Below, piece by piece: positions 1 to 50,546 of a stretch of 50,546 nt of DNA. The translations under genes and the position numbers were made by a program. Below the pieces are notes generated by a model that was given only the letters and a program-made list of their open reading frames with translations, ran no database searches and was not told where the DNA came from. This DNA comes from a virus. Numbering within the stretch: position 1 is the stretch's first letter; each line of letters begins with the position of its first letter. The stretch lies in the IMG/VR virus record IMGVR_UViG_3300014864_000003. One strand, 5' to 3'.

Positions 1-123
1 ATCCGTCAGCCACACCGCGCAGCGCCCCGCCGGGGTGGCCACCTTGTTTTCCGCTGATGTCGGCGCCTTGGCGTGCAGCGCCGTAACGTGAGACGGGTAT
101 ACGGCGACTTCGCCGCCATCCGC
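1..123. repeat. Direct terminal repeat copy 1 (exact copy of 50424-50546)
   Basis: Manual base-by-base comparison gives 123/123 identity to the last 123 nt of the window. It lies in a non-coding gap of the late strand. Confidence 0.95.
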
Positions 124-173
124 CCGATGTAACAATATGAGCATCGCAGCGACGAGGATCGTGTCCATCGCCC

Positions 174-650
174 TCAGAACGGCTGCCTAAAATAAGCGCG
201 CAGATCGACACCGCCCAACCCTCTTCCGGGTCGCAGCGATGTCCCGCCCGACACGTCAATCGGCAGATCCGGCAGATTGTATCCCCCCTGCACGCTCAAC
301 GGCTGAGAGGTCTGCCCGAACCGCTTTCCCATCGAGTACCCGCCGCCCGTCAACTGAACCGGCAGTTCGCCCCGGGTCGGAACGGCACGCAGGTTCACCG
401 GCGTGCTGGGTTGGTCACTTCCCAGGTATCCACCGCTAGGGGCAGGGAGATCGAACGGACTGGGCGGCGGAACGCCCGGGGTCACGGGAGACGGTGCGAC
501 CTCCGGCGCGATCGGCGGGCGCTGCAGGAACTGCGCTTGCTCGTCGGGCGCGATCGGTTGTTGACCGGGCGTTAAGTTCAACTGTCCTTGAGCGGCCAGC
601 CGCTGCCGGACAAAAGCCTGCATCGCGGCTTGCTCTTCCTGCGGGGTCAT
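174..650 (-). CDS. Hypothetical Pro/Gly-rich protein (158 aa), head-module position
   Basis: ATG at 650 overlaps the TGA of the upstream small ORF (ATGA coupling). It lies between the portal and scaffold-position genes on the late strand. No recognisable motif. Confidence 0.6.
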   Translation of the reverse strand: MTPQEEQAAMQAFVRQRLAAQGQLNLTPGQQPIAPDEQAQFLQRPPIAPEVAPSPVTPGVPPPSPFDLPAPSGGYLGSDQPSTPVNLRAVPTRGELPVQLTGGGYSMGKRFGQTSQPLSVQGGYNLPDLPIDVSGGTSLRPGRGLGGVDLRAYFRQPF

Positions 651-802
651 GGCTTTCTTTTCAGCTCCTCGGCCACGTCGATCTCAGCCTCGGCCTTATC
701 CCAGAAATACTGGTCCTGACCCTCCGGCCGACCAGCCTGGTCCCACATGTGATAGGCCAGCTCGCGGATGCGCTCTTCGCGCGGGGTCATGTCGCCTCGC
801 AT
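647..802 (-). CDS. Small DUF2934-like protein (51 aa)
   Basis: Below the ORF-track size cut-off, so translated by hand: MRGDMTPREERIRELAYHMWDQAGRPEGQDQYFWDKAEAEIDVAEELKRKP. There is a GGAGGG SD about 8 nt before ATG 802 and ATGA coupling to the next ORF. The IRE.AY..W...GRPEG.D..W..AE pattern matches DUF2934 as I remember it. Confidence 0.6.
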   Translation of the reverse strand: MRGDMTPREERIRELAYHMWDQAGRPEGQDQYFWDKAEAEIDVAEELKRKP

Positions 803-816
803 AGGTCAGCCCTCCG

Positions 817-3123
817 TCACGGCGTCGGCATCCCGGGTCTTCCCATCGAGCCGCGCGGCATACCGCCGCCAAGACCCGGACGGTTGCCGTTTCGGCCGTA
901 GACCTGCAGCGGCGGCACCCGCGGTCCCAAAGAGCCCCCGGTCACGTCGCCCGAGAGCGCATTGGTGGCGCCGGCCGGGCCTTGCGCGTTGGGATCGGCC
1001 TCGGGACCAGGCGGGCGCGGGGGACCACGACCGGCGCCCTCGGGACCACCCTCGGGAGGCGGTGCGCCAGGCGGCGCCGGCGGCTGCGCCATCAGCTGGT
1101 TGAGCGCCTCCATACTGGGGACGCCCTCGGCGAAGGCTTCGCCCAGATCCAGGCTCTCGCCCATCCGGCGGATCAGTTGCCTGGCCAACCACTCCGGCGA
1201 GATCCCCGGGATGCGCTGCAGAAGCGGGACCAATTGGGTCAACATCTGCACGTCTTCCTGCCGGTCCGGCGGGCCGTTGGCGCCGACATCGACCTCCAGC
1301 CAGACGTTCTCGGCGACCGATTGCTTGTCGAGCATCGGCCACACCGCGCCCGGGCCGACGACTTTCTGCACGGTCTCTTGGGAGACGTTGAGCACCAAGA
1401 TCTGGCTGGCGGCGATCGCCAGTTCAGTCATCACGTCGTTGATGTCGTCGATCGTCGAGGTGAGGTCGGTGTTCTGAGAGAACTGCGCCACCGAGACTTC
1501 GGTCGCGGTGGCCCCGGCGGTGGTGCCGTTGTCAGCCTGGTCGGACCCCAGGACCCGAAGGACATCCTCAAAAACCGGACCCGTATCGTATACCGCCGCG
1601 TCAATCGGCGGCATGTGGATGACCTGCAGCACGTCGTCGATTTTCTGTCCCGGGGCCAGGGCATTGAGTTCCAGAAGCGCATTAGCGGGGTGAGTTCGGA
1701 GCTTCTCAAGATCGGGCTCCTCCAAAAGACCCGCCGCCACCGCGGTCTTCGGGCGGTTGGCCCGGCGGTGCTCGCGCAAGCCCTGGCGGGCGCGGTTGAG
1801 TTCGAGCTGCATGTCCCGCACCAGGTCGATGTCCGACTGCGGGAAAAGGGTCTTCTCGTCGTAACCCTCATTGAGGACGATCGAGAACCACGGCCAGAAC
1901 CGGGTGGTCTGGGTCTCCGGGGGTCCGGGTTCCTGCAGGAAATCCGGGTAACCGTCGCAAACGACATAGACACTGGCGTCCTTGCGGTTCCAGATTTCCC
2001 AGACGCAGGCGAGGGAAGGGGAGATGCCGTCACCATCGCCACCGCCGGCAGAGTAGTGGTGCTCGACGCCGGGCTCGTACCCGGTGATCTGACCCTGCTC
2101 GTTGTAGGCGATAAAACCGTGCCCAACGTCCACCATGTAGACTTCTTCGATCTCGTCCGGGGTTAAGAGATACTCCTGCGCCACCCAGTCGGCGCCAAGA
2201 AAGCCGCGGAGCGTCCGGCAGCGGGGATCGGGGATGATCGCGGTGGTGTCGGGATAGTCGAAGGTCAGCCCTTCCCGGACCACCAATTGCCCTTCCTGGG
2301 CCAAGCTCTGGATCGCGATCCGCAGGCTCTCGGCGTCGGCGCTGTCGCCCTCTATCTCGTTGTCCGAAAGATCGCCGGCCAGGCGCTCGATGTTGGCCAG
2401 GCGCTCGGACATATCGGCGATCCGGTTCTCGACCTCGGGCGACATCGCCATCGCCCGCTGAAACCCTAATTTGACATAACCGACACCAGTGACGATCGCC
2501 CGCCGGATCGTCAACTTCATCGACTGCTTGAACGAGTGGTTCTGCTCCTGGATGTTGTACTCGTAGAGCAGTTCTAAAGTACGCCCAACCTTGGCAGTGA
2601 TCTGGTCGAACTGTTTGACGGTGGCGGCGTCCTGCAGGACGGCAAGCGCGTTGGGGTCAGGCGGCAGCATATACTGGGTAGCCAGCGCCATCTGCTGCTG
2701 CGCCATCATCAGCTGCTGCTCCGAGCCGTCCCACACCGTGGCAATGAGTTTCGGCTTGGACTTCGCCTGCATCGTCGGGTTGTTCGGGTAGAGTTCGGCG
2801 GTACGCTGCAAAACGTGCCGGATGCAGATATTGGCGACGTAGCGGTCGTCGCGCTTCTCGGTGGAGACGAGGTCCGGCCACTGCCGGCCCTCGCAAAACG
2901 ACATATTCTCGCGCATCCGCCGAAACGGTTGCCGCCAGTGCCGCTTGGCGCGCTTGACCCGGTCTTGCCAGCGGTTGACGAGCTTGCGCCGCGGCTCCTC
3001 GGGCTCGGGCCGGTTGCGATTGACGAAGGTTTGGTCCTGGGTGACGAGCTGCCCGGGGTCGAGTGGTCCCGGGACCATCTGCGGCCCCGGCGAACCCAGT
3101 ATAGGGGCTCCAAAATCGGACAT
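817..3123 (-). CDS. Portal (head-tail connector) protein, 768 aa
   Basis: Large ORF just downstream of the large terminase. Its size, position ahead of the scaffold/capsid genes and Gly/Pro-rich C-terminal tail fit a podovirus portal. No search was run. Confidence 0.8.
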   Translation of the reverse strand: MSDFGAPILGSPGPQMVPGPLDPGQLVTQDQTFVNRNRPEPEEPRRKLVNRWQDRVKRAKRHWRQPFRRMRENMSFCEGRQWPDLVSTEKRDDRYVANICIRHVLQRTAELYPNNPTMQAKSKPKLIATVWDGSEQQLMMAQQQMALATQYMLPPDPNALAVLQDAATVKQFDQITAKVGRTLELLYEYNIQEQNHSFKQSMKLTIRRAIVTGVGYVKLGFQRAMAMSPEVENRIADMSERLANIERLAGDLSDNEIEGDSADAESLRIAIQSLAQEGQLVVREGLTFDYPDTTAIIPDPRCRTLRGFLGADWVAQEYLLTPDEIEEVYMVDVGHGFIAYNEQGQITGYEPGVEHHYSAGGGDGDGISPSLACVWEIWNRKDASVYVVCDGYPDFLQEPGPPETQTTRFWPWFSIVLNEGYDEKTLFPQSDIDLVRDMQLELNRARQGLREHRRANRPKTAVAAGLLEEPDLEKLRTHPANALLELNALAPGQKIDDVLQVIHMPPIDAAVYDTGPVFEDVLRVLGSDQADNGTTAGATATEVSVAQFSQNTDLTSTIDDINDVMTELAIAASQILVLNVSQETVQKVVGPGAVWPMLDKQSVAENVWLEVDVGANGPPDRQEDVQMLTQLVPLLQRIPGISPEWLARQLIRRMGESLDLGEAFAEGVPSMEALNQLMAQPPAPPGAPPPEGGPEGAGRGPPRPPGPEADPNAQGPAGATNALSGDVTGGSLGPRVPPLQVYGRNGNRPGLGGGMPRGSMGRPGMPTP

Positions 3124-3139
3124 ATTTTTGAGCCCTTGA

Positions 3140-3310
3140 CTATCGTATCGGTGCCCCGAAAACGCCCCACCCGAGGAGCCCGATCAGGATGAAAAACACC
3201 AGGGAAAACGGCCCAAAAGGCTGCAATATCGTCTGATTTCGCCAGTACCAGCCGCCGCTGAAGACGATCGAGATGACGAAGAAAATCCAAAACCAGATGG
3301 CTGCGCTCAT
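3140..3310 (-). CDS. Small membrane protein, 2 predicted TM segments (56 aa)
   Basis: Hand translation: MSAAIWFWIFFVISIVFSGGWYWRNQTILQPFGPFSLVFFILIGLLGWGVFGAPIR. The ATG overlaps the terL stop (TGATG). There are two hydrophobic stretches. A holin-like role is only a guess. Confidence 0.55.
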   Translation of the reverse strand: MSAAIWFWIFFVISIVFSGGWYWRNQTILQPFGPFSLVFFILIGLLGWGVFGAPIR

Positions 3311-4881
3311 CACCAACCTCCCGAGGCATAGCCCAGTTTCACGCTGCGCTCGGCCTGGTCACGCTGCATTTTGAGCCAGGCGTAGGTGTTTTCGGCCGGT
3401 TTGTCGGCCTCCGGGTCCTTGGGTACGCTGGCCCCGACCTGCAAGGTCAGACCGAGGCCGATATAGGCCAGGGTATCGACAAAATCGTCGTGCGCGTCGT
3501 AGGGGAACTTCAGCATCTGGTCCCGCGCCGCGGGCCACCAGGGCGCCCTCTCGGGAAACCTGACCCGGTTCATCGAAAGACGACCCTGAATGCTCTGCGC
3601 GCGGGTTTGCTTGTCGGCGATCGGCTGCATCTCGATCAGCGAGCAAAAAGTGTGGGTTTCCAGCATCCGCTTGCGCAGGAATGGCCCGATCGATTTGCTG
3701 ATATGACCGCGCTCGGCCCACCAAAACAAAGGCTTATGGGCCTTCATCATGCGCAACATGCTCTCGACCGTCTGCTCGGCGTTCATCTGCCGCCAGACAA
3801 GATCGGGCAAGACCCAAATCAGATCATTTTGATCGATCCCGACCACCATCAGGCAGGTCTTGTCGCTGCCCTGTTTCAGGGCGACCGCGTGGTCGGAAGC
3901 GGCGTAGCAACGCAAGGAAGAGGGTAAATCGTTCGGACGATAAGTATGGAGCCAGTCGACCGAGAAAAACGTGCCGCCGGCCGGGCTGGGACGCCCTTGG
4001 TATAGTGCCGAAAACCCCCGCACGTCGCGGCGCTGCAGGGCTTGGAGATAGGTCTTGCCAAATCGTCCGGGCCACAGGGGCTCCCCCACCTCGCGCTTCA
4101 GGGGGTCCTTGCCGTCGTCGAACGCCAACGCCGGTAGATCGATGATCCTCCACTCGGCGGCCTCCTCCGGGTCGTAATAGCTGTTATGGGGGTCGGTTAA
4201 TCTGCCGATCAGATCGTCCTGATGCCATCGGGTCTGGATCAACATGATCCGGCCGGTCTCGTCCATCAGCCGCGAGGCGATGACCTGGGTAAACCAGGTC
4301 CACAGCGTGTCCCGGATGGTCGGGCTGTCGGCTTCCATACGGTCTTTTATCGGGTCGTCGATCACCAGGAGATCACCGCCACGGCCGGTGGTGGTGCCGC
4401 CGCGGCCGACAAAGGCCAAAATGCCGCCCTCGGTAGTCTCCAAGCGGTCGGAGGCTTTGCTATCGTCCTTCAGCCCGGTGCGCGGGAAGATTTGGGCGTA
4501 AGCCGGCATCAGCATGATGTCGCGCACGGCGCGGCCGATATCCTGGCTAAACTTCTCGTTATAAGTGCCGAAAATGACCGATTTATCGGGGTTTTTCCCG
4601 CTAAACCAGGCGGTGAACATCTTTGACGCGAGCTGGGTTTTGCCGTGCCGGGGCGGCAAATTGATGATCAACCGCCTGATCCGGCCAATTTCCAGCTCTT
4701 CCAGGGCGGCGCACATGACTGCATGGAACCGCTGCACCTCGTAACGCGAGTGATCGGGGTCGTCCGGGTACCGCGGCGAGGGCATCATCAGGCGGGTAAA
4801 GGCGAGCATCGAGGTTTCGGCCTCGGTGACCGCAATCAACCGCTTGAGAACGCCCTCGTACCGGGCAAGATCGGGCGACAT
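3310..4881 (-). CDS. terL: Terminase large subunit (523 aa)
   Basis: Walker A-like NLPPRHGKTQ, Walker B-like DLLVIDDP, and a C-terminal nuclease-type acidic region (YAASDHAV ... DAHDDFVDTL). It sits directly upstream of the portal. Confidence 0.9.
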   Translation of the reverse strand: MSPDLARYEGVLKRLIAVTEAETSMLAFTRLMMPSPRYPDDPDHSRYEVQRFHAVMCAALEELEIGRIRRLIINLPPRHGKTQLASKMFTAWFSGKNPDKSVIFGTYNEKFSQDIGRAVRDIMLMPAYAQIFPRTGLKDDSKASDRLETTEGGILAFVGRGGTTTGRGGDLLVIDDPIKDRMEADSPTIRDTLWTWFTQVIASRLMDETGRIMLIQTRWHQDDLIGRLTDPHNSYYDPEEAAEWRIIDLPALAFDDGKDPLKREVGEPLWPGRFGKTYLQALQRRDVRGFSALYQGRPSPAGGTFFSVDWLHTYRPNDLPSSLRCYAASDHAVALKQGSDKTCLMVVGIDQNDLIWVLPDLVWRQMNAEQTVESMLRMMKAHKPLFWWAERGHISKSIGPFLRKRMLETHTFCSLIEMQPIADKQTRAQSIQGRLSMNRVRFPERAPWWPAARDQMLKFPYDAHDDFVDTLAYIGLGLTLQVGASVPKDPEADKPAENTYAWLKMQRDQAERSVKLGYASGGW

Positions 4882-4887
4882 CGAGGA

Positions 4888-5205
4888 CTATTTCCGCTTG
4901 TCGTCCGTCTTGGGGTCCTCGGTCCTGGTCCCGGACGGTGGCGTCGAGGTGCGGGCAGCGGTCCCGGCCGGTGCGGTCGCCCCCATCTGGACGACCGTGC
5001 CTTCCAGCCCGCCGACAAACATCACCGGTGCCGCGCCATCAACCGGCACCTGGATGTAAATCTCGCCGGCCGCGAGAGAACCCGCCACCGGGGGCGAAAA
5101 ACCGATGCGATAGGTGCCCTGCAGGCTGACAGCTTCAAGGTTAGGCTCGGGAGGCGTCTCTTGCGGGGTGGGTTCCGCGACAGGAGTGGGTTTCGGGTCA
5201 CTCAT
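4888..5205 (-). CDS. Hypothetical protein (105 aa)
   Basis: AGGAG SD 8 nt upstream of ATG 5205. It lies between the last tailspike and terL. Pro/Thr-rich ends, no motif; a small-terminase role cannot be supported. Confidence 0.5.
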   Translation of the reverse strand: MSDPKPTPVAEPTPQETPPEPNLEAVSLQGTYRIGFSPPVAGSLAAGEIYIQVPVDGAAPVMFVGGLEGTVVQMGATAPAGTAARTSTPPSGTRTEDPKTDDKRK

Positions 5206-5253
5206 CACTTGATCTCCTTCTTCCTAGTACGATCGCTCGTTTCATCACTCCAT

Positions 5254-7050
5254 TCACGGCAGGCGATAGCTGCCGCTACAATTCAATTCTGACGTATCGG
5301 TAAAATTGGCGTCAGTTATCGCGCTTACCCCGGTAATGGTCGGCACGACCAGAGTAATTTTGCCGCTATCCAATACCACGACCCCACTTAGTGCGCCGGG
5401 CATCCCGGCCATATAATTATAATAACCGCATTTTACAGTACCTTGAGCTAACGTAAGCAACGACGAGTACGGCAACCCTATTATCGTTGCCTCGCCGACA
5501 GACGAACCTTTAGCGGTAAGAGTTATTCTCAAATCAAACGACGCCACTTTATTTGTCACATTAAAGTTGCCGTAGTTCGTGAATGCCATGCCGACACTAG
5601 TGTCGCCAAACTTGAGCGACGGTGTCCATGTGGTGTTTAATTCCACATCGTTCTTGATGCCCGCGTTATTTATCACCGGCGGATTTGTGTCAATGCTCTT
5701 GAAGGCATTTCTGCCAACCACCCAGTTAAACGTGTCTACACCCAGGACCACTGCGCTAGTAAGTCTCACGAACGAGTTTCCGACGATCGTGCTGGCGTTC
5801 TCTACTATCGACTTATCCGCGATGATCCCGACCGAGTTGATCGGAGGGTAGGTGGCGCTGATAAACGTGTTGTTCGATATATCGATTATCTGAGCAAAGG
5901 CTAAATAAATGCCGGCCTTGTTAACAGCAGGGTAAAAAAGACAGTTGCTGATCAAAACATGGACGATCTCACCCAGCAACTTGATGCCGTGATCGGCGGT
6001 GTTGAACTGGCTATTGGATATCGAAAGCAAATCCCCCGCGGTCGTCTCCGGGAACACATCAACATTGTAAACAGCGATATTGCCACCGGTAAAGTTCGCA
6101 TTTACTATGGTAACCCCTTGCACATGGCGGCCATAAGTAAACCCAATATCCAAATCAAAAAAACCCATGTTCACCATGTTCAGGACGATGCCGTAAACCG
6201 TTGTGCTGGGTATTCCCTCAAATTTAATCCCCCGGCCTAGGTTAAACCCGGCGCCGGAGATATCGGTATCCGAAATATCGACAACCGAAATCCCCGTGGT
6301 AATGATCGCGTCTGTCCAATAGTGGAGGTTGGCTTCATAAAGGGCGATACGATCATCGCCGGCGAACCAAAGGTTTTTTAAGATATTATGGTTGCCCATA
6401 CTGCCGCCGAACGCCCCGGCATTAACGATCTCGATCCCGGTGCCGCCGCCGGCTTGGCTTGTCGTAAAGGAAAGATCCGCGATGTATACCGAGCCTGGCT
6501 GGCTATAAGCAGTGATTTTAAGACCGCCATTGGCATTCGGCCAGTTGAGAGTTGCCCTCTGATGTCCACCATCTCCCTTAAAGCAAAATCCACCCGTTGC
6601 GGGCATGTCTACGGTTATTCGCGAATTGAGCTTGTAGGTTCCAGGCGGAATATAAACACAATTTTTAGACGATGTAGCTACGTTAGCGGCGAGTTGAATG
6701 GCGGGCGCGCTGTCGGCCGATCCGCTGGGATCGGCTCCGAACTGGCGGATATCCATATCCCCGGCGGGGTGAACAGCAATCCAGCACTTGCCGTCAGCAC
6801 TGGGAACTTGCGAACCGCCATTACCGCCCGGTATCGGGCAAGCCGCGTTAGAACCCCGAAAAAACAGCGGTGGGGCACCGAAATTGGCGGCGAAGTCGTT
6901 GCGATAGACCCCCTCCGGGTAAGCCGTGGTCGCTGCCGCCGAAAGCGCGGCATTATGTGCAACATGGATGCGCGGCTGCGGGTTGGGGACCTGCTGTGCG
7001 TAAGCCGGCCAGCAGAGCAAGAGCCCGAGCAAGAAAGCCAAGGTTCTCAT
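5254..7050 (-). CDS. Tailspike-like beta-helix protein with signal-peptide-like N-terminus (598 aa)
   Basis: ORF 5254-7092 trimmed to ATG 7050 (ATGA overlap with the upstream stop). The N-terminus reads MRTLAFLLGLLLCWPAYA/QQ. N/G/I/V-rich repetitive strands are typical of right-handed beta-helix depolymerases. Confidence 0.7.
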   Translation of the reverse strand: MRTLAFLLGLLLCWPAYAQQVPNPQPRIHVAHNAALSAAATTAYPEGVYRNDFAANFGAPPLFFRGSNAACPIPGGNGGSQVPSADGKCWIAVHPAGDMDIRQFGADPSGSADSAPAIQLAANVATSSKNCVYIPPGTYKLNSRITVDMPATGGFCFKGDGGHQRATLNWPNANGGLKITAYSQPGSVYIADLSFTTSQAGGGTGIEIVNAGAFGGSMGNHNILKNLWFAGDDRIALYEANLHYWTDAIITTGISVVDISDTDISGAGFNLGRGIKFEGIPSTTVYGIVLNMVNMGFFDLDIGFTYGRHVQGVTIVNANFTGGNIAVYNVDVFPETTAGDLLSISNSQFNTADHGIKLLGEIVHVLISNCLFYPAVNKAGIYLAFAQIIDISNNTFISATYPPINSVGIIADKSIVENASTIVGNSFVRLTSAVVLGVDTFNWVVGRNAFKSIDTNPPVINNAGIKNDVELNTTWTPSLKFGDTSVGMAFTNYGNFNVTNKVASFDLRITLTAKGSSVGEATIIGLPYSSLLTLAQGTVKCGYYNYMAGMPGALSGVVVLDSGKITLVVPTITGVSAITDANFTDTSELNCSGSYRLP

Positions 7051-7445
7051 GTCTGCACCCACTGCGCGCCAGTGAAAACCAGGTCGACCCAACTGAAGTT
7101 GTATTGCAGGACCAGGCTGACCTGACCTTCGATCGCCGGGCCAGCGCCCGTGATGGTGACCCGGTAAGTCCCGGCGTTGCCGTAGGTATCCTTGAGGGTG
7201 ATCTCCTGGCTGGCGACCGGGGAAGCCGGCAAGGTGATCGTGATCGGCGCGTTGGTGCCGTTCTCGACCCGGACAAACCCGGCAAAACCCGCCGGTAAAG
7301 CGGTCGTTGCGCTAACCACCATCATCGGCTGGACGAAACCGCTGGTCCCGGTGACCCATTTGGTCCCATCCCAGACCCAGCTGAGCCCGGCCGCGGTATA
7401 AACCTGGCCGCCAGTCGGGGAGTTGGGGAAATCGAGGGAGGTCAT
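7047..7445 (-). CDS. Tail fibre N-terminal-domain protein (132 aa)
   Basis: Trimmed to ATG 7445 (TAATG overlap). MTSLDFPNSPTGGQVYTAAGLSWVWDGTKWV resembles the FP..P..GQ...W.WDG..W motif common at phage tail fibre N-termini. Confidence 0.65.
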   Translation of the reverse strand: MTSLDFPNSPTGGQVYTAAGLSWVWDGTKWVTGTSGFVQPMMVVSATTALPAGFAGFVRVENGTNAPITITLPASPVASQEITLKDTYGNAGTYRVTITGAGPAIEGQVSLVLQYNFSWVDLVFTGAQWVQT

Positions 7446-9667
7446 TATCTCTGAACCCACTGCATCAGGCACTTGAACCGACCGCGGATGCTGCTGTTGT
7501 TCAGCAGGTTTGCGTCAGTGACCCACGTCCCGCCCGTCGCGTTGCCCTGCATCACATAAATCACCGGGCTGTTGTTGGTCTGAAAGAAATACGGCATGCC
7601 CGTCAACCCGGCTGCCGGCGTCACCTCCGCCAGCGACAGCCCCGATCCACTGACAGCATCGCCGCAGGCATACGGTAATCCGGCAATCTCGACATGCCCG
7701 GAGCCGCCGCCCTTGGCGGACAGGAACAAGTTGAAATCCGCCTCGACATAAGGCCACTGCTTGTGCGCAAAGCCTTGCTGCGCCACATACGCCGCCCCCG
7801 GCGCCGCAACCCCACCGATCCTCAAAGCCGGGGTCCAGCCGTTCCGCACATCGTTAAACGGCGAGCCCACCGCCAACGTGGTGCCCGGCGCCACCCGCGT
7901 GTTGACAAACGCGACGTTGTAGTTCTGCGGGTAAACATCGGTCCACGGCATCATCCCGCTGATGTACTTACGACCGGCTCCGGTGTAAATCGCGATACCA
8001 CCCGACTGCGATGCGCACCCCCCACTACAAGCGCCAAACATATTTGCCAACTGGCTCTCGGCAGCGCCCTGCAAACTGGCAACAATAAACGGGGCGCCGT
8101 ATGGCTCGCGGATATGCACTCCGCTGATCGAATTAACGCCGGCGGACGCCTTGTCCACCAGCATCAAACTGTTGCCGCCGCCCTCGCCGCCGACCCAGCT
8201 GCTCAACCGCGCGCTGCCGTCCCAATACATGCACACCCGGCTCGGCATGTGCTCGTTCAGCGCGTCGCAGCCAAAACTGGTGAATATGCTCCAGATCGCG
8301 TTATTTCCGAGATACGCCCCAATCTTCCAGCCGTGCTGAAACACATCGGTAAAGTGCATCTCGTCGCTGTTGGTGACGCTGATAAATGTTTCCAGCGGGC
8401 CGTAGACGGCGTCCAGCGCCACCGTGCCGCCACTGGTGTAGGCGCCGTTGGTGAAACTCAGCGCCACGCCCGTGCCCGCTGCCGTCGCCGGCTGCGACAG
8501 CCACAGCCCCGGCTTGTGCGGGTCGATCGTCCGAACCGTGGTGCCGCCCGGGATGCCGGCTCCCGTCACACCTTGACCCGGCCAGATGCCGGCAAGGCTC
8601 GCAGTCGCGACAAACGTCTCGCCCAGGTTCCAGGTGCCCGTCGTGGCAGGGCCGGCGTAGACACTGCCCTGGAGATCGATGTGGGTGCCGTCAACTACCG
8701 TGGCCGTCCAATCGCCATTGGCGCCCGCCATGCCACCCACCAGCCGTACCCCGACCGGGTTGCCGGTAGCCAGGATGTTCGTCTTGTTCACGGTCAGCCG
8801 GATGGCCCCGCTGCCGTTGTTGGCAACGCCGCTTACCGTCAGGTACTCGCCGGCGTAGCCGTTCGGGTCGTTGCCCGGGAAATACGCCCAGCCGTGCACG
8901 TCGGTAACGTGCGCAATGTCGTGGATCTCGTTGAAGTACAGCCCGTTCTTGCAGTGCAGCCGGACGTGTCGGATATACGGGCGGCTATGCCAGTGCCCAT
9001 CGGTGCGGACACACCAGTTGAACCCGACAATGAACACATCGTCGATCTGCGTGTCGTCGGTGCCGTTGGTGATCGCCGTGCCGGAGAAGGCACTGACCTG
9101 GGCGAAGGTGTCCTGCAAGCTCGTCGGATAAGTCAGGCCGCGCTTGAAGATCGCCAGGCTTCTGATTACCCCGTAATTGTTGATCGTCCTGGCCGGATCG
9201 AGCCGGATTGCCGGCTGGTCGATGTCAACACCCTTGCCCCCCGGTCCCGGCGGCGGGCCAGTTCTGGACTGCATCCGGGGAGGACTTGCCATCTCAAGGC
9301 TGCACCCCGCCGGAACCGTCAGGTCGGCGGCGATGACGGCGTACTGCCGCGGCGGCAGGATCACCCGGCCGCCAGCCGCGTTACCGCAATCGGTCAGGCT
9401 GGCGTTAATCTGAGCCGCCGCGTCACTCGTGCCGTCTGTCGGCGCATTATGATCCTTAACCGGGTCGTAAGTGCCGACGCCAAGATTGATGCGGGCCTGC
9501 GGCAACTGCGCGTTCGCCGCGTCCCGCGCCATCGCACCTAAATTGTACAAGGCTGCCGGTAACTCGGCATTACGCGCGTCCTGGTACATATCGGCCGCCG
9601 CCGGCAGGCTCGCCAGCAGTGCCAGCCCTTCGACGGCGCTCAGGATTAGGGCCAGGGCGCGGGTCAT
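7445..9667 (-). CDS. Tailspike, pectate-lyase-superfamily-like (740 aa)
   Basis: Hydrophobic N-terminus, then two NA.LP.A..NLG fibre-type motifs. These are followed by DGTSDAAAQINASLTDCGNAAGGRVILPPRQY, which resembles the start of beta-helix tailspike domains. Confidence 0.7.
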   Translation of the reverse strand: MTRALALILSAVEGLALLASLPAAADMYQDARNAELPAALYNLGAMARDAANAQLPQARINLGVGTYDPVKDHNAPTDGTSDAAAQINASLTDCGNAAGGRVILPPRQYAVIAADLTVPAGCSLEMASPPRMQSRTGPPPGPGGKGVDIDQPAIRLDPARTINNYGVIRSLAIFKRGLTYPTSLQDTFAQVSAFSGTAITNGTDDTQIDDVFIVGFNWCVRTDGHWHSRPYIRHVRLHCKNGLYFNEIHDIAHVTDVHGWAYFPGNDPNGYAGEYLTVSGVANNGSGAIRLTVNKTNILATGNPVGVRLVGGMAGANGDWTATVVDGTHIDLQGSVYAGPATTGTWNLGETFVATASLAGIWPGQGVTGAGIPGGTTVRTIDPHKPGLWLSQPATAAGTGVALSFTNGAYTSGGTVALDAVYGPLETFISVTNSDEMHFTDVFQHGWKIGAYLGNNAIWSIFTSFGCDALNEHMPSRVCMYWDGSARLSSWVGGEGGGNSLMLVDKASAGVNSISGVHIREPYGAPFIVASLQGAAESQLANMFGACSGGCASQSGGIAIYTGAGRKYISGMMPWTDVYPQNYNVAFVNTRVAPGTTLAVGSPFNDVRNGWTPALRIGGVAAPGAAYVAQQGFAHKQWPYVEADFNLFLSAKGGGSGHVEIAGLPYACGDAVSGSGLSLAEVTPAAGLTGMPYFFQTNNSPVIYVMQGNATGGTWVTDANLLNNSSIRGRFKCLMQWVQR

Positions 9668-11442
9668 TGCCGCAGCCCGTCCTCTTTGACCTTCAGGTCA
9701 ACGTTGAACACGCTCGCGACGCCGCCCGCCGTAAGTTTGCCGCACAAATCTGCCCAATACGCCGTGCCGCGATATCCCCCTCCGTTAAGTTTTAAGGACA
9801 GCGGAATGTACTGGCCGACATTACCGCCATTTGTCGTTTGCGGCGTGCCTTGTGTCCATATCGTCGTCCCGCCGCCAGTCACGCAATTCTGCCCGTTCGT
9901 CGGCACAGCCCCATACCCCACTACGATCTTGTACTGAACCCCATTGCTAGCCAAACTATTAGACGTTACGAGGTTCGCCACAATATCAAGTACACCACTA
10001 GACCCGGGCGTAAATGTCGTGTTCAATCCCATAAAGGTAAAGTTTGCCGCTGACGTGGGAGCTGCCGGGGACTGGTTTGCAACCTCGACGGTAATCGGCA
10101 CCTGGCTGGCCAGATAATTGCCATAAATCAAGTTATTGCCGTCCGGCGTAATCTCCTTGATACAATTGGCCGGCGTCCCGAAATTGCCGCAATAAAACCC
10201 CGTCACCATTATCGGTTTGGTGCCGCTCTCGATCTGCACCGCAATTGCCGCCGGCCCCGGCGCCAGCACGTGCCCACCATGCACCGTGCCAGGGAAACCG
10301 GCGCTGCCGCCACCCATCGACACCCCGATATTTGGCCCGGTGCCCCAGTCGATCTGCGGGAAGTAAATCTGCGTCCACGGAGCCAAAGATCGGATGCCGT
10401 ATGTCCCGTACTGACCCCACAAATGCGGCGCAAACAATACTGTGTTTCCCGCGTTGGCTGTCAGGTGAATGCTGGCTGTCGTCGCCGGCCCCACCGCAAT
10501 CAGCCCGTAATGCTGCGTATCGCTGTTGTCGATGTAGATAAGGTTGTCAGGGTACGTCGCAGGGCTCGGGTAAAACGCACCCTCTGCTATGACGTACAAC
10601 CCGAACGTCATCGTCGTATTACAACCAGCTTGCGGGCCGATGTTAAGCCCGCGCCCACCGGCCGCCGGGTTAGCTATATGTACGTTCGTCAACCGCCCAT
10701 GCGCCGAGCACACGAACTTCATCACGTCGGCCGCCAACGTGTTGCCGTCGAACCCGATATCGCGGAACCCTGCGCCCCGGCTGAAGCCCTCCGAGCCGTT
10801 GACCAGTACCGGCATCGGCGACAGGGCGCAGACCTGACTGGCCTCGCGCCCGGCGCCTTGCGTATCGATCTGGTAAAACCCCGGCGCCGTATTGATCTGG
10901 CTCGCAGCGCCCCAGCATCGGATCTGCGGCGTGTTGGGCTGCGGCTTCGGTAGCGGCGGGAAATACACATAACCCTGCTGGCCGCCCGCGTCGGTTTGCT
11001 GCGCCGCCTGGAGGTAGGCCGCGTTGATCGCCGCGCTGTCGTCGGTGCCCCAGGTGACGTACTGGCTCGATGCCGCTAGTGTTTGGCCGGCAGGCGCCGC
11101 CAAGGTCAGGTGAGTGGCGTCCGTGACCCCGCTTATCGTTGTCGCCAAGGGTGTCGTCGCGGTGGAGCCGGCATTGAGGATCACAATCCGCTTGCCCACA
11201 TCGGCTGCCGCGAAGGCACAGCGGAAGTTACCCGGCGCCACCGTCACGGCCGCACTCGACGCCGTGCTGGTGACCAGGCATGGCACCCGCATGGCATCGC
11301 CTACCGCGCCAAAATCCTTGACGCTGATCATGCCGGTGTCCAGGTTCCGCCTCGCCTCCGGCAGCTTCGCATTGCTCGCGTCCGGGTACATGTCCGCTCG
11401 CAACAGCACAAGCGCCAAAAGGCCCGCGGCAACCCGTCTCAC
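9664..11442 (-). CDS. Tailspike, pectate-lyase-superfamily-like (592 aa, GTG start)
   Basis: GTGA overlap with the upstream stop. The N-terminus shares ADMY.DA.NA.LP.A..NL with the 740-aa protein. It is followed by VKDFGAVGDA, a typical start of a pectate-lyase-3-type domain. Confidence 0.7.
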   Translation of the reverse strand: MRRVAAGLLALVLLRADMYPDASNAKLPEARRNLDTGMISVKDFGAVGDAMRVPCLVTSTASSAAVTVAPGNFRCAFAAADVGKRIVILNAGSTATTPLATTISGVTDATHLTLAAPAGQTLAASSQYVTWGTDDSAAINAAYLQAAQQTDAGGQQGYVYFPPLPKPQPNTPQIRCWGAASQINTAPGFYQIDTQGAGREASQVCALSPMPVLVNGSEGFSRGAGFRDIGFDGNTLAADVMKFVCSAHGRLTNVHIANPAAGGRGLNIGPQAGCNTTMTFGLYVIAEGAFYPSPATYPDNLIYIDNSDTQHYGLIAVGPATTASIHLTANAGNTVLFAPHLWGQYGTYGIRSLAPWTQIYFPQIDWGTGPNIGVSMGGGSAGFPGTVHGGHVLAPGPAAIAVQIESGTKPIMVTGFYCGNFGTPANCIKEITPDGNNLIYGNYLASQVPITVEVANQSPAAPTSAANFTFMGLNTTFTPGSSGVLDIVANLVTSNSLASNGVQYKIVVGYGAVPTNGQNCVTGGGTTIWTQGTPQTTNGGNVGQYIPLSLKLNGGGYRGTAYWADLCGKLTAGGVASVFNVDLKVKEDGLRQ

Positions 11443-13079
11443 GGCGTGCCCCAGAAACTCTTCTGGTTCTGCTGCAATACCGCGCGCTCAGCCGGCGGCA
11501 CCCCGTAGTTATTCCAAATAACCCCCTCGACGACATTGCAGACGGTGCCGGCCGCGCCCGATATGTAATGTCCGCCAGCCCCTGTACTGATCGCCAGCGA
11601 ACCCGCCGTCTCCGTGCCATCAATCCGCAACAGCGACGAAGCGCCGTTCATCACCCCAATCGCGGCGTGCCACGCACCATCGGTGGCCGCCGCCCCAAAA
11701 CTGCCAAACGTGTTGTTCGCCAACGACCACGCATTGGCACCCGCCGTGCCCATAATCCGGTTGGCGCCGCCACCGACATTCTGATTGATTAGGAAACAAC
11801 TGCCGATACCGCTAACCCGATTAGCCACCACATTTAACGTTATCGCACCTGTCGGTGCCGCCGCTGTCGGCCCCTGTATATACTGCGTGCCGGCAGTCGG
11901 AAACTGCACGCACGGCAGCGTGCCGCTGCAGTTGAAAATCAACGACGGCTGGGCCGCCGCCGTCAGTTGCGCCAGGTCCCTGGCATTACCGGACTGGTCG
12001 TAAATCGTTTTGACAAAACAGGATGTCGCCGCGCAGTGCGCGTTCGCCGCCGCCGTGTCGACCGGGCTGCCAAGGCCAGGGACATAACCCAGGAAGTTGA
12101 TGTCAGTCTCGGCGTTGTCGCTGGCGCGCCGGATGCGGATAGCCGGCCCGGCGTAGGTGCTCTTGAGCTTGCGAAAGCTGTAGGCGCCGGCAGGCGTCGC
12201 GAAAGTGTCCAGCGGCAGCGGCAACCAATAATCCCGCTGGTTCTGGATCAAGGCCACCTGCTCAGCCGCCGTCAGGACATAGTTGTTCCACGCCATCGCC
12301 TCAGCCCAGTCGAACGACGTGCCAGCCGCACTGCCCATCACCGGCAAACCACTGCTAATGGGCGTGGTCAGCGCGCCAGGGAACTGGTTACCATCCACGT
12401 TGAGATTGCTTGACGCCCCGTTCAGCACACCGATCGCACTGTGCCAGGCGTTCTCCGCAGCAGCGCCCGTCAGGGCGGCGCCGCTGTACAACATGATCGA
12501 ACCGGCGCTGGTGTAAAAACTAAGGTTGCCGCCGCCAGCCGGGCTCAATATCGACACGCTGCCAGTCCCGGAAGTGCGCTTCGCCACCCCGGCCAGCGTC
12601 ATCACTCCGGTGCTGGCACTGGCACTGACACTCGACTGCATGTAATCGTCGGCGTCCAACCGCATGCACGGGTGGCCGCCGGTACAACTCGCTACATACA
12701 ACGGCTGTGCCGTCAGCGTCGCTTGCACCAAGTGCCGGTTGCCGCCGCTCTGGTCGTAAACCGTATTGAGGTAACAGGTGGTGGCAGCGCAATGCGTCGC
12801 CGCTACGGTCGTATCGAGATCGCCGCCAGCCGTGGCCGGGATGTCCAGGAGGCCATTATCGCTGGCCCGCCGCAGCTTTACCAAAGGACCGGCGTAGCTT
12901 TGCTTTACCTTGCGGAAGCTGTATGCCTCCAAAGGCGCGCTCGCAATGCCGTCCACCACCCCGCCGGACGGCAAGATCCGATGCCCGCGATACGGCGCGT
13001 GCATCCGCGCCTCGGCCGCGCCGACCGTGGCCAGCAGAACCGCCGCCAGCGCCCCTATATATAAAGAGTGCCGGCGCAC
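11439..13079 (-). CDS. Tail-module protein with tandemly duplicated ~260-aa domain (546 aa, GTG start)
   Basis: Two copies of AYSFRK.K..YAGP...+RRASDN...DI ... HCAAT.C...T+YDQSG ... AWH.AIGV.NGASS ... WNNY. The N-terminus MRRHSLYIGALAAVLLATVGAAEA is signal-peptide-like. Confidence 0.7.
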   Translation of the reverse strand: MRRHSLYIGALAAVLLATVGAAEARMHAPYRGHRILPSGGVVDGIASAPLEAYSFRKVKQSYAGPLVKLRRASDNGLLDIPATAGGDLDTTVAATHCAATTCYLNTVYDQSGGNRHLVQATLTAQPLYVASCTGGHPCMRLDADDYMQSSVSASASTGVMTLAGVAKRTSGTGSVSILSPAGGGNLSFYTSAGSIMLYSGAALTGAAAENAWHSAIGVLNGASSNLNVDGNQFPGALTTPISSGLPVMGSAAGTSFDWAEAMAWNNYVLTAAEQVALIQNQRDYWLPLPLDTFATPAGAYSFRKLKSTYAGPAIRIRRASDNAETDINFLGYVPGLGSPVDTAAANAHCAATSCFVKTIYDQSGNARDLAQLTAAAQPSLIFNCSGTLPCVQFPTAGTQYIQGPTAAAPTGAITLNVVANRVSGIGSCFLINQNVGGGANRIMGTAGANAWSLANNTFGSFGAAATDGAWHAAIGVMNGASSLLRIDGTETAGSLAISTGAGGHYISGAAGTVCNVVEGVIWNNYGVPPAERAVLQQNQKSFWGTP

Positions 13080-13082
13080 CCC

Positions 13083-13445
13083 TCAGATCCCGGCGCCCGG
13101 GGTGAGGTAGAGCGTTGCCGTGCCGCTCGCAACAATCCCGGCAATATAGCCTTTACCGCACCCCAAGACCTCGACACTGCCAGGCGCCACCGGCATGCCC
13201 GCAGCCGTGGTCGAGACCACGGTGACATCGCCGCAATTGACAAAAATCGCAACGGTGCCGGCGTTGTAGAGCCTGATCGCGGTATTATAGGTGTCCGAGG
13301 GCACCGCGACGCGGGCCGTAGTGCCGGTCACCGCCAGGCTGACGGTGGCGCCGCTCGCGATAAACGGCGCCTGGCTCAAGGCCGGGGTCTGCCCAAGGCC
13401 CAAACCCAGCCCCAAAAACACCAAAAAGGCGAGGCTTTGTCTCAT
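13083..13445 (-). CDS. Small secreted-type protein (120 aa)
   Basis: Trimmed to ATG 13445 (ATGA overlap with the upstream stop). The N-terminus reads MRQSLAFLVFLGLGLGLGQTPALSQA/PF. Confidence 0.55.
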   Translation of the reverse strand: MRQSLAFLVFLGLGLGLGQTPALSQAPFIASGATVSLAVTGTTARVAVPSDTYNTAIRLYNAGTVAIFVNCGDVTVVSTTAAGMPVAPGSVEVLGCGKGYIAGIVASGTATLYLTPGAGI

Positions 13446-14353
13446 TTCCAGTAAATCCATCCGGGGGCCTCGAAGCGCAGCTGAAGAGCCGCGCCCGGGC
13501 CGTAGGCAGAAATCGGGGCACCAGCGATCGGGGCAGCAGCGGCGTTTTGCAGCGCCAAAATCGCCACGGGGTTGGCGAAGGAGATCTCGACCATCTCGCC
13601 CAAGACCGCCACGGGCAGGCGGATCGTGAGAGATGCGTAACTGCCGGGGTTATTGATGTAGACCGGGCGGGTGTCGGTCAGGATCACGGTCGCCCCGGAG
13701 ACCGGGCTGAGGATATTTGCCGGCACCGGAGGGGCCGGCGCCGCTGCCGCGACCGGGGCCGGCTGGTTGGTCGCCGGCACCCACTGGCTGGAGTTTGGAT
13801 CGCTATAAAAAACAAAGAGTTGGCCCGAAACGCTGTCCCACCACAGCCAACCCGCGCTAGCACCGACAGGGGGGCTGTCCGAGATAATAACGTGAGCCGG
13901 GCCGCCGGGGCCGCCGGGGATGCTCTGGACGATTTCGAGAGCCCGGTGCGCCCACCAGCGCGAAGACCAGTGGTCGCCGGTCACCCCCATGACGGCCAGG
14001 ATGTTGGGCGGGATGGTGTCCGGCATATGCTCGGCCCACTCTGCCGAGACTTCCGCCCAGTCCATCGCCAGGGCGTCAGGGTCGGCGCCCGGGATCGAGT
14101 GGGTCTCGTTACCGCCGAGCACGCCGACCGGGGCAGAAGCCGCAGAAATGGTGGGTTTTGCCACCGGGACTGCGCGCAGCGAGCCGTCCGCGTGGAGGGA
14201 GACGGAGACCCAGTCGATGATCTCGCCGATCGCCCGGTTGATCCGGTCGACCTCGCCATCGAGCCGATCGCCGGGGTGCGGCGAAGACGGGTTGGCGGTG
14301 CTGTGATCGGTAAAAGAGTACCCGCGCCTGGGTTTTAGGGCGACAACGGCCAT
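13442..14353 (-). CDS. Tail fibre/adaptor-like protein (303 aa), first gene of the late block
   Basis: ORF 13442-14548 trimmed to ATG 14353, which is preceded by GGGAGGACAA (strong SD). MAVVALKPRRGYSFTDHS... is followed by Pro/Ala linkers; no signal peptide. Confidence 0.65.
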   Translation of the reverse strand: MAVVALKPRRGYSFTDHSTANPSSPHPGDRLDGEVDRINRAIGEIIDWVSVSLHADGSLRAVPVAKPTISAASAPVGVLGGNETHSIPGADPDALAMDWAEVSAEWAEHMPDTIPPNILAVMGVTGDHWSSRWWAHRALEIVQSIPGGPGGPAHVIISDSPPVGASAGWLWWDSVSGQLFVFYSDPNSSQWVPATNQPAPVAAAAPAPPVPANILSPVSGATVILTDTRPVYINNPGSYASLTIRLPVAVLGEMVEISFANPVAILALQNAAAAPIAGAPISAYGPGAALQLRFEAPGWIYWK

Positions 14354-14878
14354 TTGTCCTCCCGTTGAGTGGCGCACCCTACACGCGGTGAGACAAAAGG
14401 CAAAGGATGCTGTATGTTGTGGGGGATAGGCGAAAGAACCCGACACCCCCCGCCTCTGTGAGAGCACGCGGGGATAAACCCGGACCGGCAACCTCGCCGC
14501 CGTCCCCGCCGGTGCCGGCGGCGCTGTTGGTGGGTCGAAGACCCGCAACCTCGCCGCCGCCCGTTTAGGGCGGTCTAAACAACAAAATCCCCTGCAGGAC
14601 AGGGTTTAAGGGCGAGCCCCTTTGCGCGACCGCGGCGATACGGCGGGGCGGGGGGGTCTTATTTTTACCCGTGGCGGCTCAAACTACAAACTACAACTAC
14701 AAAAGATAAAAATGGGCGAATTTGGTACGAACATCAGTCATGGGTTCGAGGCGCGCGGCCGGGGACCCCCGGGGGGAGGGCGGAAGCCCGGAAGGCCCTG
14801 GTCCTGGATCGGTCAGGACCGGTTCTGAACGGCGCGCTTCCTATGGAAGGAAGTGGGGAGGCAAGGGAAATGAAGGGG
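14354..14878 (-). promoter_or_regulatory. 525-nt non-coding region upstream of the late operon (candidate late promoter/activator sites)
   Basis: No credible ORF on either strand. It has a 15-nt exact direct repeat gcaacctcgccgccg at 14488-14502 and 14545-14559. An A-rich (CAAACTA)-type short tandem repeat lies at 14680-14699, and there are several short GC hairpins. Confidence 0.4.
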
Positions 14879-15223
14879 TTAGGAGACGAGACCTAGGTCG
14901 AAGAGTGTGCGAAGACGGGTTAGCTCGTCCTGGAGCTGATCTCGGGAGAGGGAAGAGAGGGGCGCCGTGGTCCCCTTCTCCGGCGCCGACTGATGACGAC
15001 CGACGAAGCCGTCCATCTCAGCCAAGGTTCGGGCCGCCGTGACCCTTGCGGAGGCTGGAAGCTCTTGATTTTCCAGGAGTTCTTGGAGTTGGGCGCGCAC
15101 TACATAACCGGCTAGATCGGCCCGGTTCTCCCCGGACCCGACAAGTTTGCTCTGATCCTCCCCAAGCTTACCGAGGACAAACCCACGTTTTGTGTTCGCC
15201 TTGGTCCGGCTAGACGTTCTCAT
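14879..15223 (-). CDS. Hypothetical protein (114 aa from ATG 15223)
   Basis: The ORF-track start at 15265 is TTG, so the first ATG at 15223 is preferred. ...ARVTAARTLAEMDGFVG... weakly resembles small-terminase/regulator helices; function unsupported. Confidence 0.45.
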   Translation of the reverse strand: MRTSSRTKANTKRGFVLGKLGEDQSKLVGSGENRADLAGYVVRAQLQELLENQELPASARVTAARTLAEMDGFVGRHQSAPEKGTTAPLSSLSRDQLQDELTRLRTLFDLGLVS

Positions 15224-15632
15224 ACCAATACGCCGTGTTGTGCCGTTTGCCGGGGCGGGCGCCAACGTCGATTGCCTGCCGTTGCACTTGCGCCCAACGC
15301 AACGGTGCCGTGGTTCGCTTATCCCACACCTGAACTAGAGCGAGCCGCAAAGGCGCTCTGATCCCGGTAGGCAAGCCGTTCAGGTTCCGCCACAAAGGCA
15401 AGCTGATCAGATCAAAAGGAAGCAAGCCGGCACGCTCTAGTGCTGAGAGCTTGCGGCTCTCGACACGGCCGGCGCCGCCGGACAATGGCGACCACCGCCC
15501 CAAGTGCCGCGTGCAATGATCCTGCCCGCGCACCGCGACATCACGGCACCGCTTGCACTTACGCTGATCCTGCAACCGGACCTGATGCTTCAGCAACGCC
15601 GCGATGCTGTTAGGCGAGCCGCGCCACGTCAT
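15210..15632 (-). CDS. Hypothetical Cys/His zinc-ribbon-type protein (140 aa)
   Basis: ATG 15632. It is the first minus-strand gene after a divergent promoter region. It carries a KCKRCRDVAVRGQDHCTRH (C-x2-C ... C-x2-H) cluster. Confidence 0.5.
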   Translation of the reverse strand: MTWRGSPNSIAALLKHQVRLQDQRKCKRCRDVAVRGQDHCTRHLGRWSPLSGGAGRVESRKLSALERAGLLPFDLISLPLWRNLNGLPTGIRAPLRLALVQVWDKRTTAPLRWAQVQRQAIDVGARPGKRHNTAYWYENV

Positions 15633-15663
15633 CAGCCTGCGTCAACCTGTCACACCTAAGACT

Positions 15664-15704
15664 ACACAACTTGTGTTGTCCTTGTTCATGTCCTACCGTA
15701 TATC
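15664..15704 (+). promoter_or_regulatory. Candidate early rightward promoter with overlapping ACACAA/TTGTGT palindrome
   Basis: Palindrome acacaacttgtgt at 15664-15676. TTGTCC (15676-15681), 17 nt, then TATATC (15699-15704), about 40 nt upstream of the first plus-strand early ORF. Confidence 0.45.
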
Positions 15705-15745
15705 ACGTCTCGCGACACGACACCACCACCGATAGGACACCACCC

Positions 15746-15901
15746 ATGACAAACCGCGCGACACGTTCCGAGCTGGCTCAGGCGCTGGCAAAAGCCATCG
15801 CCTACCGCGACTGCGGCAAAAGCGAAGCCGCCGCCGAGTGGGCCGCGAAGCTCGTCAAGCTCTTGGAAGCTCAAGACATCCTCCGGCCGGAGTACAGATA
15901 A
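15746..15901 (+). CDS. Hypothetical small early protein (51 aa)
   Basis: ORF 15671-15901 trimmed to ATG 15746, with an AGGA SD 8 nt upstream. Confidence 0.45.
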   Translation: MTNRATRSELAQALAKAIAYRDCGKSEAAAEWAAKLVKLLEAQDILRPEYR

Positions 15902-15902
15902 C

Positions 15903-16205
15903 ATGTCCTATACGATCACTTCCCTTGGCCCGCGCGATCACGTCATCCACATCAACGGTAAGTATGCCGGGGCTGTTTCACTATTCACAGATGGCACCGC
16001 GCGCGGCAAACCGCACGAGGTCTACTGGCTCGCATCGTGCGACAACTTCGATGTTTATCACCTGTATCTTGACGACGCAGTGCAGGCGCTCGTGCGCCGC
16101 CACTACCGCGATCTAACGCATGCTGGCCTTGCCACGCACGAGCAAACCGTTGCCGCCTACTCAGCGCCCTCTAATCCCTCCCACGCAAAGGACACGACAC
16201 CATGA
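15903..16205 (+). CDS. Hypothetical early protein (100 aa)
   Basis: ATG 2 nt after the upstream stop; tightly packed early operon. Confidence 0.55.
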   Translation: MSYTITSLGPRDHVIHINGKYAGAVSLFTDGTARGKPHEVYWLASCDNFDVYHLYLDDAVQALVRRHYRDLTHAGLATHEQTVAAYSAPSNPSHAKDTTP

Positions 16206-16384
16206 CCGACTACACCGTCACAATTACGATCGAGCATCTCTCCGACGGTTCGGAAGTAGCAAACGTGCATTTCGGCGACACGGTTTTTCACGCTGTCACT
16301 GAAGCCGACGCAACAGCTTTTGCTCACTCTCTGGCACAACTGGTTGCTGATCACACAGTCGATTACCTGCATGTAGCTTGGTAG
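16202..16384 (+). CDS. Hypothetical acidic early protein (60 aa)
   Basis: ATGA coupling to the upstream gene. The N-terminus MTDYTVTITIEH resembles that of ORF 17006 (MTKYTVWICE). Confidence 0.5.
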   Translation: MTDYTVTITIEHLSDGSEVANVHFGDTVFHAVTEADATAFAHSLAQLVADHTVDYLHVAW

Positions 16385-16474
16385 ATTACGCTTCGCAGAG
16401 AGGCAGCATTGCTGCCTCTTCACGAAGCGCAATCCCTGCGTCTTCACGACACGACACCCACCGAGAGACACACC

Positions 16475-17002
16475 ATGACCGACCTTAGAGACACCGCAAA
16501 AAGCCTTGTGGCAGACCTGATCCGAGGGGATCGGCTCGACCTTGATCAGCTCCGCGACGACATCAGCGAGGCTGCCGACACTGCCGCCGACAACGCCTGT
16601 ATCTACTATCATTGGTGCGAGGAAATAATCTCGCGCTATGAGAGCGACCCGCGCGCCGACACCGAGAGCGCCGACAACATGGGCGGAAAGTACAAGCCTT
16701 CCGAGTATCAACAGGCGATGCAGGTTTATGCTTATGGCATCGCCCGTTCAATTATCGAAGCGGAGGCTTGCGAGCTAATCGACGAGCTGGAACAGGCGGA
16801 AGAGCACTTGACGGATGTGCTGAACTTTCCCGCGAGCGGTTTCCCGTTCCACCTTTCCGCCGACTGTCCGCACGGGTGGGCGGCGCACGACCGCGAGGAT
16901 GATCACGGCGCGTGCTACTGGGTGTCGCGGCAGCTCGACGGCTGCAACGCCGTAGCCGTCCCCGCCGCCGGGGTGTGGCTATCCTACACGTGGGAGGGCT
17001 GA
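16475..17002 (+). CDS. Hypothetical acidic early protein (175 aa)
   Basis: ORF 16409-17002 trimmed to ATG 16475 (GAGAG...ACACC upstream). Strongly acidic. Confidence 0.55.
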   Translation: MTDLRDTAKSLVADLIRGDRLDLDQLRDDISEAADTAADNACIYYHWCEEIISRYESDPRADTESADNMGGKYKPSEYQQAMQVYAYGIARSIIEAEACELIDELEQAEEHLTDVLNFPASGFPFHLSADCPHGWAAHDREDDHGACYWVSRQLDGCNAVAVPAAGVWLSYTWEG

Positions 17003-17005
17003 GCC

Positions 17006-17224
17006 GTGACAAAATATACCGTGTGGATCTGCGAAGCGGACGGCTCCGGCACGACCCATGTTTCCTCGCACGACGCCAAGGACCCGCAAGACGCCGCCGA
17101 GCAAGCCATCGCCGAGACCCTGACCGACTGGGATTGGACCGACGAGCAGGAGGAAGAGCTGCACGTTCTCGGCATTGCGAAGGGCGACATCGAACTGATC
17201 GAGTGGAACGACATTTCCGATTAG
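17006..17224 (+). CDS. Hypothetical very acidic early protein (72 aa, GTG start)
   Basis: GGAGGG SD 7 nt upstream of GTG 17006. D/E-rich sequence (DWDWTDEQEEELH). Confidence 0.55.
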   Translation: MTKYTVWICEADGSGTTHVSSHDAKDPQDAAEQAIAETLTDWDWTDEQEEELHVLGIAKGDIELIEWNDISD

Positions 17225-17228
17225 AGCG

Positions 17229-17295
17229 CCGCCAGAGGGGCGGAAAGTTCCCGGGTAGGGTAGCCTAGCCCGGGGGCGTTCCGCCCCTCTGGCGG
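17229..17295 (+). other. Large nested stem-loop after ORF 17006-17224
   Basis: Perfect 17-bp stem ccgccagaggggcggaa (17229-17245) / ttccgcccctctggcgg (17279-17295). It encloses an inner cccggg...cccggg hairpin (17250-17274). No U-run follows. Confidence 0.6.
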
Positions 17296-17391
17296 GCTCC
17301 GTATCGCCTCTTTAGGCTGCATGGGTGACCCCAGCGGCCTTTTGCGGTGCCAGCCGTTAGGCTGACGCGACACGATGAAGGAAAACACCAC

Positions 17392-17712
17392 ATGGCAACC
17401 GAAAACGAGATGGCCGGCGCGCGGCAGCTGATCGCCGAAACCCGCTACGAATATTTCCCGACGCGAGAGCCGATGCGCTCACCCGAAAACACCGAGCTTA
17501 GCGGCTGGTTCAACGGTAAGGTCATCCTGAAGGATGGCCGGACGTTCGACGCCGGCGGCGGTTGGGTTGGCGAGCTGAGCGAGCTGGTCGAGCCCTACAA
17601 CTACCGCGACGCCGGCCAGGTCGACGAGCTTGCCGAGGCACTGGGGCTCGACGCCGAGGACACGCTGACGCTGCTGCGAGCCGACTGCCCCAAGACTTGG
17701 AACAATGGCTAA
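17392..17712 (+). CDS. Hypothetical early protein (106 aa)
   Basis: ORF 17347-17712 trimmed to ATG 17392 (GAAGGAAA upstream). Confidence 0.55.
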   Translation: MATENEMAGARQLIAETRYEYFPTREPMRSPENTELSGWFNGKVILKDGRTFDAGGGWVGELSELVEPYNYRDAGQVDELAEALGLDAEDTLTLLRADCPKTWNNG

Positions 17713-17717
17713 CAGCG

Positions 17718-17888
17718 ATGGCTGAAATTTTCGACGAGATCATAGCCGCCGCGCTCTTCATGATGGCCGCGTACGCGCTGGCCTGTGTTCTGGGCTTCTT
17801 CTGCGGTCCCTTGGTTTGGCATCGAAACGAGCCTTACTGGCGCCAGCTGGGGCGCGACCTGCGGTATCTTTGCTGGGGCAAACGATGA
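17718..17888 (+). CDS. Small membrane protein (56 aa)
   Basis: Internal ATG 17718 of ORF 17562-17888. One hydrophobic segment: IIAAALFMMAAYALACVLGFFCGPLVW. Confidence 0.45.
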   Translation: MAEIFDEIIAAALFMMAAYALACVLGFFCGPLVWHRNEPYWRQLGRDLRYLCWGKR

Positions 17889-18067
17889 CCGAGCGCCGCG
17901 TGCACCTCGCCCGCAACGATCGCGGGCTAACCGTCTGCGGGCTCGTCGCCCGAGGGCGCAACCACCGGCCACGCTGGACCGAGCCACCGCAGACGCCGCG
18001 CCCTTGGCGTTGCGCCGCCTGCCGGCGCGTGCTGAGGGCGCGAGACCGCCGCCCGATGTTAGCCTGA
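17885..18067 (+). CDS. Small basic Cys-containing protein (60 aa)
   Basis: ATGA coupling to the preceding ORF. Sequence MTERRVHLARNDRGLTVCG...WRCAACRRVL. Confidence 0.4.
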   Translation: MTERRVHLARNDRGLTVCGLVARGRNHRPRWTEPPQTPRPWRCAACRRVLRARDRRPMLA

Positions 18068-18096
18068 GGCTCGGGCACCGCGTTCCGACCCCTCGA

Positions 18097-18130
18097 CCCT
18101 CGCCGGCACGGCCGGCGAGGGTTTCTTTTT
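18097..18130 (+). terminator. Rho-independent terminator of the early rightward operon
   Basis: ccctcgccgg-cacgg-ccggcgaggg (10-bp GC stem) followed by tttcttttt, at the convergence with minus-strand ORFs. Confidence 0.85.
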
Positions 18131-18137
18131 GGCCGCC

Positions 18138-18344
18138 TCATCGGGGGGCTACCTCCCCGATCCTAGATATTTGCGACGCTGCCTCGAACAGGATACGCGC
18201 AGCCTGCGGGTTGTCGCCTGCCGCTTCCAGATTGCCAAAGCTCTGCAATATGGCGGCCAGCAGCTGCATCCGCTCGGGAAAAGGCTTGCCAGCACAGAAG
18301 TTCAAGATCGCGCTGGTGAAGCGTTCGTCCAACGAGCACCCCAT
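18138..18344 (-). CDS. Hypothetical protein (68 aa)
   Basis: ATG start 8 nt after the upstream stop. No motif. Confidence 0.4.
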   Translation of the reverse strand: MGCSLDERFTSAILNFCAGKPFPERMQLLAAILQSFGNLEAAGDNPQAARILFEAASQISRIGEVAPR

Positions 18345-18352
18345 CGGGGGGC

Positions 18353-18709
18353 CTACGCAGGTTTTGCCTCCTCGTCATACTTCGGGCGGGGGTCCTCGGG
18401 CCGCGGCTCGCCAAAGCCTAGATCGCCGCCCGCATCGTCATACTTCGGCTCAGGCTCGTCAGCCGGGTGATGCAAGGCTTCCGCCTCCAGGCGCACCTCG
18501 GGGTCGAGCAGGCCGTGGGCCGCCCTCGCATCCGAGCGAAGCGAGGGAGCGAGCCACTCGAAGTCCTGGATCTGGGTTTGCACGATCCGGCCGTCCGACA
18601 TCTGGATCAGGTCGAAGCCCTCCTCTGCCGTCTTGGCCGTGCCAAACCGGATTAAGAGGATGTGGTCCTGGTTGAGATAGCCGCTGGTCGTCTTGATAAA
18701 ACGTGACAT
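18353..18709 (-). CDS. Hypothetical protein (118 aa) with acidic PKYD[DE] repeats
   Basis: GGAGAA SD 6 nt upstream of ATG 18709. The C-terminal half is acidic, with EPEPKYDD / DPRPKYDE repeats. Confidence 0.55.
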   Translation of the reverse strand: MSRFIKTTSGYLNQDHILLIRFGTAKTAEEGFDLIQMSDGRIVQTQIQDFEWLAPSLRSDARAAHGLLDPEVRLEAEALHHPADEPEPKYDDAGGDLGFGEPRPEDPRPKYDEEAKPA

Positions 18710-18741
18710 CTTGTGTTCTCCTATTTCAACTCATAACATCC

Positions 18742-18851
18742 GGCTGAAGACCCTGAAGACCCTTCCTGTTCTTCGAGCCACGCGCGCATACGCACACATA
18801 TACGCACACACGCATACCGGTGAACGGGAAAGGTCTTCAGGGTCTTCAGCC
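18742..18851. repeat. Iteron-like inverted repeat enclosing an alternating pyrimidine-purine tract
   Basis: 20-nt perfect inverted repeat, 18742-18761 versus 18832-18851, each arm being 2 x CTGAAGACC. A 39-nt perfect Y-R alternation lies at 18779-18817. Confidence 0.9.
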
Positions 18852-20642
18852 ATAGACATCTTGTGTAGAAAGACTAGAGCCAACTAGAGTTCTTCCCTGT
18901 TCTGTGTGTTCTTTTCGGCAATCGGGAAACGCCTCGACGAATTTGCGGCTGAAATCCTGCAAGCTCGTCACGGAGTTTTCGCCACGGCTATGACACCACA
19001 GTTTGTAATCTTCTAGTGCTCTGGTCACACTCATCTGCTCCCCGGGACCAAACACACATCGCTCTCCGGCCCAAACCTTCAATGTGTCCTGATCGTCAAG
19101 ATACTGATTGGTCGCAGCAACTGCGGCCGCCGGGACCAGAGCTGATAATCCACCTCTCACCCTACGCAGGTTTTCGCCTTCGATCATCCACTGCAAAATT
19201 CCGGGATATTCGGCTACCAGGCGGTCTTTCAGCGTAATGTCGGCAACCGGCGGTGTCTGCGTAAAGGGGATCAGAACCACTCGCCGGCGCATCGCATCGT
19301 CAACATTGGTGAGCCTGGGCTGATTGTTGCCGACAAAAGTGATCTTGAATTGCGGCGTAAACTCGAACGTGTTGCGACGCATAAATCGACCGGTCAATTT
19401 GCCGTCGCGCCCGGTGAAATCTTTCAGGCGCACCACGTTAAATGTGCGGCCCTGCTCGATCTCGCTCGCAGTGATCGAGCGCACCCCATAGAGCCGCGCC
19501 ACCTCCTCGGCGTGAGCTTCGTGCTTACGCACCATAAACATGTCGGCGGCCGTGCGCGCGGCATAATCGTGCAGGATGGCGCTGGTCGTGTGCAGGAAGG
19601 TGCCCTTGCCGTTACCCCCCGGACCATAGAAGAAAACAAACTTTTCCTCGGACGTGTCACCGGTCAAGCAATACCCGGACCATGCTTGCAAAAAAGCGAT
19701 CATCTCGATGTCGCCCCCGGTACTGTCCCACAGAAACCGGTCCCAGATCGGCGTCACCATGTCGGAAGGGGCTATCAGGAGTTGCTTGGTGATCAGATGC
19801 CTCGGTTCCGGCGATGAAACCCTCCCGGTGCGCAGGTCGATCTCGCACCCCGGCGCCCCAACCAGGTACGGGTCCTGGTCCCAGGACAAGCCATCTGTCG
19901 CCAGGCGCCTGTCAGCTCGCGCCGCGATCTCGATCGATTTGGCGACAGCGATCTTGCCGATCGCTCGAACCTGCCCCGGGGTCACATCTTGCAGCCCGCA
20001 GCGATATGCTCGCGCCAGTTCGCGCGCCCAGCGAAAAGCGTGCTGGATCTCGTCCTGGCGCCAGAACCCGCCAGTCCAGCGAAACCATTTCCCCCGCACA
20101 TGATCGAACCGCAACCGGCCGTCGTGCTTATCGGCAAAAGCCTGCGCCATGCCGTCCTCCGTCGCCTCATACGAAGCTAACGGGCGCAGGACATCCGGGT
20201 CGGACGGCCCCGGCCCGATCGGCGGATCGATGTTGTCGAACTCCAGCGCGGCCAGCGAGCACAAACCGCCGCTGGTCTCGCGCAGAAGCTCGTTCAGCCG
20301 CTCGCGAACCTCGCCCATCGTGCGTCGCTCGCAGTGCCCGTGGTGGCAATGAAATCGCTCCAGGACCGGCACATACGCCGCGCCCTCGTGCTCCCGGTCG
20401 CTGTGGTCGTGGGACCACGGGCACTCCACGTCGAACCCCCAGCCCATCGTCATACTTCGGCCCAGGCCCTGTACCCGCCCCAGGAGCCGGAACGCCTGCA
20501 ATACTGCGTCGGCCTCGATCTCCAGGGGGTCGGGCATGGTGGCGGTCCCGGGACCGAAATGGGTGTGTACCGGGACCACCGCCCCCAGCTTGGCCTCGAT
20601 TAGGGGCCAGTCGGCCGCGGTGATCCGACGGTCCTCGTTCAT
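18846..20642 (-). CDS. D5/P4-family primase-associated SF3 helicase (598 aa)
   Basis: Walker A FFYGPGGNGKGT. N-terminal Cys/His cluster CPWSHDHS...HCHHGHC. ATGA coupling to the upstream prim-pol ORF. The overall layout is typical of phage/plasmid primase P4-type C-terminal domains. Confidence 0.85.
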   Translation of the reverse strand: MNEDRRITAADWPLIEAKLGAVVPVHTHFGPGTATMPDPLEIEADAVLQAFRLLGRVQGLGRSMTMGWGFDVECPWSHDHSDREHEGAAYVPVLERFHCHHGHCERRTMGEVRERLNELLRETSGGLCSLAALEFDNIDPPIGPGPSDPDVLRPLASYEATEDGMAQAFADKHDGRLRFDHVRGKWFRWTGGFWRQDEIQHAFRWARELARAYRCGLQDVTPGQVRAIGKIAVAKSIEIAARADRRLATDGLSWDQDPYLVGAPGCEIDLRTGRVSSPEPRHLITKQLLIAPSDMVTPIWDRFLWDSTGGDIEMIAFLQAWSGYCLTGDTSEEKFVFFYGPGGNGKGTFLHTTSAILHDYAARTAADMFMVRKHEAHAEEVARLYGVRSITASEIEQGRTFNVVRLKDFTGRDGKLTGRFMRRNTFEFTPQFKITFVGNNQPRLTNVDDAMRRRVVLIPFTQTPPVADITLKDRLVAEYPGILQWMIEGENLRRVRGGLSALVPAAAVAATNQYLDDQDTLKVWAGERCVFGPGEQMSVTRALEDYKLWCHSRGENSVTSLQDFSRKFVEAFPDCRKEHTEQGRTLVGSSLSTQDVYG

Positions 20643-21211
20643 GGCAGGTCTTCCCCTAAACGGGCTTGCCAGGAACGCCCCATCGGGTCCCGGTACTTGG
20701 CTTTGCCGTTGATCCCGACCGGTAAGCGGCGCCAGGTCATCGGGTCGGTCAAGTTGTCGCCGGCGCCGAGAGCTAGTTTTAGGCTCTGCAGAAACCCGCG
20801 GACCCAGGCTAGATCGGTTCTCGGTTCGATAAACCAGCCTGCCTGGAAATTGCTCGGCGAGGTTTCCAAGATGTAGCTGGCTGGCTTCCCGAGAAACTCT
20901 TCCGGTCGGCCGCGGTCAACTTTGGTTCCGTAATCGTCGATCACGATTACATGAAAGCTCACGAACTCGTACAGGGCTCGCCTTGTCCCGCGAACCAAGG
21001 AGGGACAGAAATAAGTGTTGAGCTGGCTTTGTCTTGCTGCACTCGGCAGCATCTTGGCAGGGTAAGCGGTCCAGTTCGCTTCTTGCGGGTTTTCCGGGTC
21101 TCCGGGAAACGCGGCGACCAGCGCCCGTTTCCAGTGGGCACCAAAAGCCGCCCGCAGGAACTGCTCGTTGGTGATCGGGAAAGGCACAACTGTGGTGCTG
21201 ACGGCAGACAT
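20639..21211 (-). CDS. Primase-polymerase (AEP/prim-pol-like) domain protein (190 aa)
   Basis: ORF 20639-21304 trimmed to ATG 21211 (GGGAG SD). HVIVIDDY and LETSPSNFQAGW resemble prim-pol catalytic motifs (DxD and sPg.yQaw). Confidence 0.6.
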   Translation of the reverse strand: MSAVSTTVVPFPITNEQFLRAAFGAHWKRALVAAFPGDPENPQEANWTAYPAKMLPSAARQSQLNTYFCPSLVRGTRRALYEFVSFHVIVIDDYGTKVDRGRPEEFLGKPASYILETSPSNFQAGWFIEPRTDLAWVRGFLQSLKLALGAGDNLTDPMTWRRLPVGINGKAKYRDPMGRSWQARLGEDLP

Positions 21212-21473
21212 GGGGGTCCGCTCCCTCGCGCGCGTTGAAGTGGTGGGGTTTGTCGTGGCGTGTATCGCGGGTTCGCGACAACCGGTATGACACCGGCATG
21301 ACAAGACTGCGCCACCTCGCGAGGCTCTTCAACCCGCGTTTGGCGGCCCAGAGCGAAAATCTTGCGCCGCATCCCCCGATGCGCCATATCTTGGAGCGGT
21401 GCTGGCCTCGGCCGGTATCCCTCTCGCGCGGGGGTGGTGCCCCGCCGTGGTGGTAGGCGATGTCGTGTCGCTC

Positions 21474-21516
21474 AAAAGAAAAAGGCCCCGGGCGTAAGCC
21501 CTCGGGGCCTTTTTCA
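21474..21516 (-). terminator. Rho-independent (possibly bidirectional) terminator after the lysogeny operon
   Basis: Stem aggccccg...cggggcct (21483-21510), flanked by an A-run on one side and a T-run on the other. It lies about 17 nt downstream of the stop of the 72-aa HTH gene. Confidence 0.8.
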
Positions 21517-21532
21517 ATGTGCGGGGCTCCTT

Positions 21533-21751
21533 TTAACGGTTGCGTTCGAGCCCTAACAGCTCGTGCACCGGCATGTCGAGCACCTTAGCCAGGTTCAGGA
21601 GCGTATTGATGCTGCGGGTTTCGAGCGTCTTGTCGAGATAGGAGCGAGAGACTTCAAGAGCATCGAGGGTATCCGCAATGGTTACGCCCTTCCGCTCCAC
21701 CGCGGCCTGAACCCGCTGCTTAAATGCCGCATCGTCCCAAAGCGATCTCAC
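21533..21751 (-). CDS. XRE-family HTH regulator (72 aa, GTG start)
   Basis: GGGAGGG SD 8 nt upstream of GTG 21751. ...GVTIADTLDALEVSRSYLDKTLETRSINTLLNLAKVLDMPVHELL is a classical HTH_3-type pattern. Confidence 0.7.
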   Translation of the reverse strand: MRSLWDDAAFKQRVQAAVERKGVTIADTLDALEVSRSYLDKTLETRSINTLLNLAKVLDMPVHELLGLERNR

Positions 21752-21767
21752 TGTTACGGCCCTCCCG

Positions 21768-22931
21768 CTAACCAGCCAGCCGAAGCGGTGCTGCCGCCGG
21801 CTTCGCCTTGTGGTTGATCGCGCTCTTCAGGTGCCCCGGCGTCAGGTGCAGATAGGTCGCCTCGATGACGGCGGTGGTGTCGCCCATGATCAGGCCGATG
21901 TCGCGCAAGGGGACACCGTTCATCGCCGCCAGGGACGCCCAGGTGTGCCGCAGGGTGTGAGGCGTCACCCACTCCATGCCGATCGCCGTGGTAAACGTGG
22001 TAAATCCCCCGCGCATGTATTTTGCGCCCTCCAGAACCCGGCCTTTTGCTTGGCCCCGCGGGTCCTTGGGCGCCTTGAGCCAAGCCTCTTGTAAGACCGG
22101 CATCAGGCGATCGCTGATCGGCACTTTGACCCTGCGTTTTTTGGTGATCCTCTTCCCCGGCACCTGATAGTCGACAAACCCGAGGCTCAAATTGACCCGG
22201 TCCCAGGTCAATTCCATGATGGCCGCGTAGCGGGCCGAGGTTTCCAGCCCCAATGCGATAAACACCATCACTCGCCAGGCGGCGTCCTGGGCGTGTTTAT
22301 AGCTGTGGTCCTGGTGCCCCCACGCCATCGCCTGGTCCCAGAACCATTGTTCCTGGACGGGGTCGAGAAACGCGGTTCTCGGCGCTCCCTGGGGTGGCAA
22401 CAGACCGTCGAAGGTGGGCACGTCTCCCGGCGCGATCAAACCGACGCTCGGCCGCGCCGCCCAGCGCAATACGGTCTGCAAGGCACCAAGCTCGCGGCGG
22501 ATCGTGCCGTTCGCCTTGTTGACCCGTTTGCTCGCGTACTCCTGTAGGAGGACACTGCCGGCGCTACCGGCGAGGTAATCCGCGGTGTACCCGCCCAGTT
22601 CGCGCCGGGGCGCGGCCAATATGTAGGTCGCGTTCCCTTTGCCGGCCCCGGCGGCGTGGACCAGCCACTTGGCCGACAGCTCGTCCACGGTGAGCGCCCG
22701 CGCCCTCCCCGGCGCCGGGGCGGTCACTATTGATCGCAGATCGGCGCAGAACTCCGCGAGATAAGCCTCAGCCTCAGCGCGGTCCTGCGTTTTTGTGCTC
22801 TGCTTTTTGGTGACAGATCCGGCGGCGTGGTCGGTCCACCAGACCTCCCAATACCCGCCGGTATTGGGTTTTGGGTTGAGCCGGATCTTCCGATAGTCGC
22901 CGATGCTCGGATGGTGCGATGTCGTAACCAT
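21768..22931 (-). CDS. int: Tyrosine recombinase / phage integrase (387 aa)
   Basis: C-terminal catalytic signature HTLRHTWAS...GDTTAVIEATYLHL (H-x-x-R ... Y), plus an N-terminal arm-type domain. Confidence 0.9.
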   Translation of the reverse strand: MVTTSHHPSIGDYRKIRLNPKPNTGGYWEVWWTDHAAGSVTKKQSTKTQDRAEAEAYLAEFCADLRSIVTAPAPGRARALTVDELSAKWLVHAAGAGKGNATYILAAPRRELGGYTADYLAGSAGSVLLQEYASKRVNKANGTIRRELGALQTVLRWAARPSVGLIAPGDVPTFDGLLPPQGAPRTAFLDPVQEQWFWDQAMAWGHQDHSYKHAQDAAWRVMVFIALGLETSARYAAIMELTWDRVNLSLGFVDYQVPGKRITKKRRVKVPISDRLMPVLQEAWLKAPKDPRGQAKGRVLEGAKYMRGGFTTFTTAIGMEWVTPHTLRHTWASLAAMNGVPLRDIGLIMGDTTAVIEATYLHLTPGHLKSAINHKAKPAAAPLRLAG

Positions 22932-23068
22932 GTGTGAAAGTCATCCTCCGGTATGAGAACAGGCCGGCCTGCAATCCACGGCAGTCCTGCCTGGCGCCGC
23001 AGCCGCGCGATCTTGTGAACCGAACAACGCAATACGAGGGCTGCCTCGGCTTGCGTCAGGTACTTCAT
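22727..23068 (-). CDS. Excisionase-like HTH protein (113 aa as read; HTH in the first ~46 aa)
   Basis: MKYLTQAEAALVLRCSVHKIARLRRQAGLPWIAGRPVLIPEDDFHTWL is an Xis/MerR-type HTH_17 pattern. ATGA coupling to the repressor gene. The reading frame runs 205 nt into int in another frame. Confidence 0.55.
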   Translation of the reverse strand: MKYLTQAEAALVLRCSVHKIARLRRQAGLPWIAGRPVLIPEDDFHTWLRHRTIRASATIGRSGSTQNPIPAGIGRSGGPTTPPDLSPKSRAQKRRTALRLRLISRSSAPICDQ

Positions 23069-23694
23069 TTTGTTGCCTGGTTCTTGGTGTCGGTGCCGCC
23101 GACTATCGTGCCGACTTGCGGGTTAACCTCGGTATCTTCGCCCGGGTGTCCGCTTATTTCGGCTTCTTTGAGGATGCGACGGATCTGTTCGGCAACCTTC
23201 CAGTGCACTACCCGGTCTATCTGTAATCGGGTTTTGGTCGGTTGTGCCGGCAGTTCTGTCAGGATCAGTTCGCCGGTGCTGGCGCTGGGTGTTCGTCGCG
23301 ATTGTCCAGCGGGACGATCGCCCGGTGTCGGTCCCGGGTTGCTCGTCAACTCTTCGACCGACACGCCGACCGCGTTGGCGATTTTTTGTAGGGTCTCGGG
23401 TTCGGGATAGGTGGCGCCGCTCGTATATTGACCCATACGATCCCGGTTTTTCGCCACCGTAAAGCCGCGCTTGTCCTTGGTGGTCCCCCAGATCCTCCGG
23501 GCGATCTCGGACTTAGACAGGCCGGCCTTGGTCATGGCGTCCTGCAGTTTTTCGGCGAAGAGCCGGTTTTTTGGGGGTACCCCGGCGAGCTTGTCGACCT
23601 TTTGTTGGGCTCGTCGTCTGGGTCCTGTTCGTGCATGTTTGGCCTCCCACAACACACGTTGTTGGGGGCTATCCTGCGCGCGCACCGTGTCCAC
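23065..23694 (-). CDS. XRE/CI-like repressor (about 206-209 aa; GTG start at 23694 or 23685)
   Basis: HTH_3-type segment NRLFAEKLQDAMTKAGLSKSEIARRIWG...QYTSGATYPEPETLQKIANAVGVSVEEL. It is divergent from the Cro-like gene across a palindrome-rich region. Confidence 0.7.
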   Translation of the reverse strand: MDTVRAQDSPQQRVLWEAKHARTGPRRRAQQKVDKLAGVPPKNRLFAEKLQDAMTKAGLSKSEIARRIWGTTKDKRGFTVAKNRDRMGQYTSGATYPEPETLQKIANAVGVSVEELTSNPGPTPGDRPAGQSRRTPSASTGELILTELPAQPTKTRLQIDRVVHWKVAEQIRRILKEAEISGHPGEDTEVNPQVGTIVGGTDTKNQATK

Positions 23695-23806
23695 CTCAAG
23701 CGGTTTTTTTGTCGATCACATCCTCGCTCATTTGTCAGGCCCCTAATCCTGAAAGTTGTCCATAGACTTGTCCACACCCGGAGGATATGACACACTCTGG
23801 TGCTAA

Positions 23807-23913
23807 ACACAACAACTTGTGTAAAGAACCACCAGAATTGGCTAGTCGGGGACCAGTGACACACAGATTGTGTGTCAATCACTTTTCTGTTGACTTTTCC
23901 ACAATACGTTGTG
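23807..23913. promoter_or_regulatory. Three ACACA/TGTGT-armed palindromes (candidate operators) in the repressor/cro intergenic region
   Basis: acacaa-caac-ttgtgt at 23807-23822; gacacaca-gat-tgtgtgtc at 23858-23876; cacaa-tacg-ttgtg at 23900-13. A tandem gttgcccgat x2 also lies at 23921-23940. Confidence 0.6.
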
Positions 23914-24028
23914 TCGGGCAGTTGCCCGATGTTGCCCGATACAGACAGGCAGTTCCGGCAAAACACTTTTCACAGACGGCTTCGGTCCTATATGTTGGCA
24001 AGGAGCAAAATCTGCGACGAGGTGACGC

Positions 24029-24322
24029 ATGGTGAACTTTGATGTGGCCCACGTCTTCCGCGTTTTCGGTGGTCCCCGGAAACTGCTCGACCTGCTGGAC
24101 CGCCATCAGCCAGGACACGGTCTCAACTATAATCAGGTCCAGATGTGGGCCAGGCGTCAGGTCCCGGGGAAATACATCGGCGCTGTCCTGTACACCATCA
24201 TCATGGCCAGACACGACGTGAGCGAGTTCCTGACCGAGGACGAGTTTGTTGTCCCGCCTCCGCCGCCGGGCAGCTCGGGCAACAAGACAAGGGTGCCGCG
24301 TAATGCGCGTCCTGGGGGTTGA
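24029..24322 (+). CDS. Cro/YdaS-like small DNA-binding protein (97 aa)
   Basis: GAGGTG SD 5 nt upstream. FGGPRKLLDLL...LNYNQVQMWARRQVPGKYIGAVL resembles YdaS/Cro-type HTH proteins. It is the first gene of the rightward operon, opposite the repressor. Confidence 0.55.
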   Translation: MVNFDVAHVFRVFGGPRKLLDLLDRHQPGHGLNYNQVQMWARRQVPGKYIGAVLYTIIMARHDVSEFLTEDEFVVPPPPPGSSGNKTRVPRNARPGG

Positions 24323-24770
24323 CCCCGGCGCGACAGGTGCGCTCGCGATGCTCGATACCGAGCTTGCCGCCCTGGTCGTTTGCGATATGCCCTCGACGTT
24401 GATCAAGATCGGCAAAAACCACCGCCGCCAGATCAGCGAGTTCTGGCTGGCGGATACCTTGCGGGTCTATCAGCCCGACACTGCCTGGATCGAGCGCGTC
24501 CACGCTTTACCCAAGCAGGGCGTGACCAGCTCGTTCTCGTTCGGGCTGTCCTATGGCCTGGTCCGCGGCGTCCTCGCCGCGCTCGGCATCCAGGTGCAGC
24601 TGGTCACCCCGCAGGAGTGGAAACGGAGCTTCCGGCTTGGTCCCGACAAGGCAGAAGCCCGCCTGATCGCCTCGCGGCTGTTCCCGGCCAACGCATCCTA
24701 TTTCACGCGCGCCAAGGACGACGGTCGGGCCGAGGCGGCGCTGTTGGCGCTGTTCGGGGCTAATCATTAG
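24303..24770 (+). CDS. ruvC: RuvC-like Holliday junction resolvase (155 aa)
   Basis: Trimmed to ATG 24303. Motifs MRVLGVDPG (first catalytic Asp), WIERVH, and C-terminal AKDDGRAEAALLA are as in RuvC-family resolvases. Confidence 0.8.
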   Translation: MRVLGVDPGATGALAMLDTELAALVVCDMPSTLIKIGKNHRRQISEFWLADTLRVYQPDTAWIERVHALPKQGVTSSFSFGLSYGLVRGVLAALGIQVQLVTPQEWKRSFRLGPDKAEARLIASRLFPANASYFTRAKDDGRAEAALLALFGANH

Positions 24771-24780
24771 AACTAAAGAC

Positions 24781-24803
24781 GCCGGCAGGACGGGCCTGCC
24801 GGC
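24781..24803 (+). other. GC hairpin downstream of ruvC
   Basis: gccggcagg-acggg-cctgccggc (9-bp stem). No U-run. It is immediately followed by a strong SD. Confidence 0.6.
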
Positions 24804-24822
24804 GCTTCAGAAGGAGAGCGAG

Positions 24823-24903
24823 ATGGGTACGCGCCATCAGCTGCTCCGGGTACGGATTGTGGTGATCTGGCGCATCCGCGTCAAGATCATTTGCAGGAAG
24901 TAG
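24823..24903 (+). CDS. Candidate 26-aa Arg-rich amphipathic peptide
   Basis: AAGGAGAG SD 6 nt upstream of the ATG. Hand translation: MGTRHQLLRVRIVVIWRIRVKIICRK. It is bracketed by a hairpin and a terminator. Confidence 0.3.
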   Translation: MGTRHQLLRVRIVVIWRIRVKIICRK

Positions 24904-24910
24904 TCGGAGA

Positions 24911-24945
24911 GGGCCAGTCCGAGAGGGCTGGCCCGCTTCTTGTCC
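24911..24945 (+). terminator. Rho-independent terminator
   Basis: gggccagtcc-gaga-gggctggccc (10 bp including one G-U pair, GNRA loop) followed by gcttcttgt. Confidence 0.65.
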
Positions 24946-24972
24946 TATCGTGTGTTAGGGCGACTTTCCGGC

Positions 24973-25002
24973 TTGACAGGACAAACGCCACCAGCCCATA
25001 TT
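24973..25002 (+). promoter_or_regulatory. Sigma70-type promoter candidate for the replication operon
   Basis: TTGACA (24973-24978), 18 nt, then CATATT (24997-25002). It sits between the terminator and the SNF2 start at 25063. Confidence 0.55.
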
Positions 25003-25062
25003 AGCCCCTGTTAACCAAAAACCCCCACAGGATGTAACGTCTTGTGGTGACAGGGGATTTCC

Positions 25063-26631
25063 ATGTCCGCGGCTGAGACACCACCGCTGCGAGATTACCA
25101 GGACAAAGGTGTTGACTGGCTGTGCGATGGCCTCACACAGCACCGGTGTGTGCTGCTGGCCGACGAGATGGGCTTGGGCAAAACCCTGCAGGCATTGCGC
25201 GCGGCCGAACAGCGCGGCGCCGAGCGGGTTCTGATCGTCTGTCCGGCCGGCGCCCGGCGGGTCTGGCAGGCCGAGATTAAACGCTGGCTGCCGGGCTGGT
25301 TCTCGCGGGTGGTCCTGGTCGAGCCTGGCTACCGCCTTACCGACGTTAAACTCCGGCTCGACGCCGCGATGATCATCCTGATCGTCGGCTACGACGAGTT
25401 TTCCGACCGCCGGGGCCAACTGGCGCAGCATCTGCGCTCCCAGCGGTTCGACGTAATGATCGTCGACGAGGCGCACTACCTGAAAAATCCCAGCAACCGC
25501 ACGCAAGCAATCTACGGCTCGCGCGGGAGTGGGACCGGGGTCCAGGCCACCGCCAGCAAGGTGATCCTGCTGACCGGCACGCCTACTCCTAATCACGCCG
25601 GCGAACTGTGGCAGCATTACAGGACTTTTTGGCCGGAGGTATTGCAGGGACCGACCGGCCGGGCACTGCTTCAGGCTCAGTTCGAGGATCGGTTCTGCCG
25701 CTTCCGGGACACGCCTTTTGGGCGCCAGGTGACCGGCTCGAAAAACCAAAAGATCCTGCGCGACGCCCTAGGATCGGTAATCCTGCGCCGGCGCAAGAGC
25801 GAGGTCCTAAAAGAACTCCCGCCGCTGGTCCTGCAGGACATCCCGCTGACTGGCCCCACCAACTGGATCAGTCAGCTCAAACCTGAAACCCGGATCGCCG
25901 CGGCCAAGCTCGATCATCTGGCCCAGCACGCCGGCGACGACGAGTTTTTGAAAGCCCTGCGCAACCCCGACACTCCGATCGCCACTGCGCGGCGCGAGCT
26001 GGGCCTGATGAAAGTCCAGCCCACCATCCTCTGGGTCCAGGAGCGCATGGCGTCGGTCGAGAAGCTCTTGCTCTTCGCCTGGCACCACGAGGTGATCCTG
26101 CAGCTGCACCGGGGGCTCATGGAGTTCGGCCCGGTGACGGTTACCGGCAACACCAGCCCGGGCGACCGGGCGGTGAACGTCGAGCACTTTCAGACCCGTG
26201 GCCAGACCAGGATCTTTATTGGCCAGATCCTGGCCGCGGGTACCGCGGTGACCCTGACCGCGGCAGGAGAGGTCGCGATCGTCGAACCTTCCTGGGTCCC
26301 CGGCGAGAACGTCCAGGCGATCGCCAGGGCGCACCGGCTGGGCCAGCGCGACATGGTCCTGGCGAGCTTCCTCTATCTGCCGGGCACGCTCGACCAGCGG
26401 ATCATGCAGGTGTTCCGGCGCAAGGCGGCCGAAATCAGCGAACTCCAAGGAGACGATAATGCAAGCGGAAATGAAGTTCACGTTCGACCTCGGGAGCCCC
26501 GCCGGGCGGGCCGAGTTCCAGCGGCTGTTCGGGCACATGCTGCCCTCGTCCCCGCCTCCACCACCCCCGCAAGACTGGGTCGAGCCGATCCTGCCGTCAC
26601 CGACTTTCGATGCCCCGACAACGAAAGTTAA
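25063..26631 (+). CDS. SNF2/Rad54-family helicase (522 aa as read)
   Basis: Motif I LLADEMGLGKT, motif II MIVDEAHYLKN, motif III LLTGTP, motif VI QAIARAHRLGQ. The last ~57 codons overlap the next gene and look like read-through. Confidence 0.85.
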   Translation: MSAAETPPLRDYQDKGVDWLCDGLTQHRCVLLADEMGLGKTLQALRAAEQRGAERVLIVCPAGARRVWQAEIKRWLPGWFSRVVLVEPGYRLTDVKLRLDAAMIILIVGYDEFSDRRGQLAQHLRSQRFDVMIVDEAHYLKNPSNRTQAIYGSRGSGTGVQATASKVILLTGTPTPNHAGELWQHYRTFWPEVLQGPTGRALLQAQFEDRFCRFRDTPFGRQVTGSKNQKILRDALGSVILRRRKSEVLKELPPLVLQDIPLTGPTNWISQLKPETRIAAAKLDHLAQHAGDDEFLKALRNPDTPIATARRELGLMKVQPTILWVQERMASVEKLLLFAWHHEVILQLHRGLMEFGPVTVTGNTSPGDRAVNVEHFQTRGQTRIFIGQILAAGTAVTLTAAGEVAIVEPSWVPGENVQAIARAHRLGQRDMVLASFLYLPGTLDQRIMQVFRRKAAEISELQGDDNASGNEVHVRPREPRRAGRVPAAVRAHAALVPASTTPARLGRADPAVTDFRCPDNES

Positions 26632-27019
26632 CCCGGTCCCAGACGACCAGGCGCGGGCCGAGGCCGTCAAGGCCGGCCGCCAGGAGGCTGCGGCGAAGGC
26701 CCGCGCCGCCAAGGCCGCCAAGCAACAGCAGCAGGAGACCCCGACGCCGGAAGACCTGACTAGTCCTGTGCCCAACGGCGGTGCCGGGGACCAGGTCGAG
26801 GACATGGGCCTGGATGACCCCAATATGTCGCCGGCCGAGGCCAAGGAAGCGGGTTTGGTCTTGATGCGCGAGTTGTTCGGCGCCGGCAAGGTCGCCGAGA
26901 TGAAGGCGATCCAGAAAAAGTGGGGCGTCGCCAAGTTCTACGACATCCCGGTCGAGCGGGCGCACGAGTTCTACCGCGAGGCCGTGCAGGCGATGCACGA
27001 GACCGGTCTGCGGAAGTAA
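26459..27019 (+). CDS. Hypothetical protein (186 aa), Pro-rich and Ala/Lys-rich centre
   Basis: AAGGAGA SD 6 nt upstream of ATG 26459. No motif recognised. Confidence 0.6.
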   Translation: MQAEMKFTFDLGSPAGRAEFQRLFGHMLPSSPPPPPPQDWVEPILPSPTFDAPTTKVNPVPDDQARAEAVKAGRQEAAAKARAAKAAKQQQQETPTPEDLTSPVPNGGAGDQVEDMGLDDPNMSPAEAKEAGLVLMRELFGAGKVAEMKAIQKKWGVAKFYDIPVERAHEFYREAVQAMHETGLRK

Positions 27020-27025
27020 GGCCCG

Positions 27026-28189
27026 GTGACCGAGCACTCGCTCCTCGGGGCGTCGAGCGCCCATCGCTGGCTCAACTGCCCGGGCTCTTTCAAGCTCAGC
27101 CAGACCGCGCCGCACCGGCCGTCGTCCATCTACGCGGCGACCGGGACCCTGGCGCACGAGATGATCGAAGGCGCGGTGAGGAGCGGCAACGATACGGTCG
27201 TGCTGGACAAGGTCGGGCCGGTTCTGCGTGACGGTCACTTCATCGAGGTCGACCAGGACTTTGTCGCCGGCGTCAACGTCATGCTGGACTATTTCTACGA
27301 CATCAGCGCGTTGGCCGACTGGAACGATGTCGAGTTCCGGGTCGATCTCGCCGACTACTTCCCCGTCTCGCCGGCAGTCCCGGTGTTCGGCACGGTCGAC
27401 GCCGCGGTCCTGGCGGGTCAAACGCTGGAGGTGGTCGACTATAAGAACGGTTCCGGCATCACCGTCAGCGCGGTCGAGAACCCGCAGTTGATGTTCTACG
27501 GCGCTGGCGCCCTGGCGCAGCTGCCGGCGGCAGAGCGCGACCGGGTCACCCACATCCGGCTCACCATCGTGCAGCCGCATGGCCAGGGTGTCTCCCCGAT
27601 CCGGTCCTGGGAAACCTCCGTAGTCGACCTCCTGATGTGGGTGGACGAGGTGCTGGTCCCCGGGGTCGAGGCGTGCGCCCGGGACCAGGCCCCGCTGGTC
27701 CCCGGCACCTGGTGCCGGTTCTGCCCGGTCGTCCACGCCTGCCCTGCGCTGATGGCCGACGCCATCGAGATGGCCAAACGCGAGTTCGACGATTTGCCTC
27801 AGGAACCCGACGAGCTGGCCCGCGCCCTCGACGCCGCCGAGCGCGCCGAGCTGTGGATTACGAGGATGCGGGAGTTCGCCGTCAACCAGCTGGAGCACCA
27901 GGTGCGCATCCCGGGCTGGGGGCTGGTGCCGACGAGACCGACCAGGAAGTGGCTCCGGCCCGACACCGAGATCGCAGGTCTGCTTGGGCAGGAAGGGGTT
28001 ACCCACGACCAGGTCTGGGAAACCCGGGTCCGGTCCCCGGCCCAGATGGAAAAGGCCCTGGTACGCACCCGAGAGGGCCGGCGGATCTGGGGTGAGATCG
28101 CCTCGCTGATCGAGGCCCGATCCTCCGGGGTCAAGCTGGGCCGCAGCGACACGGCAGACCCTCGGGAGGATTTCACCGATGAACTTTGA
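27026..28189 (+). CDS. PD-(D/E)XK nuclease, DUF2800/Cas4-like (387 aa, GTG start)
   Basis: N-terminal LLGASSAHRWLNCPGS (DUF2800-type start), VVDYKNGSG...QLMFYG nuclease core, and C-terminal Cys cluster WCRFCPVVHACP. Confidence 0.7.
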   Translation: MTEHSLLGASSAHRWLNCPGSFKLSQTAPHRPSSIYAATGTLAHEMIEGAVRSGNDTVVLDKVGPVLRDGHFIEVDQDFVAGVNVMLDYFYDISALADWNDVEFRVDLADYFPVSPAVPVFGTVDAAVLAGQTLEVVDYKNGSGITVSAVENPQLMFYGAGALAQLPAAERDRVTHIRLTIVQPHGQGVSPIRSWETSVVDLLMWVDEVLVPGVEACARDQAPLVPGTWCRFCPVVHACPALMADAIEMAKREFDDLPQEPDELARALDAAERAELWITRMREFAVNQLEHQVRIPGWGLVPTRPTRKWLRPDTEIAGLLGQEGVTHDQVWETRVRSPAQMEKALVRTREGRRIWGEIASLIEARSSGVKLGRSDTADPREDFTDEL

Positions 28190-28349
28190 CGATCACCTGG
28201 TGCCCTCGCCGGCCGACATCCAGCAGGCCCGCCAGTATGTCCAGCTCGTCGTCCGAATGCTGGAGCAGTCGCAGTGGCTAGAAGAGCGTCGCGACGACGC
28301 GATCCGAACCCTGAGATACGTCAACTTCTACCTAGGAGATCGCAACTGA
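28179..28349 (+). CDS. Hypothetical small protein (56 aa)
   Basis: Hand translation: MNFDDHLVPSPADIQQARQYVQLVVRMLEQSQWLEERRDDAIRTLRYVNFYLGDRN. GGGAGGA SD 8 nt upstream; its stop overlaps the next start (TGATG). Confidence 0.45.
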   Translation: MNFDDHLVPSPADIQQARQYVQLVVRMLEQSQWLEERRDDAIRTLRYVNFYLGDRN

Positions 28350-28924
28350 TGGCCCCCAGCATCCGCACCCCGATCGGCGTTCTGAGCTTCCCCAATTTGT
28401 TCTCGCCGCGGCCTCGGGCGCCCGGCGGCGAGCCGGTTTACCAGTGCAGCATCTTGTTCGATCAGAACGCCCAGAAGGACCCGGCCTACGAAGCCCTGAA
28501 GCGGGCCGTGCGCGAGGAGATCGACGACAAGTGCGGTGCAGGCAAGAGCCGGGATGCGCAGTTCATGACGGGGGTGCGCTCGCCGTTTCGGCCGACTAGC
28601 GAGAAAGCCTATCAGGGCTATGACATGGTAAACGGGATTTTTATTTCGCCCTGGACTAAGTCGAAACCCGGTTTAGTTGACGCCGTGCGCAACGAAATCC
28701 TCGTTGTTGAAGACATCTGGGCGGGACAACTGGTCCGCGCGACGGTTTCGCCTTTTTGGTACAACACCAGCGGTAATCGCGGTGTGTCGTTCGCGCTAAA
28801 CAATGTTCAAGTTTGTCGTACTGACGGTCCTCGACTTGATGGCCGACGTTCTGCTACTCAAGACTTTGATGATTATACCGGTCCTGGCGCAATGGTATCA
28901 GCCGACGACGAAATCCCGTTCTGA
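28349..28924 (+). CDS. DUF2815-like phage ssDNA-binding protein (191 aa)
   Basis: ORF 28274-28924 trimmed to ATG 28349. IGVLSFPNLFSPR start and acidic C-terminal tail (DDEIPF). It sits next to the DUF2800-like nuclease and polA, as in known DUF2800/DUF2815/PolA modules. Confidence 0.65.
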   Translation: MAPSIRTPIGVLSFPNLFSPRPRAPGGEPVYQCSILFDQNAQKDPAYEALKRAVREEIDDKCGAGKSRDAQFMTGVRSPFRPTSEKAYQGYDMVNGIFISPWTKSKPGLVDAVRNEILVVEDIWAGQLVRATVSPFWYNTSGNRGVSFALNNVQVCRTDGPRLDGRRSATQDFDDYTGPGAMVSADDEIPF

Positions 28925-28989
28925 GGCAAGGTCAGGCTAGGTTTGGCGGGGTTATGCGAGGTATGGCCAGGTGAGGCAAGGTATGGATC
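28925..28989 (+). repeat. Pentanucleotide array 1a: 13 x GGYNN with 10-nt GGCNNGGTNN super-period
   Basis: Manual parsing. It starts on the base after the SSB-like stop codon. GG in 12/13 units; position 3 alternates C,T strictly over 12 units. Confidence 0.9.
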
Positions 28990-29054
28990 GTTTCTGGATA
29001 ATCCTTCTTTCGATCCTGTTTGTACTAACCGCAGGTTTGGAGTTCTAAGTTTGT

Positions 29055-29249
29055 GGCGGGGTTCGGTCGGGCGTGGTCCGGCAGGGTCCGGTGCGGCGCG
29101 GTTTGGTATGGCTGGGTTTGGTCAGGTCCGGCGGGGTCGGATCAGGTCAGCTCTGGTGGGGCTGGGTTCGGTTGGGTCTGCTAAGGCATGGCGGGGCAGG
29201 GCGGGGCTGGGTTAGGTCCGGTTTGGCCGGGCGCGGTACGCTAAGGTAA
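29055..29249 (+). repeat. Pentanucleotide array 1b: 39 x GGYNN, in register with array 1a
   Basis: Manual parsing. GG at positions 1-2 in 35/39 units and C/T at position 3 in 39/39. No indel. Confidence 0.9.
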
Positions 29250-29283
29250 GGAGTTTCAACTTTTCAAGGTACGGAGACACGAC

Positions 29284-29895
29284 ATGAAAAAGACCTATAT
29301 CTGCACTCTTCAAGGCACCACAGCTATCTTGATGCACCGTTTCGGCGATGCCGAGGAAATGGGGGCAAACACCCGCAAGGTTCATGTAAAGGCACAGGAC
29401 CCGCGGGAGACCGCCGAAAAGGGTGCCTACCGCAACGCCGCGGGAGAGTTGTACGTCCCGGGGACTGCTATTGCCCGGATGATCCGGGAAGGCGCCGCGG
29501 CGCACAAACAGCGTGGTTCGCGCAAATCGATGAAATACGTCATTTCGTCGGCCGTGCAGATCCCGGTTGAAGAGATTGTGATCCGGGACAGCGAAGGGGA
29601 CGCGATCACTCATTTCGAGATCGACAGCCGCCCGGTGGTGATCCCCTCGACCAAGGGACGGGTAATGCGTCATCGCGCCCGGGTAAACCCGCCCTACTGG
29701 CTTGAGTTTCCGGTGGTGATCGATGACGAGGTAGTGGACCCGGGCTTGGTCCATCAGATTTTCGGCGAGTGCGGTTTCACCCAGGGGTTGCTCGATTACC
29801 GTCCTGAGAAGGGCGGGCCGTTCGGCGTGTTCGCGGTCGTCTCGTGGGCGGCGCTGGAACAGACAGCAGCTGTGCTTGCTGAAGCTGCAGATTAA
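29284..29895 (+). CDS. Hypothetical 203-aa protein with RAMP/Cas7-like motifs, flanked by the pentamer arrays
   Basis: GGAG SD 8 nt upstream of the ATG. It is a clean ORF with ordinary, non-periodic composition. Motifs: AYRNAAGELYVPGTAIARMIREG and C-terminal EKGGPFGVFAVV. The functional call is inference only. Confidence 0.6.
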   Translation: MKKTYICTLQGTTAILMHRFGDAEEMGANTRKVHVKAQDPRETAEKGAYRNAAGELYVPGTAIARMIREGAAAHKQRGSRKSMKYVISSAVQIPVEEIVIRDSEGDAITHFEIDSRPVVIPSTKGRVMRHRARVNPPYWLEFPVVIDDEVVDPGLVHQIFGECGFTQGLLDYRPEKGGPFGVFAVVSWAALEQTAAVLAEAAD

Positions 29896-29911
29896 AGACG
29901 TTTGATTTTTA

Positions 29912-30236
29912 GGCTGGGTCCGGTACGGCGTGGCGGGGTCTGGTCGGGCGCGGTGCGGTAAGGCAAGGTCTGCTGCGGCAAGGCCGGGTCTGGTCGGGCG
30001 CGGTGGGGTTAGGTGGGGTGGGGTTTGGCTAGGTGCGGCATGGCACGGTGAGGTATGGCGAGGCCCGGTCAGGTTGGGTAGGGCTCGGTGTGGCGGGGTT
30101 TGGTCTGGTTGGGTAGGGCAAGGCTCGGTTCGGTACGGCAGGGCACGCCACGGTAAGGCGGGGTCAGGTTCGGTATGGTTCGGCTGGGTCAGGTCAGGCG
30201 TGGTAGTGCGGGGTTTGGCAGGGCAAGGTGAGGCTC
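29912..30236 (+). repeat. Pentanucleotide array 2: 65 uninterrupted GGYNN units
   Basis: Manual parsing. GG at positions 1-2 in 62/65 units and C/T at position 3 in 65/65. No indel over 325 nt. It runs into the polA GTG start. Confidence 0.92.
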
Positions 30237-32135
30237 GTTCTTGATCTTGAAACAACAAGCACTGCCGATCTTAGAAAGACCGGCAGTCATGCTTATGCAG
30301 AACATCCCGATACCAGGGTCACCGTTTTATGCTTTTCTGTTGACGACCACCCGGTTGAAACCTGGATTTCTGGTCCTCCACCGTCTTCATTTGTTGATGC
30401 AGTGAAATCCGGCGCGGTTGTTATCGCGCACAACTACCTTTTTGAGTGGAACATTTATTATAACAAACTAGTCCCGACGGGCTGGCCGATAATACCGATT
30501 AGCCAGTGGAGCTGCACGATGGCCAGAAGTCTGGTAGCTGGCTACCCGGCGTCCCTGGACCTGGTCGGCCGCGCGCTGAGGTTGTCCCAGCAGAAGGACC
30601 ACTCGTCCCGGGACCTGATGTTGCGGTTCGCTCGGCCCCGAAGCCTGGAACCCCTTGTCTGGTGGGACCAGAGTGATCCTGTGCGGTTTCAGGCTCTAAT
30701 CGACTACTGCAAAAAAGACGTGGCTACCGAGCGCGAACTCGATCGCCGGGTCCCGGAGCTATCCCCCCGCGAGCGGTTGGTGTTCGAGCTGGATCACGCG
30801 ATCAATCAACGAGGGCTGGGGGTCGATCATCACCTGGTCTACGAGCTGGCCGCTCTCGCCGACACTGCCCGAACCCGGCTGACCGGCGAGATCGTGCGGC
30901 TGACAGGTGGCCAGGTGCGCTCTCTCAACCAAGTGGCGCAGCTGAAGGCGTGGCTTGGCCGGCAGGGGGTCGAGACCGCCGATCTGCGCCGGGCGACGGT
31001 GCAGACCCTACTCGCCAACAGAGCCCTCACAGGAGCCCCCAGGACCGCGCTACAGGCACGTCTCGACGCCTCGCGGTCCTCTACCGCCAAGCTGACCGCA
31101 ATCGCGTCTGCGCGCTCCCAGGACGGCCGGGTGAGGGGTACGTTTCAGTATTACGGGGCGAGCCGGACCGGGCGGTGGGCCGGCCGCAGGTTACAGCCTC
31201 AAAATCTCTTCCGCGGCAGTATCCGAGACGTGCCCGGCGCGATCCGGACGATCCGCGCCGGTGCCGCCCCGGAGGATCTGAGCCTGCTGTTCGAGGATGG
31301 CGCGCTCGGGGTGATTGCATCTTGCCTGCGCTCGACGATCACGGCCGGACCGCGGCGCAAGCTGGCGATCGCCGACTTCAGCCAGATCGAGGCGCGCGTC
31401 CTGGCCTGGCTCGCCGGCCAGCAGGACGCACTGCAGGTTTTTCGCCGCGGCGAGGACATCTACGTCGCAACAGCGCGAGCGATTGGCTCCCCGAGCCGGT
31501 CCTTGGGCAAGGTCCTGGTTCTGGCCTGCGGCTTCGGTATGGGTCCGCTCAAGTTTCAGGCCACGGCACTGACCTATGGCGTGACCCTCGACGAGGCCGA
31601 GGCCGAGGCAGCGGTCAGGGCGTGGCGCACGGTCAACCATCACATCGTGACCCTGTGGTGGGAGAGCCACCGCGCTTGCCTGCGGGTTCTTGGCGCCGGC
31701 CCCGGCGCCCAGGAGCAGGTCGGATACGTCACCTTTATCCACCGGCCCGGGGCGCTCCTGGCGCGGCTCCCCTCCGGCCGGAGCCTCGTCTACCGGCACC
31801 CCCGGATTGAAGAGAACGAGCACGGCTACGACGAGATCACCTACATGGGGTCATTGGGCGGCAACTGGACCCGTCTGCGAGCCTGGGCCGGGCGCACGAT
31901 CGAGAACGTGACCCAGGCGGTGGCCCGTGACGTGATGGTCGAAGCGATGCTGCAGCTCCGGGACGTGCCGCTGATCGCGACGATCCACGACGAGCTGATC
32001 GCCGAAGTGCCCGCCGACGAGGCCGACCAGGTCCTCGACCGGATGCTGACGGCAATGCGGGGGACGCCTCTCTGGGCGCCGGGCCTGCCGGTCGACGCTG
32101 CCGGTTTTGTCGTAAAGAGATATACCAAGGGTTGA
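30228..32135 (+). CDS. polA: Family A DNA polymerase with 3'-5' exonuclease domain (635 aa, GTG start)
   Basis: Exo I LVLDLETTS, Exo II AHNYLFEW, Exo III YCKKDV. Pol motif A IADFSQIEARVLAWL, motif B SLGKVLVLACGFGMG, motif C ATIHDELIAEV. Confidence 0.9.
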   Translation: MRLVLDLETTSTADLRKTGSHAYAEHPDTRVTVLCFSVDDHPVETWISGPPPSSFVDAVKSGAVVIAHNYLFEWNIYYNKLVPTGWPIIPISQWSCTMARSLVAGYPASLDLVGRALRLSQQKDHSSRDLMLRFARPRSLEPLVWWDQSDPVRFQALIDYCKKDVATERELDRRVPELSPRERLVFELDHAINQRGLGVDHHLVYELAALADTARTRLTGEIVRLTGGQVRSLNQVAQLKAWLGRQGVETADLRRATVQTLLANRALTGAPRTALQARLDASRSSTAKLTAIASARSQDGRVRGTFQYYGASRTGRWAGRRLQPQNLFRGSIRDVPGAIRTIRAGAAPEDLSLLFEDGALGVIASCLRSTITAGPRRKLAIADFSQIEARVLAWLAGQQDALQVFRRGEDIYVATARAIGSPSRSLGKVLVLACGFGMGPLKFQATALTYGVTLDEAEAEAAVRAWRTVNHHIVTLWWESHRACLRVLGAGPGAQEQVGYVTFIHRPGALLARLPSGRSLVYRHPRIEENEHGYDEITYMGSLGGNWTRLRAWAGRTIENVTQAVARDVMVEAMLQLRDVPLIATIHDELIAEVPADEADQVLDRMLTAMRGTPLWAPGLPVDAAGFVVKRYTKG

Positions 32136-32139
32136 GACG

Positions 32140-32358
32140 ATGACCACCACGCCCGAGCCTGAGGCCATCGCCACAGCCCGCGCTCAAGGCGCGCGAGACA
32201 TGCGCGACGCGATCCTGCGCTGGCACGGCGAGCGGCTGATCTATTACCGAAACTTATCCGGCACAAACGCCTTCGCCGGCGCGGTCATGTTCGCGCACGA
32301 ACGGAGCATCGCCGCGATCAGCGCCTTGAATGTTGATCCGACCGCAGGCGCTCCGTAA
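32140..32358 (+). CDS. Hypothetical protein (72 aa)
   Basis: ATG 5 nt after the polA stop. It is the last gene before a terminator. Confidence 0.5.
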   Translation: MTTTPEPEAIATARAQGARDMRDAILRWHGERLIYYRNLSGTNAFAGAVMFAHERSIAAISALNVDPTAGAP

Positions 32359-32378
32359 ACGAAATCATTTCGTTTTTG
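32357..32378 (+). terminator. AT-rich hairpin plus T-run ending the replication operon
   Basis: aaacgaaat-c-atttcgttt palindrome overlapping the TAA stop, followed by tt. The stem is weak because it is AT-rich. Confidence 0.5.
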
Positions 32379-32763
32379 TCATGCCGCTTTTGTCTGGGCG
32401 CGTGTCCGCTTTGTAGACGGTATAAAATCAGTATGTGCGAGAGCTGTGCGAGCCCCGGAAACTCTGGCCAAACGACTGTGCGAAGCCCAGAGGCACGGTA
32501 CCTGGATACCGCAAACGTCGCCAAATTACGCAGTTTTTGGTACAACAACGCCCTACAAATGCCCGACACTGACCAAGACAACTTTGGCTAAGTTATTGAT
32601 TTTATGGCTGTTGTTTGTCCTGTTTTGTATCCCCAACCACGGAAGATGGACTATGTGGTAACTCATTGAAATAATTAGTATATTTTTTGTCCACCTGTTC
32701 AATTCGCACACCCACAAAAAGCATAGGCCAAAAATTTCTGCTATTTTACCGGGGGTTAGCATA

Positions 32764-32988
32764 ATGCGATGCGAGTTTTGCAACGGAACAGGCCGTGAAC
32801 ATCAGGGGTTTTGTTCTGAGTGCGGCGGCTGCGGGTGGGGACACTGCTGCGAGGGCGAACGGCCGGAAAACGTGATGGTCGTGGCCGAACACCCCTTATT
32901 TTTCAAGCCGGAACACGTCTCGATGGCAAGCTGTTGGTGCGACCCGGAAGAGGTCGAACCCGGGGTTTTTGTCCATCGCGACCGATAA
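32764..32988 (+). CDS. Cys-rich small protein with DnaJ-type CxxCxGxG zinc-finger motifs (74 aa)
   Basis: MRCEFCNGTG...CSECGGCGWGHCC. GGGGG is 9 nt upstream of the ATG. It stands alone at the edge of an AT-rich island. Confidence 0.55.
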   Translation: MRCEFCNGTGREHQGFCSECGGCGWGHCCEGERPENVMVVAEHPLFFKPEHVSMASCWCDPEEVEPGVFVHRDR

Positions 32989-32995
32989 TAAGCCT

Positions 32996-33135
32996 GGCTT
33001 ATTGTCCTGGCTTGTCCTGGCGGATTTTTTCGGTGCTGGTTTAGAAATTGCGAAACGGCGCCAGCGCCTGGTTGCCCCGGCTTATTGTCGTGCCGGTTTT
33101 TTCGGCGGTGGTTTCGGCAAATTGCGAAACGGCGC
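32996..33135. repeat. Degenerate tandem duplication of the 3' end of the giant gene
   Basis: 32996-33061 (non-coding copy) aligns with 33079-33135 (the last ~18 codons plus stop of the giant ORF). Shared blocks: ggcttattgtc...ttttttcgg..ggtttnnnaaattgcgaaacggcgc. Confidence 0.75.
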
Positions 33136-36100
33136 GACCGCCTTGTTCGCTTCGTAAACCCCGTAGGCCGCACCGGCCCCGGCAGCACCCAATTTGAGCG
33201 GGGTAGATAGTTGCGGCACGATGTACCCGATCGCCGGGATCGCCACGTCGCCGACCAACCCGGTGAACCCGCTACCCTTGTCGGCGGGTTTGGCCGCGCC
33301 GCCACTCCCGCCCAGCTTGGGCAGCGTCGGCATACCCCCGCCCAGCTTAGGCAGCGTCGGCATACCGCGGCCCCCGGCGCCAGGCGTCGGCAGGGTAGCG
33401 CCCTTGTGCCCAGCGAACTGCCGGGCTACCCAATTTGCCGCGGCGGGCGAGGTCCCGGCTTGCAACGCCGCGCCTGCCAAGATGCGGGAGACCGGCCCGA
33501 ACGTGCCCATTGCGGTCAGCCCCAAAGCCGCCGCCGGCACCCCGATCAGGTTAAAAGCGGCGCGGGCCTGGTTGAACTCGGCGGTGTTGGTCCCCGCGGC
33601 GTTGCTCCCTTTAGTCCCCAGGAGCGGGGTAAAAAGATCCTGCAGGTTTTTCGCGAACCAATTGATGCTGGCGCCGTGCATCATCGAGGCAAGGTCGCTG
33701 TCGTATTTCAGGTGGTTGAAGGTCTGCTGCAGCGGGTCGTACTTGCCGTAAAGCCCGGACCGTGACACTGCCATGCGCAAGAGGTAGGGCCAGAGATCCC
33801 CTTCCTCCGCGTGCTTTTCCAGCTGGTCCGGGGCGAACAGCAATTGCCGCACGACGCCGGTCATCAAGGCCGCGCCGACCATCGAGGCGGCGATCGCCAT
33901 AGTATTGACGACTGTGCCGGTGGTCCCGAACGTCGCCTGCACGTTGGCGCTAACCCGTCCGGCGCCACGGGCCGTGGCCTCTTCCCGGCCCCGGACGTAG
34001 GTGTGCCCAATGCGGGACAGGGCCGGGTTGAGCACGTTCTCGTGAAAACTGTAGTTGAAACTCATCAGCTGGAACGCCAGACCGATGCCGGGGACGTTGG
34101 CCAGAAGCGCCCGATCGACCTTTTTCGGGTCCTGGATGATACGGTCGGCCAGCCGCCGGACGGCCAGGCTGTAGGCGTCGCCCATCCCGACGTTGATGTT
34201 GGCCCCCATCCCGGCTTGTCCCGGTCTGTTGCTCAGCATCTCCGGGGTCGGTAGTGCCCCGTTCATGTCGACCATCCACCGAGCGAAGTCCCGGTGAATG
34301 CTGTCGGGGAGGCCCAGCTCGCGAAACCAGCGCCCGGCGTTGTCCCGGGCGTGACCGGCCGCAGTATCGGTCCCGGTATCGAGGAGGTTTTGCGACAGTT
34401 TCGACAAGAACCAGTTGCTGGTTCCGACGGTTGCCGCGCGCTGGCCGTTGGTGACTTGGGTCAGCCAGGTGGTCTTGTAGAAGTTCGTCAGCATCCGCTG
34501 CATCCGGGGGCTGTCGGAGTAATCCGCCCCCATCCGGGACAACATCGTGGTGTCGTGCATCGGCGAGGTGATGACCCCGAGGAACTCGGCCAGTGCGGTG
34601 CGGTCCTTTGCGCTGGCGGTCCCCATCAACTGACCGACCGACCGGCCCCAGGTCGCCAGACCGGCCCGAAAGTCGCCAGTCACCATCGAGGCGGCGATCG
34701 GCTCGTGCAAGCTGGCCCACATCGCGCGCTCCATCAGCACCATCGTGCCCGCGGCGAAAGCCGCGTTGTGCGGGATCTGGGTGAAGATGCTCATGCCGCC
34801 GTTGGTCTGGTTGCGTCCGGTGATGTCGGCCACCAGGTTCATGAACTTGGTCGTGTCGTGACCGTCCATGCCGTCGACCCGGGCGAGTTTCTCGGTTGCC
34901 TCCTTTAGGACCTGCCCCTCTGCCCCGAACCGCTCGGCGTAGGCGACCCGGCGGGCCACCGAGTGGAAATAGGCCGGGATCGCGACATCCGGGTCCTGCT
35001 CCATGTACTTGCGCATGATGATGTCGGCTTCCGGCGGCAGAACCCGAGCCTGTAGGTACTTGCCGGTGGGCGCCCCGGTGTCGAAATCGGCGAGCCCGCC
35101 ACCCGTCAGGTTAGCGTGCCAGCTCGCAGCGTTGGTCTCGGCGATGTAGTCCCGCAAATGCGAGTGCGCGTCGGCCGCCAGCAGCTGAGCGTCGCTCTTC
35201 AACTGGTTCAGCTCGGCCCGCTCGGCCGGCGTCGGGGCAGGGTTCTCTTCGATCTCGCCTTGCCGCAGCAGGTTCTTTTGGAGTTCCCGCATACTCGCCG
35301 GCAGGTCGATACTGCTTCCAGCTTTAGCCGCCGCGAGCTGCTTGCTCTCGCGCGGTAGCCCGGTCCACTTCTCCAAGAGTGCCTGCGGGTTCGACCCCGG
35401 AGCACCAAGCTCCTGGTCGAACATCAGCTCGTAAAGCTCGGTCGCGGACCTGGTAAAACCGGCCTTGTCGGAAGCGGCCCGGTACCGGTCGTAGTGCCGC
35501 GGGAAGTAGCCGTTGCGGGCGTAACCGGTATCGAGCCCGGCGTCGTGGCTGGTGCGCCAGGTCTGATCCAAGAGCTGGCGCACACTGCCGGCCGTCTTCA
35601 CGATGTTAGCGGGGATTGCTACGGTCCCGGCGCTAGAAAGGCTCGGGTCGACCGGCATTGTCCTCTCGCCGGTGACCAGGACGTGCCGCAACATCTGCCG
35701 CTCTTCCGTCGTCATCCGGTTGTACTCGTGAAACCCGTTGTTCTCCAGGATGTTGCCGTACTGGAAGTTCCACTTGCGGGTCTGTCGGTGGACCGCCTCC
35801 TCGAAGTTCTCCGGGGTCTGGCGCCCTTTGCCCGGCGCGGTGGCGAGGCTGTCCATGATCGGCTGCAGGATGGCTTTTGCCTCTGCCGGGGCGCGGTCGA
35901 CAATGATGTTCATCATGCCGCGGGTCGACTTGTACATCGCCCGGGCGCCGTCGGCGAACCGGGTGCTCAGCGGTCGCAGCGCTTTCGGGCGGTCCTTGTC
36001 AAACAACCCGGCCCGCTCGGCCAGGGTCCGGGTAAAGTTCTTGTAGCTGTTGATCTCGGCCTTGACCCGCTGGCCCATCGTGGTCCTGCCGCCGCCGGGC

Positions 36101-39100
36101 GCGGTGATCCGGTGGTGGTGCGGATCAGAAATGCCGAGATTGGAAAAGTCGCCGGGAGGCTTGCCGTTGGAGAGGACCTGCTCGCGGCGCAAAGCGTGGT
36201 GCAGCTCGTCGAAGGCGGCGAAGATCTCGGTCCGCTCGGCCTGTTTTGGGTAGGCCATCTGGAGCTGCCGGTCGACCATTGATATGTAGGCTTCATCCGG
36301 CATCACGATGCCGCGCGGGTCGACCCCATGCTGCTGCATTTGGCGCGCGATATAGGCTTCGTGCGCCCGGGCCAGCATCTCGTAGACGCTGGCATAGTAG
36401 TCGGCCTTGGGCGGATCAAAGGCGGCGCTCTCGCGACGGAACTCGGACGACTGGATGCGGAGCTTGGACCCTGCGCCCTCCAGGAGGACCAACTGATCCT
36501 GGGCCGCCAGCGCCCCCTTGGTCGGGTTGCCTTGGCGGTCGACTTTGGCGGCCTGGGTCTCCAGCGCCAGCCGCCGAGTGGCCAAGGCTACGTCCTCGTA
36601 GAACATCGTGTTGATGAGTTTGGCGAACGCTCCTTGCACGCTGTCGGAGGTGTCGAGCCCACTGTGCCGGGCATAGCGCGACAGGAGATTGTTCATCTGC
36701 GCCGGGTTGCCGGTGAACCGCTCGGCCAGCATGTGGTCAAGTCCGTGGGTCCACTCGTGACCGTAGCTGTTGGCGCCGCCCCTGATCGTGATCGTGCCGT
36801 TAGAGACGTAAGTGCCAAAGGGGCCGGGCTTGCTCTCGGGCTCAAGCACCAACCGAAGACGGCCGTTGAAGCTGGCGGCTTCGTGGGGCAGGCCAAGGCT
36901 CGCCATACCGTCCTGCATGGCACGGGTCATGTCGAGCATTGCCTGGACTGCCTGGTGCTGCTCGACACGACCCGTGCCGTGCCGCGGGACAGCAACCTCG
37001 ACCCCGGTGAAGCCGAACTTCGTCTGCATGTGCTGGGTCAGGATCTCGACCTGGCGCTTGACCGGGAAGTTGACCGCCAGGTCGGGATCGTGCCCGGCCT
37101 CCTCGAACACGCTCCGAAAAACGCTGGTCCCGTCGTTGAACTTGTAGTCCAGCAGGTCCCGTGCGCGGCCTACCTGGGGCGGGCCGGTGAAGGGTTGTTT
37201 TCTGCCGCCGCGCCGGTCTTCGACCTGGTCCTCGACGGTGCGGGTGCGCGCAGCCTCGCGTTCCAGGGCCGCCTCGCGCTTGGCGATCTGCTGATTGATC
37301 CGGCCCAGCCGGCGATCTTCGTCGGGGGTGCGGACCTTGTTGGTCAGCGCATCGCGGGTGGCCTGGAGTTTTGTTAAGGTTGGGTCGGCCGGCGGTGTTG
37401 GGGTTGGGGGTCTTTCTGTGGAAAGCTCGGGTCCGGTTTCGGACAGGGTTTCGCGGGGACCAGTGGTCCCGAGGTCTTCCAGTGGTCCCGGGACCACTGC
37501 CTGGTCCTCTAGTCGAGCTGGTGCCTCAGCCTGGTCGGCAATTGCCGGGCGTTCCTCGGCAATTGCCGGGCGCTCCTGCCTGGCCCGGAAGGCTGCGTTA
37601 TCGCGCTCCAGGGCCAGCCCATGTGCTTTGTTGACCTGGCGGTACTCGCGGTTCCAGTCGCGAAGCCTCTGCCGCGCAGCCTCCACCTGATCGGGCGGGG
37701 CGGTGTCAGGGTTATTCCAGAGCTTGTTGATCGGGCGGGGCTTGTTGTCCCGCAGCTCGACGAGCCGACGCCCGTACTCCGCGGCCGAGATGTCGGGGTT
37801 GAGCGTCCGGTAATCTTCCAGTGCGCGCGCGGCCGGCAGCTCTTCTGCGTAGGGTGTGCCACTGCGCCGCTGTGCGTCCGCGATGGCTCCCTCTGGGGTG
37901 GCGTCCTTGCCGACCACCTCGCCGGCTGCGTTTTTGGCGACGTACTGGCCCGGGACCGTGTGGTCCGGCTCGGTGGTGAGGCGGGTTGGCCTTTGCACTC
38001 CCCGCGACTGTTCCGGGTCGGCCGGGTCGAACGGCGTGCTGCGCCCCGACGAGGACCGACCTGTCGTTCGGATCGCCTCGGCCCAGGCTTCGGCTTCAGC
38101 GCGGGAGGTCGTAAAAACTGTCCGGCTCGGCCGGCCGTTCTGGTCGAGATGCTCGACCGCATAAGTGTTCCCTTTTGAGACGATGACCGGCTCAAACGGG
38201 TCTACCGGCGCCGCTTCGGCGGCGGGGGCCTCCGGGGCCGCGCGGACCGGCGGTTCGGCACCCACTTCTGGCCGCGCTTCGCCGGCGGGTAGGGCGGGCT
38301 GTGCAGCGGGTTGCTCGGCTCCCCGTGCTGCCGCAGTATCGCCCGGGCGCTCGCCAGGATCAGCTCCCACCCGAGGACCCCCCGGTATCTCTCCGGCTCC
38401 TGGGACCACTGGCGCAGGACCTCCCTCGCCCACAGGAGCTGGCTCTCCGGGTCGTCCGGCGGCGGCACCAGGTCGGTCAACGGGCTCACCTATTTCAGGG
38501 GGACGAGGTGATGGCTGAGAAGGTGGAGGTTCAGCGACTAGAACGGTTGCTCGTTCAGTTGGAACTGCTTCTGTCGGTCCCAGACCTGGCGTTTCCGTAC
38601 CCGCCGGAACTGCTGCTGCGGGCTCTGGACGAGCTGGAGTACCCTCCAGAGCTGGCAGAACGCGCGCAGGAGCTGCGGGCACAGTTGTCTGTGCGTATGG
38701 CTCGCCTGCAGGGGGCGCCGGTGCTGCAGTAGGCGGGAACTGCTCGGGGGCGATCTCGACGCGGCTGACCTCGCCCGGCAGCGGGAACCGCGACAGCGAC
38801 GGGGCCGGGGTGGGCGCCCCGACCTGTTCGGTGGCCGACGGCAGCCCGGTCGGAGCCGGCGCAAACTGCCCGCGGGCGGCGAGATCGACAGGTGAGGTTG
38901 CCGGCACCGGCGGCGCCGGCAACAGCCTGCGTGCTGCGGCCCCAGCGGCTTCGCCCGCGCCTTGAAACCCTGCGCCGAGTACGAACCCAGCAGGCGCGGC
39001 GAGAGCGGTACGCAGCGGATCGTAACCAGGCTGCATCTTGGTGGCGATGGACCCGACCTGTGCCAGCGGGTCGATCGCGGTATTGACGACGCCCTGGCTG

Positions 39101-39918
39101 AGCCCGCTCTCCAGCATCCGGCCGGCGACCGCTCGGCCGCCTTCCCCGACCACCTGCTCGACCGTTCTGCCGATCGCTGGGGCGGCTCGCGAAATAGCGC
39201 CGACCGTCTGCGCCACTCCGGGGACCCGGTTGATCCCGCTTTCCGGCGTAAGCACCCCGCCGGCGAGCTGGCCTCCGATCGCGGCGCCAAACTCCAGAGG
39301 ACCGCCGGACCAGGGCATCGCCTCATAGCGCGCTCTCGCCCCGGCGATCCGCAGGATCTCGGCCTGTGCCTCGGACGGGCTCGGCAGCGGTTTGAGCGCC
39401 CCGCCGGCATAACGGACAGCGGCGTTGTACTCGGCCCACTCCTGCGGGGTCATCTTCGCCGCCCGCTGCAGCTCGACCAACTGACCGCTGCCGGCCAATG
39501 TGCCGCCGTAATACGCGTCGGAGGCGTTCAGCGCGAAACGCTCTCCTAATGACACCGGGTCGGCCATTGCCGCGGCGCGCTGGCCTTCCAGATCCCGATC
39601 CCCCATCGGCACCACCGTTTGCGCCAGGGACGGGGCCACCGGGGCCACCGGGGCGACGTAACCGCCGCCCATCGGGTCGCTGGGAAACGAAAACGGCAGC
39701 GCGGCAGGCTCGGCAGCGACAGCAGGGGCAGGGGCGGGCGCTGTCACGAGCGGGGTCAGTTCAAGAAGAGGCAGATCCGGCTCGACTGGCGCTGGCCCCG
39801 GGGTCAGGGGTTTGAGATCGAGGACCGGCAGATCGTCGTCATTGTCGGGCCGCCGCGGTGGAAGAGCCGGCGCCGCCGATGACAGCGGGGTGAGTTCGAG
39901 GACTGGCAGGTCCGACAT
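33082..39918 (-). CDS. Giant virion/ejection-type protein (2,278 aa from ATG 39918)
   Basis: The ORF-track first codon is TTG; the ATG at 39918 overlaps the upstream stop (TGATG). It is the last and largest gene of the internal-protein block. It has a long Pro/Ala-rich region, one HExxH (HEWTH, nt 36745-36759), and Gly/Ala-rich hydrophobic C-terminal segments. Confidence 0.85.
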   Translation of the reverse strand: MSDLPVLELTPLSSAAPALPPRRPDNDDDLPVLDLKPLTPGPAPVEPDLPLLELTPLVTAPAPAPAVAAEPAALPFSFPSDPMGGGYVAPVAPVAPSLAQTVVPMGDRDLEGQRAAAMADPVSLGERFALNASDAYYGGTLAGSGQLVELQRAAKMTPQEWAEYNAAVRYAGGALKPLPSPSEAQAEILRIAGARARYEAMPWSGGPLEFGAAIGGQLAGGVLTPESGINRVPGVAQTVGAISRAAPAIGRTVEQVVGEGGRAVAGRMLESGLSQGVVNTAIDPLAQVGSIATKMQPGYDPLRTALAAPAGFVLGAGFQGAGEAAGAAARRLLPAPPVPATSPVDLAARGQFAPAPTGLPSATEQVGAPTPAPSLSRFPLPGEVSRVEIAPEQFPPTAAPAPPAGEPYAQTTVPAAPARVLPALEGTPARPEPAAAVPAGTETPGLGPTEAVPTERATVLVAEPPPSQPSPRPPEIGEPVDRPGAAAGRPGEPAPVGEGGPAPVVPGAGEIPGGPRVGADPGERPGDTAAARGAEQPAAQPALPAGEARPEVGAEPPVRAAPEAPAAEAAPVDPFEPVIVSKGNTYAVEHLDQNGRPSRTVFTTSRAEAEAWAEAIRTTGRSSSGRSTPFDPADPEQSRGVQRPTRLTTEPDHTVPGQYVAKNAAGEVVGKDATPEGAIADAQRRSGTPYAEELPAARALEDYRTLNPDISAAEYGRRLVELRDNKPRPINKLWNNPDTAPPDQVEAARQRLRDWNREYRQVNKAHGLALERDNAAFRARQERPAIAEERPAIADQAEAPARLEDQAVVPGPLEDLGTTGPRETLSETGPELSTERPPTPTPPADPTLTKLQATRDALTNKVRTPDEDRRLGRINQQIAKREAALEREAARTRTVEDQVEDRRGGRKQPFTGPPQVGRARDLLDYKFNDGTSVFRSVFEEAGHDPDLAVNFPVKRQVEILTQHMQTKFGFTGVEVAVPRHGTGRVEQHQAVQAMLDMTRAMQDGMASLGLPHEAASFNGRLRLVLEPESKPGPFGTYVSNGTITIRGGANSYGHEWTHGLDHMLAERFTGNPAQMNNLLSRYARHSGLDTSDSVQGAFAKLINTMFYEDVALATRRLALETQAAKVDRQGNPTKGALAAQDQLVLLEGAGSKLRIQSSEFRRESAAFDPPKADYYASVYEMLARAHEAYIARQMQQHGVDPRGIVMPDEAYISMVDRQLQMAYPKQAERTEIFAAFDELHHALRREQVLSNGKPPGDFSNLGISDPHHHRITAPGGGRTTMGQRVKAEINSYKNFTRTLAERAGLFDKDRPKALRPLSTRFADGARAMYKSTRGMMNIIVDRAPAEAKAILQPIMDSLATAPGKGRQTPENFEEAVHRQTRKWNFQYGNILENNGFHEYNRMTTEERQMLRHVLVTGERTMPVDPSLSSAGTVAIPANIVKTAGSVRQLLDQTWRTSHDAGLDTGYARNGYFPRHYDRYRAASDKAGFTRSATELYELMFDQELGAPGSNPQALLEKWTGLPRESKQLAAAKAGSSIDLPASMRELQKNLLRQGEIEENPAPTPAERAELNQLKSDAQLLAADAHSHLRDYIAETNAASWHANLTGGGLADFDTGAPTGKYLQARVLPPEADIIMRKYMEQDPDVAIPAYFHSVARRVAYAERFGAEGQVLKEATEKLARVDGMDGHDTTKFMNLVADITGRNQTNGGMSIFTQIPHNAAFAAGTMVLMERAMWASLHEPIAASMVTGDFRAGLATWGRSVGQLMGTASAKDRTALAEFLGVITSPMHDTTMLSRMGADYSDSPRMQRMLTNFYKTTWLTQVTNGQRAATVGTSNWFLSKLSQNLLDTGTDTAAGHARDNAGRWFRELGLPDSIHRDFARWMVDMNGALPTPEMLSNRPGQAGMGANINVGMGDAYSLAVRRLADRIIQDPKKVDRALLANVPGIGLAFQLMSFNYSFHENVLNPALSRIGHTYVRGREEATARGAGRVSANVQATFGTTGTVVNTMAIAASMVGAALMTGVVRQLLFAPDQLEKHAEEGDLWPYLLRMAVSRSGLYGKYDPLQQTFNHLKYDSDLASMMHGASINWFAKNLQDLFTPLLGTKGSNAAGTNTAEFNQARAAFNLIGVPAAALGLTAMGTFGPVSRILAGAALQAGTSPAAANWVARQFAGHKGATLPTPGAGGRGMPTLPKLGGGMPTLPKLGGSGGAAKPADKGSGFTGLVGDVAIPAIGYIVPQLSTPLKLGAAGAGAAYGVYEANKAVAPFRNLPKPPPKKPARQ

Positions 39919-40655
39919 CAACCGATCCTGCGGGATAGCGGGATCGGGCCGCCGATGTTCGTCTGGTATTGCGAGGCGCCCAACAGCGTCTGCGGCGGTA
40001 GCGGCGCCGGTTGGCCGGCCTTCACCACCTGGGCGAAGGCGTCGCCCAGGCTCGCCGGGGCACCAAGACCGCCGCCGAAAGGGCCGCTCTGTTGTTGCTG
40101 CAAGGCCAGCGAGGCGAGTGCCGCCTGCCGGGCCGGATCGGGGGCTGCCTCCACGGTAGACGTGGGCGTAACGAGACCCGACTTGAACTGCGGGTCACCG
40201 GTCTCGGCGTAGACCGGGGCCGCGTCGCTGCCGCCACCGAAAGCCGGGGCTGCGGCAGGACCGCCGCCGATCGGCACCCGGCCGCCCAGCGGGTCGATCA
40301 TCTCCAAATGGTTCTGCTCGTTACGCATATGCTTGAGCGGAAACCCCAGCCCGTGCTGCGGGTTCTTGTTGATCCAGTCGAGCACTACCGGGTCGGAGCC
40401 CAGATCCAGCGCCTTGCCGTGCATGTGGCGGGAGTTCTTGACCCCGGGGTTGACTTGGGCCTGGCGAGCGGCATCCCGATAGCCGGAGATGATCGCGACC
40501 CGGGCTTTGACCTCGGGCGGCATCGCCGCGACCATCACATCGAACCGGCGGGCCATCTCGGGGTCCACGCGATCGACACTCGATGCGCCGCCCGGAACCG
40601 CGTTGCCGCGCGCATAGGGCGCCAGGACCCCGCCGGGTTTTAAGGTGGCGGCCAT
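39918..40655 (-). CDS. Peptidase M15 (VanY/L-Ala-D-Glu peptidase-like) cell-wall hydrolase (245 aa)
   Basis: SGYRDAARQ...SRHMHGKALDL (H-x6-D zinc site) and a later NHLEM His. AGGAG SD 7 nt upstream. Confidence 0.75.
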   Translation of the reverse strand: MAATLKPGGVLAPYARGNAVPGGASSVDRVDPEMARRFDVMVAAMPPEVKARVAIISGYRDAARQAQVNPGVKNSRHMHGKALDLGSDPVVLDWINKNPQHGLGFPLKHMRNEQNHLEMIDPLGGRVPIGGGPAAAPAFGGGSDAAPVYAETGDPQFKSGLVTPTSTVEAAPDPARQAALASLALQQQQSGPFGGGLGAPASLGDAFAQVVKAGQPAPLPPQTLLGASQYQTNIGGPIPLSRRIG

Positions 40656-40665
40656 TGTTCAGCTC

Positions 40666-42489
40666 CTACCGGGCGTATGCGATGCCGCCGCGGACATCGA
40701 CGACCTGGCCGCCCGGCAGGGTGTAGGGACCGTCCGGGGTGCCGGCCGGGGCGCGTCCGACCTTCTGGCCGCCGGTGGGAGCCGGGGTCGCAGCCGGTTT
40801 CGCAGACGGAGCCGGAGTAGTCACCGCGCCGCTCAAGGCTTGCATCGGTATGCTGGTCGGCGCTTTTCCGGCGGCATAGGGCTGCAGGGTCTTAGGGTCG
40901 TGCAGGTCGACCTGGAAATGTGGGGTTTGGGTTATCTCGCCGGTCTTGTTGTTGGTAAACGACCGGCTGGTCGGCCTGCTGCGGGTCTGACCAGGTATGA
41001 TGTACCCTTGGCTGACCAGCTGGTTGATCGCTTTTTGGGTCGCGGCGATCCGATCGCCCTTAGGGTCAGCATTTCGATACTGGTTCGAGAGATCCCGCAG
41101 GACCGGTCCCAGGTCCGGCGAGGCCGCGCCCGAGAGCGCGTCTGTTGTGCTATGACCGCGGCCTGTTCTGGTAGGATCGGCCGGGAACATCCGATCCAGC
41201 TCGTTGTCGATCAGGGTTTGCTGGGCGTTCTGCTCGTTGGCGTCCTCGACTGCCGTCCTCGGTGCGGCTCTCGTTGTCGGCGGCATCGCAAGATCCCGCC
41301 GGGCGGCGAGAACTGGTGCCGCCTCGGGGGTCGCCTGCACGATCGCGGACGAGATCGTCGAACTCAGCTGGTCCGGGCTTGTCACCGGGAGCAACCCCTC
41401 GGTCCGGGCCTGTGCCGGCACACGTTCGAGGATCACGGTCGGCTGGGACGGGTGATAATACAGCCTGGGCTCGTTTTCCGCCTTCGCCCGGGCTGCCGCG
41501 CCGGCTGACGCGGCTGTCGGGTCGTAAACAGGTTGTCCCAAACTGTCCCTGCGCCCGCGCCAGACCGGTTTACCGGTCTCGTCGAGGGTCATTGTGGGGT
41601 GCATCTCGTCGGCTCGCCGTGCTTCGCCGGTCACTACCTGCTGGCGAGCCATCGCGGCGGCGTTCGTCGCGGCGTTGCGCGCGGTCTCGGCCTGCTGCGT
41701 TAGGGTGGTGGTTGCGAGCGAGCTGGCGGCGTTGACATCGGCGACCAGCGGCGCGGCCTGACCGGTCCCGGCCAGCATCTGATGGTACTGGTTCGGGGTA
41801 ATGAGTTTCCGACTGAGCATTTCGTAGGCCAACGCCTGTCCGCCGCCGGCCAGGGTCGCGGCGTCGATCCCGGCCAGCGCCCCGGTACCGTGCAGGGCCA
41901 TCAAGTTTGGCAAGGTCATCCCTGGTGGCACCTGGGCCGGTGCCCCGTTGGCGGCGGCCGGGGACGCCTGTACCGGAACCCCGGACGTGTTGATGCTGTG
42001 CGGGTGCAAGACCCCCGAGACCGCGTCGTTCTGCGGCACCTGGCCGTTCGAGGTGGTCGTGTTCGGCGCCGGCGGCGAGACCGCCGAGGGCGGTGAATAT
42101 GGCTGCGGCGTGCCGGTCGTCATCGGGGCCACCGCCGCCGGGATCGCGTCCGCTGCCTGCTGCGGCGTCATGCCGGTGGCTAGTTGGGCGAGACTGGGGG
42201 CTCCTGCCATCGGCAAATTAGCCGGCGCCGCTTGGATCGGTGCCGACCCCGGCAGATCCGGTTGCTGGTAGGTTGGCGGCGCCAGGGCCGGCTGACCCTG
42301 GGTCATCTGCCGGTAGCGGTTCCGGTCGTGCTGCTGATCGATAAGTTTTTGGCTCTCCAGCAAGCTCTTGCGAGACTGCGTGCCGTAGTAATACGCCTGC
42401 GGCGCCTTGTCCCCGGCAGTCAGAAGATCGCCCAGGGTCCTGAGGTTCTGGTCCCAGTTCGGGTCGCCGGTGCGGACGGTGGTGGGCAT
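40666..42489 (-). CDS. Internal virion protein candidate (607 aa)
   Basis: AAGGGG SD. Ala/Pro/Gln-rich. It sits in the T7 gp14-16-like block. Confidence 0.65.
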   Translation of the reverse strand: MPTTVRTGDPNWDQNLRTLGDLLTAGDKAPQAYYYGTQSRKSLLESQKLIDQQHDRNRYRQMTQGQPALAPPTYQQPDLPGSAPIQAAPANLPMAGAPSLAQLATGMTPQQAADAIPAAVAPMTTGTPQPYSPPSAVSPPAPNTTTSNGQVPQNDAVSGVLHPHSINTSGVPVQASPAAANGAPAQVPPGMTLPNLMALHGTGALAGIDAATLAGGGQALAYEMLSRKLITPNQYHQMLAGTGQAAPLVADVNAASSLATTTLTQQAETARNAATNAAAMARQQVVTGEARRADEMHPTMTLDETGKPVWRGRRDSLGQPVYDPTAASAGAAARAKAENEPRLYYHPSQPTVILERVPAQARTEGLLPVTSPDQLSSTISSAIVQATPEAAPVLAARRDLAMPPTTRAAPRTAVEDANEQNAQQTLIDNELDRMFPADPTRTGRGHSTTDALSGAASPDLGPVLRDLSNQYRNADPKGDRIAATQKAINQLVSQGYIIPGQTRSRPTSRSFTNNKTGEITQTPHFQVDLHDPKTLQPYAAGKAPTSIPMQALSGAVTTPAPSAKPAATPAPTGGQKVGRAPAGTPDGPYTLPGGQVVDVRGGIAYAR

Positions 42490-42501
42490 AGGTGGAACCC
42501 C

Positions 42502-43527
42502 TTATGCGTCGCCAGTGTATTTTGGCGTGCTGCTTCCAAAGAGCCCGGACAACGGAGACCCGCCACCGTAATACTGCCCGGCGCCGTAGAGCCCTAACTG
42601 CCCGACGCCTTGGATCACCTTGGCCTGGCTCTCCGCTGCCTGCAGGTTGGCCTGTTGCTGCGCCAGGGTGTTTTTCGCGGTTTGATCGGCGTTGGCTTGC
42701 TGCAAATTGGCAAGGCTCGTGGCGTTGCCGTAGGAGAGCCCCGCCGCGTCGAGCGCGTTCTGGCCGCGGGACTGCAAGAGAAGGTCCTGGCCTTGACCCA
42801 GGCTGGTGGCGGCCTGGTAGCCCACCTGGGTCGGCAAGAGCCGGGTGGCACTGCCAGAGCGCAGCAGTTCCTCTGCCTTTTGGGCCGGCATGATGCCGTA
42901 CTTGGCGTCGGCGATCGCCCGGTTGACCGCGTTACTAGGTGCGCTGTAGGCGCCGGCCCGGGCGATGCGCTGGCCGTATTGGCGCACATTGGTGGCGGCC
43001 TCCGCGGTGCGCCGGGCGAGAGCACCGCGCTGCACCGGGTCGCCGGAGACCGCGTTGTCGGGGCTGGTTGCGTCCGGGCTCGGCGGCAGGTTGGCTTCGA
43101 GCAGCTCGGCGGATTGCTGGCGACGCTGTTCCTCGGCGGCGGCAAGCGCCTGCGGGTTGGTCTCGGCCAGGAGCTGCTGACCGGCGATATCACCGGTCTG
43201 GCGCAGGGCCTGAGCTTGGCTGTTTTGCGCGTTGATGGTGTCCTGGTAGTCCTGCAGCGATTTCATTTGCTGCTGACGCATCTGCATCGCGGCCTGGTTG
43301 CGCGACTGGATGGTTTCTTGGGCCGCGGCGGTCTGGGCCTGGGTCTGCTGCAACCCGGCTTGCATGCGCTGGGTAAACCCCTGGTTCTGCGCCAACTGGG
43401 TTTGCCGGTTGGCGGCGGCGATCGCCGACGCCTGCTGTCTCTGGGCCTGGGCGCCCATGTAGGTGCCGGCGAGGCTGGCGGCGGCGCCGACCGCGGTGGC
43501 GATACCTGCCGAGACTGGATCGCACAT
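42502..43527 (-). CDS. Internal virion protein candidate, Q/A-rich coiled-coil (341 aa)
   Basis: AGGA SD. Long Gln/Ala heptad-like sequence. Confidence 0.65.
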   Translation of the reverse strand: MCDPVSAGIATAVGAAASLAGTYMGAQAQRQQASAIAAANRQTQLAQNQGFTQRMQAGLQQTQAQTAAAQETIQSRNQAAMQMRQQQMKSLQDYQDTINAQNSQAQALRQTGDIAGQQLLAETNPQALAAAEEQRRQQSAELLEANLPPSPDATSPDNAVSGDPVQRGALARRTAEAATNVRQYGQRIARAGAYSAPSNAVNRAIADAKYGIMPAQKAEELLRSGSATRLLPTQVGYQAATSLGQGQDLLLQSRGQNALDAAGLSYGNATSLANLQQANADQTAKNTLAQQQANLQAAESQAKVIQGVGQLGLYGAGQYYGGGSPLSGLFGSSTPKYTGDA

Positions 43528-43539
43528 CGGTCCTATCCT

Positions 43540-44478
43540 TTACGTCGTGCTTTTTTTGTTAGGGTTGGTCCCGCCGAGGCCGCTCTTGAACTGCCCCATG
43601 ATCTGGCCCGACTGGAGCCCGCCGAGGAAGTTGCCGGCGCCGCCGAGGACCCCGGAGAAGAGCGACCCCAGGGTGCTGACCGTCGGCACCGCGGTCAGCG
43701 AGGAAGCGACATCCCCGGCGCTGGTAGCCACCGGCGAGATCGCGTTGCGCTGGGTCTGCAGCGCGTTGTTCACGTCCTGGATCGTTGAGCCGGCGATCGG
43801 CGAGCCAATGCTCTGCGCCGCCCCCACCTGGGTGGCCAGGTTCGCCCTAGAGTTGGCGACATCGCTCTGCAGCGCCGCCGCGGCCTGCTGGGCCGCCTCG
43901 GTTTGCTCGGCGGTGGCACGCCCGGCGGTCTCTTCGATCAGACCCTGCTGATTGATCCCGGCCTGGCTCGACGAGATGCCTTGTCGGGCCAGCTGGAACC
44001 CCAAGTTCTTCGTGGCGTCCCGCCGCTGATAGTCGATCTGGTCCTGCGACTTGGCCAGGTAGTCCCGAGCGTACTGGTCGAAATACTCCGGGGAGAACCG
44101 GGCGAACGCCTGGTTGATGGCGTTGGTGCCCTCACCGTAAACCTGCGCCCGGCCGACATCGTACTCGCTCTGCCGGGCGGCCTGCTCCTGGACCTGTCTT
44201 TGCTGCTGGGCGTACTGGTCCTGCTGTGCCCGGAACTGTTCCTCGTTAAACGTCTGTTGTTGGGCCGCAATGTCCCGCTGAGCCGCGATCTGCCGGTCGG
44301 AGAGGTCCTTCGCCGCCTCGGTCTGGTACTGGCTGACCGTAGTCACGCCACGGGCGGCGTACTCGCCGGGGACGCCTTGCTCGACCCAATACTGACCAGG
44401 GACCCCGGTCGCCGGGTTAGTGTAGCTGACAGGTCCCATCTGCGGCCCGGTCTTGGGCGCGCCGCCGAAGAAGCACAT
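43540..44478 (-). CDS. Internal virion protein candidate, Q/A-rich (312 aa)
   Basis: AAGGA SD 7 nt upstream of ATG 44478. Composition is like that of the neighbouring gene. Confidence 0.65.
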   Translation of the reverse strand: MCFFGGAPKTGPQMGPVSYTNPATGVPGQYWVEQGVPGEYAARGVTTVSQYQTEAAKDLSDRQIAAQRDIAAQQQTFNEEQFRAQQDQYAQQQRQVQEQAARQSEYDVGRAQVYGEGTNAINQAFARFSPEYFDQYARDYLAKSQDQIDYQRRDATKNLGFQLARQGISSSQAGINQQGLIEETAGRATAEQTEAAQQAAAALQSDVANSRANLATQVGAAQSIGSPIAGSTIQDVNNALQTQRNAISPVATSAGDVASSLTAVPTVSTLGSLFSGVLGGAGNFLGGLQSGQIMGQFKSGLGGTNPNKKSTT

Positions 44479-44962
44479 GCTCGTTCCTTTCCCGGGTCAG
44501 GTCCCAGGCGTAAAGAAGAAAATCCTCGCGCCCCCGGCCAAAACCCTTGAGGACCGCCTCGACCTCGCCGCCCAAGAGTTCGATCCAGCGCCGACTGTCG
44601 ATATTCGCCGCCAGGACGTAGGCTTCGCCGCGGTGGAAGTTGGCCTGGTGTAGGATCGGGATGACGTAATCCAGGGACCAGCGCGTCATCGGCCGCACGA
44701 TGGATTTCCAGCGTTTGGTCCCGAAAGCACCGGCGATGACCACCCCCGGGCGCACCGGGACCACTCCGTTGACCGCCACCGGCTCGCCGTCCACCGACCA
44801 CATCCGCCATAAATCCCCGGCGGTCCGCGAAACTTCTAGGGCGAACTGGTCCTCGTCGTCGGTCCAACGCAATGCGAAAATCTCGCGCCGGTCGCGGGGC
44901 CGCAGGTGACGCACGATGTGGCGCAGCCCCTCTAGGCTGACCAGGGTGGCTTCGACCTTCAC
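44417..44962 (-). CDS. Hypothetical virion-module protein (181 aa, GTG start)
   Basis: Only the C-terminal part of track ORF 44417-45445 looks real. GTG 44962 overlaps the upstream stop (GTGA). Its 3' end overlaps the next gene by 62 nt. Confidence 0.55.
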   Translation of the reverse strand: MKVEATLVSLEGLRHIVRHLRPRDRREIFALRWTDDEDQFALEVSRTAGDLWRMWSVDGEPVAVNGVVPVRPGVVIAGAFGTKRWKSIVRPMTRWSLDYVIPILHQANFHRGEAYVLAANIDSRRWIELLGGEVEAVLKGFGRGREDFLLYAWDLTRERNEHVLLRRRAQDRAADGTCQLH

Positions 44963-46416
44963 TTGGTGGCCCCTTCGAGAAGGTTGAAATGGAGTGAGGC
45001 CAAGAGTGCCGGACCCGGCGCCTGGTGCTCCAAATGGACCCCGAAATGAGTGCCGTAACCCGCGAAGGGGATGCTCTTCAGACCGTAGGTATTGTCCTGG
45101 ATCGTGGCGCACGTCTCGAACGCCTCGACGTTGTTGGGCAGCATACCGATATGGATCGTCCACTGGCCCTGGCACATCACGTCGACGCTCTTGATGCGCT
45201 TGTTTTCGGTCGGGTTGTCGGCCGACATATGCGGCGTCCTGATCGTCACCTTGCAATTGTCGTACTCGTTCTGACTGACCCCGCCGTAGAGGGTGATATT
45301 GCCCTCCATGTCGAGGCAGTAGACCGTGTTGTTGGCGACGGCGAAATTGCGCACGATGAAACCGGGTTTCATCGTCGACCACGCCGTAATGTCGCCGGCC
45401 GGAAAGTAGCTGAGGATGTAAATCGTATCGCCGATAGCCAGCCAATACCGACCCTGGATCGGCTGCACCACCGCCTCGGCCTTGTGCACGTCGTCGCTGC
45501 CGCTGCGGATCTGCGGCAGCAGCAAAAGATCGATCGCCGACCCGACATCGCCGACGCTGGCGGCGATCGTAAAGGTGGACGACTGAGCTTTTAGCGAGCG
45601 CACCCCGCTGGAGGACAGAAACAGCACATCGCCGGTGCCGAACTGCGTCACCGAATGCGGCGCCTCAAGCCCCATCCGCAACATCTGAGCCAGCACGTCT
45701 TTCGTCGGGTCCGGGTCGAGGGTCCAAATCTGCGTTTGCAGCTCGGCCATCACCGCCATCGACTGGTAGAAAACCTCCATACCGAGCCCGACCTCGCCAT
45801 CGGGATCGTTGAGAGCCATGTTGATAAAACCCGCCCCCGGCTCGGTCACCGAGGCAGGATCGTTCTGCGCCGGGTTGTTGATCCCGGAGAAGCGAAGATA
45901 TTTCCCGTCGATCCGGTACATCTTCGACTTCCAGGTGCGGGCGTAAGTGCCGTGACTGTACCCGCCGGCGCCCCCAGCGCCTTCAGTGACGAGAAACCCG
46001 TCATAGTAGCAATACGTTGCTCCATCCGACGTTTTGACACAGACAAAGAACTTGTCGTCGAACGGCTCGACATCGAGGATCTCGACGATCGGGTAGATGC
46101 CCGGAGGGTCGGCCAGAGGGTGGTGAACGATCGGCACCGGCAAAGCACCGGGGACGACGATCGCGCCCTCGTGGTGCTCGGCGAAAACGTGCAGTTGCCC
46201 GGCATGGCCGATCATGTAGCTCAACAGCCCCACCGGTAGCGGCGCGGTCGCGATCGTCGTCATGTGGACAAAAGCCTGGCGCTTCTCAACCTCGCCACCC
46301 TGGTTGAGAACCGCGTTTTCCAGGATGCGCAGACTGCCGCCGGGGGCGGTCAGCGGGGTCTTGCGAACGTCGAGCCCTGCCTTGAAGTCGGTAACGCTGA
46401 AGACCTTGCCGGCCAT
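44959..46416 (-). CDS. Virion structural protein in tail-tube/nozzle position (485 aa)
   Basis: TGATG coupling. Its position after the capsid genes and before the internal proteins matches T7 gp12 by order only. Confidence 0.6.
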   Translation of the reverse strand: MAGKVFSVTDFKAGLDVRKTPLTAPGGSLRILENAVLNQGGEVEKRQAFVHMTTIATAPLPVGLLSYMIGHAGQLHVFAEHHEGAIVVPGALPVPIVHHPLADPPGIYPIVEILDVEPFDDKFFVCVKTSDGATYCYYDGFLVTEGAGGAGGYSHGTYARTWKSKMYRIDGKYLRFSGINNPAQNDPASVTEPGAGFINMALNDPDGEVGLGMEVFYQSMAVMAELQTQIWTLDPDPTKDVLAQMLRMGLEAPHSVTQFGTGDVLFLSSSGVRSLKAQSSTFTIAASVGDVGSAIDLLLLPQIRSGSDDVHKAEAVVQPIQGRYWLAIGDTIYILSYFPAGDITAWSTMKPGFIVRNFAVANNTVYCLDMEGNITLYGGVSQNEYDNCKVTIRTPHMSADNPTENKRIKSVDVMCQGQWTIHIGMLPNNVEAFETCATIQDNTYGLKSIPFAGYGTHFGVHLEHQAPGPALLASLHFNLLEGATK

Positions 46417-47144
46417 CAGGGACCGCTGCCGTAACCCGGCGGGATGTAGTCAAGACCGATCGCCGGAGAGCGACCCCCGCGGGACTGCGCGTCGCCGCCG
46501 CCGCTGCCGATCGACATCGGGTAGATGTTCTTGTGGCTGAACTGCCGCACCCGGTGACGGCGCATCGCCTCGTTGGCTTTGTTGAGCTTGAGCGCGGCAT
46601 CCTCGGCGCTGTCGCGCTGCAGGATCTCGACTGCGCTGAAGAGTACGATCAGATTATCCGGCAGGGTCGAGAGGTCGCTGTCGTCGACCATCGTGACAAC
46701 GGTCTTGGTGCCGTACAGCCGGAGCTTGGAGGCGCCAACGTCGGGGACCGGCCAAACCTCCAAGGTATTGTCGTCGGCGTGGTGCATCCACTTGAGCGTG
46801 GGCCACTGCTTTGCTCCGTCATCCGAGTTGAGCACGGTCATCTCGGAAGGGCCGATGCCGTAGGTCAGTTCCTGGTAACCGCTGCCGATCAGCACATGGA
46901 CGCCACCGATGTCATCGAACGCGAGATCGACCGGGTAGGGGTAGTATCGAGTAGCGTCGACGAGGGTGATATCGCGGTGGATCATCAGCTGCGGCCAGTC
47001 GTAATCCTGGTACAGCTGGACCTGGGTGCGGTTCAAATAGTAGATCAACGTCTCGCGATCGTTGATGCCGTGCGCGACATTGGTCGAGTGACCGATCTCG
47101 GCGCGCAGATCGGTCAAGAGGTCGCGTAATTGTCTACCGGGCAT
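46416..47144 (-). CDS. Virion structural protein in adaptor/tail-tube A position (242 aa)
   Basis: TAATG coupling. The call is positional. Confidence 0.55.
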   Translation of the reverse strand: MPGRQLRDLLTDLRAEIGHSTNVAHGINDRETLIYYLNRTQVQLYQDYDWPQLMIHRDITLVDATRYYPYPVDLAFDDIGGVHVLIGSGYQELTYGIGPSEMTVLNSDDGAKQWPTLKWMHHADDNTLEVWPVPDVGASKLRLYGTKTVVTMVDDSDLSTLPDNLIVLFSAVEILQRDSAEDAALKLNKANEAMRRHRVRQFSHKNIYPMSIGSGGGDAQSRGGRSPAIGLDYIPPGYGSGP

Positions 47145-47791
47145 TATCGCGGCTCGTAGTTAGGACCGTGACTGCCGCCGGCGTTGACATCGGGCAAGGT
47201 CGAAGGCGCCCGGGCCGCGCTGGCGCTCCGGGACGAACCGCGGCCTCTCGTGTCGCGCACAATGTGCGGCAGATCCCCCGGGTCGGGCGGGCCGTCGAGA
47301 CCCATGTCTTCGACTACGTCGATCTCGTCCTCGTCCTGGGCGTGCGCCGCGATCTCGTCCGGGCTCGGGTCGTCCTCCTTGGGGAGAGGCGGCGCGTCAA
47401 GCACCGGCACGTCGACAGCGGTGAACTGATCGAGGGGACGCAGGCTCGGGTCGGGGCTGTCCGGCTTGACCAGGCGTGGCTTATAGACCGGCTGGGTGCA
47501 TTTCGGGATCGAAGCATCCCCCAGCGGCAGTCTCGGGCGGGCGCCAGGGAAGACCTCCTTGAGAACCTCCGCGTCGTAGGTCAGCTGCAGACGCTGCAGG
47601 ACCTCGTCGTTGGTGGTGTTCCACTGGCCGACCACATGGATTTCGGTGATCGCCTCCTCACCGTGTATGTGCTGCAGGATCACCAACTCGGGGAAAACGA
47701 TCGGTCGGGTCCGGTCGCGGTAGACGACCGTGTCGGGTTGCGAGCCGCCGCCCAGCGCGACCATACAGCGCAACAGATGAAACGCGGGCAT
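47144..47791 (-). CDS. Hypothetical virion-module protein (215 aa)
   Basis: ATG 47791 follows a large stem-loop. The C-terminal half is acidic and Pro-rich. Confidence 0.55.
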   Translation of the reverse strand: MPAFHLLRCMVALGGGSQPDTVVYRDRTRPIVFPELVILQHIHGEEAITEIHVVGQWNTTNDEVLQRLQLTYDAEVLKEVFPGARPRLPLGDASIPKCTQPVYKPRLVKPDSPDPSLRPLDQFTAVDVPVLDAPPLPKEDDPSPDEIAAHAQDEDEIDVVEDMGLDGPPDPGDLPHIVRDTRGRGSSRSASAARAPSTLPDVNAGGSHGPNYEPR

Positions 47792-47813
47792 AAGTAAACT
47801 CCCTTATGGAAGA

Positions 47814-47852
47814 GCCGGGACCAGTCTAGGGGACGGAGGGACTGGTCCCGGC
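47814..47852 (-). terminator. 13-bp stem-loop downstream of the capsid gene pair (attenuator/terminator candidate)
   Basis: gccgggaccagtc (47814-47826) / gactggtcccggc (47840-47852), 13-nt loop. No clear U-run. Confidence 0.45.
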
Positions 47853-47858
47853 ACGCCC

Positions 47859-48047
47859 CTACTGCCCCTCGCAGCAGGGGTGTTCGCCAACCAGCCAGAA
47901 CACGCCGTTGGTCATGTCGCGCCAACGCATGGTCGGGTCCCGGCTGATCGTTTCGGCGGTGACCCACACTGTCGTTCGTAGGGGTTTCAGACACGGCTGC
48001 CGCTCGATCTCGTCGCGCGCCGCGTTAAACCGGGCCGCCGCGTCCAT
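47859..48047 (-). CDS. Hypothetical small protein (62 aa)
   Basis: Track ORF 47859-48101 trimmed to ATG 48047, which is preceded by TAAGGAGG. Confidence 0.5.
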   Translation of the reverse strand: MDAAARFNAARDEIERQPCLKPLRTTVWVTAETISRDPTMRWRDMTNGVFWLVGEHPCCEGQ

Positions 48048-48057
48048 CGCTGCCTCC

Positions 48058-49140
48058 TTAGACGATCTCCACCACCAACGACGAGTTGACCTGCTGGGCA
48101 ACCATCTGTCCCGTGTGGGTCATCGACTTGTACATGACGAACTGGTTGTACGGCCGAGCGGGGGTGAACTTGTGATCCCACTCGCCGTCCTGTTTCATCA
48201 GGAAAATGTGGCGCGGGTCCCACCAGTAAGCGCGCTTCGAGAACCCCAGATCGTCGAGCGTCGGGTCGTACTCGATGGTGGTCGAGCCGAACTTCATCTG
48301 CCCCATCGAGCCGTCCTGGGTGCCGGTGAACCCGGTCATCGTGTAGTTGCCGTTGGCCCGCATCTCGACTTCCATCGCGGCGATGAAATCCGACCCGGCG
48401 AGGCACTTGGTCGGCCGGCCGCCGTAGCGGATCAGTTGCCGGTACTCGGCCTGCAAGAACTGCAGGAGAGCGCCGCCGTTAGCCGGGTTGGAAGTCACCG
48501 CGCCGCGCCCGCCGGCGCCGCCATAGGCCGCCGTCGCTGCCCGGTTGCGCCACCAGGTGTTGGTGACCCGCGATAGGCCGCCCAAGAGCCCGACGTTGGG
48601 GATCGCCGCGATAATCGACTGCATCCCGGCCAGGGCTTTGGCGTCGGCCACCCCGTCGCCCCACATCAAGGCGTTCATGCTGCGGGCGTAGCTCTCGCCG
48701 AAATCCTCCAATTTGTCCTGCAGGAGGTTCACCAGGACCGTCACGTCGCGGTCCGAGTGGTTAGAGAGCGAGGTGCCGTCCCCGTGCTCGTCGGTGACCG
48801 AGATACCGTCGATCTTCAGTTCGGTGTGGGTCAGAGTTAAACCAATGTGGTGCTCACGCCACGGGAAGTTGGCCCGCTGAATATTGGCCGGTGTATAGAA
48901 GTTGACGCTGTCGTTGTGCGTGTAACCGACCGACTTGTCGTTGACCCCACCGGCGCCGTAGGCGCCCTTTACCGCGATCGAGATGTTGCCTTTGCCGCCG
49001 GGGAAAGACTTGGCGGAGCCTTCCATGTAACGCAATAGCGGTTTTGACTGGATCGACTGCTTAAAGGTGTCGCCTTTGTTGTAGTAGTAGTCGAGGGCAG
49101 CATTAGCAATGTTGGTGATTTCACCTGCCGTAAACGCCAT
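48058..49140 (-). CDS. Major capsid protein (360 aa)
   Basis: Size and position directly after the scaffold-position gene and before a strong hairpin. No low-complexity sequence. No search was run. Confidence 0.75.
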   Translation of the reverse strand: MAFTAGEITNIANAALDYYYNKGDTFKQSIQSKPLLRYMEGSAKSFPGGKGNISIAVKGAYGAGGVNDKSVGYTHNDSVNFYTPANIQRANFPWREHHIGLTLTHTELKIDGISVTDEHGDGTSLSNHSDRDVTVLVNLLQDKLEDFGESYARSMNALMWGDGVADAKALAGMQSIIAAIPNVGLLGGLSRVTNTWWRNRAATAAYGGAGGRGAVTSNPANGGALLQFLQAEYRQLIRYGGRPTKCLAGSDFIAAMEVEMRANGNYTMTGFTGTQDGSMGQMKFGSTTIEYDPTLDDLGFSKRAYWWDPRHIFLMKQDGEWDHKFTPARPYNQFVMYKSMTHTGQMVAQQVNSSLVVEIV

Positions 49141-49155
49141 GACTGGTTATCCACA

Positions 49156-50256
49156 TCAGGAGGCACGCCGCATATTTGCGAGAGCCATCACCACCGCTTC
49201 CTTCATGTTGCGGGGGTCCTGGCCGGACGTGCCGGTTGCGACATGGATGCTGGACGGAGAGGGACGGGTCGGCCGTGGCGCGGGCTGACGCGCACGGAAG
49301 ACCGTTTTTGCTTCGTCATAGGCGGCTTGCACCAACGCCACCGCCTGCTGCTGGGTCTGAGGAAGCCCTCGTTCCTGCAGCAAGCCTTGGGCGAACCGAC
49401 GTACAGCACCCGACATTTGGGCGTAGTCGGGGTCCTGCCGCTGGATGCTTTGTTCCCAGGTATCGACAGCGGAGCGGATCTGGTCCACTTGGCTGTTTTG
49501 TTGGGTCTGGGCCGTCACCTGAGCGTGGTTCTGCAGCCGGGCCTCGGCTTGCGCGGCGCGGTGCCGCGTGCGCGTCAGTTCCCGGGCTGTGGCGTCGTCG
49601 ATCATCCCCTCGTCGACCTGGCCTTGCAGGTCGGGGGCGATCCGCAGCCCCAAGTTTTCCTGGGCGGCGAGCACATAAGGCATCACGCCGTCGAGGAAAC
49701 CCTGGTAGTCGCCGCGGCGCAGGGACGCGCCCACAAACATCAGCTGATTGACATCTTCCGGTGCCAGCTGGTGTTCCTGGATGTAGCCCATGAACTGCCG
49801 GTGCTGATCCAGCTCCGGCACAACCGCTTCCCATTGCTGGCGAAGCTCGTTGCGCTGCGATAGCAGCTGCTCGAAACGCCGTCGCGTCTCCGGCCGGAGC
49901 TTTTTGAGGTCAGCCTCGGTCGGGTCGGCAAACTCAGGTGGTTTTTCTGCATCCGGCGGGGGTGTCCCCTCGCCCGTAGCCGCTGCCTGGTCCTGGGAGG
50001 GGTCCGGGTCGTCGGTCTCCGCGTCATCCGAGGGGAGAGCTGACTTCTCGGGTTTGGTCTCCACGACCTTCTGGATTACGGCAAGTAACCCATCACGGTC
50101 TGACTGGCGGCTGTCGCCTGACGAAGGCGCTGTTACGTCGGGTGCGCTTGACGGGGGCGCGGTGCTGTCGGGCGCCGGCGATGGCGGCGGCGCCGGAGTG
50201 TCGGGTGCGCTTGACGGGGGCGCCGCTACGTCTGGGGTCGAGTTGTCGTCGGACAA
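49156..50256 (-). CDS. Scaffolding protein candidate (366 aa; only available start is TTG 50256)
   Basis: Position immediately upstream of the capsid gene. Pro/Ser/Asp-rich N-terminus with a 21-codon repeat, and a helical Q/E/R-rich body. The start codon is uncertain. Confidence 0.55.
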   Translation of the reverse strand: MSDDNSTPDVAAPPSSAPDTPAPPPSPAPDSTAPPSSAPDVTAPSSGDSRQSDRDGLLAVIQKVVETKPEKSALPSDDAETDDPDPSQDQAAATGEGTPPPDAEKPPEFADPTEADLKKLRPETRRRFEQLLSQRNELRQQWEAVVPELDQHRQFMGYIQEHQLAPEDVNQLMFVGASLRRGDYQGFLDGVMPYVLAAQENLGLRIAPDLQGQVDEGMIDDATARELTRTRHRAAQAEARLQNHAQVTAQTQQNSQVDQIRSAVDTWEQSIQRQDPDYAQMSGAVRRFAQGLLQERGLPQTQQQAVALVQAAYDEAKTVFRARQPAPRPTRPSPSSIHVATGTSGQDPRNMKEAVVMALANMRRAS

Positions 50257-50423
50257 AGGTCTTGCCGATCCTTATGATCCGGCAAGAGCTTATGGTCGTT
50301 TGTTGTGTGTGTGTCTAGTGGTTTGTCCTACCGCAGGGACACAAGCTATTGTGCGGCGTTTGGCGCCGCCTCTAAGAGGCGCTTTACGACATCGCACGTC
50401 TCTATCACCGAGAGCATCCGTCC

Positions 50424-50546
50424 ATCCGTCAGCCACACCGCGCAGCGCCCCGCCGGGGTGGCCACCTTGTTTTCCGCTGATGTCGGCGCCTTGGCGTGCA
50501 GCGCCGTAACGTGAGACGGGTATACGGCGACTTCGCCGCCATCCGC
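50424..50546. repeat. Direct terminal repeat copy 2 (exact copy of 1-123)
   Basis: 123/123 identity to the window start. Confidence 0.95.

What the first reader, a model, noticed from the sequence alone, without database searches (positions are those of the whole stretch)
28925..30236. Two phased (GGYNN)n pentanucleotide arrays bracket a single ORF between the SSB-like gene and polA: candidate undescribed element
Between the stop of the DUF2815-like gene and the GTG start of polA, the only conventional ORF is 29284-29895. The gaps on either side are about 360 and 330 nt, in a genome where neighbouring genes usually overlap by 1-4 nt. Both gaps are built of 5-nt units with GG at positions 1-2, a pyrimidine at position 3 and free positions 4-5; I count about 117 units by hand. 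Three points argue for selection at the DNA or RNA level. A 5-nt register is incommensurate with codons. The units are non-identical, so this is not recent slippage. The register holds without indels over 325 nt. The arrays are G-rich on the sense (non-template) strand of the replication operon. All candidate roles are inference. (a) A fixed-register binding platform for an oligomeric ssDNA/RNA-binding protein, by analogy with TRAP binding 9-11 (G/U)AG triplets separated by 2-3 nt; the enclosed RAMP-like ORF and the adjacent SSB-like protein are the obvious candidates. (b) An R-loop or two-tetrad G-quadruplex-prone element serving as a transcription-primed or bipartite origin; compare G-rich pentameric immunoglobulin switch repeats that form R-loops, and the split ori/crr of P4, whose helicase family is encoded here. 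(c) An intercistronic translational or RNA-stability element, since the arrays contain many SD-like GGNGG. I know of no described phage element with this architecture.
Basis: partly seen in the sequence, partly recalled or inferred. Interest (0 to 1): 0.92.

Follow-up and report, generated by a model that had tools for sequence, protein, structure and literature searches.

The report
Phage VIPR locus: RAMP protein plus GGYNN guide arrays
The two strange 5-base repeat arrays and the gene between them are a VIPR system, a phage-encoded RNA-guided DNA-binding system related to CRISPR and first described in two 2026 preprints, so the pattern is real but already explained.

Summary
There are three in-register GGYNN arrays on the + strand: 28925-28984 (12 units), 29055-29249 (39 units) and 29912-30236 (65 units, 325 nt without an indel). 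Of these 116 units, 108 are exact GGY. Positions 4-5 are statistically uniform, and the period-5 signal occurs nowhere else in the 50.5 kb window.

The locus is a VIPR system (Viral Interference Programmable Repeat; bioRxiv 10.64898/2026.04.26.720920 and .720927).
- The enclosed 203-aa ORF is a Vipr protein. Its family profile aligns full-length with the experimentally characterised SUSP1 Vipr, and its only sequence match in the PDB is that protein.
- Its predicted structure matches Csm3/Cas7 RAMP subunits.
- The five SUSP1 residues that read G1, G2 and Y3 are conserved.
- Of 120 other viral contigs carrying such arrays, 87 encode one Vipr homologue. The arrays lie on the gene's strand in 86 of those 87, at a median distance of 34 nt.

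Relatives with 66-88% identical Vipr keep the same gene order but have almost entirely different NN content.

The arrays therefore most likely encode vrRNA guides. Vipr protomers hold each GGY, and the NN dinucleotides pair with DNA while skipping every third target base.

This copy is atypical in three ways: its arrays are very long and tail-less, no accessory vap gene is recognisable, and the polA start codon lies inside the last units of the array. I found no convincing natural target, only one weak candidate in a terS gene.

Novelty: a new member of a known kind.

The parts
28925..28984 (+). vrRNA array A: 12 GGYNN units, one of them broken (TGCGA). NN content is A/T-richer than in arrays B and C.
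   Evidence: It begins at the base after the SSB stop codon.
28985..29054 (+). Non-repeat spacer between arrays A and B. It may be a structured 3' tail for an array-A vrRNA. It also holds a 21-codon hydrophobic ORF at 28982-29047 (MDRFWIILLSILFVLTAGLEF).
   Evidence: The spacer with 5 nt of array A and 2 nt of array B (28980-29056) folds into two hairpins, z=-3.1 against shuffles. The C-terminal half of the peptide (FVLxxGLxF-stop) is conserved in L129 with two wobble-only codon changes. The two readings were not resolved.
29055..29249 (+). vrRNA array B: 39 units in one register, 35 of them GGY. Broken units are GATCA, GCTCT and GCTAA (twice).
29250..29283 (+). vipr leader, with a GGAGA Shine-Dalgarno sequence at 29273-29277, 6 nt before the ATG.
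   Evidence: The GGTAA GGAGT junction is conserved in L129.
29284..29895 (+). vipr gene: a 203-aa minimal RAMP protein (RRM core, thumb hairpin, glycine-rich loop GLLDYRPEKGGPFG).
   Evidence: hhalign against SUSP1 Vipr gives probability 97.1%, E 4.8e-11. The only PDB sequence hit is 36pp_D 'SUSP1 Vipr protein', E 1.7e-8. The AF2 model has pLDDT 86.6. The Foldseek top 50 are chains of type III, III-D and VII effector complexes; I did not check which subunit each chain is. The GGY-reading residues are conserved.
29912..30236 (+). vrRNA array C: 65 units in one register over 325 nt, 62 of them GGY. Its last two units contain the polA GTG start (30228) and the next two codons.
   Evidence: Units 1-8 share all 16 NN bases with a block in L129, while 3 of the 8 Y positions differ.

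Best explanation
The region 28925-30236 is a phage-encoded VIPR system, inserted between the SSB and polA genes of a BPP-1/Mae-Yong1326-1-like replication module.

The proposed mechanism is transferred from the SUSP1 system, not shown for this locus.
1. The three GGYNN arrays are transcribed, probably as part of the rightward replication operon.
2. The 203-aa Vipr protein polymerises on the RNA, one protomer per 5-nt repeat.
3. Each GGY is flipped out and held by the beta-sheet His, the thumb Arg and the G-loop Asp, aromatic residue and Arg.
4. The NN dinucleotides are left exposed. Together they pair with double-stranded DNA whose sequence reads NNxNNx..., with one target base skipped per repeat.
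5. Binding blocks transcription of the target, most likely a competing phage, prophage or satellite in the same host.

The arrays are therefore guide libraries, not protein-coding repeats and not a replication origin.
For: **Shown here**
1. Vipr homology. A profile of 45 ORF203 homologues aligns over 171 columns with SUSP1 Vipr (probability 97.1%, E 4.8e-11). Its sole PDB sequence match is 36pp_D 'SUSP1 Vipr protein'.
2. RAMP fold. The AF2 model has pLDDT 86.6 and pTM 0.80. All 50 best PDB matches are chains of type III, III-D and VII CRISPR effector complexes; I take them to be the Csm3/Cas7-type subunits, without checking chain identities (E down to 4e-7, TM about 0.55).
3. GGY-reading residues. 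SUSP1 H17, R138, D177, W178 and R179 map to H18, R131, D171, Y172 and R173. H18, R131, D171 and R173 are invariant or nearly invariant in the family; Y172 keeps the aromatic side chain but is not on the conserved-column lists.
4. Co-occurrence. (GGYNN)x12 finds more than 120 viral contigs. Of the 120 fetched, 87 encode exactly one Vipr-family ORF. The arrays are on its strand in 86 of 87, at a median gap of 34 nt, and lie on both sides of the gene in 31. Only 1 of these loci (L097) has a polA match and none an SSB match.
5. Guide-like evolution. Relatives with 66-88% identical Vipr keep the gene order and the arrays, but the NN content is almost entirely different. The one shared 8-unit block keeps 16/16 NN bases while 3 of 8 Y positions changed.
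6. No self-target. No match in the window rises above the 0-, 2- and 3-nt-skip controls.

**From the literature**
- Expression of vrRNAs, the Vipr-vrRNA complex, the 1-nt-skip rule, transcriptional repression and anti-phage activity (10.64898/2026.04.26.720920).
- The filament structure and base-specific contacts (10.64898/2026.04.26.720927).
Against: - Arrays B and C (39 and 65 units) are far longer than the 9-16 repeats described. They have no recognisable 3' tail, pseudoknot, staggered junction or ribozyme. How discrete guides would be defined here is unknown.
- No homologue of the recurrent vipr-neighbour families (candidate vap genes) lies next to this vipr.
- No convincing natural target was found with 11 exact-seed database scans. 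The single candidate has its skip base on codon position 1, not the wobble position.
- There is no expression or binding data for this locus.
- The sequence relation to SUSP1 Vipr is remote, 23% identity in the profile alignment.
Confidence: 0.93

Rival explanations
1. The G-rich arrays are a DNA-level or transcription-coupled element, such as an R-loop or a two-tetrad G-quadruplex. In this reading they serve as a replication origin for the SSB-polA module.
For: The arrays are G-rich on the sense strand and sit in the middle of the replication genes. The sequence fits a G2N3 pattern. There is no direct evidence.
Against: Phages with the same DUF2800-SSB-polA module but no vipr have only a small ORF at this position and no arrays (Mae-Yong1326-1, BPP-1, V45iii). 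Elsewhere the arrays follow vipr into unrelated contexts. A G-quadruplex or R-loop would not require the strict exclusion of A at position 3 or an indel-free 5-nt register. The solved Vipr pyrimidine pocket explains both.
Confidence: 0.03
2. The arrays are translated into glycine-, arginine- and tryptophan-rich pentapeptide-repeat proteins. Examples are the 104-aa ORF at 29930-30244, or the antisense proline-rich ORF at 29212-30258.
For: One + frame and one - frame are open across array C.
Against: There is no period-3 or period-15 signal; every 5-nt unit is equally constrained. Stop-making units are not depleted: 9 observed against 12 expected, and 5 against 6.75. NN usage is uniform (p=0.86). 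An open + frame arises in 6.7% of unit-order shuffles and an open - frame in 23%. The two + strand translations tested (29930-30244 and 28943-29215) have no Pfam match, and the 29930-30244 one no PHROG match. Array B has stops in all six frames. NN content is not conserved between close relatives.
Confidence: 0.02
3. The arrays act mainly as cis-regulatory RNA for the flanking genes. Vipr binding to its own leader and to the polA initiation region would set vipr and polA translation or mRNA stability, and there would be no trans target.
For: The vipr leader follows array B directly. The polA GTG and any ribosome-binding site lie inside array C. The same GGTGA ending is kept in L129, L134 and L138. 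I found no trans target.
Against: Regulation alone would not need 116 units with hypervariable NN. Most Vipr loci elsewhere are not next to polA. In SUSP1 the vrRNAs act in trans on DNA. This reading is best treated as a possible added effect, not an alternative.
Confidence: 0.1

Closest known systems
VIPR system of Escherichia phage SUSP1 (type II VIPR; bioRxiv 10.64898/2026.04.26.720920 and 10.64898/2026.04.26.720927; PDB 36pp)
   Same: - A homologous Vipr protein of about 200 aa, with a conserved G-loop and conserved GGY-contacting residues.
- GGY/NN pentanucleotide arrays on the gene's strand, both upstream and downstream of vipr.
- Encoded by a phage.
- NN content is hypervariable.
   Different: - SUSP1 has discrete vrRNAs of about 100 nt, each with 12-16 repeats and a conserved hairpin/pseudoknot tail (seen in L124). 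It also has a vap gene.
- This locus has uninterrupted 39- and 65-unit arrays with no tail and no vap.
- It sits inside a replication operon, with the polA start codon inside an array.
- The proteins share only about 23% identity in the profile alignment.
Cas7-family backbone subunits of Class 1 CRISPR effectors (Csm3 and Cmr4 of type III)
   Same: The same RAMP fold (RRM, G-loop, thumb). Both polymerise along a guide RNA, and the thumb flips out bases periodically (the mechanism comes from the literature).
   Different: - CRISPR backbones have 6-nt periodicity with one flipped base and contiguous 5-nt pairing. VIPR has 5-nt periodicity with three guide bases sequestered and only two pairing.
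- This locus has no CRISPR repeats or spacers and no Cas5, Cas6, Cas10 or Cas1 gene.
'Staggered' vrRNA arrays described for other VIPR types (fig. S18 of 10.64898/2026.04.26.720920)
   Same: Guides are packed back to back with no tails between them. Many IMG/VR loci show blocks of 12-13 units that overlap by 1 nt, and the close relative L129 has one such junction (GGCTG|GCGA).
   Different: The window's arrays B and C have no 1-nt-overlap junction. The register never shifts, so this mechanism of delimiting guides does not visibly apply here.
TRAP binding to 9-11 (G/U)AG triplets separated by 2-3 nt
   Same: One protein subunit reads one trinucleotide, with a 2-nt spacer, giving an RNA platform with a period of about 5 nt.
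   Different: The fold is unrelated. TRAP is a closed ring rather than an open helical filament. TRAP's spacers carry no information, whereas here the spacers are the guide.

Membership tests
VIPR system | Vipr protein homologous to the characterised SUSP1 Vipr | tested here: met
   hhalign of alignment A1 against SUSP1 agp039 gives probability 97.1%, E 4.8e-11 over 171 columns. The profile search of PDB sequences returns a single hit, 36pp_D 'SUSP1 Vipr protein', E 1.7e-8. tblastn of ORF203 alone against GenBank phages finds nothing, so the relation is visible only at profile level.
VIPR system | Minimal RAMP fold: a single RRM core, a glycine-rich loop and a thumb | tested here: met
   AF2 model with pLDDT 86.6. 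The Foldseek PDB top 50 are all chains of type III, III-D and VII effector complexes, presumably the Csm3/Cas7-type RAMP subunits. The invariant positions in this G-loop stretch (Q167-F183) are G168, D171, R173, P174, G178 and G181 (F183 nearly invariant). The conserved basic hairpin spans residues 112-134.
VIPR system | Residues that read G1, G2 and Y3 of the repeat (SUSP1 H17, R138, D177, W178, R179) | tested here: met
   These map to H18, R131, D171, Y172 and R173. H18 is nearly invariant, and R131, D171 and R173 are invariant across 45 homologues. W to Y keeps the aromatic side chain.
VIPR system | Tandem GGY/NN (YNNGG) pentanucleotide repeats next to vipr on the same strand | tested here: met
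   for the window. In 87 Vipr-positive IMG/VR loci the arrays are on the vipr strand in 86, at a median gap of 34 nt.
VIPR system | GGY conserved while NN is hypervariable between related systems | tested here: met
   L129, L134, L136 and L138 (Vipr 66-88% identical) keep the arrays but share only one 8-unit NN block with the window. In that block NN is 16/16 identical while 3 Y positions differ.
VIPR system | vrRNA made of 9-16 repeats followed by a conserved structured 3' tail (type II definition) | tested here: inconclusive
   Array A (12 units) is followed by a 70-nt spacer that folds better than shuffles (z=-3.1). The fold is not clearly conserved in L129 (z=-0.9). Arrays B (39 units) and C (65 units) have no tail, ribozyme (Rfam) or staggered junction. 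Only 5 of 353 in-phase blocks in other loci reach 60 units. The preprint states that array architecture varies between its seven types.
VIPR system | Accessory vap gene adjacent to vipr | tested here: not met
   The only other ORF between SSB and polA is a 21-codon peptide. None of the recurrent vipr-neighbour families found in 87 loci has a homologue beside this vipr. The preprint lists six vap families for seven types, so vap is typical rather than obligatory.
VIPR system | Natural targets in competing mobile elements that match by the 1-nt-skip rule, with no self-targets | tested here: inconclusive
   There are no self-targets above the skip-0/2/3 controls. Eleven exact-seed scans of viral, genome and metagenome collections gave only background-level hits. 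One exception: array B units 5-17 match 23/26 NN positions in a terS gene of 65%-GC phages (L166 and L167; L168 has the 9-unit seed but a weaker extension). About 0.3-0.75 chance hits are expected per 9-unit seed.
VIPR system | vrRNAs are expressed and co-purify with Vipr, and the complex binds dsDNA and represses transcription | not testable with these tools
   This needs small-RNA sequencing, pull-down and reporter assays.
CRISPR-Cas (Class 1) | CRISPR repeat-spacer array plus Cas5, Cas6, a large subunit or adaptation genes | tested here: not met
   TRF finds no CRISPR-like direct-repeat array in the window; its longest periods are 30 nt, at 33307-33373 and 50115-50232. Rfam finds nothing in 28500-30600. 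The immediate neighbours are SNF2 helicase, DUF2800 nuclease, SSB and polA.

The most novel reading that the evidence does not exclude
This clade may be a VIPR variant that does not use discrete, capped guides. It combines a vap-less vipr embedded between SSB and polA with uninterrupted tail-less arrays of 39-65 repeats.

In this reading, Vipr would coat the intercistronic RNA as very long filaments, or as filaments of variable register, carrying many concatenated guides. The vipr leader follows array B directly, and the polA ribosome-binding site and GTG start lie inside array C. The same coating could therefore throttle translation of vipr and of the phage DNA polymerase, coupling inter-phage interference to replication timing.
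Probability: 0.15. Interest if true: 0.55.

Novelty: new member of a known kind. Interest (0 to 1): 0.35.

Why it matters
VIPR is a very recently described mode of RNA-guided DNA recognition. Its guide is non-contiguous: two of every five RNA bases pair, and one target base in three is skipped. It has been proposed as the ancestor of the CRISPR RAMP proteins.

This window adds an uncharacterised environmental member. It comes from a 63% GC phage, seen unchanged in four metagenomic or sequencing samples, and related by its polA to Microcystis phage Mae-Yong1326-1, Variovorax phage V45iii and Bordetella phage BPP-1. Its arrays lie at the extreme of known array lengths.

The locus poses a practical question that the published type II model does not answer. 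How are guides delimited and capped when there is no tail, no ribozyme and no staggered junction?

The result also shows that the feature can be recognised from raw sequence alone. In the IMG/VR sample tested, a simple (GGYNN)x12 pattern recovered a Vipr-encoding locus in 87 of 120 cases.

Tried and rejected
1. **Target search with the 1-nt-skip rule.**
   - Local scans of the window and about 1.2 Mb of fetched loci gave nothing above the 0-, 2- and 3-nt-skip controls.
   - Exact-seed scans of viral contigs:
     - C1-10 and C49-58 (10 units each): 0 hits.
     - A1-9: one 37%-GC sequence with no extension.
     - C1-8: 5 sequences with no extension.
     - C27-35: 0 hits.
     - C39-47: 1 hit with no extension.
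     - B9-17: the terS candidate.
   - Genome contigs: B27-36 gave 0 hits. C1-9 gave 16 hits scattered across phyla, with extension at the chance level.
   - Metagenome contigs: C49-58 gave 1 hit in a 39%-GC contig, with no extension and not aligned to the wobble position.
Exact seeds are much less sensitive than the >=80% NN-match nhmmer search used in the preprint.
2. **Guides of the relatives against the terS contigs.** The best scores were 13-14, against a control maximum of 13.5, so there is no support.
3. **Broken GCYNN units as regular guide delimiters.** Their spacing is irregular here and in other long arrays. Rejected.
4. **Translated-repeat hypothesis.** Rejected.
5. **Rfam, including hammerhead ribozymes.** Nothing found.
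6. **Promoter and terminator scan.** Nothing above shuffles near the arrays.
7. **tblastn of ORF203 against GenBank phages.** No hit; profile methods were needed.
8. **Assigning the locus to one of the seven published VIPR types.** Not possible, because the figures and supplementary data are not held.
9. **Cluster look-up for UniProt accessions of the five founding Vipr hits.** No accession was given.
Full report
**1. The observation**

The sequence between the SSB stop (28924) and the polA start (30228) contains three arrays of 5-nt units on the + strand.
- Array A, 28925-28984: 12 units.
- Array B, 29055-29249: 39 units.
- Array C, 29912-30236: 65 units in one register over 325 nt.

Of the 116 units, 108 are exactly GGY. 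Position 3 is never A or G in intact units. Positions 4-5 use the 16 dinucleotides uniformly (chi-square p=0.86).

Period-5 power of G is high only at 29026-29275 and 29901-30275 in the whole 50.5-kb window. A 7-unit GGYNN pattern matches 55 times, against 0 in 100 dinucleotide-preserving shuffles.

The only correction is that the upstream gap holds two arrays separated by a 70-nt non-repeat spacer.

**2. The repeats are not coding**

- Array C has no period-3 or period-15 power; each 5-nt unit is equally constrained.
- Units that create stop codons are not depleted: 9 observed against 12 expected, and 5 against 6.75.
- Array B has stops in all six frames.
- The open frames across array C (the 104-aa ORF at 29930-30244 and the antisense 348-aa ORF) arise in 6.7% and 23% of unit-order shuffles.
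- The two + strand translations tested (29930-30244 and 28943-29215) have no Pfam match, and the first has no PHROG match.

**3. The arrays travel with the enclosed gene, not with the replication genes**

- tblastn with the 203-aa ORF found a homologue beside the arrays in 29 of them. Only one locus (L097) had a polA match and none an SSB match.
- An HMM built from 45 homologues and iterated on the ORFs of those loci raised this to 87 of 120, with one hit per locus.
- The arrays are on the strand of that gene in 86 of 87, at a median distance of 34 nt. They lie on both sides of the gene in 31 loci, downstream only in 44 and upstream only in 11.
- Conversely, phages that share the DUF2800-SSB-polA module but lack the gene have only a small ORF at this position and no arrays (Microcystis phage Mae-Yong1326-1, Bordetella phage BPP-1, Variovorax phage V45iii).

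The unit is therefore a self-contained module: the gene plus its flanking arrays.

**4. What the module is**

A full-text search for 'GGYNN' and 'pentanucleotide repeat' returned a 2026 bioRxiv preprint (10.64898/2026.04.26.720920). [quoted passage not shown]
- A small RAMP protein, Vipr.
- vrRNAs made of 9-16 YNNGG repeats followed by a 3' tail.
- The GGY bases are held by the protein, and the NN dinucleotides pair with dsDNA while skipping one target base per repeat.
- The result is transcriptional repression of competing phages, satellites and prophages.

A companion cryo-EM preprint (10.64898/2026.04.26.720927) adds structural detail.
- One protomer binds per repeat, in a right-handed filament.
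- G1 is read by H17 and D177.
- G2 is read by R138 (thumb) and W178.
- The pyrimidine pocket includes R179.

**5. Membership tests**

I located the SUSP1 locus in NC_028808. Its vipr is agp039, flanked by arrays of 12-16 units with hairpin tails.
- The ORF203 family profile aligns with SUSP1 Vipr over 171 columns at probability 97.1%, E 4.8e-11.
- The profile's only match among all PDB sequences is 36pp_D, 'SUSP1 Vipr protein', E 1.7e-8.
- An AlphaFold2 model (pLDDT 86.6, pTM 0.80) matches chains of type III, III-D and VII effector complexes in all 50 top PDB hits, presumably the Csm3/Cas7-type RAMP subunits; I did not check chain identities (E down to 4e-7).
- The five GGY-reading residues map to H18, R131, D171, Y172 and R173. 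H18, R131, D171 and R173 are invariant or nearly invariant in the family.
- The same phage occurs unchanged in four samples.
- Relatives with 66-88% identical Vipr (L129, L134, L136, L138) keep the order DUF2800-SSB-array-vipr-array-polA, but their NN content is almost entirely different.
- The single shared block is 8 units long (window C1-8 against L129 from 3158). It keeps 16/16 NN bases while three Y positions and one G changed. This is the pattern expected if NN carries the information and Y need only be a pyrimidine.
- No self-target above the control skip rules exists in the window.

**6. Where this copy departs from the described type II system**

- In-phase blocks in the 87 Vipr-positive loci have a median of 13 units (IQR 11-15), as published. 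Only 5 of 353 reach 60 units. Arrays B and C, with 39 and 65 units, are therefore at the extreme.
- Arrays B and C have no tail, no staggered 1-nt-overlap junction and no ribozyme. Their broken units, mostly GCYNN, are irregularly spaced. How guides are delimited is open.
- Only array A resembles a canonical vrRNA: 12 units followed by a spacer that folds into two hairpins (z=-3.1). The fold is not clearly conserved in L129. The spacer also encodes a small hydrophobic peptide whose C-terminal half is conserved there.
- No accessory vap gene is recognisable. The preprint lists six vap families for seven types, so this does not exclude membership.
- The polA GTG start and its first codons lie inside the last two units of array C. 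The vipr leader follows array B directly. The GGTGA ending is kept in L129, L134 and L138, but not in L136.
- No promoter or terminator signal stands out, so co-transcription with the replication operon is the simplest assumption. This is an inference.

**7. Target search**

I converted guide segments to NNx patterns and used all available scans. Only exact seeds of 8-10 units were possible.
- Ten of the eleven scans gave nothing, or hits that did not extend beyond the seed and sat in contigs of unrelated composition.
- One seed stands out. Array B units 9-17 matched three 65%-GC viral contigs.
- In L166 and L167 the match extends to units 5-17 (23/26 NN). It stops exactly at the first broken unit.
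- It lies in a conserved stretch (GNATRLKANESV) of a terminase small-subunit gene (PF03592). The 27-nt site is identical in two variants whose proteins are 72% identical over 120 aligned residues.
- Chance seeds occur at roughly 0.3-0.75 per scan. The skip base falls on codon position 1, not the wobble position. Guides from the relatives do not converge on these contigs.
- I rate this as a candidate only.

**8. Verdict**

The origin and translated-repeat ideas are not supported. The claim that no such element has been described is superseded by the 2026 VIPR preprints.

The locus is a new, environmentally sampled member of a known kind. It has atypically long, tail-less arrays and no vap gene.

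Noticed in passing
window 28982-29047 (+); L129 about 2060-2167: A small hydrophobic ORF (MDRFWIILLSILFVLTAGLEF) lies in the spacer between arrays A and B. Its C-terminal half, FVLxxGLxF-stop, is conserved in the 88%-identity relative L129 with two wobble-only codon changes. The same spacer, with a few array bases on each side (28980-29056), folds as two hairpins (z=-3.1). It is unclear whether this is a peptide gene, a vrRNA tail, or both.
   Followed up: partly
window 29912-29951 versus L129 3158-3197: This is the only guide block shared between two related phages: 8 units with 16/16 NN bases identical, while 3 of 8 Y positions switched between C and T and one GGC became GCT. After unit 8 the two arrays diverge completely.
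   Followed up: yes
L166 5984-6009, L167 406-431, L168 3264-3289: A candidate natural target of array B units 5-17 (23/26 NN in L166 and L167). It lies in the terminase small-subunit gene (PF03592), just upstream of terL, in unrelated 65%-GC phages. The 27-nt site is identical in two variants whose proteins are 72% identical over 120 aligned residues. The skip base falls on codon position 1, not the wobble position.
   Followed up: partly
window 29937-29956 and 29987-30006; L129 2001-2060 and 3123-3152; L138 array from 3610: The arrays contain internal duplications in multiples of 5 nt.
- Window C units 6-9 and 16-19 (CT CG GC Gx).
- A 30-nt exact duplication and a 15-nt duplication in L129.
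- GGCAG repeated five times in L138.

These suggest slippage or duplication as the raw material for new guides.
   Followed up: no
window 30228 (polA start); L125-L128, L134, L138: Public gene calls start polA 97-131 codons too late (538 or 504 aa instead of 635). The real GTG start lies inside the repeat array. The N-terminal MRLVLDLE exonuclease motif is conserved in L129 with synonymous changes.
   Followed up: partly
L009, L039, L045, L062, L065, L066, L123 and others (33 of 120 loci): These loci carry degenerate GGYNN arrays (up to 58 GGY units in one in-phase block in L066) but have no detectable Vipr ORF in the fetched stretch. They may hold divergent Vipr types or vipr genes cut off by contig ends. 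A few are plain simple repeats with 1-2 distinct units (L067, L072, L076, L077, L098, L102, L121).
   Followed up: no
L084 73-367 (-) versus arrays 468-957 (+): This is the one locus of 87 where the Vipr HMM hit is on the opposite strand to the arrays. The hit is a partial ORF at a contig end.
   Followed up: no
L053 8959-9444 and 18 other loci: A protein family of about 160 aa sits directly downstream of vipr in 19 of 87 loci. It has a weak GemA-like Pfam hit only, E 0.006. Two further families of about 190 aa occur in 6-7 loci each. These are probably vap genes. None is present beside the window's vipr.
   Followed up: partly
window 50115-50232 and 33307-33373: Tandem repeats with a 30-nt period: 3.8 copies at 68% match, and 2.2 copies at 91% match. 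They are unrelated to the GGYNN arrays. The second lies inside the 2279-aa minus-strand ORF at 33082-39921.
   Followed up: no

Follow-up and report, generated by a model that had tools for sequence, protein, structure and literature searches.

The open reading frame (ORF) at 29284–29895, on the + strand of the viral record IMGVR_UViG_3300014864_000003, very probably encodes the Vipr effector of a Viral Interference Programmable Repeat (VIPR) system, with the flanking pentamer arrays encoding its guide RNAs (vrRNAs). The record was analysed as a single window of 50,546 nucleotides. The cassette belongs to an already published kind of RNA-guided DNA silencing and is not a new kind of system: VIPR was described in preprints of April–June 2026, in which it is also proposed as an ancestor of the CRISPR RAMPs (bioRxiv 10.64898/2026.04.26.720920, 10.64898/2026.04.26.720927). 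The assignment was reached computationally, from fold, homology, residue conservation, array anatomy, co-occurrence, presence or absence among relatives, and target matches.

The vipr gene and its predicted product

The ORF is a real gene. It starts with ATG, encodes 203 aa and is preceded by a leader (29248–29283, + strand) with a GGAGA Shine-Dalgarno-like ribosome-binding motif 6 nt 5′ of the ATG; the leaders of siblings L001 and L002 are similar by eye. Three peptides quoted earlier for this ORF were recovered in its translation, as residues 4–21, 48–70 and 161–188. Homology searching retrieved 453 homologues at E<=1e-3, whose alignment has 21 invariant columns, including H74-K75, D114, R116, R131, D171, R173 and G177/G178.

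Searches of Pfam (E<=1), NCBIfam (E<=10) and PADLOC (E<=10) returned no family for the protein, Cas7-family profiles included. Pfam has a RAMP model, PF03787, among its entries. The sole PHROGs match was phrog_4652, of function not known, and no relative was found in GenBank phage records with tblastn. Against PDB sequences, phmmer with the single 203-aa sequence gave no match, and a profile was required: hmmsearch with the family profile (A1) returned one match, SUSP1 Vipr (36pp_D, E 1.7e-8). A profile built from 66 homologues was then aligned with SUSP1 Vipr (PDB 36pp) by hhalign over almost the full length (97.1%, E 5.7e-11, 171 columns), the aligned profile columns being ~23% identical. 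A direct BLASTP comparison of the two proteins was weak (E 6e-4) and covered only the C-terminal ~61 residues. Cryo-EM work has named the residues with which SUSP1 Vipr holds the GGY motif (bioRxiv 10.64898/2026.04.26.720920, 10.64898/2026.04.26.720927). These GGY contacts, H17, R138, D177, W178 and R179, align with H18, R131, D171, Y172 and R173 of the present protein, in which the aromatic stacking residue is thus Y172 instead of W178. Across the 66 sequences, R131, D171 and R173 never vary, and conservation of H18 is at least 90%.

The AlphaFold2 (AF2) model (pLDDT 88.5, pTM 0.81) has an RRM core in the order beta-alpha-beta-beta-alpha-beta, a beta-hairpin thumb (residues 112–134) and a glycine-rich G-loop (167–182). 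Its first strand spans residues 2–11, a ‘PG’ motif is followed by a helix at 60–73, and a further helix (153–166) and the last strand (183–190) bracket the G-loop. In a Foldseek search of the PDB, the top 50 matches were all Cas7-family chains (type III-A Csm3, Cmr4 and type VII Cas7; E ~1e-6, probability 1.00, TM 0.5–0.6), with no non-RAMP fold among these top matches, and BFVD gave three matches at E<=0.001, one of them annotated ‘Cas system-associated RAMP superfamily protein’. By its predicted structure, the protein is a Cas7-like RAMP, namely a minimal single RRM with G-loop and thumb. The sequence-only reading had picked out by eye a beta-strand pair, the ‘PG’ stretch and a C-terminal glycine-rich loop and had compared the latter two with RAMP signatures; these assignments fit the AF2 model. 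The profile comparison suggested alongside had a divided outcome: nothing came from Pfam, NCBIfam or PADLOC, and the family profile matched SUSP1 Vipr. The motif-level RAMP likeness is real, yet it is detectable only via structure or the Vipr bridge.

The clade to which the protein belongs is widespread, almost wholly metagenomic and highly diverse, with 5,819 clusters at 50% identity matching the Vipr-clade profile. The VIPR preprint lists 670 representative Vipr proteins (bioRxiv 10.64898/2026.04.26.720920, 10.64898/2026.04.26.720927). In the search for a host, Vipr relatives turned up at only 10 MAG loci from mixed phyla, and TerL relatives, sought in 185k species genomes, were not found.

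Pentamer arrays, flanking genes and relatives

As the sequence-only reading had it, the gene is enclosed by register-keeping arrays, with arrays A and B upstream and array C downstream. All consist of NN-GGY pentamers on the + strand, one register per array, and no other array of at least six units was found on either strand of the window. Array A (28923–28982) comprises 12 units and begins at the SSB stop codon; its predicted guide A (28923–28972, + strand) reads NN = GA AA CA TA TT GG TA GA AT CA. A non-repeat spacer of 70 nt (28983–29052, + strand), possibly serving the first guide RNA as a tail or in its processing, separates array A from array B. This spacer was considered as a conserved tail and rejected, its fold scoring z -1.8 against shuffles (not significant) and no similar sequence occurring in any locus compared. 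Array B (29053–29247) holds 39 units, four of them degenerate (GAT, GCT, GCT, GCT), and terminates in AAGGTAAGGA immediately 5′ of the vipr leader. Array C (29910–30234) holds 65 units, with three degenerate ones (GCT at 29970, GCC at 30145 and TGC at 30205), a perfect uninterrupted tract of 34 units and a partial internal duplication (29911–29960 versus 29961–30010); its 3′ end enters the GTG start codon of PolA. Inside it lies predicted guide C3 (30167–30224, + strand), with NN = TC AT TC TG CA CA GT AG GG TT AG.

No conserved 3′ tail repeated per guide tract was found within the window; other subclades of the Vipr family do have such tails (L028, L049, L008). Around the arrays, the + strand yielded no sigma-70-like promoter, and Rfam (E-value mode) over 28700–30400 returned only noise, with no hammerhead and no family. 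The GCT units were also considered as family-wide punctuation, an idea that was dropped as the interrupting triplets are diverse in 161 unique arrays, TGC/TGT being the commonest. All 16 NN dinucleotides are in use across these arrays.

At 77 of the 80 homologue loci in IMG/VR, an array of at least six units lies within 700 bp of the gene on the same strand. Siblings L001 and L002, whose Vipr proteins are 68% and 85% identical to that of the window, carry arrays in the corresponding places whose NN content is unrelated; between related loci, as in the 161 arrays, GGY is conserved and NN is hypervariable. The cassette is bounded directly by a gp2.5/Enc34-type SSB gene upstream (28274–28924, + strand) and a family A DNA polymerase (PolA) gene downstream (30228–32135, + strand), both identified by profile matches, and a DUF2800/PD-(D/E)XK exonuclease gene also lies upstream. 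No accessory gene (vap) was found in it. Clustering of ORFs across the 80 loci yielded no conserved neighbour gene either; candidate clusters were subclade-specific (DUF3310, ERF) or spurious ORFs translated from arrays and were discarded. The gene neighbourhood is not conserved across the Vipr family, and both the vipr gene and the arrays are missing from 15 sibling phages that share the helicase-exonuclease-SSB-PolA module, so the link between vipr and the replication genes is incidental. In other subclades, the vipr gene lies downstream of a gene for an ERF-type annealing protein, and in one sibling the slot between SSB and PolA is occupied by an HNH-like ORF.

The earlier proposal of a stand-alone Cas7/Csm3-like RAMP working with its flanking repeats is borne out by the AF2 and Foldseek results, the homology to Vipr and the co-occurrence with arrays, which had been put forward as one of its checks. 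The proposal had gone on to say that this would be a new association within a phage replication operon. Here, the pairing of a RAMP with arrays holds, the operon link is not conserved, and novelty falls to the VIPR preprints.

Type II VIPR, as represented by Escherichia phage SUSP1 and a Pseudomonas fulva prophage, is among the closest known systems. Shared features are a ~200-aa single-RRM RAMP with G-loop and thumb, the same GGY-contact residues, homology detectable by hhalign, a phage-borne location, and same-strand flanking (GGY-NN)n arrays with hypervariable NN. The tandem YNNGG/GGY-NN repeats of VIPR number four units or more, a length that all three arrays exceed. It differs from SUSP1 Vipr in the low sequence identity and the tyrosine in place of the stacking tryptophan, and from type II VIPR in the lack of a vap gene, in its position wedged into a replication operon with array C ending in the PolA start codon, and in the arrays themselves. 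The latter are continuous and broken only by degenerate GCY/TGC/GAT units, and no promoter, conserved 3′ tail or pseudoknot was found for individual guide tracts here, whereas in SUSP1 a conserved structured 3′ tail caps each guide tract (bioRxiv 10.64898/2026.04.26.720920, 10.64898/2026.04.26.720927). According to the preprints, array architecture and accessory genes differ among VIPR types, the classification rests on the Vipr tree, vap genes are called ‘typical’ of VIPR loci and not universal, and other types (among I and III–VII) have tail-less, ‘staggered’ (overlapping vrRNAs) or hammerhead-interspersed arrays (bioRxiv 10.64898/2026.04.26.720920, 10.64898/2026.04.26.720927). By this description, the tail-less contiguous arrays of the window resemble the ‘staggered’ ones; they are unlike the hammerhead-interspersed ones, as 28700–30400 contains no hammerhead. 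Six vap genes (vap1–6) are named for seven VIPR types (bioRxiv 10.64898/2026.04.26.720920, 10.64898/2026.04.26.720927), a count that hints at the possibility of one type without its own vap gene, a point that the preprint does not make.

Predicted guide targets

Target searches read the two NN bases of each pentamer against DNA with a variable number of skipped bases between consecutive pairs. Only with a skip of 1 nt did the outermost guides match sibling SSB and PolA genes, at 85–95% of NN bases, compared with 70–73% for the phage’s own SSB and PolA alleles. In 1.2–1.9 Mb of related phage DNA, 11 matches of at least 18/20 were obtained with a skip of 1 and none with skips of 0, 2 or 3.

Guide A matches sibling SSB genes at 17–18/20 in the sense orientation, over the codons for EKQY[SK]GYDIP, and when the whole collection was scanned with a relaxed guide-A pattern, 11 of the 12 matches fell at this SSB site. 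Guide C3 reads the antisense of the PolA codons for LNPLTWWHETD and matches L095 at 21/22, L092, L094 and L096 at 20/22, and L001 at 19/22; the L095 site is CTCAACCCGCTGACGTGGTGGCACGAGACGGAC. A relaxed guide-C3 pattern occurred in 4 of 2.9 M viral contigs, in all four at the PolA site. For both guides, the skipped base of the target is the codon wobble position, and NN corresponds to codon positions 1–2. The phage’s own alleles differ from guides A and C3 at six NN positions each: the SSB site (28601–28630, EKAYQGYDMV) matches at 14/20, as counted by hand, and the PolA site (30645–30677, LEPLVWWDQSD) at 16/22. Self-targeting was considered and rejected on these values, the best self match in the guide-A search being 15/20. 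Perfect targets, sought with exact 10- and 11-unit patterns in the viral and metagenome contig collections, gave no match, and in related phage DNA no targets above control levels were found for array B or for units 0–47 of array C.

The target sites lie on both DNA strands, sense in SSB (guide A) and antisense in PolA (guide C3), as expected for DNA recognition; VIPR is reported to have targets on either DNA strand (bioRxiv 10.64898/2026.04.26.720920, 10.64898/2026.04.26.720927). The type II VIPRs of SUSP1 and the P. fulva prophage are directed at a satellite or at lysogeny regulators, whereas the targets predicted here are sibling alleles of the flanking genes. Sibling L001 carries its own cassette, whose first guide matches sibling SSB genes at 18/18 and is antisense to SSB.

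Proposed mechanism, alternative readings and biological meaning

For the window’s cassette, we infer array transcription and processing, filament formation and silencing by homology with the systems studied in SUSP1 and P. fulva. The arrays would be transcribed from the + strand, probably within the helicase-exonuclease-SSB-PolA transcript. Vipr would coat the (GGY-NN)n guide RNA with one protomer per pentamer, yielding a helical filament in which H18, R131, D171, Y172 and R173 would flip each GGY out and keep it in place, with NN presented for pairing. The filament would then engage double-stranded DNA through gapped pairing, with two bases read and every third skipped, and this pairing would give rise to an R-loop triplex that blocks transcription. 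In the life of the phage, the cassette would probably serve as an accessory weapon against related phages, acting via sibling SSB and PolA genes.

Three other readings were weighed. The resemblance to Csm3, Cmr4 and type VII Cas7, together with the one viral structural neighbour annotated as a Cas-associated RAMP, could point to a Cas7/Csm3 subunit of a phage-borne, possibly decayed type III or type I CRISPR-Cas system operating with conventional crRNAs. The protein does share RRM core, G-loop and thumb with the Cas7 family, and VIPR is like Cas7-family backbones in polymerising on guide RNA with a fixed nucleotide register. This register is, however, of 5 nt of guide per 3 nt of target instead of the 6 nt of CRISPR Cas7, with guide information that is non-contiguous. 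Moreover, the 50.5-kb window contains no CRISPR-like repeat-spacer array, the two flanking genes give no match to Cas families, the long ORFs named by PHROGs scan as ordinary phage functions, no Cas7-family profile of PADLOC, Pfam or NCBIfam matches, the only solved sequence-level relative is Vipr and no Cas protein, and what co-occurs with the homologues is pentamer arrays. The cassette lacks the array, the cas partners and the sequence profile of class 1 CRISPR-Cas; this reading, to which we attach almost no credence, is effectively refuted.

A location inside a replication operon, flanked by SSB and DNA polymerase genes, and one behind an ERF-type annealing protein in other subclades, would also suit arrays that are DNA elements of replication, such as origin iterons or a loading zone for SSB or polymerase, with the protein as a pentamer-binding replication factor for single- or double-stranded DNA. 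Nevertheless, the 15 module-bearing siblings without cassette imply that this type of phage can replicate without gene and arrays, and the neighbourhood varies across the family. Hypervariable NN positions among close relatives are not what iterons would show, arrays and gene run strictly in the same direction, matches to the NN code occur in the coding sequences of other phages when the skip rule is applied, and SUSP1 Vipr, the solved homologue, binds RNA; this second reading is very improbable. A VIPR-like filament acting on RNA, either on the mRNAs of competitors or in regulation of the phage’s own genes, for instance by tuning PolA translation, is somewhat less improbable and still unlikely. 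It would be consistent with the complementarity of guide C3 to the PolA sense strand, and hence to its mRNA, with the end of array C in the PolA start codon and the probable presence of the arrays in the operon transcript, and with the pairing of SUSP1 Vipr filaments with ssRNA in vitro reported in the cryo-EM preprint. Against it, guide A reads in the sense of the SSB mRNA and could not pair with it, the first L001 guide is antisense to SSB, so that targets occur on both strands, and filaments on RNA targets were incomplete in the SUSP1 cryo-EM work. The poorer matches at the phage’s own sites argue specifically against self-regulation.

On the preferred reading as a VIPR system, the locus is a compact natural example, with one 203-aa gene, no accessory gene and very long continuous arrays, and reading of the raw sequence alone had caught the protein and pentamer-array logic to which the 2026 preprints give the name VIPR. 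A more tentative idea, which we consider possible but rather doubtful, is that the VIPR cassette of this clade, devoid of tails and of a vap gene, may act as a selfish element linked to its site. In its favour, the cassette sits in a variable slot flanked by two essential replication genes, SSB and PolA, and its outermost guides read sibling alleles of exactly these flanking genes, while its own linked alleles are mismatched. The first guide of L001 independently follows the same selfish logic. Marker exclusion in T-even phages is the work of free-standing homing endonucleases, such as SegF and SegG. As there, the cassette sits between essential genes and is predicted to attack the corresponding locus of cassette-free siblings; unlike these enzymes, it is expected to act by RNA-guided binding and silencing and not by DNA cleavage.

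If this idea is correct, in co-infection the cassette would shut down the replication genes of a rival, genomes or recombinants carrying the cassette together with resistant flanks would be favoured, and the element would constitute an RNA-guided analogue of marker exclusion by homing endonucleases. The predicted targets are concrete, namely the guide-A site in SSB and the guide-C3 site in PolA, and the phage’s own alleles provide built-in mismatch controls. The locus thereby bears on mismatch tolerance, on the processing of tail-less guides and on VIPR cassettes as linked allele-exclusion elements.

The vipr gene and the fold of its product

The ORF at 29284–29895 (+) was found as the sequence-only reading had described it: it encodes 203 aa, its translation holds all three peptides quoted there, and a GGAGA ribosome-binding motif lies 6 nt 5′ of it. 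It is a real gene, because 453 database proteins matched its product at E ≤ 1e-3. In an alignment of 66 homologues, 21 columns were invariant, with a concentration in HKQRGSRKS, DSRPVVIPSTKGRxMRHR and GxxDYRPEKGGPFG. Many subfamily members in this alignment also carry a conserved C-terminal tripeptide, AA[DE], after a variable linker (window 29887–29895). The only PHROGs match was phrog_4652, of unknown function. The Vipr-clade profile matched 5,819 clusters (50% identity), the 185k species genomes held just 10 loci with relatives, and GenBank phages held none; the clade is divergent and almost purely metagenomic.

The AlphaFold2 model computed from the alignment was confident (mean pLDDT 88.5, pTM 0.81). 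It comprises β1 (residues 2–11), an inserted helical pair (20–47), helix-1 (60–73), β2 (97–101), a β-hairpin (112–134), β3 (139–147), helix-2 (153–166), a glycine-rich loop (167–182) and β4 (183–190), a predicted order that is the RAMP layout of RRM core, thumb and G-loop. Foldseek against the PDB returned Cas7-family chains (Csm3, Cmr4 and type VII Cas7) for all of the top 50 matches, with E-values of ~1e-6, probability 1.00 and TM-scores of 0.5–0.6. In BFVD, three viral proteins, none of them characterised, matched at E ≤ 0.001; one is labelled Cas-associated RAMP. Profile comparison was divided: the Pfam, NCBIfam and PADLOC libraries gave no match, whereas a profile search of PDB sequences gave a single one, the Vipr protein of Escherichia phage SUSP1 (36pp; E 1.7e-8). 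Alignment of the family with SUSP1 Vipr (gene KT454805.2, protein ALH47069.1) by hhalign spanned 171 columns with 97.1% probability and an E-value of 5.7e-11. Together with the Foldseek result, this supports the RAMP assignment made earlier from motifs.

VIPR (Viral Interference Programmable Repeat) systems, described in two 2026 bioRxiv preprints, are mostly phage-borne and pair a small ancestral RAMP (Vipr) with guide RNAs of 9–16, up to about 30, YNNGG repeats, each of which takes one Vipr protomer with GGY sequestered (10.64898/2026.04.26.720920; 10.64898/2026.04.26.720927). The NN dinucleotides base-pair to double-stranded DNA, every third target base being skipped, and transcription is silenced. 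In nature the systems are directed against competing phages and satellites; either strand may be targeted, and the skip usually falls at the codon wobble position. The GGY contacts of SUSP1 Vipr are H17, R138, D177, W178 and R179 (10.64898/2026.04.26.720920; 10.64898/2026.04.26.720927). These align with H18, R131, D171, Y172 and R173 here, three of the five positions being invariant among the 66 homologues and H18 at least 90% conserved.

Arrays, cassette and phage

As claimed from the sequence, the gene is enclosed by register-keeping arrays, all on the + strand and each with one register of NN-GGY units: array A (28923–28982; 12 units), which begins at the SSB stop codon, array B (29053–29247; 39 units, 4 degenerate) and array C (29910–30234; 65 units, 3 degenerate), which includes a 34-unit perfect tract and runs into the PolA GTG start codon. 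No further array of at least 6 units was found on either strand of the window. Long ORFs running across the arrays, at 28943–29215, 29930–30244 and 29212–30258 (minus strand), are artefacts of a GGY repeat that has no stop codons, and array-derived ORFs also make up the two largest neighbour clusters of related loci. Within array C there is a partial duplication (29911–29960 versus 29961–30010; 80% identity), in which GGGTCTGGTCGGGCGCGGTG occurs twice, giving two adjacent guide segments with nearly identical NN code.

Arrays A and B are separated by a 70-nt non-repeat spacer (28983–29052) with two possible hairpins, whose stability was not significantly above that of shuffles, and with no counterpart in L001, L002 (the closest related loci) or the other loci compared. 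No ribozyme or other Rfam family was detected at the cassette. The absence of a sigma-70-like promoter 5′ of the arrays on the + strand suggests processing of the guides out of the operon transcript. About 30 nt past array C, within the first 20 PolA codons, a hairpin with a 12-pair stem (ACTGCCG...CGGCAGT; 30261–30287) was predicted; for the minus strand it scored as terminator-like. Siblings without the cassette conserve this region too, so the hairpin may reflect coding constraint.

Arrays of at least 6 units lay on the same strand and within 700 bp of the homologue gene in 77 of 80 IMG/VR loci, bearing out the proposed co-occurrence, and opposite-strand arrays of any kind in only 2/80. L001 and L002 (68% and 85% protein identity) have arrays at the same positions that differ in length and are unrelated in NN content. 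Across 161 distinct arrays all 16 dinucleotides were used as NN, and Y was approximately evenly C or T. The replication-operon setting holds at the window locus but is conserved in L001 and L002 only; elsewhere in the family, upstream neighbours include genes for an ERF annealing protein and a DUF3310 protein, and neighbour-ORF clustering found no accessory gene common to the homologue loci. Fifteen sibling loci (L082–L096; SSB 55–86% and PolA 53–81% identical) retain the helicase–exonuclease–SSB–PolA order without the vipr gene or any array. From this co-occurrence, guide variation, context and presence/absence, gene and arrays are one accessory cassette in a variable slot.

L002 carries a third array (1348–1447), of 20 GGY-NN units with ~45 nt duplicated internally; it separates the orf26459 homologue from the exonuclease gene, at a junction that has no array in the window (27019–27026). 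In L084, a sibling without the cassette, the slot between SSB and PolA is occupied by an ORF of 165 aa (6144–6641) that is rich in Cys and His and has HNH-like motifs, and PolA (7306–10005) has 899 aa versus 635, with an intein-like insert; this slot, with its flanks, is apparently a hotspot of selfish elements.

Judged by its genes for integrase, primase, helicase, TerL, portal and major head protein, the window is apparently the nearly complete genome of a temperate phage; the temperate lifestyle is indicated by the tyrosine-integrase-family gene at 21768–22931 (−). IMG/VR yielded 126 TerL relatives, of which 80 were kept (74–96% identical), and the 185k species genomes none, hence no host was assigned. 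PHROGs matched neither a 2,279-aa ORF (33082–39921, −) nor most of the other large ORFs on the minus strand from 40.6 to 47.8 kb. The group is poorly annotated and abundant in IMG/VR.

Predicted targets and competing readings

Arrays were scanned as NN strings against 1.2–1.9 Mb of related phage DNA with skips (unpaired target bases between NN pairs) of 0 to 3 bases. Eleven matches of at least 18/20 NN bases were obtained with a 1-nt skip and none with any other; shuffled guides reached a maximum of 18, once each in two of three shuffles. All such matches traced to two guides. Guide C3, the last variable units of array C (30167–30224), is predicted to target the antisense of sibling PolA codons LNPLTWWHETD, matching 21/22 in L095, 20/22 in L092, L094 and L096, and 19/22 in L001; the phage's own allele, LEPLVWWDQSD (30645–30677), matches at 16/22. 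Guide A, the first ten units after the SSB stop (28923–28972), corresponds to the sense strand of sibling SSB codons EKQYSGYDIP (18/20 in L002; 17/20 in L082, L083, L086 and L087), and the phage's own allele, EKAYQGYDMV (28601–28630), matches at 14/20. At both sites the skipped base is the wobble position, and the matched part of each guide ends right before the conserved array end AAGGT-N-(A/T)-GG(A/C).

Scans of the whole collection were used to remove the bias of choosing the database by hand. With one unit of C3 made a wildcard, leaving 20 fixed bases, the pattern occurred in 4 of 2.9 million viral contigs, in all four at the PolA site; the four are siblings whose PolA is about 53% identical, with differing wobble bases. 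Of 12 contigs with a relaxed guide-A pattern (17 fixed bases), 11 had it at the SSB site. Independent replication came from the L001 cassette, whose first guide matched sibling SSB codons FALNNLQICR at 18/18, with skip 1 only. Exact full-length guide patterns gave no perfect target in viral and metagenome contig collections, and the scans detected no target for array B or most of array C.

Membership of a decayed CRISPR system is excluded for the protein: besides its lack of a PADLOC match, the window has no repeat–spacer array and neither gene flanking the cassette matches a Cas family. That the arrays serve as a replication origin or iterons is contradicted by the siblings that lack the cassette and by the hypervariable NN bases. 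Targeting of RNA only is unlikely: guide A is identical in sense to the mRNA of its target, whereas C3 and the L001 guide run antisense, which means that targets lie on both DNA strands.

Gene and arrays constitute a VIPR cassette, and the supposed new association is of a kind already described in the 2026 preprints. Unlike characterised VIPR systems, it has no vap (accessory) gene, and the repeated 3′ tail of SUSP1 and of same-family subclades L028, L049 and L008 is absent; one of the preprints mentions tail-less ‘staggered’ arrays and names six vap genes for seven VIPR types (10.64898/2026.04.26.720920; 10.64898/2026.04.26.720927). Those subclades (L028:4432–5200, L049:5555–6100, L008:5570–6170) have textbook arrays, with variable tracts of 11–25 units each followed by a conserved tail (AAGGAATGGTTTAATGAATTTAATT in L028, for example), and would be good material to define guide boundaries by comparison. 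A modestly new lead is that the edge guides point at the replication genes that flank the cassette, in the alleles that siblings carry.
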